A DNA stretch of 64,000 bases from Alkalispirochaeta sp. (lineage in GTDB: Bacteria; Spirochaetota; Spirochaetia; DSM-27196; Alkalispirochaetaceae): assembly GCA_965242725.1 (NCBI GenBank), contig CBDESZ010000005.1, positions 64,001-128,000 on the forward strand. The letters are read 5' to 3'. Shown in pieces: positions 1 to 64,000 of the stretch (positions are counted from its first letter, which is position 1; the number at the start of each line of letters is the position of its first letter). Under the pieces are notes generated by a model. The model saw only the letters and a list, made by a program, of their open reading frames with translations. It searched no databases and was not told the DNA's origin. Both the position numbers and the translations under genes were made by a program.

Positions 1-2
1 TG

Positions 3-1925
3 GGAGAGATTATTCTCGAGGCGGCCCGACAAAACCGGGCCCTTGAGATCGTTATCGCGATCTGGAACCCCCCGTCTTTTTTTGCGGCGGATCAGCATAT
101 TTCGGCCGATTTTCTGAGTGCAATAGAACAGGTGGAGAACATCACCCTTCATCGGGTGGCCCAGGACTCGGCCTTTCGGTCGCTCCATAAAAAGTTCATC
201 ATCCTCGATGACGAGCTCCTTTTTGTCGGCGGTATCGATATATCCCGAAACCGGTGGGACACCCCTGACCATCGATCGGACAACTCCCTGCGGAGGAATC
301 CCGGAGGCGAGCGATATGTGCCGTACCACGACGTCCAGGCGGTGATGTCCGGCGAGGTGGCTGAGGCGTTTTACCGGCAGGCGATCGCCGACGGTACACT
401 CCCGGGAGACGGGACGGCTCCGTCGGTGGAGTCAACCGTCCCGTCCCTGTGGCCCCGGGATGTCGACATTGCCGGCCGAAACGTACCGGTCGGTATTGCC
501 GAAACGACGGTCCGATCGGAAGACGGCGATGACGAAATGGGCGAGATCGGTGATCTCTATCTCCGCATGATCGACGAGGCGAAGGAATTCATCTACATCG
601 AAAACCAATACTTCAGCAGCGACGACGTTACCGGTGCACTGATCCGGCGGCTTGAGGAAGGTGATGGTCCGGAGGTGGTCATCGTCGTACCGCGGGAACT
701 CCCCGACGTCGTGGGAAAGTGGACGATGGGAATCAACTCGATGCATCACATTGCGGTTCTGCGGCGCCATGACCGCCACAACCGCCTCTTTGTCTGTAAC
801 CCCGTCGCTCCCGACGATCCTTCGGTGGCGGTGAAGGTGCATTCCAAGCTGATGATCATCGATGGACGCCTGATCACGCTGGGCTCCGCAAATATCAGTC
901 GGCGCTCGTTTTTTCTCGATCTGGAAACGAATGTTGTCATTGACGCCGCCGCAACCGCCGACGGCGAATGGGTTCAGCAGCTGGAGGATCGCCTCATGGC
1001 ACAGCATTGCGCGCTCTCTCCGGAAGAGTGGCGGGATCGGCGGGAGCGATATGGAGGGTCCCGTCTCGAGGCGTTTCGGTCCCGTGCCGAAGAGTGGAGC
1101 GGAATCCGTGAGCACACGACCGGCGAGGTTATCGGCGCCCTCCCGGCGGATTTCCTTAAAAAATTCGACATGAACCGTCCGCCCCCTCAGGAGCAGGTCC
1201 TTCAGCAGATTGCCCGTATTGATTCCGCGGGAATCGTACGGCGAATACGACAAAACTGGCTTCTTCTCACCGCACTCGCCGCGGTCATTGGAGCGGCCTT
1301 TCTTCTCTCCCGCTATGAGGTCGACATTGACCAGATTCTGGACCGGCTGAGTTCCCTGAACTCGTCCCGTCCCGTCCTCGCCGCGGCGGGAACGATCCTT
1401 GCGTACTGGCTCTCCATGGCGGTGTTTGTCTCCATCGTCGTGCCGATCGTCTTTTTTGCCGCCCTCCACGGTCCGTGGTGGGGAATGGTCTACTCAGTAA
1501 TCGGACTCTTTTCCGGGGCGGCCATATACTACGGACTGGGGATTCTGCTCCACCGGAATCGGTGGCTTGAGCGCTTTTCCGTCGTCCGGGTCGGAAAGAA
1601 ACAGCTGGAAAAGATCCGCCCCTACGGATTGTGGGCCGTCGCCATTTCACGAATGGTCCCCTCCGGGCCGTTTATGGTGGTCAATATCGTCACGGGGATG
1701 ATCGGTTTTACACCCCGGCAGTTTCTGGCCGGTTCCGCCATCGGGCTTATGCCGGGCATCGTGGCGCTTTCGTTCTTCGGCGATATCATCCGCGACGTCT
1801 TTACCGACCCGACGCCGTTGAGGGTTCTTCTGTTTCTGCTCTTTATCGCCCTCTATTCAGGGGCGGTGCGGTTGATTATCGGCGGAATCAGGCGCATCGC
1901 CGGCCGCAACGGGGCGAGTCGATAG
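3..1925 (+). CDS. Phospholipase D family protein fused to C-terminal VTT/DedA (SNARE-associated) membrane domain; 5'-partial
   Basis: Two HKD-type motifs (LHKKFIILD...GGIDI; VHSKLMIID...GSANI) and a hydrophobic C-terminus with a DedA-like 'SRMVPSGPF' motif. The frame is open back to the window start. Confidence 0.85.
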   Translation, partial: GEIILEAARQNRALEIVIAIWNPPSFFAADQHISADFLSAIEQVENITLHRVAQDSAFRSLHKKFIILDDELLFVGGIDISRNRWDTPDHRSDNSLRRNPGGERYVPYHDVQAVMSGEVAEAFYRQAIADGTLPGDGTAPSVESTVPSLWPRDVDIAGRNVPVGIAETTVRSEDGDDEMGEIGDLYLRMIDEAKEFIYIENQYFSSDDVTGALIRRLEEGDGPEVVIVVPRELPDVVGKWTMGINSMHHIAVLRRHDRHNRLFVCNPVAPDDPSVAVKVHSKLMIIDGRLITLGSANISRRSFFLDLETNVVIDAAATADGEWVQQLEDRLMAQHCALSPEEWRDRRERYGGSRLEAFRSRAEEWSGIREHTTGEVIGALPADFLKKFDMNRPPPQEQVLQQIARIDSAGIVRRIRQNWLLLTALAAVIGAAFLLSRYEVDIDQILDRLSSLNSSRPVLAAAGTILAYWLSMAVFVSIVVPIVFFAALHGPWWGMVYSVIGLFSGAAIYYGLGILLHRNRWLERFSVVRVGKKQLEKIRPYGLWAVAISRMVPSGPFMVVNIVTGMIGFTPRQFLAGSAIGLMPGIVALSFFGDIIRDVFTDPTPLRVLLFLLFIALYSGAVRLIIGGIRRIAGRNGASR

Positions 1926-1928
1926 TCT

Positions 1929-2726
1929 ATGGGCAACCGTGATTCCCTGACAGTCATGACCTACAATCTCCACGGTTGCGTCGGTACCGACAGGCGCTAC
2001 GATCCCCGTCGGAATCTGTCGGTGATAGAACGGGTGCGCCCGGACATCCTGGCTCTCCAGGAAGTGCGGCGGGACCGCGGCGCCGATTTGGATATTGTCG
2101 AAGAACTGGGCCGTGTCTATCCCGGGTACACCGTCCTCTTCCTGAAGACCCTTGTGGACGACCGCGGGGAGTACGGAAACGCCCTGATGTCCCGCTTTCC
2201 CCTCATGGGACACATCGACGTTGATCTGGATGAGGACGATCACGTCGCGGCGGCAACCGGCCCGTCTCGCGATGGCGGATCCGATTGTGACGAAGTTCAG
2301 AATACAAAAAAAATCGCCGAAGCGCGGCGGGCGATCTTTGTCAAAGTGGATGTTTCCGGTCTGTCCGTATGGGTGGTGGCGACTCACCTCGGCGTCGAGC
2401 GGTGGGCGCGCCGGGTGCAGGCGCGTCGTCTCGTTGCGGCGGTCCATCGACACATCGATGTGCGACGTGAAGCGGCACTGCTCATGGGGGATATCAATGA
2501 ATGGCGCCGACCAGATACCTTCATCCGCCACCTGGACCGACTCTTTTCCCGTCACGTGACGCGACGTACCTTTCCCTCCCGATTTCCTCTGCTCTCTCTC
2601 GATCGCCTCTGGATGACCGATGGTTTTGAGCGAAGACGTGTGTGGGCGCCGCGCTCACACCCCGCGAGAACCGCCTCCGATCACCTTCCCCTGTGCGCAA
2701 CACTGGCCATGCCCCTTGTCGGGTGA
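1929..2726 (+). CDS. Endonuclease/exonuclease/phosphatase (EEP) family protein
   Basis: Motifs MTYNLH, LQEV, YGNA, THL, GDINEW, LDR, SDHLP. Confidence 0.9.
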   Translation: MGNRDSLTVMTYNLHGCVGTDRRYDPRRNLSVIERVRPDILALQEVRRDRGADLDIVEELGRVYPGYTVLFLKTLVDDRGEYGNALMSRFPLMGHIDVDLDEDDHVAAATGPSRDGGSDCDEVQNTKKIAEARRAIFVKVDVSGLSVWVVATHLGVERWARRVQARRLVAAVHRHIDVRREAALLMGDINEWRRPDTFIRHLDRLFSRHVTRRTFPSRFPLLSLDRLWMTDGFERRRVWAPRSHPARTASDHLPLCATLAMPLVG

Positions 2727-2792
2727 GGCGCGCTGCGTCAGGACGGGTGGAATGGGGCGCACGCCGGTGCCGTATGGTATGATTGGTGCAAC

Positions 2793-3701
2793 ATGAATGT
2801 TGATACCAAAGAGACGCGCACGGGAATTCTGTATGTGAATGTCGCCACCCTTGCATGGGCGACCAATATCATTCTCGGACGGTATGTGCGTGACCAGATC
2901 GGGCCCCTCACCCTGACCGCGTTGCGCTACATTGTGGCGGGGGTGGTCTTCTTCCTGCTCCTGCGGCGACTGCCCAGAGAAGAGCGCCGCCTGGGAGAAG
3001 ACGTTCGTCCGCTTGCGGCCATGGCCGCAACGGGAATCGTCCTCTTTGCGCCGCTCATCTACTTTGGTCTGCGCTACACCACCGCCGTCAACGGTACGCT
3101 CATTAACGGCATGGGACCGCTCCTGACCGCTTTTTTTGCGGCATGGTTCATCGGAGAGCCCTATTCACGGCGGCAGCTGTGGGGAGCCCTGGCGGCAATG
3201 GTCGGAGTGGTCATTCTCATTACCGGCGGATCCATTCGCCGGCTCGCCGAGGTCGGGATCAATCCGGGAGACGCCCTCGTTCTTGCGGCGGCTGCGGTGT
3301 GGGGGCTCTACTCCGTCGCGGGGAGGCGGGCAACCCGACATCGGACCTCCCTTTCCGCGACGGCGCTCTCCATTTATCTGGGTCTGCCCGTTCTTTTAGC
3401 GGCGGCGCTGTGGGAGCAGCGGTCAATACCCGTCGTTTTTTCCGGCCGTCTCGTGGTGATTATCCTCTACCTTGGGCTGGTACCTGCCGCAACCGGTTAT
3501 TTTCTGTGGAATGTGGGGGTGAAAAAACTCGGCACCGGGGGTGCTATGGTCTTTTACAATACGTTGCCCCTCTACGGGGCGATTCTGGGCTTTTTTCTCC
3601 TTGGTGAGACGATCGCGCTCCCCCATGTGGTTGGGGGAGCCTTCATAATCGGTGGCGGCATCTTCTCAGCAATGACGCGGCGGGCCGCCGGCAGGGCGTA
3701 G
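2793..3701 (+). CDS. DMT/EamA family transporter
   Basis: About 10 hydrophobic segments in two EamA repeats; 302 aa. Confidence 0.9.
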   Translation: MNVDTKETRTGILYVNVATLAWATNIILGRYVRDQIGPLTLTALRYIVAGVVFFLLLRRLPREERRLGEDVRPLAAMAATGIVLFAPLIYFGLRYTTAVNGTLINGMGPLLTAFFAAWFIGEPYSRRQLWGALAAMVGVVILITGGSIRRLAEVGINPGDALVLAAAAVWGLYSVAGRRATRHRTSLSATALSIYLGLPVLLAAALWEQRSIPVVFSGRLVVIILYLGLVPAATGYFLWNVGVKKLGTGGAMVFYNTLPLYGAILGFFLLGETIALPHVVGGAFIIGGGIFSAMTRRAAGRA

Positions 3702-3766
3702 CCGGTCCGACCCGGAACGGGCCGGGCGGCGCGGCCGGGCGGCCTCAACCCGGGCGGCCAGGAGTG

Positions 3767-4495
3767 TTACTTCGGCGGCTCCCACGTCCCGCTTCGCTCC
3801 TCGCCTTCGAGACTCGGAATTTCAAAACGCATTCCCGGGTGGATGAGGTGAGGGTTGTCGGGGTCCCTGAGAATGTGACGGTTGGCCTCATAGAGGGGGC
3901 GCCACTTGGTGCGGTCGCCATAGACAAAGTCGTACCCGGCGATCTTGTTGAAGGTATCCCGGTTTTCCGGTATGAGACGAACAACATAGTAGCGGGGTAA
4001 GGGGCGACCCGCAGATTGCCGAACAGGTGTCAGCGACGAAAGTGTGTCCCTGACGAGGCGGAACCGGGGAAAACTTTCTTCATACCGTTTGGCGGTAAAA
4101 TCTGCTTCTCCTTCTTCCATCGCCGCCATTGCCGTCCGGTATTCTTCGGGGTAGTGTGTCGCCGCGTCGATTCGCTCGGCGTAGGCTATCTGCTCCAGGG
4201 CGCGGTTACGCATATTGTGCGCCCGATACGCCCATACCTGCTCTTCCGCCCATGTAACCGCCTGCCGGCGTTCCCGTTCCGCCTCTTCCGCGTATTCGAT
4301 GGCCTCTTCATATCTGCCGTCTTCGATGGCTTGTGCCGCCATCCCGCGAAGTTCCCTGGCTCGACGGGCGTGGGGGTTGTCCTCCAGAAGATTCTGGGCG
4401 CCGACGGACAGGACTGTGGAAAAAACAAGCAGAAAGAGGAAGAGCAACCTCCGGGTTCTGCGTATGGCGTTGCGACGGTTCTGTTTACGTTTCAT
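3767..4495 (-). CDS. Exported LysM-like peptidoglycan-binding protein (spirochaete type)
   Basis: Start moved to ATG 4495 (basic N-region plus signal peptide). Helical body and C-terminal 'YVVRLIPENRDTFNKIAGYDFVYGD..KW..LYEAN...NPHLIHPG..FEIP'. Confidence 0.75.
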   Translation of the reverse strand: MKRKQNRRNAIRRTRRLLFLFLLVFSTVLSVGAQNLLEDNPHARRARELRGMAAQAIEDGRYEEAIEYAEEAERERRQAVTWAEEQVWAYRAHNMRNRALEQIAYAERIDAATHYPEEYRTAMAAMEEGEADFTAKRYEESFPRFRLVRDTLSSLTPVRQSAGRPLPRYYVVRLIPENRDTFNKIAGYDFVYGDRTKWRPLYEANRHILRDPDNPHLIHPGMRFEIPSLEGEERSGTWEPPK

Positions 4496-5006
4496 CGTCC
4501 TCTCCCTCCACGTCCTGCTGCATGCGTTCCAACTCCCGAGCCGTCTCAATGAGATCGGAATCGAGAGTTTCCAGGGCGCGAAGCGCCCGTTCCCGCTGAT
4601 CCCGGGCCGCGACGTAGGCGTCGCGAAATCCGCTCCGGGCGGCGGTGAAGGCCGATAGGGCATCCCCATATTCTTCGGACGAGAAAAGCTCCTCTCCCCG
4701 GGACAGATGCTCCTGGGCGTCGTTGAAGAGTGAGCGCTGCGCCACATCCGCCTTTACGGAGAGGGCACGACCCCGCTCTGCCACCGCCTCTTCTTTCAGC
4801 TGTTCCGCCTCAGTCCGTTGTTGAGTGGACGGAGCGGGCGCCGGTTCTTCCGCAGGCTCTTCCGCCGGTTGCGGCTGCTGCGCCTCCGTTTGCGAGGGAG
4901 CCGGTGACGGTTGTTCCTCCTGGGGTTGCGGGTCCGGTGCGCCGGCACACCCAAGGACGACTACGCTTATTAAAATCGCCAGAATGAGCAAATGAGTTAT
5001 TTTCAC
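4485..5006 (-). CDS. Putative lipoprotein, helical/coiled-coil
   Basis: Lipobox-like VVLGC after a hydrophobic signal, P/Q/E-rich linker, 11-nt overlap with the downstream LysM gene. Confidence 0.7.
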   Translation of the reverse strand: MKITHLLILAILISVVVLGCAGAPDPQPQEEQPSPAPSQTEAQQPQPAEEPAEEPAPAPSTQQRTEAEQLKEEAVAERGRALSVKADVAQRSLFNDAQEHLSRGEELFSSEEYGDALSAFTAARSGFRDAYVAARDQRERALRALETLDSDLIETARELERMQQDVEGEDDET

Positions 5007-5131
5007 GAAAGTCCGCTCCTTGTCGTCATGGTTTCACAATCCTGTACGTATATATCTAAGGTATCGCGGGAATGTTGAGTCGTCCATGTATCTCGTTCCA
5101 CTACCGGTCCGACAGGGAAGTATGATATATC

Positions 5132-6895
5132 TTGTTGCCATTGGAGACTTGCGTGCCCGCAAAGAAACAGAAACCGCCGTTTACCGTACGAAACGTACTG
5201 CTCCTGACGACCATCGCTTCCATGATTCCCGCACTGATCGTCATTATCGTTACCGGAACGGAATACGGGCATACCCTCGAGAGATCGATACGCCTTGAGG
5301 TACAGCGTCAGGCCGAATCAATCGCTGAAATACAGGGGAGATCCACCGATGCGCTCCTCAACATGATGGATACGGTGGTGCATCTGCCGGCGTTCCGGGA
5401 GGGAAACGCCGAAGAGCAGCTGGAGATTCTGGAAGTCGTCCTCTGGCAGAACCCCCGCCTCCTCAACCTCACCGTCACCGATACCGACGGAATAGTCGTT
5501 GTCTCTCCCGGACTTGAACGGGGAACGGATCTCTCCGATCGGCGGCATGTGCAGGATGCCCTCAGGACGGGATCCTTTGCGGCAGGGGAATACATCCTTG
5601 CCCGTATCGATGAAACTCCTTCTTTTCCGTATGCCATACCGGTACGCAATCGCCAGAATGCAATAACCGGTATTCTCAGTGCCGTGTATCCTCTCGATTC
5701 CTTCGGAGAACATTTCGATCGCCTCGATCTACCGGAGGGGACGATACTGGGCATTACCGACCGGCACGGAGTACGGGTGTACTTTCATCCCGCGTTGGAG
5801 ACCAATCCGATCGGCTCTCCGATAAAGGAAGATGTGTGGAATGCAATTGTCGCGTCCCCAACGGGGGAAGGAATGGTCCGGTCGAGGGGATCCGACGGAA
5901 AAAGCCGTTTTTATGCCTTCCGGCGCCTTGCCCTGGGAAGCCAGACGCCGTACCTCTCGGTGGTTGTCGGGTTTCCCGAAGAGCTTGCAATGGGTCCGGC
6001 CAGACGGATTCTCGTCCGCAACATCCTTCTCATAATCGGTGCCGTTCTTGCCGCGATGATTACCGCCGTCACCCTCGGAAACATCGTCTTCACCCGACGA
6101 ATAGATCGCCTTGTTGATACCGCCCGGGCGATCGAGGGGGGCGATTTACACGCCCGGACGGGTCTGCGGGACGGTCCCGCAGAGATACACGTCATTGCCG
6201 CCGCAATTGACGACATGGCGGCGCGATTGGAGATCCGCGTGCGGGAGCGGGAAAAGGAAGAGGCGCGACTTGCCCGTTCGCTTCAGGAAAAAGAGACGCT
6301 CCTCAAGGAAATACACCATCGCGTCAAGAACAACATGCAGCTCATCCTGAGCATCATCCATCTCCAGCGGGACAACGTGGAGAGTATGGCGGAGGACTTC
6401 TACCGGAATCTGGAAACGCGGATTGCGGCGATGGCAAGTGTCCACGAAATGCTCTACCAGTCCCCTGACCTTTCAACAATCCAGATGCAGCCCTTTCTTG
6501 AGAATCTGGTGCAACTGGTCACGTACAGCGCAGTTCCACCCCAGGTCCTGGTCCAGGCGGGCGATATTACCCTCCGTATTGAAGCGGCCGTACCCCTCGC
6601 CCTTATCACCGGTGAACTCATGGTCAACGCCGGAAAGTACGGGGCGATCAACGGCGGGGGGTGTACGGTCTCCATTGCGTTGTTCCGCGAGGATGAACGG
6701 CTGATCCTTTCTGTAGCGGATAACGGTCCGGGATTTCCCGAAGGCTTCAGTCCCGAGGGGGGATCGGGGTTGGGTTACAGCCTCATATCGGCGTTGACTT
6801 CACAGCTTGGCGGAACGATGCACTACTGGACAGACGGAGGAGCTCATGTGCGCATAGAACTCCACGTGCCCGGCGGCATACCCACATATTTGTGA
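5132..6895 (+). CDS. Sensor histidine kinase (Cache + HAMP + HisKA_2/HATPase)
   Basis: Two TM segments, EIHHRVKNNMQ H-box, ELMVNAGKYG N-box, DNGPGF and GLG boxes. Start uncertain. Confidence 0.9.
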   Translation: MLPLETCVPAKKQKPPFTVRNVLLLTTIASMIPALIVIIVTGTEYGHTLERSIRLEVQRQAESIAEIQGRSTDALLNMMDTVVHLPAFREGNAEEQLEILEVVLWQNPRLLNLTVTDTDGIVVVSPGLERGTDLSDRRHVQDALRTGSFAAGEYILARIDETPSFPYAIPVRNRQNAITGILSAVYPLDSFGEHFDRLDLPEGTILGITDRHGVRVYFHPALETNPIGSPIKEDVWNAIVASPTGEGMVRSRGSDGKSRFYAFRRLALGSQTPYLSVVVGFPEELAMGPARRILVRNILLIIGAVLAAMITAVTLGNIVFTRRIDRLVDTARAIEGGDLHARTGLRDGPAEIHVIAAAIDDMAARLEIRVREREKEEARLARSLQEKETLLKEIHHRVKNNMQLILSIIHLQRDNVESMAEDFYRNLETRIAAMASVHEMLYQSPDLSTIQMQPFLENLVQLVTYSAVPPQVLVQAGDITLRIEAAVPLALITGELMVNAGKYGAINGGGCTVSIALFREDERLILSVADNGPGFPEGFSPEGGSGLGYSLISALTSQLGGTMHYWTDGGAHVRIELHVPGGIPTYL

Positions 6896-7788
6896 AAAAC
6901 GCGATAAAAGTGAGTGACATCGTCAAACCCCGCGGCAAATGCCGCACCGGCGATGGAAAGACGGTCGTCCGTCATGAGGCGCTGCGCCGTCGAGACGCGA
7001 AGACGCTGAAGGGTTGTAATAAAGGTCTCACCCGTGACACTTCGCCAGAGATCCGAAAACCGGCGGCGCGACAGATATACCGCTCCAGCCGCGCGGTCGA
7101 GGGTCCATTGTTCATGGGCAAACTCATGCAATGTCGCCGCCAGCGCCTGAACGCGCTCCCGGGCATCGGGCAGTCGGGGACGGCGGGAGAGGCGGGAAAG
7201 TTCAAGGAGAAACCGGGAAAAGGCGTTTTCAAGCTCAAGGCGTCGTGTGGTGGAGGCGGGATTGTACGGGTCCGACGTCCCCATGCGGGAGGGAGCACCT
7301 TCTTTCCGAGACTCCTGACCAGGTGGCCGGGCGACATCGGGTGACCCGACGTGGGGGCTTAATGCGATGAGCTCGCGCCATGATGTATCTCTCAGGTGCA
7401 GCGGCGCCGACCTGATCGCTCCACATTCGAGAGAGGCGGAAATGAGATCGCCCCAGACCTCCCGTCGACCGGGGACGCTGCGGACGGCGTCGTCGGTGCA
7501 CGCAACGAGAACCAGGGTGGAACCCCGGGCATCATGAATGATATGTCCCGTCCCGGCGGGTACGATGAGATAGTCTCCCGTGTGGAGGCGGTGCTCCTCG
7601 GCTTCGGCGTCGGTCGTACCGGGATTACGGTACAGACGAAAAATCACCGCACCGCGGAGAAGGAGAAAGACTTCGTGGAAATCGTGAAATTGCGGTTCCA
7701 TCGTGAAGGTCCGGTCATGCCGGCTTTCAACGGCGAGGATTCCCGACGGGGGTAGAATGAGCTCCCGCGGTCCGGGGGACGTGTCCAT
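6844..7788 (-). CDS. AraC family transcriptional regulator with cupin sensor domain
   Basis: N-terminal HDFHEV cupin; C-terminal 'AGFDDVTHFYRVFHKYVGMPP'. Confidence 0.9.
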   Translation of the reverse strand: MDTSPGPRELILPPSGILAVESRHDRTFTMEPQFHDFHEVFLLLRGAVIFRLYRNPGTTDAEAEEHRLHTGDYLIVPAGTGHIIHDARGSTLVLVACTDDAVRSVPGRREVWGDLISASLECGAIRSAPLHLRDTSWRELIALSPHVGSPDVARPPGQESRKEGAPSRMGTSDPYNPASTTRRLELENAFSRFLLELSRLSRRPRLPDARERVQALAATLHEFAHEQWTLDRAAGAVYLSRRRFSDLWRSVTGETFITTLQRLRVSTAQRLMTDDRLSIAGAAFAAGFDDVTHFYRVFHKYVGMPPGTWSSMRT

Positions 7789-7878
7789 AGGTGATTATTT
7801 CACATATTGCCCGATATGCAAATTTCTTCTCACTTGATCTACAAAGCGCGTCACGTCCGGTGAGTGTACAATAGCTTC

Positions 7879-8727
7879 ATGAGCAGCGACCATATAAAGG
7901 ATCAGTCTGTAGCCACCGCCGGAGGTGCGGTCATCGTCACCGGCGCCAGCCGCGGACTGGGACGGGGAATCGCCGTTTCACTTGCAGAAGCGGGATACAG
8001 TGTGGTTATCAATTATCAGAACAATGCACGCGCGGCGGAAGAGACGCGTCAACTCTGCGAGCAGACTGCCCGCGCGGCCGGGAAACGAGGGGATTCCGCG
8101 GCGTCACCGCAACGATTTCTCCCGGTACAGGCGGATATCTCCCGGACTGAGGATCGACGACGCCTCGTCGAAGAAACGATCGCGGAATTCGGTGCCATAC
8201 ACTCCCTGGTCAGCAACGCCGGCATCGCTCCGCGGGTTCGCGCGGATATCCTGGAGGCGACTGAAGAATCCTTTGAGGAACTGATGAAGGTGAATCTCCA
8301 GGGGCCCTACTTCCTCGCCCAGAGCGTTGCCCGCCATTGGATAGAGAGCGGCTCCACGGGAGAGGATGCGGGGCACCACATCGTCTTTGTCACCTCAATC
8401 AGCGCCGACACAGTCAGCATCAGCCGCGGTGAATACTGCATCTCCAAAGCGGGGCTCGCCATGGCGGCGCAACTGTGGGCGACGCGGCTGGCGCCCCTGG
8501 GTATTCCCGTCTATGAACTTCGACCGGGAATCATGGAAACGGACATGACTTCGGGGGTGAAGGAAAAGTATGATTCCCTCATCGCGGAAGGCCTCGTACC
8601 GCAAAGGCGGTGGGGCAAACCGGACGATATCGGACGGGCCGTACGCAGTCTCGTCGCGGGAGACTTTCGATTTTCCACCGGATCGGTCATCTATTCCGAC
8701 GGCGGATTTCACATATCCCGGCTGTAG
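7879..8727 (+). CDS. Short-chain dehydrogenase/reductase (3-ketoacyl-ACP reductase-like, probably sugar-acid)
   Basis: TGASRGLG, NAG and YCISK motifs. Confidence 0.9.
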   Translation: MSSDHIKDQSVATAGGAVIVTGASRGLGRGIAVSLAEAGYSVVINYQNNARAAEETRQLCEQTARAAGKRGDSAASPQRFLPVQADISRTEDRRRLVEETIAEFGAIHSLVSNAGIAPRVRADILEATEESFEELMKVNLQGPYFLAQSVARHWIESGSTGEDAGHHIVFVTSISADTVSISRGEYCISKAGLAMAAQLWATRLAPLGIPVYELRPGIMETDMTSGVKEKYDSLIAEGLVPQRRWGKPDDIGRAVRSLVAGDFRFSTGSVIYSDGGFHISRL

Positions 8728-8820
8728 GGCGGGGAGGCGAGGGCGCCAAGCGGAGTAACGGACCTGCGAGAGCTGCGTTGCGGTGCACCGTATGGCCGGC
8801 ACGAGCCGTACGCCGGTGCC

Positions 8821-8855
8821 GGCCGTCGCACCCCGGGCCGTCGCACCCCGGGCCG
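8821..8855 (+). repeat. 15-bp tandem repeat GGCCGTCGCACCCCG x2.3 in intergenic spacer
   Basis: Read directly from the sequence. Confidence 0.9.
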
Positions 8856-8885
8856 ACAGGACAAAAAGAAAACAAGGAGCAAATC

Positions 8886-10439
8886 ATGATAGACATATCC
8901 AAAACCCCGACCATTGAGGACGTCGCTGCCCGCCTTCCCGACGTGTGGAAGGCCGCATTGCGGGCGACGCGCCTCTTGAAGGACGCGTGGGCGCCGGAAC
9001 GGGGCACCCCCGTCTACACGGAAGAGGGCCGCTACACCACCCGCGGGTGGACCGAGTGGACCCAGGGATTCCAGTTCGGCAACGCCCTCTACCTCTATGA
9101 AGCGACCGGAGAAGAGGACATGCTCGTCCACGGCCGGGCGGCGACGACAAACCACATGGCGGGCCACCTCACCCACATCGGCGTCCACGACCACGGCTTC
9201 AACAACGTCAGCACCTATGGCAACCTCCTGCGCATGATGGCGGAAGGGCGCATCCCCTATGACAAGTGGGAGGCGGAGTTCTATCGCCTTGCCCTCAAAG
9301 TCACCGGCGCCGTACAGGCGGCGCGCTGGACGGACACCCGCGACGGCCTCGGGTACGTCCACACCTTCAACGGACCCCACTCCCTCTTCTCCGACACGAT
9401 CCGCTCCATGCGGGCGCTCTCGGTATCCCATCAGCTCGGGCACGTCCTCATGGGCGAGCAGGACCAGCGGATCAACCTCCTCAGCCGCCTCCTGGCACAC
9501 GCTGAATCCACCGCCCGGTACAACGTCTACTACGGCGCCGGTCGCGACCGCTGGGACGTCCGGGGCCGCACCGTCCACGAATCGATCTTTAACATCACCA
9601 ACGGCGTCTACCGCTGCCCAAGCACCCAGCAGGGCTACACCCCCTTCTCCACGTGGACCCGCGGCCTCGCCTGGATCGCCGCAGGGTACCCGGAACAGCT
9701 GGAATGGCTTGCCACATTGGACGACTCTGAATTTGAAAATATATCGAACGCCGGCGTTGCGGCGGAGCAGGTAGCCCCTCATGCGGGGTCGGCCAAAACG
9801 GTCCGCCAGGCGGTAGAAGGGCGCTGGCTCCGGACGGCGTGCGCCGTTTCCGACTTCTACATCGAAAACACCCCCACCGACGGCATCCCCTACTGGGACA
9901 CGGGCGCGCCGGGCCTCGAGAAACTGGGGGACTACCTCAACCGGCCGGCGGATCCCTACAACGACCACGAGCCGGTGGACAGCTCCGCCGCGGCGATCAC
10001 CGCCCAGGGGCTGTGGCGACTCTCAGGCTATCTCGAAGAGCACGCCGGCCGACTCGCAAAGTCCGAGCTTGACCTCGACGGCGGTGGGGCGCGGCGGCAC
10101 AGCGCTGAAGAGATCGCCGGGCGGGCCGGACGCTACCGTGCCGCCGCGCTGAAGGCGGCGCACACCCTCTTCGGCGAACCCTACCTCAGCACGGCGGGCC
10201 ACCACGAGGGCATCCTCCTCCACTCCATTTACCATCAGCCCAACGGCTGGGACTACGTCCACACGGGACAGAAAATCGCCAACGGCGAGAGCTGCATGTG
10301 GGGGGACTACCACCTCCTCGAGCTGGCAGTCATGCTCCAGCGCGAGGCCGACGGCCGCGGTGCCCAGCGCTTCTTTGACATCGACACCGCCGGCGTGGCA
10401 GGAGAAGCAGGCGGGAAGGGCGGTCACAGTGGGCGGTAA
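8886..10439 (+). CDS. Glycoside hydrolase family 88-like (unsaturated glucuronyl hydrolase-like) protein
   Basis: AAGGAG before ATG 8886; motifs WTQGF, HDHGF, QGY...STWTRGLAW, PYWD, DSSAAAI, WGDY. Confidence 0.75.
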   Translation: MIDISKTPTIEDVAARLPDVWKAALRATRLLKDAWAPERGTPVYTEEGRYTTRGWTEWTQGFQFGNALYLYEATGEEDMLVHGRAATTNHMAGHLTHIGVHDHGFNNVSTYGNLLRMMAEGRIPYDKWEAEFYRLALKVTGAVQAARWTDTRDGLGYVHTFNGPHSLFSDTIRSMRALSVSHQLGHVLMGEQDQRINLLSRLLAHAESTARYNVYYGAGRDRWDVRGRTVHESIFNITNGVYRCPSTQQGYTPFSTWTRGLAWIAAGYPEQLEWLATLDDSEFENISNAGVAAEQVAPHAGSAKTVRQAVEGRWLRTACAVSDFYIENTPTDGIPYWDTGAPGLEKLGDYLNRPADPYNDHEPVDSSAAAITAQGLWRLSGYLEEHAGRLAKSELDLDGGGARRHSAEEIAGRAGRYRAAALKAAHTLFGEPYLSTAGHHEGILLHSIYHQPNGWDYVHTGQKIANGESCMWGDYHLLELAVMLQREADGRGAQRFFDIDTAGVAGEAGGKGGHSGR

Positions 10440-11343
10440 CGGCACGAAGGGACCATCTCCCGACACGGCCGCCTCCCGGCCGCAACGGATAGAAGACCTT
10501 CGCCGCTTTGCCCCCCACACGGTCACCACCAAGCCGTGGCCCATAGAGCGGGCGATAGACGAGTACGCCCGTGCGGGATTCGGCGGCCTCTCCATATGGC
10601 GGGACGCCATGGACGGAAGGGACCCTGCGGCAATCCGTCGCCAAATGGACGAGGCGGGGCTTGCGGGAGTGAGCCTCGTCAGGGGCGGCTTCTTCGCCAC
10701 AGGCGACAAGGCGGCGTACCGGGAGGCGCTGGATGAAAACAGGCGCTGTATCGGCGAAGCTCACGCGCTGGGTCTTCCTTTGATCGTCCTTGTCTGCGGG
10801 GCGGACCCGTCGCTGACCTTGGCGGAAAACCGGAAAATCATCACCGAAGCGCTCTCGGAACTCGCACCGGAAGCGGCGGCGGCGGGGGTGCAGCTCGGCA
10901 TAGAGCCTCTCCACCCCATGTACGCCGACACCCGGAGCGCCGTAAACACACTAGGCCAGGCGGTACAGATCGCCGGGGCCGCCAACACGGCGGCGGGCTT
11001 CACCGCCGCCGCCCCGCCCGCCCGCCGCCCCGTCTCCACGGTGGTGGACGTCTACCACCTCTGGTGGGACGAGCGCCTCCCCGACCAGATCGCCGCCGCC
11101 GGCACGGACGAACTCCTGTCCGCCTTTCACGTCTGCGACTGGCGCGTACCCACGGAGCACATGCTGCTGGACCGGGGACTCATGGGTGAGGGGTGCATCG
11201 ACATTCCGGGAATCCGCCGGGACGTCGAGGCGGCGGGCTTCACCGGCCTCATAGAAGTTGAAATATTCTCCGAACGGTACTGGGCGATGGACCAGTCGGA
11301 GTGGCTGCAAATGATCGCCACGGCGTGCCGCAGCGCGGTATAG
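10429..11343 (+). CDS. Sugar phosphate isomerase/epimerase (xylose-isomerase-like TIM barrel)
   Basis: IEPLHP, DVYH, FHVCD, MGEGCID and EVEIFS metal-binding motifs; GTG start overlaps the upstream gene. Confidence 0.85.
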   Translation: MGGNGTKGPSPDTAASRPQRIEDLRRFAPHTVTTKPWPIERAIDEYARAGFGGLSIWRDAMDGRDPAAIRRQMDEAGLAGVSLVRGGFFATGDKAAYREALDENRRCIGEAHALGLPLIVLVCGADPSLTLAENRKIITEALSELAPEAAAAGVQLGIEPLHPMYADTRSAVNTLGQAVQIAGAANTAAGFTAAAPPARRPVSTVVDVYHLWWDERLPDQIAAAGTDELLSAFHVCDWRVPTEHMLLDRGLMGEGCIDIPGIRRDVEAAGFTGLIEVEIFSERYWAMDQSEWLQMIATACRSAV

Positions 11344-11370
11344 CACACAACACAAACCATGGAGGACAGA

Positions 11371-12525
11371 ATGCGGGAAATACGAATACTCATGAACGGC
11401 GTCACCGGACGCATGGGCACCAATCAGCACCTCATACGGAGCATCCTGGCGATACGCGCCCAGGGCGGCGTCCCCTCAAAGTCGGGTGAAACGATCATGC
11501 CCGTGCCGGTCCTGGTTGGACGGAACGAGGCGAAGCTGAAGTCCCTCGTCGACCGCCTCGCCCCTGAACACGGACAGATAGAATACACAACAGACCTCGA
11601 CGGTGCCCTGGCCGACAAAAAGAACGAAATCTACTTTGACGCCACCCTCACCCAGATCAGGGAAGCGGGACTCAGAAAGGCGATCGCCGCGGGCAAGGCG
11701 ATCTACTGCGAAAAACCCACCGCCACCGACACCGCCACCGCGGTCGCCCTCGCCAGAGAGGCACAGGCGGCGGGCATCAAGAACGGCGTCGTCCAGGACA
11801 AACTGTGGCTGCCGGGGTTGCGGAAGCTTCAGTACCTCATCGACACCGGCTTCTTCGGCCGGATCCTCTCCGTCCGCGGCGAGTTCGGCTACTGGGTCTT
11901 CGACGGCTTTCACCAGCCCACGCAGCGGCCGAGCTGGAACTACCGCAAGGAGGACGGCGGCGGCATGATGATCGACATGTTCTGCCACTGGCGCTACGTC
12001 ATCGACAACCTCTTCGGCGAAATCAAGTCCCTGAGCTCCATCGGCGCCACCCACATTCCCGAGCGGCTGGACGAGCAGGGCAAGCGCTACACCTGTACCG
12101 CCGACGACGCCGCATACGGAACGTTTGAGCTCGAAAACGGCATCATCTGCCACTTCAACTCCAGCTGGGCCACCCGGGTGCGCCGGGACGACCTCCTCAC
12201 CCTCCACGTGGACGGCACCAACGGCAGCGCCGTGGCGGGCCTGCGCAACTGCGTCGTCCAGCACGACGCGGAGACGCCCAAACCGGTGTGGAATCCCGAC
12301 ATTCCGAGCCCCATCGACTTCCTCGACGGCTGGACCACCATGCCCGACCGGGACATCATGGACAACGCCTTCAAGGTGCAGTGGGAGCTCTTCCTCAAAC
12401 ACATCGTCGACGACGAACCCTTCCCCTGGGACCTCATGGAAGGTGCCAAGGGCGTACAGCTCGCCGAGCTCGGCCTCACCAGCTGGCAGGAACGGCGCTG
12501 GCTGGACGTGCCCGCGCTCTCCTGA
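11371..12525 (+). CDS. Gfo/Idh/MocA family oxidoreductase
   Basis: GVTGRMG, CEKP, GGG..DMFCH motifs; GGAGG SD. Confidence 0.9.
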
Positions 12526-12618
12526 GTCGGCGGCGGCCGGGTCAGGTAGCCGTGGCGGAGCGGCGCGGCGCAACCGACCGTGTGACCAATCGGCAACCGG
12601 AGGTGTACACTTGCCTCG

Positions 12619-13905
12619 ATGAGCAACCGCATCTCCGCCGCCGGCCCCGCGCTCCTCATCATTGCGTGGCTCCTCCTTGTCGCGATGGGCACGCTCCATC
12701 GCTGGTGGATCGCGCCGGTGCATCCCGGCGACGATCCCGCACACTTTATCGGGGAGGTGCACACGATTCTCGATACCCGAATGAAGGGCAACGTCGCGTT
12801 TCTTCTGATTGAAGAGGGCCGAGTCGCCTACGAGCACTACGACTCCCGGGAAGAATCGATCGACGGGAACACGCTCTTCCAGCTCGCCTCCATATCCAAG
12901 TGGGTAACCGCCTGGGGCGTACTTGCCCTCGTTGAAGAGGGCCTTCTCGATCCGGATGCGCCGGTCGAGGCGTATCTCACCCGCTGGGAATTTCCTCCCG
13001 GTCGGTACGACTCCCGGGAGGTTACGGTACGGCGCCTTCTCAGCCACACCGCAGGGCTGACCGACCGTCTCGGCTATCTTGGCTTCACCGCCCCCGGAGA
13101 CCTCCAGTCCCTTGAAGATGCGCTGACGCGCCCCGCGGACGCCGCCGCAGGTTCGCTCACACCCGTCCGGGTGGGTCGCGTCCCCGGCGGGCGCTGGCAA
13201 TACTCCGGCGGCGGCTACGCCCTCCTTCAACTTCTCACGGAGGAAATCACCGATCGGCCATTCAACAGGTACATGGAGGAGACGGTCTTGGGGCCGCTGG
13301 GTATGACAAAATCAACATTTTCCGTTGACGATGCAGTGGTGTCGCAACTCGCCCGCCACTACGATACGGACGGGGAGGTCACGCCGCACCGATATTTCTC
13401 CGCCCCGGCGACGTCGTCCCTCCACGCGACGCCCTATGAATTGGTACGCTTCCTGCAGGCCCATATTCCCGGTACCCGTGGCGAGCCTCCGGGGCGAGGC
13501 GTGCTCTCTCCCGCGGCGATAGGGGAAATGGTCACCCCGGAGGGTGAACTCTTCGGCATCGGAATGTGGGCCCTCGGCCCCGCCCTCTTCGGTATCGACG
13601 CGACGGAAGGAGAGATCATCGGCCACGACGGCCGGAATCTTCCCGGTATCAGCAATACCGCCCGCATCAACCTTCAGACGGGGGACGGTCTCGTCGTGCT
13701 CAGCTCGGGCGATCCGGACCTGGCGCCGCTGATCGGAACCGAGTGGGTCTACTGGAAAACCGGTGCCGTCGACCTGCCGGCGCTCGCCCGTCGTGCATCA
13801 TCAGCCGGGGTGCTCGCCGTCGCAGGTGTCGCGCTGATCGGGGCCGTGACGTTCCTCTTCCACCGCCGGAGACGGCGCAACAGGAACGCCGGTCATATGC
13901 GGTGA
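12619..13905 (+). CDS. Serine hydrolase, beta-lactamase/PBP-like family, membrane anchored
   Basis: SxxK (SISK), LLSHTAG, YSGGGY, GHDG; N- and C-terminal hydrophobic segments. Confidence 0.85.
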   Translation: MSNRISAAGPALLIIAWLLLVAMGTLHRWWIAPVHPGDDPAHFIGEVHTILDTRMKGNVAFLLIEEGRVAYEHYDSREESIDGNTLFQLASISKWVTAWGVLALVEEGLLDPDAPVEAYLTRWEFPPGRYDSREVTVRRLLSHTAGLTDRLGYLGFTAPGDLQSLEDALTRPADAAAGSLTPVRVGRVPGGRWQYSGGGYALLQLLTEEITDRPFNRYMEETVLGPLGMTKSTFSVDDAVVSQLARHYDTDGEVTPHRYFSAPATSSLHATPYELVRFLQAHIPGTRGEPPGRGVLSPAAIGEMVTPEGELFGIGMWALGPALFGIDATEGEIIGHDGRNLPGISNTARINLQTGDGLVVLSSGDPDLAPLIGTEWVYWKTGAVDLPALARRASSAGVLAVAGVALIGAVTFLFHRRRRRNRNAGHMR

Positions 13906-14010
13906 GCCTCCACAGGGACGGATATTGCCGGTACAATGTGCAGCGGTGATCGGTCGTACGAGGACGGGCGTTCCCGCTGTCCGGACCGTACCCATAGAAG
14001 GAGAACACGA

Positions 14011-14409
14011 ATGGAATTTGGTTTTGCCACCCCGGCGCTGCTCTTCCCGGCAATTTCCCTCCTCTTCATTTCATACACCAACCGCTTTCTCTCCTACGCG
14101 GACCTCGTCCGTCGTCTTCACGACCGGTGGAAAGCCGACGGCAACTGCGCCGTCCAGCAGCAGATCAGAAACCTTCGTCTCAGGATCGGTCTCATCCGGA
14201 ACATGCAGGCGGCGGGTGCACTGGGCCTCCTCCTGTCCGTCGTATCAATGGTGCTCCTGTTTTTCGAAAGCGTCCTGGCGGCGGAGATCGTCTTCTTTGT
14301 CGCCCTCCTTCTGACACTTCTCTCCATGGGTTTTCTCGTCGTAGAAGTGAGCGTGTCCGTGCGGGCCCTCAATCTGCAGCTTCAGGATCTGGAGGGACGG
14401 GAGAGCTGA
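14011..14409 (+). CDS. DUF2721-type small membrane protein
   Basis: AAGGAG SD; 'TPALLFPAISLL..SYTNRF' signature. Confidence 0.75.
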   Translation: MEFGFATPALLFPAISLLFISYTNRFLSYADLVRRLHDRWKADGNCAVQQQIRNLRLRIGLIRNMQAAGALGLLLSVVSMVLLFFESVLAAEIVFFVALLLTLLSMGFLVVEVSVSVRALNLQLQDLEGRES

Positions 14410-14570
14410 AATCCCGTCGGCCGACCGGTTCTCGACGGTGCGCTGTACGCGTTTAAACGGAAAAAACCGCGATACGTTGAACGATTGCGTCCACCGCTCC
14501 CTGCAGCTCCTGGCTGCGCATGTTGAGATCGGTCATGGGGCTTTTGTCCGCATCCGCGCCGGAATCGACT

Positions 14571-15323
14571 TCACCGAGCAAAGAGCTGATAGTACGCCTC
14601 CGGAATGAGCCCGGAAAACGCAACGAGGTCGGTTGCCCAATGGGCGATGAGCGCCGGCCAGATAGATCCTGTACGGACGAGGGCGACCATGGGCATGACG
14701 CCCCAGAGTGCAGCACTGATCACGGCGTGCACGCCGTTGCCCCAGTGAATCATTCCGAAAATGATACTGCCGGTAAAAACGACAAAGAGCGCCTTCTCCG
14801 CCGCCGGCCAACGGTTCGGTGTCACACGGCGGAGGACCCGGAACGCGAGGGATCGAAAGATCACTTCTTCCGATACGGCGACCAGGACGACTCCCACCGT
14901 CAGGTCGACGATATACAGCGGACCGCTTATTTGGGGAAAACTGAACAGTGCCGTAGCGGGCAGCCGGTAATAGAGAAACGGCCATACCGTCTGGTCGATG
15001 GCAATACCCACCATGGATGTCCCCACCGTCCACCACACGATTGATGGCGCCGGCGCTCTCCCGGATGGTTGTTCGGGGCGCGTTATAAAGAGAAATCTGA
15101 GTGTTGATCCCGGGGACGGCGCCGACACGCGTAGCCGGTTGTAAATGAAGAATATGATGATTATTCGGAGAACGATGTCGGCCAGGTAGAGCCACATTCC
15201 CGACTGCAGGGAGATCCACAGAAAATCGTTGAGGACGAAGACGCCGGTACCGATCCAGAAGAGACGAGTCGCGGCGGGAAAAAGATGGGCACTGTCGCCG
15301 TCGGGGTCCGGGATTGTCTCCAT
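14571..15323 (-). CDS. CPBP family intramembrane glutamic endopeptidase (CAAX/Abi)
   Basis: EEVIFR, FGMIH and AHWATD motifs. Confidence 0.85.
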   Translation of the reverse strand: METIPDPDGDSAHLFPAATRLFWIGTGVFVLNDFLWISLQSGMWLYLADIVLRIIIIFFIYNRLRVSAPSPGSTLRFLFITRPEQPSGRAPAPSIVWWTVGTSMVGIAIDQTVWPFLYYRLPATALFSFPQISGPLYIVDLTVGVVLVAVSEEVIFRSLAFRVLRRVTPNRWPAAEKALFVVFTGSIIFGMIHWGNGVHAVISAALWGVMPMVALVRTGSIWPALIAHWATDLVAFSGLIPEAYYQLFAR

Positions 15324-15367
15324 TTCCTTGAAGTCTCGTACATGGGGTCCCGGCCTTCAACGCCCTT

Positions 15368-16108
15368 TCAGTTCGTTTTTAACTCCGGTGCGCCGTCCGG
15401 CTGCCAATCAACCAGTCCCCGGGCAAGCTCCTCCAGGGACTCGACGGAAAGGTCGGCGCCTGCTCTGCGTTCTTCAACCTTTTCAGGGGAGGTATCGCGG
15501 AGGAATTCAACGGTACATACCGACGGAATACCGGCTTCCGCGGCCCCGGCAAATTCATTGCTTCCGCCGTCACCGACGAAGAGCGCATCCCCCGGGGACG
15601 CGTCGAGCCGGTCGAGGCAGTGGTGAAAGATCGCCGGATCGGGTTTTGCCATGCCGACGTGACAGGAGAAAACCGTCACTGAAAAACGCTCCGCCAGGGG
15701 AGAAGCGTCCCATCCTGACGCTTCCAGAATATCGGCGTTGCTGATGAGGGCCAGCGTCTTTCCCCGGGAACGGAGCAGATCAAGCGCCGAAAGGACGGAC
15801 GGCCGTATCCGCCGGAGGGACGCGGCAAATCGCTCCTGACGGAGCCGGGCGATGCGCGGGTATTCCGACGCCGGTACCGGCGCCCGGCACCCTTCCGCAA
15901 TATTGCGAATGATTTCGACGGGGTCGCTGATCCGTCCCGTGAGCCGCAGTTCCGTATCGTCAAAGAGGGCGCGGAGATACGCCTCCCGGCTCACACCAAG
16001 AAGCTCGCTCGTGTCGGGGCCGGGGATTCCGGCGTGATGGATCGTCGAGAGGGTGTGAAAGAGGTCGAAAATCACACACCGGCGGGTGCGCAGTTCGGCA
16101 AGGTCCAT
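15368..16108 (-). CDS. HAD superfamily hydrolase
   Basis: FDLFHTL, SNA, KPDPAIF, FVGDG motifs. Confidence 0.85.
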   Translation of the reverse strand: MDLAELRTRRCVIFDLFHTLSTIHHAGIPGPDTSELLGVSREAYLRALFDDTELRLTGRISDPVEIIRNIAEGCRAPVPASEYPRIARLRQERFAASLRRIRPSVLSALDLLRSRGKTLALISNADILEASGWDASPLAERFSVTVFSCHVGMAKPDPAIFHHCLDRLDASPGDALFVGDGGSNEFAGAAEAGIPSVCTVEFLRDTSPEKVEERRAGADLSVESLEELARGLVDWQPDGAPELKTN

Positions 16109-16211
16109 GGATGTACTATACCCGGTACGGTCCTGCTGTTCAGTATGTTCAAGGGGTGCTCCCGGTGATATACTGCCAACGGTACCCTTTTGGACGAAGG
16201 CGGGGTGTGCG

Positions 16212-17351
16212 TTGTCAATACTCGGACCAGAGCTGGCGCAAAAATTTATTGAGAAGACAGTAAAGAATCTGCCCTACAACATTAACATCATGAACGACAA
16301 GGGAATCATCATTGCCAGCAAGGATGAAACCCGGGTCGGCGATTTTCACGAAGTAGCCCACGGTCTCCTTTCCGGAAAGATGGAAAGCGGTGTTGTGACT
16401 GAAAAAGATCACTACATCGGCACCAAACCGGGCATCAACATGTTCATCGACTACAAAGACAAGCATGTCGGGGTCATCTGTGTAACCGGCGATCCCGAGT
16501 CGGTCAGGTCCTTTGCGGGTCTCGTGAAAACGTCGATGGAGGCGATGCTTGAATACGAGCTGCAGATGATCAATGAGCGTCGGCAGCGCGGGAAGACGGA
16601 GAAGTTCCTCCACTATGTCCTCTTTGATGACGAGTTTGATCTCTCCGAGGCGGGGACACTGGCCGATGAGCTGCGTATCAACCGAAATGAGTTGAAAGCA
16701 TTCATCATCGCCCGCTTTCCCGCCAAACTGGACAACCGTTCAATCCTCAAGGCGTTGTCGACGGCGGATGACACGGTCCATCAGGACGTCGCCATCCCCG
16801 GCGTCAACGATGATTTCATCATCATGAAATCATTTTCGACCGACGACGAGGAAGGAGTCCGGGAATACAAGGAACGGGTTTTGCAGTATGTTGCAAATGT
16901 CGAGGCGTTACTTCCCGCGACGGTAAAGAAGCAGGAGATCACCTACTACGTGGGCAGCCTGCAGCGCCATATGACGAAGTACCGGGCGTCCTATGAACAT
17001 GCGCTACAGCTGAGCCTCCAGGTCAGGGACCGCGGGGGCGTACACTTTTTCAACGATCACATACAGCAGTATTTTCGACACTATGTGACAATGAAGATCT
17101 ATGATGAGATCTTCGGGGTCTTCAGTTCTCTTTTCAACGGTGAAGACCGGGAAGTTGTGGCCGATACAATCCGCAAGCTTGCCCGGAACAACTACAATGT
17201 CGTCAAAGCTAGCAAAGACCTGTTTGTTCATCGAAACACGGTCATGTTCAGGTTGAATAAAATAAAGGACGCCCTCAATATTGATCCGATTTCAAACGCG
17301 GCTGACCGTGAGTTCCTCAATGAGCTGGCACACTACCTCAGCAAGTTCTGA
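16212..17351 (+). CDS. cdaR: CdaR family sugar-diacid utilisation regulator
   Basis: N-terminal 'LAQKFI....PYNINIMN..G.IIAS.D..RVG..H' diacid-recognition domain; C-terminal PucR-type HTH 'LFVHRNTV.FRL.KI'. Probable TTG start. Confidence 0.85.
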   Translation: MSILGPELAQKFIEKTVKNLPYNINIMNDKGIIIASKDETRVGDFHEVAHGLLSGKMESGVVTEKDHYIGTKPGINMFIDYKDKHVGVICVTGDPESVRSFAGLVKTSMEAMLEYELQMINERRQRGKTEKFLHYVLFDDEFDLSEAGTLADELRINRNELKAFIIARFPAKLDNRSILKALSTADDTVHQDVAIPGVNDDFIIMKSFSTDDEEGVREYKERVLQYVANVEALLPATVKKQEITYYVGSLQRHMTKYRASYEHALQLSLQVRDRGGVHFFNDHIQQYFRHYVTMKIYDEIFGVFSSLFNGEDREVVADTIRKLARNNYNVVKASKDLFVHRNTVMFRLNKIKDALNIDPISNAADREFLNELAHYLSKF

Positions 17352-17359
17352 TGCCGTCC

Positions 17360-17376
17360 TTGTGCACTCTGCACAA
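17360..17376. promoter_or_regulatory. Palindromic operator TTGTGCA-CTC-TGCACAA, probable CdaR site
   Basis: Perfect 7-3-7 inverted repeat between cdaR and the glucarate operon. Confidence 0.7.
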
Positions 17377-17436
17377 TAATGAATCGATAAATTGATACTC
17401 TATTAACATGGCTCGAAGCTGAAAACGATCCCTACA

Positions 17437-18759
17437 ATGATCCATCGCATGAAAACGAAACTTGATGTGACGGATCAACTCCGTACCGACGCGACCACAA
17501 TTTATGAACGGGCGATCAAGTCGGTCCTGCCTCATGACGCGGTGAAATCGGTGCTGGAAGAGCTGTCCATTACAGAACCTGTGACACTTGTCTCTATCGG
17601 CAAGGCGGCGTGGACGATGGCCGCCGCCGCCGCCGAGATCCTCGGCGATTCCCTGGTACGGGGAGCGGTGCTTACAAAATACGGTCACTCCCGGGGGCCG
17701 ATCGACGGATTCGAAATATTTGAAGCGGGACATCCCATCCCCGACGAAAATTCCCTGAAGGGTACGGAGTGTATTCTCCGGATGGTGACGCCGCTCACCC
17801 CGAATGACCGCGTCCTGTTGCTCCTTTCCGGGGGCGGTTCCTCCCTCTTTGAGAAGCCCGCACCGGGGGTCGGTCTGGATGACATCGCCGATGTGACGGA
17901 TCAACTGCTCGCGAGCGGAGCCGACATCGTCGAGATCAACACGATCAGAAAGCGCCTTTCCACGGTCAAAGGCGGAAAGTTTGCGCATCTTTGCGGTGGT
18001 GGGCAGACCCCGATTACGGCAATCGTCCTCTCCGACGTTCTCGGCAACAGAATTGACGCAATCGCTTCGGGGCCGGTCTCGCCGGACACGTCAACCGTTG
18101 CCGATGCCGCGGCGATCGTTGAAAAGTACGGCCTCCATGTGAGTGATGCCGTTTCACGGGCACTTGAATCGGAGACGCCCAAGGAGATTCACAACTGCAC
18201 GGCCGTGGTCGCCGGGAGTGTTGAAGCGCTTTGTGAAGCCGCAGCAAATGAGGCTGCGTCATGCGGGTATGAGCCTGCGGTGCTTACCTCATCGCTCCAA
18301 TGTGAGGCGAGAGAGGCGGGAAGTTTCATCGCATCCATTGCACATGAGGTGTGCAGGGACGGCACCGGCAGGTACGGGCGGCGTACACCCTGCGCGCTGA
18401 TTTTTGGCGGGGAAACGATCGTTCGGGTGACGGGAAAGGGAAAAGGCGGAAGAAATCAGGAAATTGCCCTTTCCGCCGCGTTGGGGATCAACGGGCTGGA
18501 AAATGCAGTGATCGTTTCCGTCGGTTCCGACGGCACCGACGGTCCCACCGATGCCGCCGGCGGTATTGTAGACGGTTGCACAGTGGAACGCATCGCGGCG
18601 ACGGGCATCGAACCCGAGGTATATCTGGACAACAACGATTCGTATCACGCCCTGGTGGCCGCGGGAGATCTTATTGTGACCGGACCGACGGGAACCAATG
18701 TGAACGATCTGACATTTCTTCTGTGCCGATCGACGGCAGAGGAGAAGAAGGAAGGATGA
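17437..18759 (+). CDS. Glycerate 2-kinase, type 2 (MOFRL/TtuD family)
   Basis: GKAA, SGGGS, GGET, GRNQE, DGTDGP, TGPTGTNVND motifs. Confidence 0.9.
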   Translation: MIHRMKTKLDVTDQLRTDATTIYERAIKSVLPHDAVKSVLEELSITEPVTLVSIGKAAWTMAAAAAEILGDSLVRGAVLTKYGHSRGPIDGFEIFEAGHPIPDENSLKGTECILRMVTPLTPNDRVLLLLSGGGSSLFEKPAPGVGLDDIADVTDQLLASGADIVEINTIRKRLSTVKGGKFAHLCGGGQTPITAIVLSDVLGNRIDAIASGPVSPDTSTVADAAAIVEKYGLHVSDAVSRALESETPKEIHNCTAVVAGSVEALCEAAANEAASCGYEPAVLTSSLQCEAREAGSFIASIAHEVCRDGTGRYGRRTPCALIFGGETIVRVTGKGKGGRNQEIALSAALGINGLENAVIVSVGSDGTDGPTDAAGGIVDGCTVERIAATGIEPEVYLDNNDSYHALVAAGDLIVTGPTGTNVNDLTFLLCRSTAEEKKEG

Positions 18760-19658
18760 ATATGTCGCATCAACTGGTAGGCGTTGTGCCGCCGATCATT
18801 ACACCGGTGGACAGCCACGAGGATGTGGATGAGGCGGGGCTGCGCCGGGTGATCGATTACGTCGTCAAGGGCGGCGTGCACGGTATCTTTGTAAACGGCA
18901 GCAACGGAGAGTTCTACGGCCTCGATTACGAGAATCAGAGACGGGCTACGGAAATTGCAGTCGAACACGTGAACGGATCGATCCCCGTCTACGCGGGCGC
19001 CAGCGCCATCACGACGAGGGAGTCTATTCGTCTGGCAAAGATGGCCGAGGCAGTGGGGGCGTCGGCACTGACGGTACTGACACCCATGTTTGTGCAGCCA
19101 AGCGACGACGAGCTCTTTGATCACTTTGTCGCGATCGCCGATGCGACGAGTCTCCCTGTGTTGCTCTATAACAACCCCGCGCGTACCACCAATTCGATCT
19201 CCGTCTCCCTCCTGGAACGACTGTTGAAGGTCGACCGGATTGCGGGCGTGAAGAACACGTCAATGGACTTCAGTTTGACCATGAAATATATACGGGCTGC
19301 GGAGCGTCGTACCGACTTCGGCGTCTTTGGCGGGATCGATTACTACATCTACGCCACCATGGTTCATGGGGGAGTCGGTTGTGTTGCCGGAACGGCCAAT
19401 GTCGCCCCCGCCCTGGTGGTCAGCATCTACGACAATTTCAAGGCGGGAAATCACGCCGCCGCGCTGGCGGACCAGCAAAAACTGATGGCCCTTCGGGACG
19501 CCTACGCCTGGGGCAGCTTTCCGGTAATGATGAAGGTGTGTCTGAACCTTCTTGGGGTCGATGTGGGAGACCCGATCCGTCCGATTCAGCGTGTGAGTCC
19601 GGAAGTGGAAGAGAAAGCGAAGGAAATGCTCAGGAAGATAGGGCTTCTCCAGGACTGA
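18756..19658 (+). CDS. DHDPS/NAL-family class I aldolase, probable 5-keto-4-deoxyglucarate aldolase
   Basis: ATGA overlap with the kinase gene; GSNGE, LYNNP and Schiff-base GVKNT motifs; operon context. Confidence 0.75.
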   Translation: MNMSHQLVGVVPPIITPVDSHEDVDEAGLRRVIDYVVKGGVHGIFVNGSNGEFYGLDYENQRRATEIAVEHVNGSIPVYAGASAITTRESIRLAKMAEAVGASALTVLTPMFVQPSDDELFDHFVAIADATSLPVLLYNNPARTTNSISVSLLERLLKVDRIAGVKNTSMDFSLTMKYIRAAERRTDFGVFGGIDYYIYATMVHGGVGCVAGTANVAPALVVSIYDNFKAGNHAAALADQQKLMALRDAYAWGSFPVMMKVCLNLLGVDVGDPIRPIQRVSPEVEEKAKEMLRKIGLLQD

Positions 19659-19711
19659 AATATGAATGCGACCGTTGAAATTCAAATAGAACCGACAGGA
19701 AGGAGATAACA

Positions 19712-20599
19712 GTGAAGATTGGATTTATCGGGCTTGGAATTATGGGCAAGCCCATGTCGAAGAACCTCATCAAGGCCGGGCATGAGCTGGTCGTTCTCGA
19801 TCTCAACAGGGACGCCGTCAGGGAGCTGACGGACATGGGCGCGGAGACGGCGGAGACACCGAAAGAGGTCACCTCCCGGGTCGATGTGGTGATCACCATG
19901 CTGCCGAACTCGCCGCAGGTAAAAACGGTCGCCCTCGGAGATAACGGCATTATTGAAGCCGCCTCGAAGGGGAAAGTCCTTATCGATATGAGCTCCATCG
20001 CGCCCCTGGCAAGTCAGGAAGTTTCAAAGGCGCTGGCGGAGAAGGGAATGGAGATGCTCGACGCTCCGGTCAGCGGCGGAGAGCCCAAGGCGATCGACGG
20101 CACCCTGGCGGTGATGGTCGGCGGCAGGAAGGACGTCTTTGACGCCAACTACGCAATCATGGATGCCATGGCGGGATCGGTGGTGTATGTCGGTGAGATT
20201 GGTGCCGGAAATACCGCAAAACTGTGTAATCAGGTCGTGGTGGCGCTGAATATCGCCGCCGTTTCGGAAGCGATGATACTCGCCAAAAAAGCGGGCTTCA
20301 GCCCCGATCTCGTCTATCAGGCGATTCGCGGCGGCCTTGCCGGGAGCACCGTCATGGATGCCAAGGCTCCAATGATGATGGATCGCAACTTCAAACCCGG
20401 TTTCCGGATCGACCTTCACATCAAGGATATGGCCAACGTTCTGGACACGTCACGAAACGTCGGCGCGCCCCTGCCGTTGTCGGCACAGGTCATGGAGATC
20501 ATGCAGGCAATCAAACAGGACGGATGCGGCGTGGAAGACCACGCAAGCATCGTCAAATTCTACGAGAAGATCGCCAACGCCGAGGTTACCAGGCAATAG
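19712..20599 (+). CDS. garR: 2-hydroxy-3-oxopropionate (tartronate semialdehyde) reductase
   Basis: MKIGFIGLGIMGKPMSKNL, DAPVSGGEPKAIDGTL, DRNFKPGFRIDLHIKD. Confidence 0.93.
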   Translation: MKIGFIGLGIMGKPMSKNLIKAGHELVVLDLNRDAVRELTDMGAETAETPKEVTSRVDVVITMLPNSPQVKTVALGDNGIIEAASKGKVLIDMSSIAPLASQEVSKALAEKGMEMLDAPVSGGEPKAIDGTLAVMVGGRKDVFDANYAIMDAMAGSVVYVGEIGAGNTAKLCNQVVVALNIAAVSEAMILAKKAGFSPDLVYQAIRGGLAGSTVMDAKAPMMMDRNFKPGFRIDLHIKDMANVLDTSRNVGAPLPLSAQVMEIMQAIKQDGCGVEDHASIVKFYEKIANAEVTRQ

Positions 20600-20614
20600 C
20601 CCTGGCGGGAGTAC

Positions 20615-21952
20615 ATGGTAATGGGAACGACACCCACGATTCGGGACATGCAGGTAATACCTGTTGCGGGTCACGACAGCATGCTGCTCAACCTGAGCGG
20701 CGCCCACGGGCCCTATTTCACGCGGAATATCGTCATCCTCACCGATGACCGGGGAAGAACCGGCATCGGCGAGGTGCCGGGAGGCGAAAAAATTCGCGCT
20801 ACCCTCGTGGACGCTGTTCCGCTGGTGGTGGGGGCGTCGCTTGGTGCGTATAAAAACGTACTTCGGACGGTACAGACCACTTTTGCGGAACGGGACGCCG
20901 GTGGACGGGGTCTGCAGACCTTCGATCTGCGTACAACCATCCATGCCGTGACCGCGATCGAGTCATGCTTCCTTGACCTTCTTGGACAGCACCTCGAGGT
21001 GCCGGTGGCGGCTCTGCTTGGTGAAGGGATGCAGCGGAGCGAGGTTGATGTACTGGGTTACCTCTTTTTTGTTGCCGATCCGGACAAGACCGATCTCCCC
21101 TATGTGAGGGAGAAGGAGTCCAAAACATCCTGGTACCGGGTCAGGCGGGAAGAGGCGCTCACGCCGGACGGTGTGGTTCGTCTCGCCGAGGCGGCTCAGG
21201 AACTGTACGGCTTTCAGGACTTCAAACTGAAAGGGGGCGTCCTTGCCGGCAAGGACGAGATCACGGCGATCCGGGCGTTGAAGGAGCGCTTCCCTGAGGC
21301 ACGCATTACCGTTGACCCCAACGGGGGGTGGTCGCTCGCTGAGGCCATAGAGCTGTGCTCGGACCTCCACGGTGTTCTCGCCTATTGCGAAGATCCCTGC
21401 GGCGCGGAACAGGGCTTCTCGGGACGGGAGATTCTGTCGGAGTTCCGCAAAGCGACGGGCCTGCCGACGGCGACCAATATGGTGGCCACGGACTGGCGTC
21501 AAATGCAGCACTCCATCGCGTTGCAAAGCGTGGATATTCCCCTGGCGGATCCCCATTTCTGGACGATGGCGGGCTCGGTCAGGGTGGGGCAGATGTGCGA
21601 CACCTTCGGTCTCACCTGGGGGTCCCACTCGAATAACCATTTTGACGTCTCTCTGGCAATGTTCACTCACGTAGCGGCGGCGGTTCCCGGCAAGGTGACG
21701 GCAATCGATACGCACTGGATATGGCAGGAGGGGTATGACCGCCTTACACGTCAACCATTGAAAATTGAGAACGGGCGAATACGCGTACCGGAACGACCAG
21801 GCCTCGGCGTAGAGCTTGATATGGACCAGGTGCGGAAGGCCAACGAGTTGTATACCTCGGGGAAGCTTGGAGCCCGGGATGACGCAGTGGGGATGCAGTA
21901 TCTGATACCTGGATGGACCTTTGATAACAAGCGTCCCTGTTTGGTGAGATGA
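20615..21952 (+). CDS. gudD: Glucarate dehydratase
   Basis: [53 protein letters not shown]. Confidence 0.93.
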
Positions 21953-22001
21953 AGCAAAAAACCGCTACGTAGTGGCGGAAAAAAAACTTAGGAGGATTGA
22001 G

Positions 22002-22988
22002 ATGAAGAAATTGGTATTATTTCTTTCGATTCTTGTTATTGCCCTGTCGTTTGTAAGTGCAGGAGGACAGCAGGAAGCGGCGACAGCCGGGGATGACGGC
22101 GAACTGAACTGGCCCAACCAGCCGATTAATTTGATCGTACCCTATGCCGCCGGCGGAAACTCCGACTTCAACGCGCGTGCCGTTGCAAAGTATCTTCCCG
22201 AGATTCTCGGTCGTCCCGTTGTCGTTACCAACGTACCCGGCAGTGGTGGAACCATCGGTGCCGCCCAGGTCAAGGATGCGGACCCGGATGGCTATACCAT
22301 TCTCGTCCATCAGCTTTCCCTGAGCATTGCGGAAGCGGCCGGAATGGCGGACTATGGTATCGAGGATTTTGCGATCGGATCGGTATTTTCCAAGGCATCT
22401 CCGGAAGTCCTCGTCGCGAGTGCGGACGCACCCTTTGACAACACTGAAGAGCTCATTGCGTATTCACAGCAGCATCCGGATGAAATCAAACTCACCGCGA
22501 ATACCGGAGCCTCCACGATGTGGCTTGCCATCGGACTTGAAAATGCCGGCGCGGAGCTGAATATCGTTTCTTCCGGCGGATCGGGCGAACGCCTTCAACT
22601 CGTGCTGGGCGGACATGCGGATATCGTCCCCCTCAACTACAGCCAGATCAAGGGATATGTTGAAGAAGGCACACTGAAAATTATCGCAAGTGCCAGTGAT
22701 GAGCGATCGGACCTCATTCCCGATGTGAAGACGCTCCGGGAATCGGGTGTTGAGGCCGGATATGACTACATGAACACGATGATTTTCCCCAAGGACACTG
22801 ATCCGCGAATCGTGGAAAAGTTTTCCAATGCCGTTGGCGAAGTTGTAAACAATAATGAAGAATACCGGGCGGAGATGGCAAAGGCATTCCAACCCCCGAC
22901 GTGGATGAGTGTAGAAGACTCCCGGGAACACTGGTACGCCCAGCGTGAGGAGTTGATGGCTATCAGCGACGTGCTGCAGGGTAATTAA
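22002..22988 (+). CDS. tctC: Tripartite tricarboxylate transporter substrate-binding protein (TctC/Bug)
   Basis: AGGAGG SD, signal peptide, 'WPNQPINLIVPYAAGGNSD', 'NVPGSGGTIG', 'PDGYT'. Confidence 0.9.
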   Translation: MKKLVLFLSILVIALSFVSAGGQQEAATAGDDGELNWPNQPINLIVPYAAGGNSDFNARAVAKYLPEILGRPVVVTNVPGSGGTIGAAQVKDADPDGYTILVHQLSLSIAEAAGMADYGIEDFAIGSVFSKASPEVLVASADAPFDNTEELIAYSQQHPDEIKLTANTGASTMWLAIGLENAGAELNIVSSGGSGERLQLVLGGHADIVPLNYSQIKGYVEEGTLKIIASASDERSDLIPDVKTLRESGVEAGYDYMNTMIFPKDTDPRIVEKFSNAVGEVVNNNEEYRAEMAKAFQPPTWMSVEDSREHWYAQREELMAISDVLQGN

Positions 22989-23009
22989 GCGATTATCCCA
23001 GGTGCGTAT

Positions 23010-23045
23010 TACTGGCCTGAACGCGTTCAGGCCGGTATTTATTTT
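23010..23045 (+). terminator. Intercistronic stem-loop/terminator after tctC
   Basis: TACTGGCCTGAAC-GC-GTTCAGGCCGGTA followed by a T-rich run. Confidence 0.65.
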
Positions 23046-23067
23046 GTGTAATAGGAGAATTACCGGT

Positions 23068-23640
23068 ATGACGAGCGATGTTAAAAAAGAACTGGGGGTA
23101 GGGATTTTCTTCCTGGTTCTGTCAATCGCCTATATGATCGGGACAACCACCATATCGACGTTCACTCCATTCGGAAACAGAGGACTCGATTCGCGATCTG
23201 TTCCATTGCTTATAGGAATTCTCACATGCGCCCTGGCCACCCTGCATATCGTCCTGCTCCTGGTAAAGGAACGCAGACTCCATGCTCGCGCGGCCGGTGA
23301 AAACAAAGGCGCCGAGGATGAGGTATGTGATCCCGACCAGGTTGCGTGTGTTGACGCGCCGAAAGGATCCTTCATCGGTCGTATCGACAATGTTGTACCG
23401 GTGAAACTCGTTCTTTCAATGGTTTTTCTGGTCGTGTACGTCGCGGCGTTTCGGCGGGCCGGATTTATACTTTCAAGTACCTTCTTTTTAATGGCCGAGT
23501 CCTTCCTTCTTGTCCAGGATGAAGAAAGAAAGAAGTGGCGACTCTTCATTATCCTGTTTTCAATCGGTGCCTCGGTTATCGTTTATTTCATATTCACGAA
23601 TTATCTATCATTGTTCCTCCCCAGAGGGATTTTAGGTTAG
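23068..23640 (+). CDS. tctB: Tripartite tricarboxylate transporter TctB
   Basis: Four TM segments, C-terminal 'F...L.LFLPRG', position between tctC and tctA. Confidence 0.85.
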   Translation: MTSDVKKELGVGIFFLVLSIAYMIGTTTISTFTPFGNRGLDSRSVPLLIGILTCALATLHIVLLLVKERRLHARAAGENKGAEDEVCDPDQVACVDAPKGSFIGRIDNVVPVKLVLSMVFLVVYVAAFRRAGFILSSTFFLMAESFLLVQDEERKKWRLFIILFSIGASVIVYFIFTNYLSLFLPRGILG

Positions 23641-23653
23641 GCAGAGTAATCCT

Positions 23654-25156
23654 ATGATTGAGATGTTAATATCAGGTTTCGCGGCGGTGTATGCCGACCC
23701 GATGAGCATTGCCATGATCTTTCTCGGTGTCCTGGTGGGTATCGTCTTTGGTGCGTTGCCCGGGCTTACCGTGGTTGCCGGATTGTCGATGTTTCTCCCC
23801 ATTACATACGTGATGGCGAGCAATGTCGGACTGTCGATGCTGACCGCCGTCTATATTGGAGGTACGTCGGGAGGACTCATTTCGGCGATCCTTCTCAATA
23901 TTCCCGGAACACCCGCCTCCATCGCGACCACCTTTGACGGCTCACCGATGGCAAAGAACGGTCAGGCGGGAAAAGCTCTCGGCCTCGCGGTTTTTGCGTC
24001 GCTGATCGGCACCCTGGTCGGTGTCCTGGTGATGACCGTGTTATCGCCGACCCTCGCCATCCTTACCCTGAAGTTCGGGCCATGGGAGTACTTTTCGGTT
24101 ACGTTCTTTGCATTGACGCTCATTTCCGCCCTTACCGGGAAATCGGTGTTAAAGGGACTGCTGAGCGCCCTCTTTGGAATGATGTTTGCAACGATCGGTC
24201 TTTCTCCGATCGACAGCGCCCGGAGATATACCTTCGGGAGTTTGCAGCTGACCAGCGGTTTTCATCTCCTGGTGGTGCTGGTCGGACTCTATGCGATCAG
24301 CGAGGTGCTCTCCACCGCGTCCGCAAAACAGGCGCCGGTGAAAGTACTCAGCTATAAGATGAAAGGCCTCGGATTCTCGCTGAAGGATCTCAGCGGTAAC
24401 TGGATCAACCTCATACGGAGTTCGCTGCTCGGTCTCGGAATCGGGATACTTCCCGGCATCGGAGGTTCCACGAGCAATATTATTGCCTACTCGGTTGCAA
24501 AAAACTCGAGCAAGCATCCCGATAAATTCGGAACCGGAATTCCCGATGGAATCATCGCCTCGGAATCCAGCAATAACGCGTCCATAGGTGGAGCGATGAT
24601 TCCCCTCCTGACGCTCGGCATACCCGGCGACGGAGCGACGGCAATTCTTCTCGGAGGTTTCATGCTCCACGGCATGACTCCCGGTCCGCTTCTTTTCCAG
24701 CAGAACGGGGAGCTGGTTTACAACATCTTTGCATCCATGATCCTCGGAACGGCGATCATGGCGATTCTGATGTGGGGCGCGATGAGAATGATTGTGCAGG
24801 TGCTCAAGGTTCCGACCCACATCCTGGTGCCCCTCATCGTGGTGCTCTGTTCGATAGGTGCCTACGCGCTGGGCAACCGTGTATTTGACATGTGGGGGCT
24901 GTTGCTGTTTGGTGTCATCGGGCTCCTGATGTCCCGTTTCAAAATACCGGTACCACCCTTTATTCTCGGATTCATCCTTGAGGGCGCATTGGAGACCAAT
25001 CTGAGAAGAGGACTTGAATACTCCAATGGAAATTTCTGGGATGTCTTTACCCGTCCCATCAGCGCCATGTTCCTCGCCCTGACGGTTCTGTCCTTTGCCA
25101 CGACGATGATCAGGCAATACCGTGCGTCCCATGCAACCGGGGAAGCGCAGAAATGA
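23654..25156 (+). CDS. tctA: Tripartite tricarboxylate transporter permease TctA
   Basis: [33 protein letters not shown] motifs. Confidence 0.93.
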
Positions 25157-26493
25157 GCGCGAAAGAGAAGTTTCCCGTTGTAACTGAAATGCAGGTCATT
25201 CCCGTTGCCGGGAACGACAGCATGCTCCTATCCCTGAGCGGAGCGCACGCCCCGTTCTTTACCCGCAACATCGTGATCCTGAAAGACTCCTCGGGGAATA
25301 CGGGATTGGGCGAAGTCCACGGCGGAGAGGCGATAACCCGGGCCCTTGAAGAATCGGTCCCCTATGTTGTGGGCAGACAGATCAGCGAGTATCGGTCCAT
25401 TCTCAAGGTCCTTACCGATCGTCACAACGCACGATCACGGAACAGCGAAGGGCTGCAGAATCTGTCACTCTCCAACCTCAAGGATGTCGTCCACTCCGAG
25501 ACGGCTGTTGAAAGTGCACTCCTCGATCTGTGGGGCAGGTTTCTCCAAATGCCGGTATGTGACCTCCTTGGTGACGGGAGACAGCGCGAGGAAGCGGTAA
25601 TCCTGGGCTACCTGTTCTACCAGGCAGACCGGAAAAAAACCGATCTGCCCTATATCGATGAGAGCGACAGCGCCAACCCCTGGTTTCGCATACGACGCAA
25701 TGAAGCGATGGACAGTCGTGCCATTGTGGAACAGGCACAGGCTCTTCAGGAGTTCTACGGGTTCCGGGACTTCAAGCTGAAAGGCGGTGTCCTGGAGGGT
25801 GAAAAGGAGATGGAAGCGGTTGAGGCACTGGCTGCCCGATTTCCCGACGCGCGGATCAACATCGATCCAAACGGGGCGTGGAAGCTGGATGAGGCGGTGG
25901 ACCTTTGCTCAGGCAGCAGTCTCACCTACGCCGAAGATCCGTGCGGAACGGAGGCGGGGTATTCCGGAAGGGAAACGATGGCCGAGTTCAAGATGCGGAC
26001 GGGTATCCCCACGGCAACCAATATGATTGCCACCGACTGGCGGCAGTTCTACCATTCGGTCGGTCAGAAATCGGTGGACATCGTCCTCGCCGACCCCCAC
26101 TTCTGGACGATGAGCGGTTCGGTACGGATTGCCCAGGTTCTGAACGACTGGGGGCTCACCTGGGGATCCCATTCCAACAACCATTTCGATATTTCTCTCG
26201 CGATTTTTGCACATTGTGCCGCCGCCGCACCCGGCAATATCACCGCCATGGACACACACTGGATCTGGCAGGACGGTCAGCATTTGACAATGGAGCCCCA
26301 TCGTATTGAAAACGGGGTGATTCGTGTTTCCGACGCCCCCGGCCTTGGCATCGACATCAATATGGATGCCGTGATGAAGGCCCATGAGGTGTACAGGAAG
26401 CTTCCCTTCGGCGCCCGAAACGACGCGATCGGGATGCAATACCTCATTCCGGACTGGACTTTTGACAGCAAGCGACCATGTATGGTTCGATAG
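25153..26493 (+). CDS. Second glucarate dehydratase-family enzyme (GudX-like paralogue)
   Basis: Same enolase-superfamily motifs as gudD but a divergent loop around residue 100. Confidence 0.88.
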
Positions 26494-26515
26494 TATTCAT
26501 TCAGGAGCAGAATCA

Positions 26516-26890
26516 ATGTCGACAAAGATTGCCATGACGATCGACGGGAAGCGGTTCAACGGTGAACTGAATGACTCCCCCACGGGGCGGCACGTTCTCG
26601 GGATGCTTCCATTACGCTTCACAATGAGTCGCTGGGGTGACGAGTATTACGGCTCAATCGGCCGTGGATTTGACCTCGAAGAGGACGCCCGGGATGTGCT
26701 GGACATCGGTGAACTCGCCTATTGGCCGCCGGGGTCCGCTCTTTGTCTCTTTTTCGGACCAACGCCGGCCAGTGTGGCCGAAGAGCCGCGCGCCGCATCG
26801 GAGGTGAATCCGATCGGCACCATAGACGGGGAGCTGTCGGTGCTCAAGGGAATGGGGTCTGCCGTCGAGGTGACACTGGAAAAGGCGTAG
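26516..26890 (+). CDS. Cyclophilin-like fold protein
   Basis: AGGAG SD; 'RWGDEYY', 'GELAYWPPGSALCLFFGPTP', 'VNPIG'. Confidence 0.8.
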   Translation: MSTKIAMTIDGKRFNGELNDSPTGRHVLGMLPLRFTMSRWGDEYYGSIGRGFDLEEDARDVLDIGELAYWPPGSALCLFFGPTPASVAEEPRAASEVNPIGTIDGELSVLKGMGSAVEVTLEKA

Positions 26891-26922
26891 GGGGATCGCC
26901 CCTGCCGCTATTGCCTTGACCG

Positions 26923-27789
26923 TTACTGCCCCGCCAGTGATCCCGCCGTCAGCCCCCGCAGGAAATACCTTCCCGAAATGACATACACCACCAATGTGGG
27001 CAGGCCGGCGATTATCGCCCCGGCCATGTCCACGTTGTATTCCTTCACGCCGGTACTGGTATTCACAAGATTGTTGAGGGCCACCGTAATTGGCTGACTG
27101 CCGCTTCCGGAAAAGGAGACACCAAAGAGAAAGTCGTTCCATATTTGCGTCGTCTGCCAGATGACGGAAACCATGAATATGGGGCCCGATATTGGAAGGA
27201 GAATGCGCAGAAAGATCGTAAAGAATCCGGCGCCGTCGATTTTTGCCATTTCTACCATAGCGGTGGGGACGGAGACGTAATAATTCCGGAAGAAGAGGGT
27301 CGTAAAGGGAATCCCGTACACAACGTGGACAAATACAAGCCCGCTGACGCGCTGGGCCATTCCCATCCAGCCGAGGGTCTGGGACATCGGCAGAAGGATG
27401 ACCTGAAAGGGAATGAAGCAACCAAGGAGAAGGGCGGTAAAGAACGCCTCGCTCCCGGAAAAGCGCCATTTGGAAAAGACGTATCCGTTAACCGCGCCGA
27501 TGAGGGTGGAGATCACGACGGCGGGTACCACCATGCGGACGGAGTTCCAGAAGTGGCCGTTCAGGGTGGACCACGCCTTGACCCATGCGTCGAAAACCAC
27601 CGCCCTTGGGAGTGTCACGAGGGTGCCGGTGCGGATATCGGCGAGGGTCTTCAGTGAGGTGTTGATCATGATCAGGAAAGGGACCAGGAACACCATCGCC
27701 GCCGCCGCAAGAAAAATGTAGACGAGAAACATATGGGCGACGTTGGCGGAACCGGGGCCGGCGGTCATGCGTGCCTTTTCAGTTGCCAT
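26923..27789 (-). CDS. Carbohydrate ABC transporter permease (MalG/GtsC-like)
   Basis: EAA-like motif 'EMAKIDGAG', WNDF. Confidence 0.9.
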   Translation of the reverse strand: MATEKARMTAGPGSANVAHMFLVYIFLAAAAMVFLVPFLIMINTSLKTLADIRTGTLVTLPRAVVFDAWVKAWSTLNGHFWNSVRMVVPAVVISTLIGAVNGYVFSKWRFSGSEAFFTALLLGCFIPFQVILLPMSQTLGWMGMAQRVSGLVFVHVVYGIPFTTLFFRNYYVSVPTAMVEMAKIDGAGFFTIFLRILLPISGPIFMVSVIWQTTQIWNDFLFGVSFSGSGSQPITVALNNLVNTSTGVKEYNVDMAGAIIAGLPTLVVYVISGRYFLRGLTAGSLAGQ

Positions 27790-28702
27790 CGCGGGTTCCT
27801 CGCAATTCGTAAAAGAGATAGGGAACGACGATCACCATCACCATGATGAACATGACGACGGAACTCGCGGCGCCCAGGGCGAGGCGATCGTATTTGAAGG
27901 AGAAATCGTACATGAACGTCGCCGGCATGTCGGTGGCGATACCGGGCCCCCCCTGGGTGAGGACGACGACGAGGTCAAAGCTCTTTATCGAGAGGTGGGC
28001 GAGGACGATCACAGCGCTGAGAAAGACGGGACGCAGCATGGGGATGAGAATGTACCAGTAAATGGAGGTCAGCCTGGCGCCGTCCACCTGGGCCGCTTCG
28101 GGAATGGAGGAGTCGATGCTCCGCAGCCCCGCCAGAAAGAGGCTCATCACATACCCGGCGGATTGCCAAACCGCAGCGATGACGAGGGTGTATATCGCCA
28201 TTTTTGTATCCACCAGCCATCGGAAGGTAAAGGTCTCAAATCCAAGATCCCGGACGAGCCGCTCAATGCCGAGGGAGGGATTCAGAATCCACTTCCAGAT
28301 CGTTCCGGTCACGATGAAAGAGAGTGCCATCGGATAGAGGTATACGGTCTGGAGAAACCGTTCGCCCCGTATTCGCTGGTCCAGGAGAATTGCCAGCAGA
28401 AGGCCGACGATGATGGATATGCCGATATAGAGGGAACTGAATACTCCAAGATTGCGCATGGCGATGGTCCATCGTTCCTGTCGTACAAAGAGGGTGACGT
28501 ACTGCACAAACCCTTCCAGCTCATACCGGGGAAGCATGCGGGAGTCGGTGAAGGAAATCCACAGCGTCCACAGGATGAACCCGTAAAAGAAGACGATCGT
28601 CACGACAAGGGTCGGAACCAGCACGAGCCGCGGAACGATCGGTCTGCGTCGCCCTGTCAGGCGGCGTCCTTTTCTCCGAGCCTGGGATTCGCCTGCCGCC
28701 AT
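27779..28702 (-). CDS. Carbohydrate ABC transporter permease (MalF/GtsB-like)
   Basis: EAAQVDGA, 'KSFDLV..LTQGGPG'. Confidence 0.9.
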   Translation of the reverse strand: MAAGESQARRKGRRLTGRRRPIVPRLVLVPTLVVTIVFFYGFILWTLWISFTDSRMLPRYELEGFVQYVTLFVRQERWTIAMRNLGVFSSLYIGISIIVGLLLAILLDQRIRGERFLQTVYLYPMALSFIVTGTIWKWILNPSLGIERLVRDLGFETFTFRWLVDTKMAIYTLVIAAVWQSAGYVMSLFLAGLRSIDSSIPEAAQVDGARLTSIYWYILIPMLRPVFLSAVIVLAHLSIKSFDLVVVLTQGGPGIATDMPATFMYDFSFKYDRLALGAASSVVMFIMVMVIVVPYLFYELRGTRDGN

Positions 28703-28729
28703 ACATCCTCCTTCCCGTTGACGGAAACG

Positions 28730-28755
28730 CGGCGGGTATCGGGTGATACCCGCCG
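28730..28755 (-). terminator. Intercistronic stem-loop after the binding-protein gene
   Basis: CGGCGGGTATC-GGGT-GATACCCGCCG, perfect 11-bp stem. Confidence 0.6.
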
Positions 28756-28788
28756 GATTTTCGGATTGTCATGTCGACCGAAGACGCG

Positions 28789-30081
28789 TCAGTTTGCCCC
28801 TCGAACGGCACTCGCCAAGTTGGCCGCGGCGTCCCGGGCGGACATATTGGAGTTCACAAAGGTCGTAACCGTGTCGAGCATCGCACCCCGGATAGCCCGG
28901 GATACGGCCATTTCATGAGCCATACTGGGAATCAGGTTTCCCGTCTCGGCGGCGGCGGCAAAATCCTGCATCGAAAGTCGCGCCGGAATGTCGAAGGGAT
29001 CCGGTGACATGCCCATGCGTACCGGTATCGACCCCTTGTAAATGTTGAAGGTTTCCTGGAAGGAGGGCGCCAGTATCAGGCGCGCCATCGCCCGCTGGGC
29101 CGCTTTGTCCGCCGGATCATCGACATCGAACATGATGAAGCTGTCGATGTTGAATATGAACTGATCGCTCGTACCCGGTGCGGGGGCGGCGATGTAGTCC
29201 CGGTCCGGAACCTTGTCGGCGGCGGTAAACTCACCCTTTGCCCAGTCACCCATGAATTGCATCGCCGCATCACCCTCGATGACCATTGCAGTTGCAAGGT
29301 TCCAGTCCCTCCCCGGCGCACCGGGATCGGTAAAGCTGTGAATCATCCGTAGTGTCTCAAAAACCCGCACCATGGTGGGGCTGTTGATCGCGGCGGGATC
29401 GGCCTCAACCATCGTTTGATTGTAGAAATCGGTTCCCCCGACACCTGCGACAACGGTCTCAAAGACGGTAGCTTCCTGCCAGTCCTGACCGCCCCATGCG
29501 ACGGGAATGTAGCCGGCCGCTCTGATAGCCCGTGCCGCCGTTGCAAACTCTTCCCACGTCGTCGGAATATCCACGCCGGCAGCGGCAAAGACTTCGGGAT
29601 TGCACCACATCCAGTTTATGCGGTGTACGTTGACCGGTACGGCAACCCAGTTTCCCTCATACTTCATGATGTCCGCAACGACCCCCGGAATGAGGCGGTT
29701 CCAGTTTTCGTCCTGAGCGACACCGTTCAGGTTGGTCAGGAATCCTTCCTCCGCCCACGCCTGAATTTGCGGTCCCTTTACCTGCGCCGCCGTCGGCGGA
29801 TTTCCCGCAACGGCACGTGAGCGCAGCGCGGTCATTGCGGCATCACCGCCGCCCCCGGCTACGGCAAAGTCGGTCCATGTGTGTCCTTCCCCTTCCAGCT
29901 GCTCCTTCAGGACTTCCACCGCCGCGGCCTCACCTCCCGAGGTCCACCAGTGGAGCACCTCCACCTCGCCTTTCAAATCCCCGGCCGGCGCCATCCCGCC
30001 CGTCTCGCGTTCACCCCGCGCAAAGACAAGGGCGACACAGGCGACAGCCAGAACCAGCAGCACCAAAACCCGTTTTGTCAT
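28789..30081 (-). CDS. Sugar ABC transporter substrate-binding protein (glucose/mannose GtsA-like)
   Basis: 'EVLHWWTSGGEAAA', 'AVAGGGG', 'PVNVHRINW', 'MGDWAKGEF'; GAGGAGG SD. Confidence 0.88.
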   Translation of the reverse strand: MTKRVLVLLVLAVACVALVFARGERETGGMAPAGDLKGEVEVLHWWTSGGEAAAVEVLKEQLEGEGHTWTDFAVAGGGGDAAMTALRSRAVAGNPPTAAQVKGPQIQAWAEEGFLTNLNGVAQDENWNRLIPGVVADIMKYEGNWVAVPVNVHRINWMWCNPEVFAAAGVDIPTTWEEFATAARAIRAAGYIPVAWGGQDWQEATVFETVVAGVGGTDFYNQTMVEADPAAINSPTMVRVFETLRMIHSFTDPGAPGRDWNLATAMVIEGDAAMQFMGDWAKGEFTAADKVPDRDYIAAPAPGTSDQFIFNIDSFIMFDVDDPADKAAQRAMARLILAPSFQETFNIYKGSIPVRMGMSPDPFDIPARLSMQDFAAAAETGNLIPSMAHEMAVSRAIRGAMLDTVTTFVNSNMSARDAAANLASAVRGAN

Positions 30082-30114
30082 GTCTGCCTCCTCATATTGA
30101 GTTTCCATTGGGGA

Positions 30115-30131
30115 AGCAATCTCCGTGCCGG
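30115..30131 (-). promoter_or_regulatory. Sigma-54 (-24/-12) promoter
   Basis: Minus strand CCGGCACGGAGATTGCT = GG-N10-GC, 34 nt upstream of the binding-protein start and just downstream of a sigma-54 activator gene. Confidence 0.8.
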
Positions 30132-30246
30132 CCAGGAGCAGACTGTGTAATTCATTTACCGGGATATATTTATGATCGTCGAATGGCGGACTTTCGGCAC
30201 AAAGAGCGGTTCAGATCAACCGGTGCCGCCGGCGTGGCGGTCCATT

Positions 30247-31608
30247 TCAACCAGCCGAAATGCCGTGTTTCCTCAGGCGGTAGCGGAGGCGGCTGCGGGA
30301 AATCCGGAGCATCCGTGCGGCGGCCGATACGTTTCCCCCGCACGCCGCGAGCGTTTCCTTCAGGGTCGTCTTTTCCCGGGCGTCGAGTTCGCTTTCGCCC
30401 TCGGCTCGCCAGCCCTCCTGGCCTAGAGGCTGCATGTCCGCGGGCAGATCGGCGACGTCGATCTGCCGATGACCGGCAAAGACGACGGCTCGCTCGATAA
30501 CGTTGCGAAGTTCCCTGACGTTTCCGGGCCACCGGTAGCGGATGAGCGTCGCTTCCGCTTCCCGGGACAGTCCCGTAATCCCTTTCTTCAGTTCCCGGGC
30601 GGAGCGGGCAAGAAAGATATGTGCCAGCGGAATGATGTCGTCTTGCCGGTTCCGAAGGGACGGAATATCAATGGTGATCGTGTTGATCCGGTAGAACAGG
30701 TCTTTTCGGAACGTCCCCCGTTCCACCAGTCCGGCGAGGTCCCTGTTGGTTGCGCAAATGATGCGGGTGTTTATGGTGATGGTGGTCGTGCTCCCCAGAG
30801 GTTCAAACTGCTTTTCCTCCAGGAGGCGCAGGAGTTTGGCCTGAAGTGCCGGGGTCAGATCGGCAATTTCGTCCAGAAAGAGGGTCCCCCCGTCGGCCAG
30901 ACGTACCTTCCCCTTGAAGTCGCCGTCTGCACCGGTGAAGGCTCCCCGGCGGTAGCCGAAGAGTTCGCTTTCAAGGAGTGTCTCCGGAATGGTGGGACAA
31001 TTGATTGCAACAAACGGCCGCCCCTCTTCGCCGGATAGCCGGTGAATCACCCGGGCGACAACGCCCTTGCCGCTGCCGCTCTCACCGGTTATGAGTACCG
31101 GTGCCGGAGTCGGGGCGACCCTGGCGGCGGTTCTCGCAACCTGTCGCATCGGTTCACTTTCGCAGACAAGCTCATCCCGATGGAGAATTTCATTCAGTCG
31201 GCGATTTTCATCTGAGAGGTACTCCACCTCAAAAACACGATCGATGACCCTGCAAAAGACGTCTTTGTTGAAGGGCTTGGTGATGAAATCAATGGCACCT
31301 CGTTTCATAGCTTCCACCGCAACTTCAATGGTGCCGTAGGCGGTAATGAGAATGAGGGGGATGTCGTATCCGTTCTCCTTCAGGTGTTCGAGGAGACCGA
31401 TCCCGTCAAGGTGCGGCATCTTGAGATCGGTCACGATCAGATCGACGATCTCACCATCACGTATCCGGTCAACCGCTTCCCTGCCGTCGGCAGCGGTCGC
31501 AACCGCGTAGCCCCGGCTTTCCAGCAGAATCGTGAGGGCTTCGCACATATTGGGTTCATCATCGACGATCAGTATTCGTTTCATATTCTCCGCCTGAAAC
31601 TCCTTCAC
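30247..31608 (-). CDS. Sigma-54-dependent response regulator (NtrC/AtoC family)
   Basis: REC domain (DD, DLKMP), GESGSGK, ESELFG, GAFTGA, LFLDEI, WPGNVREL, Fis HTH. Confidence 0.95.
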   Translation of the reverse strand: MKEFQAENMKRILIVDDEPNMCEALTILLESRGYAVATAADGREAVDRIRDGEIVDLIVTDLKMPHLDGIGLLEHLKENGYDIPLILITAYGTIEVAVEAMKRGAIDFITKPFNKDVFCRVIDRVFEVEYLSDENRRLNEILHRDELVCESEPMRQVARTAARVAPTPAPVLITGESGSGKGVVARVIHRLSGEEGRPFVAINCPTIPETLLESELFGYRRGAFTGADGDFKGKVRLADGGTLFLDEIADLTPALQAKLLRLLEEKQFEPLGSTTTITINTRIICATNRDLAGLVERGTFRKDLFYRINTITIDIPSLRNRQDDIIPLAHIFLARSARELKKGITGLSREAEATLIRYRWPGNVRELRNVIERAVVFAGHRQIDVADLPADMQPLGQEGWRAEGESELDAREKTTLKETLAACGGNVSAAARMLRISRSRLRYRLRKHGISAG

Positions 31609-33726
31609 CTACAGGGTAACGAGAAATGTGGACCCCTCTCCCGGCCTGGATCGGCAGTCGATCGTACCATGGTGCTGTTCAATGATGCGGTGGACGATTG
31701 AAAGTCCGAGGCCCGTACCGTTTGATTTGGTCGTAAAAAAGGGATTGAAAATATTGCCGCCCACGGACTGGTCAAAACCGGATCCCCAGTCACGAACTTC
31801 GATCTTCAGGCGGCCGTCCCGTGTGGCCGCCGATATGCGTACTCGTCCGTCCGGGCGGGACGCCTGGATCGCATTCAGGACGAGGTTGGCCACCACCTGC
31901 TCTATAAGGCTTCTGTCCATTTCATGGTCCGCCGCCGTCTCGAGACCGGTCGTTTCGACGGTCAGTTCGGGAAATCTGTCCAGGGGCAGACTGTCGAGGG
32001 CATTCATTACCACGAGCCCGACGGGCCACCGGCGGGTCTGTATCTCGGGGGGACGCGCGAAATCCAGAAGATTCCTGATGACCAGGCTCAGCGTATCAAT
32101 TTCATTGATCACCATATGAGTGATGCGGCGGTAATTTCCAACGTTCCGGCGTACCTGAAAATCATCCCGAAGCATCTCTGCGGACACTTTCATGACACAA
32201 AGGGGATTTCGAATCTGATGGGCGACGCCGGCGGCCATCTCGCCCAGCGCGGCGAGACGGGATGAAATTGCCAGACGATCCTCAAGGCGTTTCATTCTCG
32301 TGATGTCTTCAAAAATGGCGATGATGCCGATTTTATCGTTCTCCCGCGATCGTAACGGAGAGACGCTCACGCTCAACGTCCGCTCTTCACCGTGCCCCTG
32401 GATGACGACCTCCCTGCCGTTTCCGTACGTTTCAGATCCCAGGGCGGTCTCGATGATTCCGCACAGCGGTTCCGGCACCCTTCGGGACGTCATTTCGCGG
32501 CCCACGATTTCCTGAGCGTCGACGGCCAGCGTCCTGGCTGCGGCGGGATTGATCGTCGTAATCGTTTTCTCAAGGTTGACGGTGACAATGCCCGCGCTGA
32601 CGTTGTCGAGAATCAGTGTATTGTACAGCGACAGCTGTCGCAGCTCCTGCTCCCGGCTTTTGAGATTTTCCCGCATCGTATTGAATGCGTCGACGAGCTC
32701 GCCGAACTCGTCGTCCCTGCCGACGTGAAGGTGATGGGTCAGATTGCCGTCTGCAATCCTGTTGACTCCCTCGAGGACGTGTTGGAAGGGGCGGTAAAAG
32801 GTCAGGCGGTAAAAGATAATTCCGACGAAGAGTGCCGCAGAGAGAATCAAAAAGGTGGAGACCATGGAGATCGTGTTATATCGGGTAATCTGCCGACGAA
32901 ACTCAGTCGTGTCGAGAAGGCAATAGATGATTCCCTCCGGCGCGCCGATGCCGGACATCGAAATGGAACCTACCACATATCCGTCAGTGATCGGCGGGCT
33001 CTCATCACCCGGCGAGGGGCCTTGCGTCGCGGTAATCCGGTGCACCGTATCCCGGTCCAGATCGGCCGCGGCTACCGTCTGCGTACCGATTCTGAGAATG
33101 ATTCGGACGCCCAGAAAAGTCTGCAACGTTCCGGTGAAGTCCGCATCCAGGTTGCGGCTGAGGACGAGCACACCGATGATCTCGCTGCCCCGTTCAATCG
33201 GCGTGAGAACGGCGAGGCGGGGAGAGTCCTGACCGGGTGATACAAAAACAACCTCATTGCCGTCCATTGCGTGGGATACGTACCGGTCCAGCTCAGGGGT
33301 TACGCCCGGACTGGTTCCTGCCGCGGAAAACAGGTGATCCGGAGCGGTATACACTTCGAGCGCATCCATACCCAGGGAGGCACGATAGACCGACAACTCC
33401 CGTGCCAGCAGGTTCCTCAGTCCGAAGTCGGTATAGTCGATCACCTTCGCCTGCCCGGCAAGGAGATTGGCGTTGACCGCCTGCTCGGCTACCATCTCAC
33501 GCAGATACCCGTCGATACCCGATACGGTGCGGTCCATTTGTGCTGAAAATGCCTCGTACTGGCTCCGGGAAATGATGGTGGTGAGGGTGATGAGGGTGAC
33601 AATTCCCTGCAGGAGCACAAGAACGACAAAGGACAGCGCCACCTTGGTTGAAATTTTCAGGCTCAGGCGCCGTCCGAATCGTCGTTCAATTCGCCGTCCG
33701 TCGCGCCGTCCATCCCGCCTGAACAT
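31609..33726 (-). CDS. Sensor histidine kinase (HAMP + PAS + HisKA + HATPase)
   Basis: AHQIRNPL H-box, NLVLNAIQA, PFFTTK, GTGLGL. Confidence 0.93.
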   Translation of the reverse strand: MFRRDGRRDGRRIERRFGRRLSLKISTKVALSFVVLVLLQGIVTLITLTTIISRSQYEAFSAQMDRTVSGIDGYLREMVAEQAVNANLLAGQAKVIDYTDFGLRNLLARELSVYRASLGMDALEVYTAPDHLFSAAGTSPGVTPELDRYVSHAMDGNEVVFVSPGQDSPRLAVLTPIERGSEIIGVLVLSRNLDADFTGTLQTFLGVRIILRIGTQTVAAADLDRDTVHRITATQGPSPGDESPPITDGYVVGSISMSGIGAPEGIIYCLLDTTEFRRQITRYNTISMVSTFLILSAALFVGIIFYRLTFYRPFQHVLEGVNRIADGNLTHHLHVGRDDEFGELVDAFNTMRENLKSREQELRQLSLYNTLILDNVSAGIVTVNLEKTITTINPAAARTLAVDAQEIVGREMTSRRVPEPLCGIIETALGSETYGNGREVVIQGHGEERTLSVSVSPLRSRENDKIGIIAIFEDITRMKRLEDRLAISSRLAALGEMAAGVAHQIRNPLCVMKVSAEMLRDDFQVRRNVGNYRRITHMVINEIDTLSLVIRNLLDFARPPEIQTRRWPVGLVVMNALDSLPLDRFPELTVETTGLETAADHEMDRSLIEQVVANLVLNAIQASRPDGRVRISAATRDGRLKIEVRDWGSGFDQSVGGNIFNPFFTTKSNGTGLGLSIVHRIIEQHHGTIDCRSRPGEGSTFLVTL

Positions 33727-33756
33727 CTCCTCTGTATCTCCTTCGTCGTTTCGGAC

Positions 33757-35046
33757 TTACTTCACGAGCTGATCGATCTCACGCTGGGCGTTCTGCAACG
33801 CCACCGGGGGATCAACGTTTCCCCGGAGCGCTTCGTATATCCAGTACTGCAGGCGGTTGGACATATCCCGATACGCGGGATGGATCGGCCGGTGGTGGAC
33901 CCCCCCGATCTGCCTTCGCTTGAGACCGATATCGGGATCTTCCCGCAGTGTCGTCTCCTCATCCCATACTTCCCGCCATACCGGCATCTCTTCCAGATGG
34001 CGACGCTGAAATTCCGGGGATGACAGGAAGCGGACAAATCGCCACGCCGTTTCCTTGTTCACGCTGTTGTGTGTCACCGAGAGGCCCTGATATCCGCTCA
34101 CCGTCGTGGTGTCCGCCCCCCGGCGCGCGACGGATCGCGCCGTCGGTATGAGTCCCGCCCGCCCCGTCTCACGAATCGGCAGTTCCGACTCATCGATCAG
34201 GCGTCCCAGAAAGACCCAGTTCGGTGCAAAGAGCGCGTCTCCGGCGGTAAAGACCTCGGCTGCAAAAACCTCCTCACTTTGAAGGGAATAGGGATTGAGG
34301 AGACCCCGGTCCAGAAGATCCACCAGGAATGCGAGCGCCTCTTCCGCCCCCGATGTTGTTACATCGATGGCGCCGGAATGGTCATAGAGATCCCCTCCAA
34401 AAGCGCCGGTGAGCCAGACAAACTCACAGACAAGGGCCTCCTGTTTGCGCAAGGGGAGGAAAACGGGAAATTCGATGACACCTCTACGGCGGGCGGCAGA
34501 GGCCATATCGACCATCTCTTCAAGGGTGGACGGAGGATCATGAAAACCGGCGCGTTCAAGGATGCCCATGTTTGTAAAGAGGAGCTTGAAGTTAGCGAGA
34601 AACGGGACGGCCCACAACGCGCCGCCATAATCAAAGGCGGAGTAAATCTCGGGAACGATATTCCCCCGCACCTCCCTGGAAAGATCCGGCGGAACGGGAT
34701 CGATGAGACCCCGCTCGGCAAATTCCGCCGTCCAGATCAAATCAAGAAGAATGATATCGTACGCCCCTTCCGCCATATCCGCGGAATGCATAATCAGGCT
34801 GTACTGGTCCTCGTATTCCGCAAAGGTGAGTTCCACATTGATCCCCGTGAGCGCCCGGAATTCCTCCGCCCGCCTCTGGACATCCGAAGGGGAATACCCG
34901 GCCTGGGCCATGTAGATCATGCGGAGTTGCTGCGCCGCCGCCGGAGTTGCAACCGCCTGAGCTGCAACCGCGTCGACGGCAGCCGTCAATGAGAGAGACA
35001 GGAAAAAAGCCACTCTCCACCGCATAGGATACGGTACATCCGCCAT
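33757..35046 (-). CDS. Extracellular sugar-binding protein associated with the two-component system
   Basis: CUT1-type motifs 'YDIILLDLIWTAEFAERG' and 'AWRFVRFLSS'; start uncertain. Confidence 0.85.
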   Translation of the reverse strand: MADVPYPMRWRVAFFLSLSLTAAVDAVAAQAVATPAAAQQLRMIYMAQAGYSPSDVQRRAEEFRALTGINVELTFAEYEDQYSLIMHSADMAEGAYDIILLDLIWTAEFAERGLIDPVPPDLSREVRGNIVPEIYSAFDYGGALWAVPFLANFKLLFTNMGILERAGFHDPPSTLEEMVDMASAARRRGVIEFPVFLPLRKQEALVCEFVWLTGAFGGDLYDHSGAIDVTTSGAEEALAFLVDLLDRGLLNPYSLQSEEVFAAEVFTAGDALFAPNWVFLGRLIDESELPIRETGRAGLIPTARSVARRGADTTTVSGYQGLSVTHNSVNKETAWRFVRFLSSPEFQRRHLEEMPVWREVWDEETTLREDPDIGLKRRQIGGVHHRPIHPAYRDMSNRLQYWIYEALRGNVDPPVALQNAQREIDQLVK

Positions 35047-35130
35047 ATGGCGGTGTCAACGAAGAGTTCCGCTAGAGCTCGTCCATCGCCGCCGCTACCG
35101 GTTCAGTCGATTTGTCGGATGATCCGGTAC

Positions 35131-35192
35131 ATTGAACTTCGTTCCGCCCGGCGCCATTCCCTGCAGACGCGATCAACCCGCCCTTGCAGAGG
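35131..35192. repeat. Intergenic ~60-bp dispersed repeat, copy 1 (copy 2 at 43210)
   Basis: Ungapped match; identical 17-bp (ATTGAACTTCGTTCCGC) and 14-bp (ACCCGCCCTTGCAG) ends. Confidence 0.8.
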
Positions 35193-35237
35193 CGCGGCGG
35201 CGCTCATCACTCACCCCCACGGTTGTGGACAGCAAGG

Positions 35238-35801
35238 TCACCGCGTTGCGCTGCGATACCGTAGAAAAACCATTCCGTTGCCGAATCGTCGCTCCTCCAT
35301 AAGATCGATCGCCGGCCGCAGATTTCGTGGCCAATAGGGAGTGCCTCCGCCAACAACAACCGGCGAGAGATAGAGGTGATACTCGTCCACAAGACCCGCT
35401 CGAATCGCCTCGGCCGCGAGGGTGGGGCCGCCGACGGCCAGGTCCCCATGGGATCGCTCTTTCAACTCCCGTACCATCTTCGCGTCAAACTCCCGTTCCA
35501 GCCTCGTCCGTGCGGTGGTGACCTCAGGGAGCGTCCGGGAGAAGACCACCTTATCAGTCTCCTTCCAGATCCGCGCGTAGTCTAGTATCACCTCGGTCAC
35601 CGACGGAAACGCCTCCGGCGTCTCCCAGACCGCCATCGTTTCATAGAGCTTCCTTCCGTAGAGGTGTGTCTTGATCGACCGCTCCAGATCATTTACAAAC
35701 GCGTGCACCTCCGCATCCGGCTCTCCCCATCCAAATTTTCCGTCTTCATCGGTGACACAGCCGTCGAGGGACGTGAAAAAGGAATATATGAGCTTACCCA
35801 T
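35238..35801 (-). CDS. Dihydrofolate reductase family (RibD C-terminal) protein
   Basis: SLDG, GRKLYE, GGPTLA, LVDEY..PV..GGG. Confidence 0.9.
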   Translation of the reverse strand: MGKLIYSFFTSLDGCVTDEDGKFGWGEPDAEVHAFVNDLERSIKTHLYGRKLYETMAVWETPEAFPSVTEVILDYARIWKETDKVVFSRTLPEVTTARTRLEREFDAKMVRELKERSHGDLAVGGPTLAAEAIRAGLVDEYHLYLSPVVVGGGTPYWPRNLRPAIDLMEERRFGNGMVFLRYRSATR

Positions 35802-35855
35802 TGTGAAACCTCCGGGACAGGTACATCACCCGTCACACCGCATTCTACATGAAAA

Positions 35856-36407
35856 TCAATGCGTCCGAAGGCCGATGTGGGCGGTGATATATCCGTGATT
35901 TGACAGGATACCGCCGTATCTCCCGGAATCAAGCTGATAGGAGAACTGGGCGCCCACTAAAAACTTCCCCTGTTGTGTCTCAATTCGTCCAACGAGGACG
36001 GGATGCAACTCGGTGGAAATGTAATAGCTGTAATAGGTGAGATCTTCAGGGTAGTCGCTGTACATCACGATTGCCACCGCGCCTGCGCCAATCTCCAGAA
36101 ATGGCAGCACCTTTCGACATACGTCGTGGAACGAATACAGTATATGGTGTTCCGTAAGCTCGTATTCGTACTCCGTAAAGTGGAGGGAATACAAGAGATT
36201 CCCTGTATACACAAGCTCGTCCCCCGATGTTGAAATATAGAAGCCGCCAAAGAAGCAGGGGATGTCGTAAAAATCAATTGGAGCTTTCGAGTTTCGTTGT
36301 ACGAACTCCTCTTCATTGGCAAATGGACCTATGACCAGACCGGTCTCGAGACTGAAGGAAGCGGCGGATATCAATAGAAAGACGAACGCGAATCCCCGAC
36401 GCATCAT
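35856..36407 (-). CDS. Hypothetical exported protein
   Basis: AGGAG SD before ATG 36407, signal peptide, aromatic-rich beta-strand-like pattern. Confidence 0.6.
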   Translation of the reverse strand: MMRRGFAFVFLLISAASFSLETGLVIGPFANEEEFVQRNSKAPIDFYDIPCFFGGFYISTSGDELVYTGNLLYSLHFTEYEYELTEHHILYSFHDVCRKVLPFLEIGAGAVAIVMYSDYPEDLTYYSYYISTELHPVLVGRIETQQGKFLVGAQFSYQLDSGRYGGILSNHGYITAHIGLRTH

Positions 36408-36539
36408 GGCGACTCCTATTAACGGATCATTTTTCTTCACGGCAGTCATTATAAAATTCAATAATACGATATCAGGACAAATTCTGCCATTTCTATAAGC
36501 GAACAACGGAGTATGAATGTGTAATGTGCGGATTCAGCA

Positions 36540-37055
36540 TTACGAACGTCCACGGCCTCCGGAGCTATCCAGAAAGTGCCTGATTACTGCGGACTTATCA
36601 GGTCGTCCGATTTCGGCGTATGCACGTACTTCATGGAGCAACGATGTTATGGGGACCACGAGATCCTTATAACGAACAAACTCGATTATTGATTCGATGT
36701 TGGGTGTATCATCCCATCCCTCTGGAGAAATCCGGTGCCGGACCTCCCCCATGAGTTCGATATCAATACCGTGGTAATTCAGCTTTCCGTAGTGGGATTG
36801 AATATGTTCTGAAGTGCGGAAATATGTAGGTGAGACGACGCTTGCCCGGGCAGCCAGACATCGTTCAATCTCGTACGCCCCTTCGGCGGTCGTCTGGATG
36901 TCGACGTCCCCGATCGGCAGATCGATACCGTGCAGGAAGAGGGTGAGACTGCCGGTAATTGCGTACCTCACGTGTTGCAACGCGCCGACGATCGTCCTTA
37001 AAGCTCCCTTAACCTCACGGGGCAGGTCCCGCATACATTCGTACCTGATTTCCAT
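36540..37055 (-). CDS. Nucleotidyltransferase-fold protein
   Basis: 'YAITGS...LHG......DVDIQT' GS/DxD motif. Confidence 0.7.
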   Translation of the reverse strand: MEIRYECMRDLPREVKGALRTIVGALQHVRYAITGSLTLFLHGIDLPIGDVDIQTTAEGAYEIERCLAARASVVSPTYFRTSEHIQSHYGKLNYHGIDIELMGEVRHRISPEGWDDTPNIESIIEFVRYKDLVVPITSLLHEVRAYAEIGRPDKSAVIRHFLDSSGGRGRS

Positions 37056-37277
37056 TGACTCGAGTGTTCACTGTACCGATTCTCATTGAGTCCAATCAAC
37101 CGACCGGTGGCGACCGTTGCAAGGTATTTTATCGCTTCTTCCCGACCGATCAAACGTGCTTACCCGCACGAATTAACCGCAAACTTGCGCCTCATGACAA
37201 CTTCAGAACTCCCCTACACGCTATCGTTCCAGTCGGTGGTACGGCGGACCCCGCCGCAGGGATCAGGAGGTGAAAAA

Positions 37278-37868
37278 ATGAAGCGGATAGGAATGATCGT
37301 GCTGATGGCGGTGGTCACTGCGGTGAGCGTCGCGGCAACTCCCGCGGAGGAGGCGGAGAGACGAAACTTTCTCGGTACCTCGGCGTTCATGGTTGCCTCG
37401 TTCATACCCGACCTGGACGTCATATTCTATGAAATCGACTACGGTCGGCGCCTCCGGGAAGGGCGGTACTTCCTCGCCGGAGCGCACGTTTACAGGATCG
37501 ATGCGCCCATGTCCGCTACGGACGGCGTTCGCTATCCCGGTCGCGTCTATACCTATGGGCCGATCGTCGGCTTTCAGTACCTCCGTCCGTCGGGAATTTT
37601 TATCAGCCAGCTTGTCAATCCGATGATCCTCGACTATCGCGATAGAGGAGACGACGGGATCGGAACGGGGTACATGGTGCTCCTTGCGACGCGAGCGGGC
37701 TATCATCTCGATTTTTCCATCGGCGGCGTCCCCTTCTACTTCGAGGCAGCCGCGGAATTCAATTTCTGGCCGTGGTCGGGCGGCGCACCGGCGGAGTTTC
37801 GGGACATCGACACGGAGTATCCCCGGTATTGCTTTGCCCCTGCCTTGAACACGGGAATACGGTTTTAA
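37278..37868 (+). CDS. Hypothetical exported (possibly outer-membrane beta-barrel) protein
   Basis: AGGAGG SD, signal peptide, C-terminal 'NTGIRF'. Confidence 0.65.
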   Translation: MKRIGMIVLMAVVTAVSVAATPAEEAERRNFLGTSAFMVASFIPDLDVIFYEIDYGRRLREGRYFLAGAHVYRIDAPMSATDGVRYPGRVYTYGPIVGFQYLRPSGIFISQLVNPMILDYRDRGDDGIGTGYMVLLATRAGYHLDFSIGGVPFYFEAAAEFNFWPWSGGAPAEFRDIDTEYPRYCFAPALNTGIRF

Positions 37869-38003
37869 TATGGCGTCCCTATTACGCGACACATCGCGGT
37901 GTGGCCGGAATAGGCTCCCCGGGCGGCATAGAGATCCCGCCAACCCTTCACGACAGGTTCCGCCGCCGTTGCGACGAAATCACTCATACATTGGAGGATC
38001 AAC

Positions 38004-38630
38004 ATGAAAAGAAAAGTTTTTGTTATTTCGCTGGCTGTGTTCCTCGTCGTCGCGGCGGGGATACCTCTTGCTTCCCGACTCCATCACGACCGGGGAAATC
38101 CCCGTGACCGGATGCACGCCTACTACGTGGAGACCTCCGTGGAGGTCTCCGCTTCCGCCGGGGAGGTATATCGATTTCTGCTCTACGATATTCCCTCTGT
38201 CTATGAGGATCTGACGGAGATGCATGATCATTTCGCAATTCTCGAGGGAGACCATCTGGAGGTGGGCGGCGTGGTTGAGTGTGTGGAGGGAGACCCGCAG
38301 CAATATGTGGTGCACAATTATGTCGTTACGGCGCTTGAGAAGGACAGGCTCGTAGCCATGGCATCGACGCCGTCGCGCGTAGTCGATCGCACTTCGGGTC
38401 GGCAGATCACCACCTGTGATACCTGGGTCTATCTCGAAATCGACCCTATTGAGGCGATGAATGAGGAGGCAGCCCTCCTGTCCATGACCGTTGTGATCGC
38501 CATGGAAAACTCATACATCAAGACGCTCCTGGACATCATTGCCCTTATCGGCGGCACCCGTGACCAGTGGGAAACGCAGTTTACCGAAGAACTCGAAAAC
38601 TACAAGAAGGCAATCGAGGGAACGGTATAG
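38004..38630 (+). CDS. Hypothetical protein with N-terminal anchor, possibly SRPBCC-like
   Basis: GGAGG SD; 'VETSVEVSASAGEVYRFL' start and terminal helix 'EELENYKKAIE'. Confidence 0.55.
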   Translation: MKRKVFVISLAVFLVVAAGIPLASRLHHDRGNPRDRMHAYYVETSVEVSASAGEVYRFLLYDIPSVYEDLTEMHDHFAILEGDHLEVGGVVECVEGDPQQYVVHNYVVTALEKDRLVAMASTPSRVVDRTSGRQITTCDTWVYLEIDPIEAMNEEAALLSMTVVIAMENSYIKTLLDIIALIGGTRDQWETQFTEELENYKKAIEGTV

Positions 38631-39650
38631 TCACGCGGCGGGCGTGCCCGATCGGCGGTACTCACGGGGGGTGACGCCGGTCCAGGACTTGAACGCCTTG
38701 ATAAAGGCGCTCGCATCGGAATATCCCAGAAGGAAGGCGATCTCCTCCACCGCCCGCCCGTCCCGGAGGTGGACTTTCGCGGCGGATTCACGGGTGTGCT
38801 GGACAACTGCGCTGAAAGTGGTACCTTCCGCGGCGAGGCGGCTCTGCAGCGCCCGGACGCTCATGTTCAACTGTCGGGCAATGCGACGTACACCCAGGCC
38901 CCGGCCGTCAAAGCTTTCAGTCGCCGCCCGGGCTACCTCACTTTGCACACCCCCGGAATCCTCCAGTTTCTCCAGGGTCCGCCTGGCATAGGACTCAAAA
39001 TATGCAACCAGCTTCTCGTTGGGATTGATCGTCGGCGTTTTGCCCTGAGCGGGATTGAGGACCACGTAATTGGAACGGCATTTGAAATGGACGGGGCATC
39101 GGAATACACGGCGGTACTCGGCGTCCGAGGACGGCGGGTCGACGCAAAACCCGACCTCCAGGGGAGAAATCTCGCGGCCCGTCAGTTTTCTCGCAAGGGT
39201 GATCATGCTGGCAATCACCGAAGGATAGGCGTGGTGCGACGGCGGTGCGGCTCCGTTCGCAGGCAGGTAGGTCACCCTGATACCGTGCATCCCTGGTCGC
39301 GTCCGCGGGATGAGGGCGGTACTCACCAGCTTGTGATATCGGCCGGCGATGGTCATGGCGGCGGCGAGGGTGGGGCTGTTCATCATGAGATAGCCCACGA
39401 TCCCGTAATGGCTCGGTTCGATGATTTCCCCCATATGCAGGCCCAGGCACTCATCTCCCGTCAGCTCCGCCGCCGCATCCTCGATGGCGGCACACACCCC
39501 GATGTCGACGCGACCGTCCGGATCGGACAGCAGATCGATATTCGCGCCTGCATGCCTGAACACATCGGCGGTATCAACGCCGATGTGTCTGAGATAGCGA
39601 TCGAGGAGGGCGAGAACTCCCACTGAGACATCAAATTCCGACGCGTGCAC
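38631..39650 (-). CDS. AraC family regulator with arabinose-binding-like N-terminal domain
   Basis: 'LGLHMGE....YGIVGYL', 'MSVRALQSRL', 'LGYSDASAFIKAFKSWTGVTP'; start uncertain. Confidence 0.88.
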   Translation of the reverse strand: MHASEFDVSVGVLALLDRYLRHIGVDTADVFRHAGANIDLLSDPDGRVDIGVCAAIEDAAAELTGDECLGLHMGEIIEPSHYGIVGYLMMNSPTLAAAMTIAGRYHKLVSTALIPRTRPGMHGIRVTYLPANGAAPPSHHAYPSVIASMITLARKLTGREISPLEVGFCVDPPSSDAEYRRVFRCPVHFKCRSNYVVLNPAQGKTPTINPNEKLVAYFESYARRTLEKLEDSGGVQSEVARAATESFDGRGLGVRRIARQLNMSVRALQSRLAAEGTTFSAVVQHTRESAAKVHLRDGRAVEEIAFLLGYSDASAFIKAFKSWTGVTPREYRRSGTPAA

Positions 39651-39732
39651 GCAAAATAATAGCACGAAATGACCATTTCTTTGCGCGCCGAAACAACTGT
39701 CGTCGCCCTCCACGGGGTACTATAGGAGCGTT

Positions 39733-40404
39733 ATGAACCACTGCAATCGGAAAACAAGGACCACCGCGTCCGTCCTTGGTGTCCTCCTTGGTATGGCCGG
39801 CGCCATCAACCACGGCATCTTTGAAATCCTCCAGGGAAACACGCCCACTCCGGGGCCCTTCATCGAGGCGATCGGTCCATCCCACCGATTCTGGATTCAC
39901 GGCACGGAAGGGGCGATTACGGTCATCCCCAACTTCCTCGTCACCGGAATCGCCGTTCTCGTGGTGAGCCTCGCCGTCATCGTGTGGTCGGTAAAATATA
40001 TTCATCGACGGCACGGTGCCACGGTATTTCTCGTCCTCATGGCGCTGCTGACGGCAGTAGGTGGCGGAATCGGACACATTGTCCTCGTTATTCCCGTCTG
40101 GGCCTACGCAACACGAATCTGTACACCCCTCCGGTGGTGGAAGAGGGTGCTGTCCCCGCGAGCCACCGCCATCGCGGCACGCCTGTGGTGGCCCCTCCTG
40201 TTGCTCACAGTCTTCTCCTGGATCATCGTCATGGAGCTGGGTATCTTCGGCTACCTCCCCGGACAGACCGACCCCGACACGATCCTGAACATATGCTTCG
40301 CCTTCGTGCTGTTGACGGTGCTCCTCGCCAACCTCGCCTTTATCGGCGCCATTGGCGGAGACCTGGAAGAAAAGAGAGGTGTTCTGCCACCGGAAGAACG
40401 TTAG
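39733..40404 (+). CDS. Hypothetical membrane protein
   Basis: AGGAG SD, several TM segments, divergent from the AraC gene. Confidence 0.7.
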
Positions 40405-42095
40405 GTAACCTTTGGCCCCGCCTCCCTAACCGCAACGGAGCAACCCGATTCGAAGAAGTCAAAGTTCTCCTTAAAGAGGCGGGCAAGACGTCCCTTTATG
40501 CTGCGGTACTCAGCGGTGTTCTCCCAGCTCTCTTCCGGCCACAGCGTGTGGGGGTCAATGCCGGGCAGCTCCGTCTTGACCTCAAAACCAAAAACAGGAT
40601 CTCGACGGCCTGGTAAACGGTCAAGTTCTCCGGAGTGGATCGCATCTATAATCCTTCGCGTCGTTTCCAGAGGAATCCGTCGTCCCGTCCCATACGCGCC
40701 GCCGGTCCAGCCGGTATTGACCAGCCACACCGCCGCCCCGTTTCGTTCGATATATCCCGCAAGCAGTTCCGCGTATCGTGATGGATGCCAGGGAATAAAG
40801 GCTGCTCCGAAGCACGCCGAGAAGGTTGCCTGGGGTTCAAGGACGCCTTCCTCGGTACCGGCGATCTTCGCGGTATATCCGCTGATGAAGTGGTACATCG
40901 CCTGCTCCGGTGACAACCGGGCGACGGGCGGAAGAACTCCAAAGGCGTCGCAGGAAAGAAAGACGATATTCCTGGGATGATTCCCGACGCAGGGAATCTT
41001 GGCGTTCTGAATGTATTCAATTGGATAGGAACAGCGGGTGTTCTGGGTGACGGAATCATCGGAAAAGTCCACCACCCGCGAGAGGGGATCATAGACCACG
41101 TTTTCCAGGACCGCCCCAAAGCGTATCGCGCCGTAAATTTCCGGCTCCTTCTCCGGGTCGAGGTCTATGCATTTGGCGTAGCAGCCGCCTTCCACGTTGT
41201 AGACGCCCTTCGGGGACCAGCAGTGCTCGTCGTCGCCGATCAGCCTTCGGGACGCGTCGGCGGAGAGCGTCGTCTTTCCCGTTCCCGAGAGGCCAAAAAA
41301 GAGGCACACATCACCGTCGGCCCCTTCATTTGCTGAGCAGTGCATGGAAAGGACGTTCTTTTTGGGCATGCGGTAGTTTACGTACGTAAAGACGCCCTTC
41401 TTCATTTCCCCGGCGTATTCGGTACCCAGAATCACCATCTCACCCCGGGTAAAATCGATGTCCACGCTTGTCTTGCTTGTCATCCCCTGGGTAAACCGGT
41501 TGGCCGAGAAGGCGCCGGCGTTGTAAATGACAAACTCGGGCTCCCTGAAGGATTCCAGCTCCTCCGGCGTCGGGGTGATGAGCATGTTTGACATAAACAG
41601 CGCATGGTACGCCCGCTCACAGACGACACGTACCGTAAAGCGATGTTCCCCGTCCCACCCCGCAAAGGCGTCGACGATAAAGAGGCGTTTGCGGGTATTG
41701 AGATAATCAATCGCCCGTTCGCGATTGATGAGAAAGACTCGATCGCTGCAGGGTTGATTGATCTCGCCCCACCAGATCTCGTCCCGGGTCTGGTCGTCCT
41801 CCACAATCCGCTTGTCTCCGGGGCTGCGTCCCGTCTTGTCGCCGGATCGCACGGTGAGCGCTCCCTGGGCCGTGATGGCAGACCCCTCCTCGAAAGTGAG
41901 GGCGTATTCATAAAGCTTCGCTGCGGAGAGATTTCGATATAACGTCGGCCCGGCGATCTCGGGTATCTCAAACCCCTTCATGATCGTACCGGCCGGTGCC
42001 GCTGATACCGGCGTTCCGCCCGGCGCCGTGGCTCGCGCCGCAGCCCCCGACGCCACTCCCGGAGACTGCTGTGCCGCCCGCCCGCCCGGACTCAC
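40401..42095 (-). CDS. pckA: Phosphoenolpyruvate carboxykinase (ATP)
   Basis: [40 protein letters not shown]. Start is either GTG 42095 (overlapping the asd stop) or ATG 41981. Confidence 0.95.
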
Positions 42096-43123
42096 GGCAC
42101 CCTCACCAGATCCATCTTCACCAGCGTCTCGGCGATCTGCACCGCGTTGAGGGCCGCGCCCTTGCGGATATTGTTTGAGACCACCCACAGATTGAGGCCG
42201 TTGGCGATGGTCAGATCTTCCCGGATCCGTCCCACCATCGTCTCGTCCACATCGTTGGAATCAAGTGGGGTGGGATAGACGTTATTGGCGGGGGCGTCCT
42301 TCACGATGACGCCCGGCGCCGCTGCGAGAATAGCCCGCGCCTCATCGGCGGTGATCTTCTTCTCCGTCTCGATATTGAGCGACTCGGAATGGCCAAACCA
42401 CACGGGAATGCGCACCGCCGTTGGGCTCACCGCGATGGAATCGTCGCCCATGATCTTTTTGGTCTCATTGACCATCTTGAACTCTTCCTTGGTGTACCCG
42501 TGGTCCTGAAAGACATCGATGTGGGGTACCGCATTAAAGGCAAGCTGCACCGGATGGACCTGGGGGGCCACCCGCTTGCCCGTCTTGAGGTACTCCTCGG
42601 CCTCCCTGGTCAGCCCGTCAAAGCCGCGCCGGCCGCCGCCGGAGGCCGCCTGATAGGTGGACACCACCACGCGCTTGATCTTCCCCGCGTCATGCAGCGG
42701 CTTGAGAACCACAACCATCTGAATCGTGGAGCAATTGGGGTTGGGGACAATTCCCTTGTGCCGTTTCAGATCATCCGGATTGACCTCGGGGACCACCAGA
42801 GGGCACTCCGGATTCATTCGCCACTCCGACGAATTGTCCACCACCACGGCGCCCATCTCTACCGCCTGCGGCGCCAGCGCCTTGCTTGCCGTCGCCCCGG
42901 CGGAAAAAATCGCAATATCGATGCCCCTGAAATTCTCCTTCACCGCCGCCTGCACCTTCACGGCCTGCCCGTTATAGATGACCTCTTTGCCGGCGTTCTC
43001 CGGAATATCCAGCGGCCGAAACTCATCAATCGGAAAGTTCCGCCGCTCCAGCGTCCGGATCATCTCCGTCCCCACCATTCCCATGGCTCCCACCACCGCA
43101 ACGTTGTATCTCTCTTTCGCCAT
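42092..43123 (-). CDS. asd: Aspartate-semialdehyde dehydrogenase
   Basis: [48 protein letters not shown]. Confidence 0.95.
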
Positions 43124-43150
43124 CCCTTTCTCCTTGGTTATGTATAATGC

Positions 43151-43180
43151 ATAATATATCCTGTATTATCTATCTGTCAA
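43151..43180 (-). promoter_or_regulatory. Probable sigma-70 promoter of asd-pckA
   Basis: TTGACA-N18-TATTAT on the minus strand in an AT-rich patch. Confidence 0.55.
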
Positions 43181-43209
43181 TGAAGGCGCTTCTCTACATC
43201 TCATTCAAA

Positions 43210-43271
43210 ATTGAACTTCGTTCCGCTCTGCGCTGTTCCGTGGTGAGGTGTAACACCCGCCCTTGCAGGGG
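43210..43271. repeat. Intergenic ~60-bp dispersed repeat, copy 2
   Basis: See copy 1 at 35131. Confidence 0.8.
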
Positions 43272-43427
43272 ATACTCATCCGGCGTCTCACTTCAGGAGA
43301 ATACGCTTCCCCGCGGATGCGGCGACGGCGAATCCCTTCGTCCAATGGAGAACTCACATCGAAGATTCTCCTCCACTTTTCCGAAAAGGGAGGGGGCAGA
43401 GGACCGATATGGTTTACGCGTTTTCCT

Positions 43428-43454
43428 GAAACGTTGAGATTGCATGTCTCAACG
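43428..43454 (-). terminator. Probable terminator after the ABC permease
   Basis: CGTTGAGAC/ATCTCAACG stem followed by TTT on the minus strand. Confidence 0.5.
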
Positions 43455-43479
43455 GGTGTCGACCGCCCAATGCGCCAGG

Positions 43480-44469
43480 TTATCGTTTCCCGGACCGCTC
43501 GGTTACATATGTTTGAATGAGGATAAACACAAGTACCAGGACGCCTACGAGGATCTGCGCCCACCATTCGCGGAACGCCGGAATGTACGCCGGAAGCTTG
43601 AATACCAGTCCGTAGATCAGCACCCCGAACAACGTACCGATTACTCGACCGGAGCCGCCGGTAAGCAGCGTGCCGCCGATTACGACGGAGGCGATAACGT
43701 TCAGCTCGAGCCCCACGGAGCTGTGAGGTTTTCCCGAAGCAAGGTGGATCGTAAAAACAACCCCGCCGAGGGCGGCAAGGAATCCGCTCATTGTGTAAAT
43801 CAGGACTTTGGTCCGGTTTACCGGCAACCCCATTAACACGGCTGAGTTCTCATTGCCGCCGATCGCGTATACATTCCGCCCGAATTTGGTGTATCTCGCC
43901 ACTATGATTCCCGCCGCCAGGACGACGGCAAAGACAAATACGTACAGGGAAAGGTTTCCGGTTGCCACCTTCATGCCGGTCCTCTTCATAAACGCGATAA
44001 ACGGATCCTGATTGATGCTAATGGTCCCCTGATGAACCATGTACGCAAGCCCGCGCATCAGAAACATGGTAACCAGAGTTACCAGAAACGGCGGCAGTTC
44101 GAAGTATGTAATCAGACAGCCGACGGTAAAGCCCATCACAACGCCTATTGCCAGGCACATCAGCATTGATACCCAGGTTGGCACCTGGTAGGCCTCATAC
44201 ATCTTGGCGATGAAGATCGTCGTGAAGGCGACAACAGAGCCCACCGAGAGGTCGATCCCGCCGGAAATGATCACAAATGTCATTCCCACCGCGATAATTC
44301 CAAAGTAGGCGTTCGCTTTGAATATGTTCACGAAGTTGTACGCGGAGAAAAACCCCGGGAACAGCACCGATGCAGCGGCATACATCAGAAGGAATATCGA
44401 GACCGTCGTGACAATCGGGATGTTGCCGGCGCTAATTCTGAATTGCCGACTGCTGGTATTGGCGTTCAT
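43480..44469 (-). CDS. yjfF: Sugar ABC transporter permease (YjfF-like)
   Basis: GMTFVIISGGIDLSVG, GRNVYAIGGNE.SA.LMGLPV, SVVIGGTLLTGG. Confidence 0.85.
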   Translation of the reverse strand: MNANTSSRQFRISAGNIPIVTTVSIFLLMYAAASVLFPGFFSAYNFVNIFKANAYFGIIAVGMTFVIISGGIDLSVGSVVAFTTIFIAKMYEAYQVPTWVSMLMCLAIGVVMGFTVGCLITYFELPPFLVTLVTMFLMRGLAYMVHQGTISINQDPFIAFMKRTGMKVATGNLSLYVFVFAVVLAAGIIVARYTKFGRNVYAIGGNENSAVLMGLPVNRTKVLIYTMSGFLAALGGVVFTIHLASGKPHSSVGLELNVIASVVIGGTLLTGGSGRVIGTLFGVLIYGLVFKLPAYIPAFREWWAQILVGVLVLVFILIQTYVTERSGKR

Positions 44470-45521
44470 GCGGCGCTCCTTCCCCGACGACGCGTTGCGG
44501 CCGTAGCAAGCATTCTCCGAAACGCCTCCGATTGGATCAGTGCAACCATAATCAACACCAGAGCCTTGAAAACAAGGGAGTATTCGTAGGGCCACCGCTG
44601 GAAGTACACGGTCGTGGTGAGACTTTGAATGATGAGGGCGCCCACGACTGAGCCGACGAGTGTGAACCGACCGCCCCACATCGTACCGCCGATAATTACC
44701 GCTGCGATCGCGTCCAGCTCAATCATAAAACCGGTCGTATAGGGACTGGTACTTGATTCACCGGCAACGTGGATCAACCCGGCGATTCCCGCCAGGATGG
44801 CGCAGAACACGTACGTCCCGATGGTAATCAACCGTGTTCGAATTCCAACGTATCTGCTGGCAGTCCTGTTTTCTCCAATTGACTCGATAAAGATCCCGAT
44901 CGCCGTCCGCTTGGTAACAACGAGCGTACCGAGAAACACCGCCAGCCCGATCCAGACCGGAATTGGAAACCCCAAAAAGTAACCCGTGCCCAACGTTGTG
45001 AACGGTACTTCGTGGTAGGTAGGGGTTTGTCCCTGCACCATCAGTACCGCTATCCCCCTGGCCGAGTACATCATGATCAAGGTTGCTATGATCGGCTGGA
45101 CCCCGACGACTGCAACGAGAACACCGTTGATGAGTCCCAGGACAAGGGCAATCATTAAAGGTACCAAGATTATCAGGGCCAGTGCCGGCTGAGGATCGGA
45201 AACTGGCAGCCCCTGCAAGTATCCCGGACGGATTAAGAGCGCCGCCATCGCCCCGGCGGCCGCCATCACCGAACCTACGGACAAGTCTATACCCCCCGTT
45301 GCAAAAACCAGGGTCATTCCTGTTGCCAAAATGCAGAGCCGGGCGCCGTTGTTAAATATGTTTATGAGGTTGCCACGGAACCGTCCGTCCTGATGAAGAG
45401 TCACGTCAAAAAACTCCGGCGATATCACGAGATTCAGCAATAGAATTGCCATCAGCCCGAGCAACACATACACGATCCGTTTCTTCAGCGGGTCTCGTAC
45501 CGCCGAGTGTCCAAGTTCCAT
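44466..45521 (-). CDS. ytfT: Sugar ABC transporter permease (YtfT-like)
   Basis: GMTLVFATGGIDLSVG, QPIIATL, ELDAIAAV.IGGT. Confidence 0.85.
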   Translation of the reverse strand: MELGHSAVRDPLKKRIVYVLLGLMAILLLNLVISPEFFDVTLHQDGRFRGNLINIFNNGARLCILATGMTLVFATGGIDLSVGSVMAAAGAMAALLIRPGYLQGLPVSDPQPALALIILVPLMIALVLGLINGVLVAVVGVQPIIATLIMMYSARGIAVLMVQGQTPTYHEVPFTTLGTGYFLGFPIPVWIGLAVFLGTLVVTKRTAIGIFIESIGENRTASRYVGIRTRLITIGTYVFCAILAGIAGLIHVAGESSTSPYTTGFMIELDAIAAVIIGGTMWGGRFTLVGSVVGALIIQSLTTTVYFQRWPYEYSLVFKALVLIMVALIQSEAFRRMLATAATRRRGRSAA

Positions 45522-45555
45522 AGCGTTTTCGTACTCCTTGACCGACGGCGGCCGG

Positions 45556-47058
45556 TCAGCCGGCGCCTGCGATCGTATGCATGATCGTCGTCTCGTTCAG
45601 ATCGTTTCCGACAAGTTCCCGAACCTTTCGGCGATCCCTCAGCACCGCGATTCGCGTAGAACACCGCACTACTTCATCCAACTCGGATGATATAAAGAGA
45701 ATTGCCAGGCCCCGTTTGCGAAGCCCGATAATGAGTTTCTGAATCTCCACCTTTGAACCCACGTCGATACCGCGAGTCGGTTCGTCGAGTATCAACAACT
45801 GGGGATCAGACGCCAGCCAACGGGCCAGGATTACCTTTTGCTGATTCCCTCCGCTCAGGTTTTTTACCCGTTGATTGACGCTTGGTGTTACGATGTTCAG
45901 GGACTCGATGAACTGTCTCGCGATCTCGTCCCGTTCTCTCCGGCTGAGAAAACGGAAGACCCCTCGCTTGGCTTGAAGGGCGAGAATGATATTCTCCCTT
46001 ACGCTCAACTCCGGGATAATACCGACTTCTTTTCGATCTTCCGGGCAGAATCCCATTCCCAATTCGATAGCTCGTCTGGGACTTTTGACCACCGTGTGCC
46101 GTCCCGCGATCGAGACGTCTCCGGTATCAGGTTTCTCGATGCCGTAGAGCAGCTTGGCGATTTCGGTCCTGCCGGAACCGAGGAGGCCGGCAAGACCCAG
46201 GACCTCCCCCCGGCGAATCGAGAGGTCAAAGGGTTCTATGTAACCACGTTTGTGGATACCGGCGAGTCTGACGTACTCCTCTCCGGCGGTTTCCTGCTCG
46301 TGTTGCCACTGTACCGCCTCAAACTCGTTCAATTCCTTTCCGAGCATGGCGGAAATCAGATCGATTCTGGTCAATGCTCCCGTTTCATAGACCCCGACTT
46401 TCCGGCCGTTCCTCAGCACGGTTATCCTGTCGGTTATCTCAAACACCTGGTCCAGAAAGTGGGTAATAAAAACGACGCCAATCCCCTGGTCCTTCAATTT
46501 TCGCATTATCGAAAACAACTGCCGGACTTCTGCTGCGTCCAGGCTGGAGGTGGGTTCATCGAGAATGAGCACTTTGGCTGAGATATCCAACGCCCGCGCG
46601 ATCGATACCATCTGCTGGATCGCCACCGAGTAGCTGTTGAGCGGACGGGTCACGTCGATATCCAGGTCCAGCTGTGCCACCGCCTCAGCCGCCCGACGGT
46701 GGAGCTCTCTCCAGTCAATGCCCGCACCACCCGCGCGTAGCGGCTGACGGCCGAGAAAAATGTTCTCCGCAACCGAAAGAAGCGGTATGAGGTTGATTTC
46801 CTGATACACGGTGCTGATCCCGTGGTGTACGGCTTCGTTCGGAGAGCCATAGCTGACGGAATTCCCGTCGTAAAAAATCTCTCCGCTGTCCTTTGAGTGA
46901 AATCCGGTAATCACCTTTATCAGGGTTGATTTTCCGGCTCCATTCTCGCCCATGAGGCCGTGTATCTCGCCGGCGCGCAGATCGAAATCAACGGATGCAA
47001 GAGCTTTCACTCCTGGAAAGCTCTTGCACAGATTAGAAACCTTTAGGATCGCTCTCAT
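45556..47058 (-). CDS. ytfR: Sugar ABC transporter ATP-binding protein (two NBDs, YtfR-like)
   Basis: GENGAGKST, LDEPTSSL, LSGGNQQKV, DEPTRGIDVG. Confidence 0.9.
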   Translation of the reverse strand: MRAILKVSNLCKSFPGVKALASVDFDLRAGEIHGLMGENGAGKSTLIKVITGFHSKDSGEIFYDGNSVSYGSPNEAVHHGISTVYQEINLIPLLSVAENIFLGRQPLRAGGAGIDWRELHRRAAEAVAQLDLDIDVTRPLNSYSVAIQQMVSIARALDISAKVLILDEPTSSLDAAEVRQLFSIMRKLKDQGIGVVFITHFLDQVFEITDRITVLRNGRKVGVYETGALTRIDLISAMLGKELNEFEAVQWQHEQETAGEEYVRLAGIHKRGYIEPFDLSIRRGEVLGLAGLLGSGRTEIAKLLYGIEKPDTGDVSIAGRHTVVKSPRRAIELGMGFCPEDRKEVGIIPELSVRENIILALQAKRGVFRFLSRRERDEIARQFIESLNIVTPSVNQRVKNLSGGNQQKVILARWLASDPQLLILDEPTRGIDVGSKVEIQKLIIGLRKRGLAILFISSELDEVVRCSTRIAVLRDRRKVRELVGNDLNETTIMHTIAGAG

Positions 47059-47082
47059 TTCAATCACCGTTGACTGCTGAAA

Positions 47083-48021
47083 TCAGAAGCCGCCGGTGGG
47101 GTGATCCATGTAGTTGGACTCGTCGTAGAGTGAGTCTGGATTGATGATGTACTGATCCACAGCCTCCCCGTTGATTGCCATAGAAATGGCTTCAAAACCG
47201 AGTGGTCCGAGCAGCGGACTGCACTCAACCGTCGCGTTCATGTCGCCACGATCGATCGCCTCAAAAGCCGCCTTGATCGCGTCTATTGAAATGATGAGAA
47301 CGTCGTCGCCCGGGTCCAACCCGGCCGCTTTGAGGGCCTCGATTGCGCCAAGGGCCATACCGTCGTTGTGCGCATACACGAGGTCGAACTCGACGCCTGC
47401 GGCCAACCACGCCTCTACAACCTGTCGGCCTTTGTCCTGACTCCACTCTCCCGTTTGAGACTCCACTACTTCGATTCCGGGATATTTATTGATGATCTCC
47501 ATAAATCCCTCGTTCCGCAGGATTGCCGGATCCGCCGCCGGATCACCGAACAACTCGACGACTTTTCCGTTGCCGTCAAGACGATTGGCGACCCATTCAC
47601 CGGCAAGACGCCCCTCGTAGGCAAAGTCGGATGAGATCTGGGTGACCCATAAATCTTCGGGAGCATCAACTCCCCTGTCGAGAAGTACTACCGGGATTCC
47701 TGCGTCCCTGGCCTCTTGAAGGACTTCATCCCAACCGCTGCGCGTTTGCGGAGCCAGCAAAATGCCATCCACCCTTTGTGCGATGAAGTCGCGGATCGCC
47801 GCAATCTGGCCGTCCTGCTCGGCAACAGACAAGCGCAGATCAACTCCCAGCCGCTCAGCTTCCTGCTGGACCGAATTGGTTTCAGTCGTGCGCCACGGAC
47901 TGTCCTCTTTGATCTGCGCAAAGCCGACGGTCATCGTACCGTCGTCTTCAACCGCGCCACCGGCAAACGCCATGGCTGCGACTATCGCGATAGACATCAC
48001 AAGGAATACACACCGTTTCAT
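47083..48021 (-). CDS. ytfQ: Sugar ABC transporter substrate-binding protein (YtfQ-like)
   Basis: VGFAQ...SPWR, AHND.MALGA, ECSPLLGP. Confidence 0.8.
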   Translation of the reverse strand: MKRCVFLVMSIAIVAAMAFAGGAVEDDGTMTVGFAQIKEDSPWRTTETNSVQQEAERLGVDLRLSVAEQDGQIAAIRDFIAQRVDGILLAPQTRSGWDEVLQEARDAGIPVVLLDRGVDAPEDLWVTQISSDFAYEGRLAGEWVANRLDGNGKVVELFGDPAADPAILRNEGFMEIINKYPGIEVVESQTGEWSQDKGRQVVEAWLAAGVEFDLVYAHNDGMALGAIEALKAAGLDPGDDVLIISIDAIKAAFEAIDRGDMNATVECSPLLGPLGFEAISMAINGEAVDQYIINPDSLYDESNYMDHPTGGF

Positions 48022-48061
48022 CTCGTAACCTCCCTGCCTTCATTGGAAGACGCTTTGATTG

Positions 48062-48094
48062 TGAATCAGGTCCCGTTTCGGGGTACCTGATTCA
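48062..48094. other. Intergenic hairpin upstream of the ytfQ-like gene
   Basis: TGAATCAGGT...ACCTGATTCA 10-bp outer stem with an inner CCCG/CGGG stem. Confidence 0.55.
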
Positions 48095-48182
48095 TGATGA
48101 GTCAGGGTATTTCTGTTGTCTTTGGACAGATCGGGGAATTGTTGTACGGATCAGCACAAGTGGCGCATGAAGACCGGTGCGA

Positions 48183-50045
48183 TCAGTACTTGCGGCTTCC
48201 TATGTACTCCCGGGCAACCTCCATCGGGAATACGCCCTCTTCCGTGTTGATCCGCAAGGGCAACTCTTCGCCATGGACGTAGTCAACGACGGCTTTCATG
48301 AGTTGAGGACCCAACAAAGGAGAGCACTCCACCGTACAATTGAGCTTGCCTTCAATCATCGCTTCAAATGCCGCCCTCACGCCGTCTATGGACACGAGGA
48401 GGATGTCAACGCCGGGATTCAACCCCGCCTCTTCAATTGCCCGGATTGCTCCGAGAGCCATGTCGTCATTGTGGGCATACACTACGTCTATCCGGTCGTA
48501 CCGCAGGAGAAATCTGCTCATAACGTCATACCCGAGATTTTCGATGAAATCCCCAGGCGTGCTGTCAATGATCGCGTGGGACTCCACCCGATCGATTACT
48601 TCGGAAAACCCCAGGCTGCGGTCGATTGCCGGTGCAGATCCGGGGAGTCCCGCGATCTCCACGATTCGCACATCGGTGCGACCCTCGGTTTCCTCCAACA
48701 CCCACTGCGCCGCCCGGCGTCCCTCTTCAATGAAATCGGCGACGAGATAGGTAGTGACAAGGGTCTCGTCGGATACGTCCACAGTCCGATCCGAAGCAAT
48801 AACGGGAATGCCTGCCTCCCTGGCCTCCTGCAGCACGTGATCCCAACCTGTCTCGACGATAGGGGAAAATGCGATTACGTCCACCCCTGCGCGAATGAAT
48901 TCCCGGATTGCCTCAATCTGGTTGGTCTGATCCAGGTCGGCATCGCGGAACATCAACGATATCCCGGCGTCCTCGGCTGCAGACTTTATGGATTCGGTGT
49001 TCGCCTCCCGCCAGGCGCTCTCCCGACCAACCTGGGAAAACCCCAATACGATCGGTTCATCCGGTTCCCGACGGACCACGTGATCTGGTATGCCGGGTAG
49101 TTCGTCCAGAATTGGTTCCGTTATGAGAGAGGACCGTAGAAATATCTTTTTAGGGAGACCATCACGGCCCTCAAGGATGTCCATGGCCCGGTGAACCGCC
49201 TCCTTCCCCCCGGTCGGGCAGGTGATCGTAGCCTCCAGGATGCCGTTAGCTACCAGCGCCAGTCCACCTTCCGGTCCGGTGAGTCCGTCGATACCGATGA
49301 TCGCCGTGTCGGCTATTCCGGCTTCGTTCAAAGCCCGATACACACCGTAGGCCATGGCGTCATTGTGCGCAAACACGACGTTGCTGGACGTAAACAGATC
49401 CAGGTGTGCCCTGGTGATGTCCTCCGCGCGGTCCCGCAGCCAATCGGCACTGTAACTGGCCAACACATCTATGTTCGGCGCCACTTCCAGTTCTTCCCGA
49501 AAGCCCCGCATGCGCTCAATCACGGGAAGTGACTTCGCGTTGCCGGTGATCTCGATCACACCGCCGGGTTCATCAGCCAGGTGGTCCTTCACAAATCGCG
49601 CTGCCTGTTTCCCCACCAGTCCGTTGTCGACGCCGATGAACAGTGAGTAGTCGTAGCCTTCTACAGCTTTATCGAGGACTACTACGGGTATCTGCTCGTA
49701 CACATCCCGAATAGCCGGGGCCATCGCTCTGGACTCCACCGGCGACACTATCAATAGATCGATCCCGAGCTGAATAAGCTTCTCAATGTCCGCTTCCTGT
49801 TTCGAGACGCTGTCGCCGGCATTGGTAAACACGATTCGCACACCTTCGTAGGTCTCCGCAGTGTCCTGGATCTCCGCGTTCATCACCTCACGCCACGGCT
49901 CGGAAAGGTTTGCCTGGGCAACGCCGATCACGAATCGAATGTCCGTCGCCACGCGGTCTGTTCCGCACCCTGCAGTCAGCGCAATCGCTCCGGCCAGGAC
50001 CAGCATTCGCAACGACGCAGATCGACGATTCCGCTGCTTTCTCAT
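48183..50045 (-). CDS. Lipoprotein with two tandem sugar-binding (Peripla_BP) domains
   Basis: LTAGC lipobox; two ~290-aa repeats (GVAQANLSEPWR...AHNDAMA; GFSQVGRESAWR...AHNDDMA...ECSPLLGP). Confidence 0.88.
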   Translation of the reverse strand: MRKQRNRRSASLRMLVLAGAIALTAGCGTDRVATDIRFVIGVAQANLSEPWREVMNAEIQDTAETYEGVRIVFTNAGDSVSKQEADIEKLIQLGIDLLIVSPVESRAMAPAIRDVYEQIPVVVLDKAVEGYDYSLFIGVDNGLVGKQAARFVKDHLADEPGGVIEITGNAKSLPVIERMRGFREELEVAPNIDVLASYSADWLRDRAEDITRAHLDLFTSSNVVFAHNDAMAYGVYRALNEAGIADTAIIGIDGLTGPEGGLALVANGILEATITCPTGGKEAVHRAMDILEGRDGLPKKIFLRSSLITEPILDELPGIPDHVVRREPDEPIVLGFSQVGRESAWREANTESIKSAAEDAGISLMFRDADLDQTNQIEAIREFIRAGVDVIAFSPIVETGWDHVLQEAREAGIPVIASDRTVDVSDETLVTTYLVADFIEEGRRAAQWVLEETEGRTDVRIVEIAGLPGSAPAIDRSLGFSEVIDRVESHAIIDSTPGDFIENLGYDVMSRFLLRYDRIDVVYAHNDDMALGAIRAIEEAGLNPGVDILLVSIDGVRAAFEAMIEGKLNCTVECSPLLGPQLMKAVVDYVHGEELPLRINTEEGVFPMEVAREYIGSRKY

Positions 50046-51247
50046 GTCTTGACCTCCCCGCTCTTTCGGTAGTCACCGGGGGGCCTCCCGGCGATTCGCG
50101 TGAACATCCGGGTAAAATAGTGTTGACTCGCGTACCCCACTTCGTCCGCAACTTCGTAGATCATCTTGTCCTCGGCCCGGAGGAGCTGCATTGCCTTGCA
50201 GACCCGATACCGGTTGGTGAACTCGGAAAAACCGTATCCGGTGTTCTGTTTGAGCAACCGACTCACATAGGCCGGGCTCAGGGCCAACGCGTCCGAGGCC
50301 AATTCAAGGCTCAGGTCCTTGTTTCCGAACTCCTCGTCCAGGAACGATACAAACTTCCGCATAAACGCACTTACATGGCCTTTGTGTTCGAGGGCATCCG
50401 TCAGCACTTCGTAGTCCTGGACAAATCCTTCATAGTCAAGCCGGCAGTCTCCGACTGCGATCTGCAAAGGAATGTTCAGGCTCGATTGCGCATCCTTCCG
50501 GATCAATTCGGCTGCGTCTGCCGTCAACTCGCCAAAAATCATGTACAACAGGCGCTCATACCGGTCCTCAAAACGGATCCACGATGACCTGTCTCCGAGA
50601 TGAATCTCTGCGAGTCTATTAACGGCGGTCTTCCGTACGTGGTGCTCCTCGAGATCTGCCGCAGTCCCTCCGTAGAATCGGGCATTCAGTTGAATAGCCA
50701 GTAATCGCGCGCTTGCCGTCGCATCGAGGTGCAGAACCATTTTCCGATCGTTTATCTCGTCCTGTGAAGAAAATCCCTGAATCCAGTCGTCAAACAACTC
50801 CTGAATCAGGCCGTCTCGATTCCGCCGCACCTCGTTGGATGCCCATTGCAGCAGCTCGTTCTTCGTCCGCCGCTCAGCCAGTACTGAGGTGGCCCGGTCC
50901 AGGATTCGCCTCAGGGTCCGGGAATCTACGGGTTTCAGAACGTATTCGAAAATGGGCAACTCCACGGCCCGGCGGGCGTAATCAAACTCATCATGGCCCG
51001 TAATGACAATGACGATGCAGTTTTCGGCTTCCTCCCGGATCTGCTCGATGAAATCGAGCCCGTTCATCCGGGGCATACTGATGTCCACAAGCAGGATATC
51101 CGGTAGCTCCTCCCGGATTCGTTCCAGTGCTGCCACTCCGTCGCCGGCTTCTCCACAAATGATAAACTCGGCACCTGCCGACGAAATCAAACTGCCCAGG
51201 CGACGTCTGGTTTTGGGCTCGTCATCCGCGATGAACACCGTCCACAT
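50042..51247 (-). CDS. Response regulator, REC + AraC (YesN-like)
   Basis: ADDE, DISMP, KP; C-terminal 'VGYASQHYFTRMF'. Confidence 0.92.
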   Translation of the reverse strand: MWTVFIADDEPKTRRRLGSLISSAGAEFIICGEAGDGVAALERIREELPDILLVDISMPRMNGLDFIEQIREEAENCIVIVITGHDEFDYARRAVELPIFEYVLKPVDSRTLRRILDRATSVLAERRTKNELLQWASNEVRRNRDGLIQELFDDWIQGFSSQDEINDRKMVLHLDATASARLLAIQLNARFYGGTAADLEEHHVRKTAVNRLAEIHLGDRSSWIRFEDRYERLLYMIFGELTADAAELIRKDAQSSLNIPLQIAVGDCRLDYEGFVQDYEVLTDALEHKGHVSAFMRKFVSFLDEEFGNKDLSLELASDALALSPAYVSRLLKQNTGYGFSEFTNRYRVCKAMQLLRAEDKMIYEVADEVGYASQHYFTRMFTRIAGRPPGDYRKSGEVKT

Positions 51248-51256
51248 ACAGTCCTC

Positions 51257-53227
51257 CTATACCTTCTCGCGGATGATTGGATGTCGAATGGTGACGTCCG
51301 TGCCTCTATTCTCACTGCTGACGACGGTAATCCCATACTCGTCGCCATATGTCAGACTTATCCTATCGTTTACATTATAAAGGGCAAACGCCGTCCGATC
51401 GGGTTCGTGATTGACGTGAGACAACCCCTGGCTGATCTGGGCCAGTTCCGCGGCCGGTATGCCTACACCGTCGTCGGCCACCGTGAGCTCAAGCACGTCG
51501 GCGTTCTCCGCGATATTCACGCGAATGGTACCGGATCCCGATTTCTCCTTTATGCCGTGATAGATGGCGTTTTCCACCAGAGGTTGGAGGATCATCTTTT
51601 GAACCTGTAGTCCCGTAAGGTTCTCCGGGCACTCTACCGAGAAATCGAACTTCTCCTCATATCTAAGCTTCTGAATCGTCAGGTAACTCCTGACGTGATC
51701 GATCTCGTCACCCAGCGAAATCATCTCCCTGCCCTGGCTCAGGGCGATCCTGAATAGCCGCGTCAGCGCCATCACGGCCTCCGCGATCTGGTCGTGCCCC
51801 TTTTCTTCTGCCATCCAGAGAATCGTATCCAGCGTGTTATACAGGAAGTGTGGTTTAATCTGCTGTTGCAGGATCCGCAGCTCCGCTTCATGTTTTGCCT
51901 TCTGCTCCGTGTATACCAGATCCAGCAACGTCTGAATCCGATCCAGCATGGAGTTCAGCCCTTGGCCCAGATCGTCGATCTCGTCCCGGCTATTGCCGTC
52001 GTATCGAACATCCAGATCGCCGTGGCCCGCTCGTTCCATTACTGAACGGAGGTGTAGAACCGGCTTTGAGATTGCCGTGGAGTACACCATTGAAATGACG
52101 ACGGTGAGCGCAATCGTAACCAGCGCGATGATCAATGCAGACATCTGTACAAATCGTACCGGTTGGAGTGCCTCGTCCAGGTAATAGACCCCTATCGTTT
52201 TCCAGCCCATATACGGAGATTCGGCAAAAATGAACCGGTATCCCCGGTTGTCTATCGTCCGTTCCACGATCTGGCTGCTATTGGTGAACCAATCCGGATT
52301 TATCCGGTACACGATCGAATTGACGGGAGCGTATACGATCTCCTCATTCCCGTCGACGATCATATAAAACGCCGACTCACCCCTTGATAGACCCTGGAAC
52401 GAATCCTCCAGGTAGTCCAGGGACAAATCAACCATCAGCACTCCCGCAAACGTCCCAGTTTCCGGATCGTCGATCGACTTAATAACCGACACAATCTCGT
52501 CCGGTCCAATACCGGAGGGATTCCGCAAATTCCGCCCGATCGGCCGTGTGACCAAACTGAAATCGCCGGGAGTCGTGCTTGCCTGGACAAACCAATCCTC
52601 CTGGGGCAGCGGATCGCGCATGATTCGTTCAAGGTCACTGGCGACAAATCTTCCGGACTTTGTGACCGCAATCATCCCCGCTATCTCGGGATGGGAATCC
52701 ATGGTCGCCCGGAAAAGTCGGGTAATCAGTTCAGTTTCGTCATCCGAACCACGAGCGGTCGCCTCAGAAACCTCTGCGTGCATTTCATACATGCCGGCGG
52801 AAACACTGACGGAAGAGGGCTGCCCGGCCTGGTGTTCCGGTCGACTGAGGAAGAACCGGCCTATCATCTCGTCCTGCAGAATCATATCCAGCAGCTTCTC
52901 CTGGTCCCGGATCGTGAGTTCAAGGTTGTGAGTGACCCGTTCCACCATATCCCTGGTGTACCTGGCAGAGAGCTCCGCCACTGAACGGGAATACAGAATC
53001 GGCGCGACGATACCCAGCGTGAGAATAGGGAGGAGAATGATCGTCGAAAAATAAATCAGGACCCGCTCACGGAACCTGGCTTTTGCCATAAACAGAGATT
53101 GTATACCGCGAATTCGCGAGCTGGCAATGTTGGTGATGTAGTCCCTGTGGAGGGGGCTTCGGGTACTCCATGTCGAAAGCCTTCTCCGCCGGCTTCTCGA
53201 TGGATGTGGCTCCGGCGCGATACTCAT
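51257..53227 (-). CDS. Sensor histidine kinase (YesM-like, dCache + HAMP + His_kinase)
   Basis: QQQIKPHFLYNTL, LQPLVENAIYHG, DDGVG; alternative start at 53089. Confidence 0.92.
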   Translation of the reverse strand: MSIAPEPHPSRSRRRRLSTWSTRSPLHRDYITNIASSRIRGIQSLFMAKARFRERVLIYFSTIILLPILTLGIVAPILYSRSVAELSARYTRDMVERVTHNLELTIRDQEKLLDMILQDEMIGRFFLSRPEHQAGQPSSVSVSAGMYEMHAEVSEATARGSDDETELITRLFRATMDSHPEIAGMIAVTKSGRFVASDLERIMRDPLPQEDWFVQASTTPGDFSLVTRPIGRNLRNPSGIGPDEIVSVIKSIDDPETGTFAGVLMVDLSLDYLEDSFQGLSRGESAFYMIVDGNEEIVYAPVNSIVYRINPDWFTNSSQIVERTIDNRGYRFIFAESPYMGWKTIGVYYLDEALQPVRFVQMSALIIALVTIALTVVISMVYSTAISKPVLHLRSVMERAGHGDLDVRYDGNSRDEIDDLGQGLNSMLDRIQTLLDLVYTEQKAKHEAELRILQQQIKPHFLYNTLDTILWMAEEKGHDQIAEAVMALTRLFRIALSQGREMISLGDEIDHVRSYLTIQKLRYEEKFDFSVECPENLTGLQVQKMILQPLVENAIYHGIKEKSGSGTIRVNIAENADVLELTVADDGVGIPAAELAQISQGLSHVNHEPDRTAFALYNVNDRISLTYGDEYGITVVSSENRGTDVTIRHPIIREKV

Positions 53228-53784
53228 TGTTCAATCCGACAACCGATCTTTTTTACGTATGACTTGCCCCCGGGACGGCAAACGGGGGAGTGCATCTGAA
53301 TCTGCGTGGTCAGGTACCTCTTAAGTTCAGCGAAGCACGGAATGGCGCCACCCGGCACGTTGACCCAGCCCGAACTCTTTGCCTCGGCCGGTATCGCACA
53401 TAACTTGCATCGAAGGTCTGATTGCCGGTGATGTTTCCGACCGCCGATTCGATTTCGGGAGTCCAAGGACGGAACAGCACGGACACAATCACCTCCTGAC
53501 GGCCATGACGTATTCCAAGGATGGCTCCGTCAACGGCGCGGGCGACAAACCGGTAGCCAGTCCCGAACCAGGGAAGAAAACGGGAAGCGTCCGTTGATTG
53601 TTCTTTTCGTCTGCTGTGACCCGGAAGAGATGGTTCCGATCTTCGTACCGGTGGACCCCATGGAAATCATGATAGGTGCCGGACGCCGCTCCGAGGAACA
53701 GGCGTGCTTTATTCTGCACGATCTCGGGGAAAATGAGTATCTTTCAAAAGTGTCAAATATAGAAACGAACCGGGAGGAATGTAT

Positions 53785-54474
53785 ATGAAGTTACAACGTT
53801 GGGGTGGTGTAGCCGCTCTCTATCACGGTGCCGCCTACATCTTCGCCATGATTTTCTTCCTCGTACTCGTCGACTACTCAGGCGTCAGCGACGCCGGTGA
53901 GAAAGTTTCCCTGCTCGCCGCGAACACCGGTGCAATGTACGGGATGATGTTCGTCGCCTACATTCTCTTTGGCGTTCTCCTGGTCGTTCTTTCTCTCGCC
54001 CTTCGCCAAAGGCTGCGAAACCAGGCGCCGGCACTTGTAGACGTTGCTACGGTCTTCGGAATCATCTGGGCGACCATCCTCATTGCGGCGGGAATGATAT
54101 TCAACGTCGGAATGCACGCGGTTGTGGAGATGGCCGCGACCAATCCCGATCGAGCCCACGTTGTCTGGACCGTCGTGGAACTCGTTCACGACGGCATCGG
54201 CGGCGGGAGCGAGATCGTCGGAGGTGTCTGGATCCTCTTGCTGAGCATCGCGGCCCTCCGCGTTTCCCGGCCCGAGAGCGGCGCCTCCGATGAAGGTGCG
54301 GTCCTAGTGCGGCCGCTCCCCCGGGCGCTCAACTACCTGGGCGTCGTTATCGGTGCCGCCGGAATCCTCTCCGACATCCCGGGACTCGGCGAGATACTGG
54401 GTATCGTCTTTGGACTGCTCCAGATCGTCTGGTTCTTCTGGCTCGGTTCACACTTGATTAGCCGCGCCGGATAG
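53785..54474 (+). CDS. DUF4386-like membrane protein
   Basis: GGAGG SD, multiple TM segments, 'GGGSEIVGGVW', 'LQIVWF.WLG'. Confidence 0.7.
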   Translation: MKLQRWGGVAALYHGAAYIFAMIFFLVLVDYSGVSDAGEKVSLLAANTGAMYGMMFVAYILFGVLLVVLSLALRQRLRNQAPALVDVATVFGIIWATILIAAGMIFNVGMHAVVEMAATNPDRAHVVWTVVELVHDGIGGGSEIVGGVWILLLSIAALRVSRPESGASDEGAVLVRPLPRALNYLGVVIGAAGILSDIPGLGEILGIVFGLLQIVWFFWLGSHLISRAG

Positions 54475-54547
54475 GGACGCAACGGGCGCGGTAGAACACC
54501 GGATTTCAGACCCATTCCCTCTGTTCTATACTCGTTTGGCCGTACTT

Positions 54548-54673
54548 CACCGCCGCCGCCTCGGTACCGTTAAACCGGTCGTTGCCAATATCCGTAGCGC
54601 ATCGGGCTGGATCGCTTCACCTTGCGCGGATGGAAGAAGGTCGACACGCAATGGAAGCTTTACTGCCTGGTAC
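54548..54673 (+). pseudogene. IS1182-family transposase C-terminal remnant (frameshifted)
   Basis: Two frames join to give RRRLGTVKPVVANIRSA / GLDRFTLRGWKKVDTQWKLYCLV, which resembles the IS1182 DDE C-terminus. Confidence 0.7.
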
Positions 54674-54721
54674 GTTAACTGCGCATCATGAATTGGCCGC
54701 AGTTTCGCTAAGTTGTTATAT
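54673..54721 (-). other. Truncated attC site (R'' ATATAAC present; R' replaced by the IS1182 remnant)
   Basis: Plus-strand GTTATATT at 54715 matches the cassette entry end at 56355; residual AACTGCG/CGCAGTT stem. Confidence 0.5.
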
Positions 54722-54810
54722 TATAAGCGATTAACGCGCCAAAAAATGTTCGGGAGCACCGATTTGTTTTATTGCGTGCAAAACAAAGCACCTCACACTG
54801 TTCAGTCGAC

Positions 54811-55401
54811 TTACTTCTTTAACAAAGCACCCAATGCTACCTGCTGTAGCTTACTAAATGCAGATGGTTCCATTCGTTCATATTCCAAATAGGCAGGGCT
54901 ATATACCATTCCGACACCGAGAACATCGAAATAAACGAGTAAGGTCTCATTACTAACGCTATCTTCGATCTCGCCGGCTCTGCGTCCAGCTTCTATAAAT
55001 GGAACGGCAGTATTCTCGATTGCCGTACGACGAAGCTCCAGAATCTCAGATCGAATTTCCGGGGATTCCGTGCGGAGCCACTCGGTTAACTCGCCGCCAT
55101 AGGCTTGAATCGATCGACTTTTGATATCAAATAGTTCAAACAGCTTGTCTCTATAATTCTTTTCGCTCCCTAAGAGCTTTTCTATCACCGATGCTAACTC
55201 CTGGAAATAGCGGATTATACTTTCCCGGATCAGATCATTCTTGGTTCCGAAATTTTTAAAAACGGTCACTCGAGATGCTCCCGCATTCCGTGCTATTTCT
55301 GTAACACTAACGTTTCTCATGCCATTACGAGCAAACAGTTTGGTCGCCGCTTGTAGAATTTCTTCCCGTTTCTTGAGTCGGCGCGAATCGTGACCATTCA
55401 T
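54811..55401 (-). CDS. TetR/AcrR family regulator (cassette-borne)
   Basis: 'ILQAATKLFARNG...VSVTEIA..AGASRVTVFKNFGTK'. Confidence 0.9.
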   Translation of the reverse strand: MNGHDSRRLKKREEILQAATKLFARNGMRNVSVTEIARNAGASRVTVFKNFGTKNDLIRESIIRYFQELASVIEKLLGSEKNYRDKLFELFDIKSRSIQAYGGELTEWLRTESPEIRSEILELRRTAIENTAVPFIEAGRRAGEIEDSVSNETLLVYFDVLGVGMVYSPAYLEYERMEPSAFSKLQQVALGALLKK

Positions 55402-55521
55402 ATCTATTTCATCTTACCGTTAGTGAAGCACCAAGACGAGGGTAATCACTTGATCCCAACGGAAACTCGTTTTAAAATGTACTATAATCGCTCCGATAGT
55501 TCATATTTATTTGGGGGGCGT

Positions 55522-56316
55522 ATGACGATTTCTCATTTCCTCTACAACGCGTTTACTATAGAGCATCGGAGTTTGCGCATTGCGATTGATCCTGGCGCAG
55601 ATCTATTCCTTTTCCGTTTCAAACCACTTATCCCAACGGACAGTTGGAAATCCTTCACCCATACGTTTGTCACTCACGCAGATCCTGACCACCATTGGTA
55701 CACCGACAAAGTCGCGGCCGCTTCTGGCTCACCGATTATCTGTGGAAGAGGAATGACAAGGACACGTGGAGAGAAAACCTATCTGCTTGGGCCGCGTAGC
55801 CGTGGCTTAGCTTTCGACTACGAACCTCCGTTACTTCATTCTATCTCCGTTGGTGAGACACTCGAAATCACTCCCGAATTATCCGTAACCGGAATCCCCG
55901 CCCGACACGGACCTCTTTCATTCCGGTTTGGACCGTTCAAGAAAACGTTTCGCCCAGGACCCACGGAGCGTATCGGCTACGGGGCGATAGGATTCGTTAT
56001 ACAAATTGAAAACACATCAATCGTGAACTTGGGAGACACCTTATTCTTAGGCGACCAATGGTCGAGTATCAACGAACCGGACGTTCTGATGATTCCTATC
56101 GGAGGCGACTTGATTGGAAATACTATGGGTATTGACGACGCGCTTAAAGTCGTTCGACAAATTCAGCCAAGAATCGTGATCCCCTGTCATTTTAATATCC
56201 CATCCTTTTTCCGGATCAATGGAAACCCAACAGACGTATCCTTGTTCGTTCGCGAAATCGAAGAATCCGGATCGGAATGCCGAATACTCACGAGAGGCGA
56301 ATCTATCGTAATCTAG
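55522..56316 (+). CDS. MBL-fold metallo-hydrolase (cassette-borne)
   Basis: THADPDH, IPARH, LGDT, MIPIGG, PCHF motifs. Confidence 0.85.
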   Translation: MTISHFLYNAFTIEHRSLRIAIDPGADLFLFRFKPLIPTDSWKSFTHTFVTHADPDHHWYTDKVAAASGSPIICGRGMTRTRGEKTYLLGPRSRGLAFDYEPPLLHSISVGETLEITPELSVTGIPARHGPLSFRFGPFKKTFRPGPTERIGYGAIGFVIQIENTSIVNLGDTLFLGDQWSSINEPDVLMIPIGGDLIGNTMGIDDALKVVRQIQPRIVIPCHFNIPSFFRINGNPTDVSLFVREIEESGSECRILTRGESIVI

Positions 56317-56348
56317 ATTCAACGAAAATCAGTTCGCAGTTCACGCGA

Positions 56349-56625
56349 ATATAACGTTCGCGTTAATAGCCGGCTCCGGCCCGCGCGCAAGCGTGGGCAT
56401 GGCACGGAAATTGCGCGTGACATAGAGTAGATAGGGTCCAACAACCGGCGAATCATGGAACAGATCGGATATCGGTCTCCACAAGAAGTCGAAATCGAGT
56501 ACTATCAAGAACATTCAACCTGTCCGTTGAAACCGGGGCGGTTCACGGTTCGGATGTCGATGGGCATTTCCCGATTGTTCTCATGATTTCACCGGCACGC
56601 AGTGCATTCTTATCTAATGTTACGC
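56349..56625 (-). other. Interrupted/hybrid attC site
   Basis: R' GTTATAT at 56355-56349 with a long-type arm, R'' GCGTAAC at 56625-56619, IS3 remnant in between; L boxes do not pair. Confidence 0.6.
56440..56545 (+). pseudogene. IS3-family right-end remnant
   Basis: Translates as NNRRIMEQIGYRSPQEVEIEYY (integrase-core C-terminus) and ends in CCGGGGCGGTTCA, the complement of the TGAACCGCCCCGG IS3/IS51-type terminus. Confidence 0.75.
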
Positions 56626-56930
56626 CGCAAAAGGATATCCTCAATATTCCGTCTTCCGTCAATTACCGCATGGACAAGAATGCGTTCACCATCGATTGTG
56701 TAGAATAATCTCCACGGCGGTATAACGATTTCCCGATATTTCGTGATGTTTTGGCGCTCTAATTCCGGAATCACTCGTCCTGATTCAGGTTGCCGCGTTA
56801 GCTGCTTGACCGACGTATCGATCATGTCGAGGAATGATTTGGCGTGGTGGGTTGAGTGATTATTCAGAATCCACGAAACGATGTCCTCGAGATCGTGTGC
56901 GGCAATGGTCGACCAAATGATCTGAAGCAT
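56610..56930 (-). CDS. Type II TA toxin, RelE/ParE family
   Basis: 'IIWS..A..DLEDI', 'PESGRVIPE', 'YRE....WRLFY', 'VIDGRRN'. Confidence 0.9.
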   Translation of the reverse strand: MLQIIWSTIAAHDLEDIVSWILNNHSTHHAKSFLDMIDTSVKQLTRQPESGRVIPELERQNITKYREIVIPPWRLFYTIDGERILVHAVIDGRRNIEDILLRRNIR

Positions 56931-56945
56931 TGATTGCGTGGCCGT

Positions 56946-57224
56946 CTATGTCTGGGTATTGATCCGATTTCTTACAAACGACATGGCTTCCTCATGAGAC
57001 AACGTATTGTCGCGTTGGAGATCATGTTCGCTTTGAGAGATTAATTTCATAATACCGAGAGCATCTTTCATCTCCTGGAATGAAGCGGTATCGAGCAGGA
57101 CTGCTTTTGCCTCACCATTCTGGGTGATCACGATCGGGTTGTGGGATTCATTCACCTGACGAAGCATTTCTGCGGCATTTGATTTGACATACGAGATGGG
57201 TCGGATATCGGATTGTAGATTCAT
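56946..57224 (-). CDS. Type II TA antitoxin, Phd/YefM family
   Basis: 'IRPISYVKSNAAEML', 'PIVITQNGEAKAVL'. Confidence 0.92.
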   Translation of the reverse strand: MNLQSDIRPISYVKSNAAEMLRQVNESHNPIVITQNGEAKAVLLDTASFQEMKDALGIMKLISQSEHDLQRDNTLSHEEAMSFVRNRINTQT

Positions 57225-57292
57225 CACGTCTCCAGTCCGAATATAGTCACTTATTTAGTCGTCGTGGTCAAGCTTTCGGAAATAAAAGGGCG

Positions 57293-57451
57293 TCGTAACG
57301 TGGAGCTGACGTGCCGGCTTCGTTCCCGAGGCTTCGCCGAGGAATTGGCGGATAATTGCGCGTAACGAGAATACTAAAATACGTTTAATTCATTTCCCCA
57401 AAATCAATTAACGTGAGAAAGAAACGGTCGAATCAAGCGACCATGTTATGT
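57293..57451 (-). other. attC site, 159 bp with AT-rich variable region
   Basis: R'' ACATAAC, R' GTTACGA; arms GCT[T]GATTCG[A]CCG versus GCTGACGTGCCG pair 9/12 once the two extrahelical bases are removed. Confidence 0.7.
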
Positions 57452-57505
57452 CCTGGTGTCGATTTCGTTCGTACGTTTTTTTGAATTCGACCCCACGAAT
57501 GGGTA

Positions 57506-58904
57506 GAGTCCCATAGAGTGGTGTAAAAAGCGGTGGAACTAAACAGCCACCGCGCGTCTCCGGTAAGCTGTGAATCGACCAAAACACACAGCAAGGAGAC
57601 GAACACGGTGACCACTGAAAGCATCGCATTGATGGAGCTGATTGAAAAGCACGGCGACAAGGACTTCCTCAGAGAAATTGGCCAATGGACCCTTCAGCGG
57701 CTTATGGAGTTGGAAGTTGAGCAGCAGGTGGGCGCCGGACCGCACGAGCGGACTGACGATCGGACTACCCATCGTAACGGCTATCGGGATCGAACATTGG
57801 AGACACGAATCGGATCGCTGTCATTGCGAATTCCGAAGCTTCGGTCCGGTAGCTATTTCCCGTCGTTTCTGGACCCCCGGAAGAAGAGTGAGCACGCCCT
57901 CGTCGCGGTTGTCCAGGAGGCGTACATCAACGGCGTCAGCACCCGTAAGGTCGATGATCTGGTTCAGTCGATGGGAATGACCGGGATATCCAAGAGCCAG
58001 GTATCGCGGCTTTGCGCGGAACTGGACGAGCAGGTAAAAACGTTCCTGGAACGTCCTCTCAGCGGGGACTGGGCGTATGTCTGGTTTGACGCGACGTACG
58101 TGAAGTCGCGGAACGATGGACGAGTTGTGAGCCGTGCGATTGTTGTTGCGGTGGGAGTAAGTGCCGAAGGACGCCGTGAAGTGCTCGGAATCGCCGTCGG
58201 ACCGGCTGAGACAGAGGCGTTCTGGATGGAGTTTCTGCGTTCCCTGGTAGCACGAGGACTCTCCGGGGTGCGATTGGTGATCTCCGATGCCCACATCGGG
58301 TTGAAGAACGCCATCAGCCAAGTACTGGGAGCAACCTGGCAACGGTGTCGTGTGCACTTCATGCATCAGCCGCGTACCGCAGGTACGAGGAACGCGGCGA
58401 CAGGAATGCGTTGGCCCACGTACCTCGCAAGCAGCATCAGATGGTCGCCGCAGTGATCCGTACCGCATTCGTTCAAGAGAGCCGAGACGACGCGGTAGCG
58501 CAATGGCGGGAGACGGCCGATCGGCTGAGAGATCGTTTTCCGAAACTGGGAGAGCTCATGGATGACGCTGAGGCCGATGTTCTCGCATTCATGACGTTCC
58601 CGAAAGAACATTGGCGGCAGATATCAAGCACGAACCCGCTGGAACGCATCAACAAGGAGATTAAGCGGCGGACCAACGTTGTCGGCATCTTCCCGAATGA
58701 TGGAGCGATCACCCGTCTGGTAGGAGCTCTGGTGAACGAACAATCGGATGAGTGGCAGGTAACTCGAAAGTATATGAGCCAGGAGAGCTTGCAGAAGGTT
58801 CTCAAACCGGCGTCGGAGCAGCGGATGTTGTCGGCGGAAGGAACGGATATGGTAGCGTAGGCTCAGCTACCGGAGACGAAAAGTTACACCACTTGACGGG
58901 ACGC
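57506..58904 (+). mobile_element. IS256-family insertion sequence
   Basis: Imperfect terminal inverted repeats GAGTCCCATAGAGTGGTGTAA / TTACACCACTTGACGGGACGC flanking a mutator-type transposase; no clean target duplication. Confidence 0.9.
57608..58860 (+). pseudogene. IS256 transposase disrupted by a 38-nt insertion at 58364-58401
   Basis: RNGYR, GVSTRKV, WFDATY, ISDAHIGL, QRCRVHFM | RNALAHVP, STNPLERINKEIKRR; frame changes at the insert. Confidence 0.9.
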
Positions 58905-59100
58905 AACACACGAACGGGTTTCTGATTAAATCGCTCGTATTTCGTTGTATCCGGAGAGAAATATTTCTATCTTTCGAATAACACAGGTACTTATTCTCGC
59001 AGATGTACAAGATTAGGAATAACCGATTTCCAGTAAACGGTATTGGCGGCTCATCCGAAAAAGACATCGGTTAGTCGAAATATGACCAAGGAGGCAATCG

Positions 59101-60072
59101 ATGAAAGTGGTAAGTGTCCCCAAATACGGCTCTCCAGACGGACTTGAGATACGAGAAGTTCCGATTCCTGATCCAAGTTCGGGAGAAGTCTTGGTCAAAC
59201 TATCCGCTGCATCGGTGAATGCCGGCGACTGGCATATTGTTCGGGGTACACCTTGGATCATTCGTTTGATGTTCGGCGTTAACAAACCAAAGATAACGGC
59301 GCTCGGTTCGGACATGGCCGGCATCGTCGAAACAGTTGGTGACGGCGTGACGAAGTTCGTTCCGGGGGATGCGGTGTTTGCATCACTACCAAACTTTGGC
59401 GCGTTTGCAGAGTATGCCCTGGTCTCATCGGACGCTTTGGTGAAAAAACCCACGGGACTCAGCTTCGAAGAGGCTGCAGCTATTCCACTATCCGGCGTGA
59501 CGGCCTTGCAAGGGCTCAGGGACGTAGGCAAGATTACAAAAGATGATCGTGTTCTTATCATCGGCGCGTCGGGCGGCGTTGGTTCTTTTGCCGTCCAGAT
59601 AGCGAAAGCTTTCGGTGCGCGAGTCACAGCCGTTTGCAGTACGACTAAAATACAGATGGTACAATCCCTTGGAGCAGATGAGGTTGTTGACTACAAAGTA
59701 GAAGACGTGACTTTACGTAGAAATGAGTTCGACCTCGTTCTTGATGCCGGCGCATTTCGTTCTATCTTCGACTATAGCGGGTGTCTTTCGAAGACCGGAC
59801 GATACGTCCTCGTAGGAGGTTCCAACGCTCAGTTTTTTCAGGCAATGCTTCTGGGACCGCTGAGATCAAAAAAAACAGGGCAGCGATTCGGTACGATGAC
59901 CATGAAGTCCAACCCCGAAGACTTAGCGTTCCTCACAGGGCTTGTCGACGCGGGGAAGTTACGGTCGATCGTTGGGCAGCGCTTCTCTCTCACCGATGCC
60001 GCTGCGGCAGTGCGTTGCCTCGAAAACGGTTGCTCTACCGGGAAGGTCATCATCACAATCGCAAAAAGTTAA
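59101..60072 (+). CDS. NAD(P)-dependent medium-chain alcohol dehydrogenase/quinone oxidoreductase-like protein (inverted in cassette)
   Basis: AGGAGG SD, GSDMAG, GAFAEY, GASGGVG, LGADEV, GKVII. Confidence 0.9.
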   Translation: MKVVSVPKYGSPDGLEIREVPIPDPSSGEVLVKLSAASVNAGDWHIVRGTPWIIRLMFGVNKPKITALGSDMAGIVETVGDGVTKFVPGDAVFASLPNFGAFAEYALVSSDALVKKPTGLSFEEAAAIPLSGVTALQGLRDVGKITKDDRVLIIGASGGVGSFAVQIAKAFGARVTAVCSTTKIQMVQSLGADEVVDYKVEDVTLRRNEFDLVLDAGAFRSIFDYSGCLSKTGRYVLVGGSNAQFFQAMLLGPLRSKKTGQRFGTMTMKSNPEDLAFLTGLVDAGKLRSIVGQRFSLTDAAAAVRCLENGCSTGKVIITIAKS

Positions 60073-60152
60073 CTCGAAATGTATCAAGATGCATCGATAG
60101 CCGAGTATTCGATACCGCCCGGTTTGAGAAGTTCACAATAAACTCGACCGGA

Positions 60153-60278
60153 ACATAACGACGACATCACCTGCAATCTGCAGCCCGGAGCCGCGTAGCG
60201 GCGGAGGGATTGGCACGTGTTTTTGCGGATGCAAAAACCGTGACAAGAAAAATGTTGTAGTCCACCGAAATGCTATAT
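60153..60278 (-). other. attC site, 126 bp, with variant R'' (ATATAGC)
   Basis: R' GTTATGT; about 95 bp nearly identical to the 62422 site; ATPase stop codon inside R''. Confidence 0.8.
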
Positions 60279-61439
60279 CGCGGTTTGAACCAGCTCCTCA
60301 TGTAGAGCCTTCCATCCTACTACGCGGGTTCCATTTCTTTCATATGAGTCATCGCCTGCATACACTAGATATGTGGCAGGGGTATCGGCCTTTGCCAGAG
60401 TCTTCCAATAATCGAGACCGGAAAAAGCATCATTCCTGATTGTCTTCCCCGATTTGATCTCGATCCCCGATTGCTTCATTCCCGACTCAAGAATGACATC
60501 GATCTCTTTGCGATGATTGTCACGCCAGAAATAGAGGCCAAATTTCTCCCCTATGTTGAAATTGCTTTTCACTAATTCCGTCACGACAAATGTCTCGAAC
60601 AACGCCCCCTTGAGAAAATGATAATCAAGCTGATCCTTATCCCGAATCCCCAGCAAACTGCATACGAGTCCGGTATCGGTAAAATAAATCTTCGGATTCT
60701 TCACGATCCGTTTGTTGTAGTTCTTGTGATACGGCGGAAGCCGATAGATCAGGAAACTTGCTTCCAGTATCGATATCCATTCACGAATCGTTCCATGAAC
60801 GACGCCACATTGCTCCGAGATTGATGACAGATTCAGTTCCTGTCCCGTTCTTCCCGCCAGGATACGCAAGAATTTTAGGAATCCATCGATTTTTGTTATT
60901 TGCTTGATCTGACGAATATCTTTCTCAATGTAGGTTGCGATGTAGTTTTTATAGAACGTTTCGGGACGAATATGCTGATCGTAGATTCGAGGGTAGCTAC
61001 CCGCAAAAAGCAAATCTGATATATCCAGATTGAAAGTTCTCATTTCATACGCGGAGAACGGCAGTAGCCTTGTGAGACCGACACGTCCGGCAAGTGATTG
61101 GGTAATCTGTTCCATTAGCAGAAAGTTGTGTGAACCGGTGATAATAATTCGGCCGGTCGTGTCAAGTTGATCAACGTGTGTCTGGAGATACGAAATGAGG
61201 TGGGGGACTCGTTGGATTTCATCAAAAATGACATCTGAATGAAATCGCCCCAGGAATCCTCTGGGATCGGATTTGGCAAATTCTCGATGATCGATATCCT
61301 CCAGACTCACATAATCAAAATTGGGAAACAGCTTTTTCGCGAGGGTAGTCTTGCCCGATTGTCGCGGCCCAAGGATCGCCACGAGTGGGAACTCGGTGCT
61401 CAGCGAATGGATTTCAGCTTCTAATTGTCGATCGATCAT
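60273..61439 (-). CDS. AAA_14 ATPase with DUF4143 domain (cassette-borne)
   Basis: GPRQSGKTT, FDEIQ, TGS, SLAGR, PKIYFTDTGL, GALFE, EIDVI...IEIK. Confidence 0.92.
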   Translation of the reverse strand: MIDRQLEAEIHSLSTEFPLVAILGPRQSGKTTLAKKLFPNFDYVSLEDIDHREFAKSDPRGFLGRFHSDVIFDEIQRVPHLISYLQTHVDQLDTTGRIIITGSHNFLLMEQITQSLAGRVGLTRLLPFSAYEMRTFNLDISDLLFAGSYPRIYDQHIRPETFYKNYIATYIEKDIRQIKQITKIDGFLKFLRILAGRTGQELNLSSISEQCGVVHGTIREWISILEASFLIYRLPPYHKNYNKRIVKNPKIYFTDTGLVCSLLGIRDKDQLDYHFLKGALFETFVVTELVKSNFNIGEKFGLYFWRDNHRKEIDVILESGMKQSGIEIKSGKTIRNDAFSGLDYWKTLAKADTPATYLVYAGDDSYERNGTRVVGWKALHEELVQTAI

Positions 61440-61445
61440 GGTCTT

Positions 61446-61473
61446 AGCATAGTTTATATGTACAAATTGTCAA
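61446..61473 (-). promoter_or_regulatory. Cassette-internal sigma-70 promoter of the ATPase gene
   Basis: TTGACA-N16-TATGCT ending 6 nt before the ATG. Confidence 0.55.
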
Positions 61474-61497
61474 TACAAAAAAACATTTTGTACCGCG

Positions 61498-61558
61498 ATA
61501 TAACGAAAGAGCTCAGTTACGTGGCGAGAGCCACGACAACTGGAGAGAAATGTTACAT
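61498..61558 (-). other. attC site, 61 bp
   Basis: R'' ATGTAAC (contains the antitoxin stop TAA), CGTGGC-TCTC-GCCACG hairpin, L' ACTGAGC, R' GTTATAT. Confidence 0.88.
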
Positions 61559-61873
61559 TGCGTCCTTCCCTATACTACCTCCGATCACATTTCTGATTTC
61601 ATCTGTTTCTACGAGTTGATCGGTCACGTATTTATGAATGATTGAACTTATCAGCGTCTGATAGGGTACACCTTCTCGAGACGCCCGGAGTTTTGTCATC
61701 TCAAGATCTTGTTCCGACAATCGGAGACTGATCGCTCGAGATTTACGGGCGGTATCAAGAATTTTCTCGATTCGTTTTCGCTTTTCAGGACCGACAGACA
61801 CCGTCTGATCAGCGTTGTTTTCGATTTCTCGTTCTTCGGGCGTCAAATCGAATTCGCCATTCGTTAAGTTCAT
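61553..61873 (-). CDS. Antitoxin with CopG/RHH-like domain (BrnA-type partner)
   Basis: 'ISLRLSEQDL...K.RA..EGVPYQTLISSIIHKY'; ATGA overlap with the toxin gene. Confidence 0.85.
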   Translation of the reverse strand: MNLTNGEFDLTPEEREIENNADQTVSVGPEKRKRIEKILDTARKSRAISLRLSEQDLEMTKLRASREGVPYQTLISSIIHKYVTDQLVETDEIRNVIGGSIGKDAM

Positions 61874-62136
61874 ATGTTACCTCCGTAGCGTCGATGGTAT
61901 TTTCGACTGGGAAAAGCCGTTTTCAGAAAGATCGTTTCTGAATCATCTATGAGGAACGGTACCACCCATGTGTAATGACGTATCGTGAGGATGAAGTATT
62001 GCTGGTTTTCTCTGGTCGGGTTTTCGACGATGTCAAGATAGTCTCCGTCGAGAATCATTCCGGCGATCTCTTCAAACGATATTCCCCGTTCTCGCTTGAG
62101 AACCGTATTCTTTTCCTCATCCCAGACAACATCCAT
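61870..62136 (-). CDS. BrnT/DUF497-like ribonuclease toxin
   Basis: 'WDEEKN..LKRERGISFEE', 'IFLKTAFPSRK'. Confidence 0.88.
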   Translation of the reverse strand: MDVVWDEEKNTVLKRERGISFEEIAGMILDGDYLDIVENPTRENQQYFILTIRHYTWVVPFLIDDSETIFLKTAFPSRKYHRRYGGNI

Positions 62137-62144
62137 ACGATATA

Positions 62145-62174
62145 ATTATACTCCGATTGTATATACATTGTGAA
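62145..62174 (-). promoter_or_regulatory. TA promoter with palindromic operator
   Basis: TTCACA-N18-TATAAT with TGTATATACA palindrome (62158-62167) in the spacer. Confidence 0.6.
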
Positions 62175-62421
62175 TTGGTGTATTCAACGGTTGCCGGATT
62201 GTTCGGGTGTATCACTTTGTAGTCGGGACTATCGACGTCCAGGTCTGATAAGATTTTTCTACGAAAGGTCAAATTCTTTTTATCTGGCAAAAAACCGCCG
62301 ATAGGTTCTGGCTGTCGACACTTCCCGATAAGGGGAGTTTTTCGTTCAGGATCATACCGACATAGATTTTTCGTGCGGGTAAGGTATTGGGCAAAAACAC
62401 ATATTTCGAACCACGGATGCA

Positions 62422-62546
62422 ATGTAACGCTGAGGTCACCTGCCGGTTCCGGCCCGGAGCCGCGTAGCGGCGGAGGGATTGGCACGTGTTTTTGCGATTG
62501 CAAAAACCGTGACAAGAAAATGTTGTAGTCCACCGAATTGTTATCC
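62422..62546 (-). other. attC site, 125 bp
   Basis: R'' GGATAAC, R' GTTACAT, internal hairpins GCCGC-GTA-GCGGC and GTTTTTGC-GATT-GCAAAAAC; near-identical to the 60153 site. Confidence 0.82.
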
Positions 62547-62674
62547 CGCCGTTTACCTTGTACGAAAGTGATTCGTTTTTAGAAACGGATGCGCCGTTCA
62601 TGTCGATCGTTCATGTAAACCCGAGAATTGATAAATCGTCGCTCTGGCCAACGCAGAAGTAAAGATCGATCTCA

Positions 62675-63034
62675 TCACACAAATTTTTCGACGGATACTT
62701 CGAATAACGTCGCGAGTTTCTTCGCCATATTTTTGCTGATCGATCGATGGCCGTTTTCCATATTCGAAATATTTTGGCGCGTCAGATTTCCGAGTTGTTC
62801 TGCCAATTGGTCCTGCGTCATCCCATGCATCTGTCGATACATCCGTACGTTTTCTCCCGGAGTTATTGTCTCCCGGATCGACTGATACCAATCACTTTTT
62901 GTCACTTCAACTATTTCATCATCTTCGTCTTCGATGACTTCAATCTCTCCGTACTGGTCACGCAAAAATTTCACCAGCGATCCGCCGATTTCTCCTTCAA
63001 GTCTAATATGGGGCTTTTTCACGACTACCTGCAT
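62675..63034 (-). CDS. XRE-family HTH protein, probable HigA-like antitoxin
   Basis: 'MTQDQLAEQLG..TRQNISNMENGHRSI'; downstream of and overlapping the toxin gene. Confidence 0.85.
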   Translation of the reverse strand: MQVVVKKPHIRLEGEIGGSLVKFLRDQYGEIEVIEDEDDEIVEVTKSDWYQSIRETITPGENVRMYRQMHGMTQDQLAEQLGNLTRQNISNMENGHRSISKNMAKKLATLFEVSVEKFV

Positions 63035-63287
63035 AGTACACCTCGATTTCCATTTCTCCATTTTCCACGCGCCAACATGCCACCCATGAATAGGAGAGAT
63101 GGCAATGGTATTCTCGATCGGATAGCTTGCTGAAATTCCGCCATTCGGTTCGTATTGGTCCTTTTCTGATCAGATCCTCGACCAAATTGGCGAACAAGAC
63201 TTGTTCTTTCCGCGGCATCTTTCCGATTTGTTTTTCTACCTTTCGGCGGAAGAAGACGCGCCAGGTTTCGTTCGGATCTTCAGTCAT
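63003..63287 (-). CDS. RelE/HigB-like toxin
   Basis: 'W.V....KVEKQI.KMP', 'W.NFSKL....YHCHL...WVACW', 'IEVYYAGSREKAPY'; toxin-first order. Confidence 0.75.
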   Translation of the reverse strand: MTEDPNETWRVFFRRKVEKQIGKMPRKEQVLFANLVEDLIRKGPIRTEWRNFSKLSDREYHCHLSYSWVACWRVENGEMEIEVYYAGSREKAPY

Positions 63288-63330
63288 GGTCCGGTGTTCC
63301 GATTTCAAGTCCGATCTTCACCATGCAATA

Positions 63331-63359
63331 ATTGTAACCATATACTGGTTATTTATCAA
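63331..63359 (-). promoter_or_regulatory. TA promoter with palindromic operator
   Basis: TTGATA-N17-TACAAT with TAACCA-N5-TGGTTA palindrome (63335-63351). Confidence 0.7.
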
Positions 63360-63376
63360 CCTCACCTTCAACGGCG

Positions 63377-63437
63377 GGATAACGACAGAGCTCAGTTGCG
63401 TGGCGAGAGCCACGACAACTGAAGTGACGTGTTATCT
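63377..63437 (-). other. attC site, 61 bp, canonical
   Basis: AGATAAC-ACGTC-ACT[T]CAGT-TG[T]CGTGGC-TCTC-GCCACG-CA-ACTGAGC-TCTGTC-GTTATCC: R''/L''/L'/R' spacing and both extrahelical bases as in classical short attC sites. Confidence 0.92.
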
Positions 63438-63451
63438 GCCTGACGTCCTGC

Positions 63452-63878
63452 CTACCGATATTTTTCTTCAATCTGGCTTCGAAAAGACCGTGCAAGTCCC
63501 GGACTTTTTTCTAGGATTTCCATTATCGCTTTCGGATCTATTTCAAAGCTGTATGCATGTCGAATGAAGTGGCGAAACGCCAAGAATCCGAGCAGATTCG
63601 ATCGGGTTGTATTGTCGATCAGGGATTGTTTCTCGGCGAGTTCAAGAAGAGCCGTATGCCAATTATTGCCCGACGGGATCGGAATGGTTTGATCTTTTAT
63701 GGCAAACTCGATCACCTTCTCGATGCCATTATAGTATTGTCGACAAGGAGAGTGCGGCCGCTCGAATTTCGATGTCGTCGAGTGGATTCTGATTCGATTT
63801 TCGGAGCAGCAAGTCTATCAAGTCCAATTCACGATTAATATTTTCAAACTCGCCATGAATTGCCGCCTTGTAGTCCAT
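63452..63878 (-). pseudogene. HEPN (HepT-like) RNase toxin, frameshifted near 63735
   Basis: The frame from ATG 63878 ends ...AAALSLSTIL* (TAA 63731-63729); a shifted frame continues YNGIEKV...WHTALL...FRHFIRHAY (RX4H motif). Confidence 0.75.
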
Positions 63879-63879
63879 C

Positions 63880-64000
63880 TTACGCGACCCGTTTGACATG
63901 TGGGTTGGAAAGTATTTGGCGACCGAAATTCACCTGCAAATCAAGATCGACAAGATCAACCGGTCTGGAGGACCGATTCAATACCTCGCCGTAAATCGCG
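63880..64000 (-). CDS. Minimal nucleotidyltransferase (MNT antitoxin), 5'-partial
   Basis: ...AIYGEVLNRSSRPVDLVDLD...RVA*; stop adjacent to the HEPN start. Confidence 0.7.
   Translation of the reverse strand, partial: AIYGEVLNRSSRPVDLVDLDLQVNFGRQILSNPHVKRVA

Follow-up and report, generated by a model that had tools for sequence, protein, structure and literature searches.

A thirteen-cassette chromosomal integron array in an environmental spirochaete with a likely attI site and a relic of its integrase gene

The question of Cury et al., namely how CALINs originate and whether they are still in use, is raised by a locus of an environmental spirochaete whose value lies in its readable origin: decay of the integrase gene in place can be read because the array keeps a likely attI and a barely visible intI relic. 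The locus is a real integron cassette array. At a probability of roughly 0.88, we regard it as a sedentary chromosomal integron array of 13 cassettes whose integrase gene eroded in place, leaving a CALIN with a likely attI that is probably held by its five toxin-antitoxin cassettes.

Extent, borders and content of the array

The array measures 23.4 kb, with the minus strand as top strand, and runs from 54,715 to 78,129 in the numbering of the window, the whole stretch of 64,000 nt analysed here, which includes only the distal 40% of it. Past position 64000 follow six more cassettes with six attC and, within 14 kb, an attI-like site; an intI relic completes the locus, which extends up to C5:142432. 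The earlier note had described an AT-richer block of integron cassettes on the minus strand of a probable spirochaete, and each part of this description holds. GC content is 0.45-0.51 per kb in the block (the IS256 element excepted) against mostly 0.53-0.68 elsewhere, and the intI contig of a genome of the same genus is labelled 'uncultured Spirochaeta sp.'. Contigs of the probable source sample span most of the array.

The cassette borders are defined by the correspondence between R' at the start of each cassette and its own R'', which agree at 7/7 positions in 10 of the 13 cassettes and at 6/7 in the other three. At the three variable positions 37 of 39 comparisons match, compared to a permutation mean of 16.1, and none of 200,000 permutations reached 36. 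The beginning and the end of each cassette are thereby tied together, and the units, each starting with an R' complementary to its own R'', move at G|TT as gene cassettes do.

Toxin-antitoxin pairs make up five of the 13 cassettes, and two cassettes carry candidate defence genes. Within the window, all cassettes lie on the minus strand. Cassette 7 (63431-64000, R'/R'' 7/7, continuing past the window) carries a HEPN gene at 63452-63715 together with the final part of its MNT partner. Cassette 8 (62540-63383) combines an HTH antitoxin-like gene with a 101-aa gene that has no family match and that its position suggests to be HigB-like. This cassette is present in three other species (G005, G009 and G013) at 77-91% identity, and at the three junctions inspected in these relatives the attC adjoining its G|TT is a different one. 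Cassette 9 (61552-62428, 7/7) encodes a BrnT-like toxin (Pfam, below cut-off) and a BrnA/CopG antitoxin, and cassette 10 (60272-61504) an AAA_14/DUF4143 ATPase (Pfam) that is the PADLOC candidate PDC-S01. In both, the stop codon lies within R'' (TAA at 61553-61555 and TAG at 60273-60275, respectively), as had been noticed before. Cassette 11 (57445-60159, 7/7) carries a zinc-binding dehydrogenase family gene (59101-60072, plus strand; Pfam) and is entered by a frameshifted IS256 at about 57501-58910 (inverted repeat I3). Cassette 12 (56619-57299, 6/7) encodes a Phd/YefM antitoxin and a ParE toxin (Pfam), with homologous stretches in nine loci of relatives. Cassette 13 (54715-56355, 7/7) carries a TetR regulator (54811-55401, minus strand) and a metallo-beta-lactamase-fold hydrolase extending to 56316 on the plus strand (Pfam TetR_N and Lactamase_B_3); of its attC only the R'' at 54715-54721 remains. 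The array also has a gene-less cassette with a modest RNA fold (z -2.5), a full-length relative of which is absent from 98 other genomes; for both reasons it is not claimed as an RNA family.

Anatomy of the attC sites

A covariance model (R1) built for this analysis, searched with filters off and E<=5, gave five matches in the whole 64-kb window (63377, 62422, 61498, 60153 and 57293), of which four are members of the training set while 57293 lies outside it with an E of 3e-4. Seven attC-like sites had been listed in the window before, and these five are the ones that score as attC, whereas the remaining two, at 56349 and 54673, turned out to be an IS-interrupted site and an IS1182 tail with a lone R''. 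Genome-wide, with 150 of 1,529 candidates scored, the model recovered 19 distinct sites: 11 in this array, two in a second cluster on contig C16 and six on contig C6. The latter contig was rejected as mis-binned, and its arrays are not counted for this genome. It is 97-100% identical to G003 in long stretches, compared to 64-81% for core genes, 21% of it has a second, divergent copy, and its tetranucleotide correlation is the lowest. With 11 model matches and two damaged sites, the array has the number of sites expected of a CALIN.

The two 61-bp sites at 63377-63437 and 61498-61558 (both minus strand) show the predicted layout R''-5 nt-L''(8)...L'(7)-6 nt-R' and fold far beyond shuffled sequences (z -5.9 and -5.0). 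On the plus (bottom) strand the former has A and A as extrahelical bases and the latter G and A; it was by extrahelical bases that the earlier note had assigned the minus strand as top strand. AAC/GTT triplets, the order R''-spacer-L''...L'-spacer-R' and bottom-strand extrahelical bases characterise the array's sites; in seven of them the L boxes pair at 6-7 of 7 positions, and the first extrahelical base is G in four, A in two and C in one. These features are weak in the sites at 62422, 60153 and 57293 and not present in full at 56349 and 54673. The sites at 62422-62546 (125 bp, L boxes pairing 5/7, arms from two families) and 60153-60278 (126 bp, AGC for AAC in R'', L boxes pairing 4/7) are probably defective hybrids, and the site at 57293-57451 (159 bp) is 72% identical to the attC at C5:135308; all three lie on the minus strand. 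At 56349-56625 (minus strand) R' and R'' are true, but the site does not fold as an attC because an IS-end stub (terminal repeat at 56514-56546) has replaced its body. From its terminal motif, we take this stub to be of the IS3 type. The stretch 54673-54713 was rejected as an attC, being the 3' tail of an IS1182-family transposase that folds no better than shuffles (z -1.3). It belongs to a stub at 54550-54711 (plus strand, ends approximate) that replaces the body of the last attC; its DNA is 75% identical to the 3' end of the intact IS1182 copy in the array, and its frames match the C-terminus of the latter. Thus the R'' is the only cassette-derived part of the site listed at 54,673.

Among 26 attC sites from five genomes, 14 pairs showed two-sided changes compared to 8.5 in shuffles, a value reached in 0/500, for pairs that were named by hand on a structure derived from these same sequences. 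The pairs were named by hand since RNAalifold found no structure in the 26-site alignment, probably owing to gaps and to misalignment of the short sites. Because spacers vary, a strict heuristic scan for attC gave only four sites. The families are heterogeneous in length (61-159 bp), and the same ones fill the intact integrons of G017, G014, G005 and G009. A Spirochaetes attC model exists (PMC8352920).

A different origin of these sites, as REP-like or IS-derived palindromes in an IS-rich island without integron history, would account for the seven IS elements or stubs inside the block, for the listed site that is an IS tail and for the 0 matches in an Rfam scan of the array (E<=1), although none had been expected there. 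The sites are found at gene boundaries and in a few clusters only, and not as repeats scattered genome-wide away from gene boundaries, the pattern that the earlier note had named as contrary to an integron. This argues against such palindromes, as do the site families shared with intact integrons. The reading is refuted by the R'/R'' correspondence together with the occurrence of the same cassette beside other attC in relatives.

The array head and the integrase relic

An attI and an intI gene had been expected beyond the right edge of the window. An attI-like site is indeed found 14.1 kb on, whereas of intI only a short relic is present. The head site is homologous to sites beside the divergent intI genes of relatives and is likely attI; it occupies the head of the array by homology and position, with its function predicted from these. 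The motif behind the attI assignment is purine-rich and ends in ATG|TT, so that it also resembles a ribosome-binding site with start codon. It gave 33 matches across 41 genomes against 11 for a reversed control. The heads of the genome studied here match by construction, since the pattern was written after seeing them. The array's head is the weakest scorer, with 21 other kept sites higher in the full matrix, and, when upstream bases alone are considered, does not rank among the best 25 of 42,008 GTTR sites. Two further attI-headed clusters lie elsewhere in the genome, on contigs C16 and C11, and their heads align with each other over about 30 bp; the C16 head also aligns with the intI-linked attI of G014. 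For the matches on C30 and C31, and for nine of the 15 in relatives that are not linked to intI, neither a downstream attC nor a clear drop in GC was seen, and they were treated as chance. A consensus scan for a Pc promoter gave 0 sites; an extended -10-like sequence, TGTTATAAT, is visible about 120 nt upstream of attI.

Behind the attI-like site lies an intI relic of about 170 nt that abuts fumC and takes the place of the intact IntI adjoining the array of a complete integron. A 16-residue match to the IntI profile, the sole regex match in six frames of the genome, scores 11.4 bits; 2,000 shuffles reached 6.5 at most, and 2,000 random pieces 7.3. Furthermore, the relic DNA matches other intI genes (E 8e-6), with two more pieces in the correct order. 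Its start-codon region aligns with that of G003 at -145/-147 from the crossover, where 2/400 random pieces were equally good; among six relatives tried, one gave a significant alignment of the promoter region. The full IntI profile detected the relic while an N-terminal-only profile did not, and a relic of this kind would likely escape a search for pseudogenes based on the IntI C-terminal domain. The relic lies on the strand opposite to the cassettes and hence has the divergent rather than the inverse (Treponema-type) orientation. When the attI-fumC interval was searched as DNA against 21 relatives from the family, the best E was 0.008. The notion of fumC as a conserved integron locus was rejected, as an integron lies beside fumC in 0/15 relatives.

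No intact intI was found in the 91.8%-complete assembly, which makes the array the CALIN anticipated for this case. TIGR02249 gave no match over cut-off here, compared to 16 of 40 relatives, and the best matches were an XerC/D-like pair on C25. An intact intI elsewhere in the chromosome is possible because of this completeness and of the mis-binned contig. The attI-like head and the relic, together with the lack of an intact intI in the assembly, support a CALIN that arose by integrase decay in place.

Alternatively, cassettes may have entered a chance GWT site (attG) resembling a translation start, with the array grown there or moved by IS and with attI and relic being coincidental. Insertion reportedly needs GWT alone (bioRxiv 2022.09.11.507474), the motif does resemble a ribosome-binding site and ATG, two of its six matches in this genome head nothing, the array is IS-rich, and other genes follow fumC in relatives. 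Against this origin, which we consider improbable mainly because of the intI relic, stand the IntI-specific nature of the relic at the expected distance and orientation, the aligning heads on C16 and C11, and the number of cassettes, which exceeds that of 93% of CALINs (PMC4889954).

For integrase decay in place, established integron biology suggests the following course. A divergent-type IntI would have bound the folded bottom strand of each attC and cut at G|TT, and circular cassettes would have been inserted singly at attI, with a GNAT cassette as the presumed latest arrival. After the loss of intI, IS1182, an IS1111-type element and the IS-end stub may have struck attC sites, while IS256 and IS21 would have entered cassettes. 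Two attC could have become mismatched hybrids, which would have fixed much of the distal array. The six or seven sites with well-paired L boxes, among them window 63377, C5:136775 and C5:141518, would still be substrates for an IntI acting in trans.

Orphan attI sites in relatives

Whether the array is still in use bears on a second reading, which extends integrase decay in place: the orphan attI may still be loaded in trans by an IntI that is encoded elsewhere (unassembled) or transient. We give this close to an even chance. Among five closed relatives, three have arrays headed by an orphan attI in addition to one intact integron: G014 (two), G038 (one, with 12 attC) and G028 (one), each far from the single intI. 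At one of the G014 heads and at that of G038, the intI-linked platform is retained over at least 120 bp. The closed genomes G017 and G030 have no orphan head. In two orphan pairs (C6 with G003:C2, and G006:C74 with G013:C68), identity is 95% and 90% across the final 200 nt upstream and drops to 22% and 21% downstream, with the break exactly at G|TT. This suggests that an IntI encoded at another locus likely continues to load orphan attI sites in relatives. In addition, the intI-linked attI of G003 and the second position of an orphan array share, at 99.97% identity, a 6.3-kb stretch that begins at G|TT. In the array itself, erosion of the relic is heavy, with the proximal attC sites still intact. 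However, the G|TT evidence comes from other loci, the G003:C2 and G006:C74 heads have no detected attC downstream, a third pair (G005/G016) has an identical first cassette, most relative genomes are fragmented bins with C6 being a stray contig, and many distal attC of this array are damaged. No cassette-excision joint was seen in contigs of four sequencing runs, which drop rare variants and are thus uninformative on activity.

More tentatively, one intI may serve several duplicated integrase-less attI platforms around the chromosome, which would gain and lose cassettes at G|TT; this array would be one of them, and the gene of its first cassette would also take its ribosome-binding site and start codon from the attI. 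A literature search, mostly without subscription papers or supplements, returned no account of one integrase that serves several arrays headed by an orphan attI.

Two tools come out of the comparison, a working motif for the attI of divergent-type spirochaete integrons and a collection of orphan attI sites; they allow the question of Cury et al. to be tested in a routine recombination assay. Should loading of orphan attI sites in trans be real, many 'inert' CALINs would be active satellite platforms, and counting one attI per integron would underestimate the sites of gene capture.

Comparison with known integrons

The CALIN state is already known, and as a CALIN the array is ordinary, sharing with those surveyed at least two attC, a cassette array and no intact intI nearby (PMC4889954). 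It belongs with the 15 of 279 surveyed CALINs that have a neighbouring intI pseudogene, and 6.6% had more than 10 cassettes (PMC4889954). The survey did not search for attI (PMC4889954), of which the present array keeps a recognisable one. In Xanthomonas, intI of chromosomal integrons is likewise lost, there by large deletions, with persistence of the array and extra CALINs elsewhere; the platform is fixed downstream of ilvD, while the neighbours of the spirochaete platform vary between species, and attI sites do not figure in the parts of the account consulted that concern the extra loci (bioRxiv 2025.06.18.660453). Treponema, including the intI-less T. phagedenis, also has a sedentary spirochaete array that lost intI and kept attC (Wu et al. 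2013, PMC3607928). In contrast to the relic and its matching relatives, Treponema intI points toward the cassettes (PMC3607928), and inverse-type IntIs form a separate clade within the same genus. As in the toxin-antitoxin-rich sedentary chromosomal integrons of Vibrio, toxin-antitoxin and gene-less cassettes are interspersed, but with several attC families instead of one repeat and no working integrase in cis (PMC13108822). Finally, an IS110-family element in the array has sub-terminal inverted repeats and a long 3' non-coding region and lies at one end of an attC; by these features alone it resembles the IS1111-attC elements ISKpn4 and ISPst6 (PMC11187229), with its 5' end disrupted here by a short hairpin.

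Architecture of the cassette array

The minus-strand array is real, was correctly read in the earlier note as integron cassette architecture, and is an element of an already known kind. It is also larger than stated there, running from 54,715 to 78,129 (numbers above 64,000 continue past the right edge of the window) with 13 cassettes, and six further attC sites lie beyond the window. The block is AT-richer, as described, with a GC content of 0.45-0.51 compared to mostly 0.53-0.68 elsewhere. The assembly comprises 4.34 Mb in 34 contigs and is rated 91.8% complete.

A covariance model trained on 26 attC sites matched five sites in the window at E ≤ 5 and no others (63377, 62422, 61498, 60153 and 57293); the first four belonged to the training set and 57293 was left out of it. 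Seven sites had been proposed. The sixth, 56349-56625, keeps R' and R'' with an IS-end stub inside. The seventh, 54673-54713, consists of the tail end of an IS1182 transposase, with a solitary R'' after it at 54715. The two 61-bp sites do have the reported layout (5 nt between R'' and L'', 6 nt between L' and R'), with fold z values of -5.9 and -5.0. The L boxes of sites 62422 and 60153 are mismatched, and both sites appear to be hybrids, since their right arm resembles an intact site of the relative G005 and their left arm comes from another family. Counted on a structure drawn from these same sequences, 14 base pairs of the attC alignment carry two-sided changes compared to 8.5 in shuffles (0/500), and 85% of alignment cells are paired compared to 30-45% when slid.

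Recombination by IntI takes place at G|TT, between the folded bottom strand of attC and a double-stranded attI, and puts the newest cassette first. The start (R') of a circular cassette pairs with the R'' of that same cassette. The match between R' and R'' is the strongest test of the array and is internal to it. All seven positions agree in 10 of the 13 cassettes and six of seven in the other three; of 39 comparisons at the three variable positions, 37 agree, whereas permutations average 16.1 and 0 of 200,000 reach 36. The correspondence persists across IS insertions. Cassette 8 also occurs in three relatives (G005, G009 and G013) at 77-91% identity, and in the three junctions inspected a different attC starts at its G|TT. 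The anatomy of the array and the transfer of a whole cassette as one unit are directly observed.

As far as the accessible portions of these sources go, CALINs, adjoining intI pseudogenes and mobilisation in trans have been described or proposed (PMC4889954, PMC9668308, bioRxiv 2025.06.18.660453), integrons of spirochaetes and cases of intI loss are on record (PMC3607928), a Spirochaetes attC model exists (PMC8352920), and attG insertion (bioRxiv 2022.09.11.507474) and attC-targeting IS1111 elements (PMC11187229) have been reported. A literature search turned up no description of a genome with several orphan attI platforms, i.e. ones without adjacent intI.

Cargo and insertion elements

Toxin-antitoxin cassettes make up 5 of the 13: Phd/ParE, BrnT/BrnA, MNT/HEPN (cassette 7, 63,431-66,940), Gp49-like/HTH (cassette 2, 76,690-77,524) and an HTH gene beside an unannotated one, a layout that suggests such a pair. 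Two cassettes are PADLOC candidates, PDC-S01 and HEC-05/GmrSD (cassette 4, 72,887-74,622). The others encode a GNAT protein (cassette 1, 77,615-78,129), a dehydrogenase, TetR with a metallo-hydrolase, and a 270-aa product (cassette 6, 71,456-72,438) with zero matches in Pfam, PADLOC and NCBIfam and what we take to be nucleotide-cyclase-like motifs. Two are gene-less: cassettes 3 (76,328-76,577; L012:3328-3577) and 5 (72,535-72,781; L011:19535-19781), of 247-250 bp, are 90% alike and 74% identical to a copy on contig C6. Each has 10-bp terminal inverted repeats and an internal hairpin; a full-length match is absent among 98 relatives, and the unit could be a promoter cassette or a small RNA. 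Further attC sites separate these cassettes at 72,432-72,541, 72,775-72,893, 76,571-76,696 and 77,518-77,621, all on the minus strand like the cassettes.

Seven IS elements or stubs lie in the array (IS256, two IS21, IS1182, an IS1182 stub, an IS1111-type element and an IS-end stub), four of them occupying attC sites. One IS21 lies within cassette 7 at about 64,220-66,830. IS1182 (about 66,943-71,308, plus strand; L011:13935-18310), which harbours the second IS21 within its right end, entered a few bases inside R' of the attC at 71,307-71,462 (minus), whose R' is at 66,934-66,940. The last attC, at window 54550-54711, is replaced by the IS1182 stub; the family may prefer attC sites. Both IS21 elements (L011:11220-13830 and 15600-18205) have three identical or near-identical copies in the genome and have therefore moved recently. 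The IS1111-type element splits R'' of the attC at 74,616-76,334 (minus), and a short hairpin at L012:1838-1880 breaks the 5' end of its transposase gene. Similar pieces on contigs C25, C27 and C30, and after fumC in the relative G014, suggest a REP-like element.

IS insertions and hybrid sites may have frozen the distal array, and toxin-antitoxin cassettes would discourage its deletion (PMC13108822, accessible portion). The distal flank, window 47083-53227, holds ordinary chromosomal genes: sugar-binding proteins, an AraC-type response regulator and a Cache-HAMP histidine kinase.

Integrase relic and putative attI

An attI and intI had been predicted beyond the right edge, failing which the array would be a CALIN. 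A putative attI is present (minus strand, crossover G at 78,129), but intI, a gene of 1.25 kb, survives only as a relic of some 170 nt at 78,263-78,432 (plus strand), with fumC following directly from 78,434. TIGR02249 has no match over cut-off in this assembly, and 16 of 40 relatives have one. Nine relatives whose intI is divergent have a purine-rich motif with the ending ATG|TTA ahead of their first cassette, and the array head here has the same form.

The interval from the head to the fumC stop is 305 nt. It was inspected since the layout predicted intI there; its opposite strand has a 16-residue IntI profile match of 11.4 bits, compared to maxima of 6.5 in 2,000 shuffles and 7.3 in 2,000 random pieces, and this is the sole regex match in the genome. 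Against intI DNA the relic gives E 8e-6, and a blind genome-wide search gave the relic piece E 0.7. Ahead of the 16-residue match, in the expected order, lie two weaker pieces, one from the start of the gene and one an 'LLFLYR'-like stretch (equalled by 0 of 40 random pieces). The first of them can be aligned with the start region of G003, equally far from the crossover (equalled by 2 of 400 random pieces); alignments to the five other relatives tried were not significant. An integron after fumC was found in 0 of 15 relatives. intI has probably decayed in place.

The genus has two IntI clades with different attI motifs, inverse (G015, G011, G010, with G029) and divergent (G003, G014, G006, with G017 and others). 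The crossover ATG opens the 171-aa GNAT frame, whose first 29 residues contain no other common start codon; this may be chance, because in 17 other heads the same frame spans 2-30 codons in 16 and 89 in one.

Other clusters and possible loading in trans

Two further attC clusters, on contigs C16 (L072:5630-8434) and C11 (L073:5239-6723), are motif-headed, and by inspection the first cassette of each matches its own R''. No IntI relic was found within 3 kb of either head. PADLOC and NCBIfam gave no match for the first gene of either cluster (318 and 419 aa). Contig C6 is probably a mis-binned stray of a G003-like species, and its arrays were left out of the counts. It carries an orphan attI beside a tRNA gene, the third gene-less cassette copy and a roughly 10-kb cassette whose ORFs read as heavy-metal ATPase and ArsR-like genes. 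The first 6.3 kb of this large cassette share 99.97% identity with the first cassette of the intact integron in G003.

Upstream of G|TT, two pairs of orphan heads (C6 and G003:C2; G006:C74 and G013:C68) share 90-95% identity, and from that point on their sequences are unrelated; a third pair has its first cassette in common. Both members of each switching pair lack an adjacent intI in the sequence examined, so the change would most simply have followed intI loss, i.e. occurred in trans. Three points speak against such a change in trans: two of the four heads have no detected attC downstream, most of the genomes compared are bins in fragments, and of 15 motif matches away from intI in relatives, 9 look like chance. 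That the array here is still used in trans is rated a little short of an even chance.

Among five closed genomes, orphan attI-headed arrays number two in G014, one in G038 (12 attC) and one in G028, and none was found in G017 and G030. One G014 head and the G038 head retain at least 120 bp of intI-linked platform. G014 has one further attC cluster without a recognisable head; such small headless clusters (G014:C1:1537622-1540425; G017:C1 about 2471400-2475100) are possibly secondary-site insertions.
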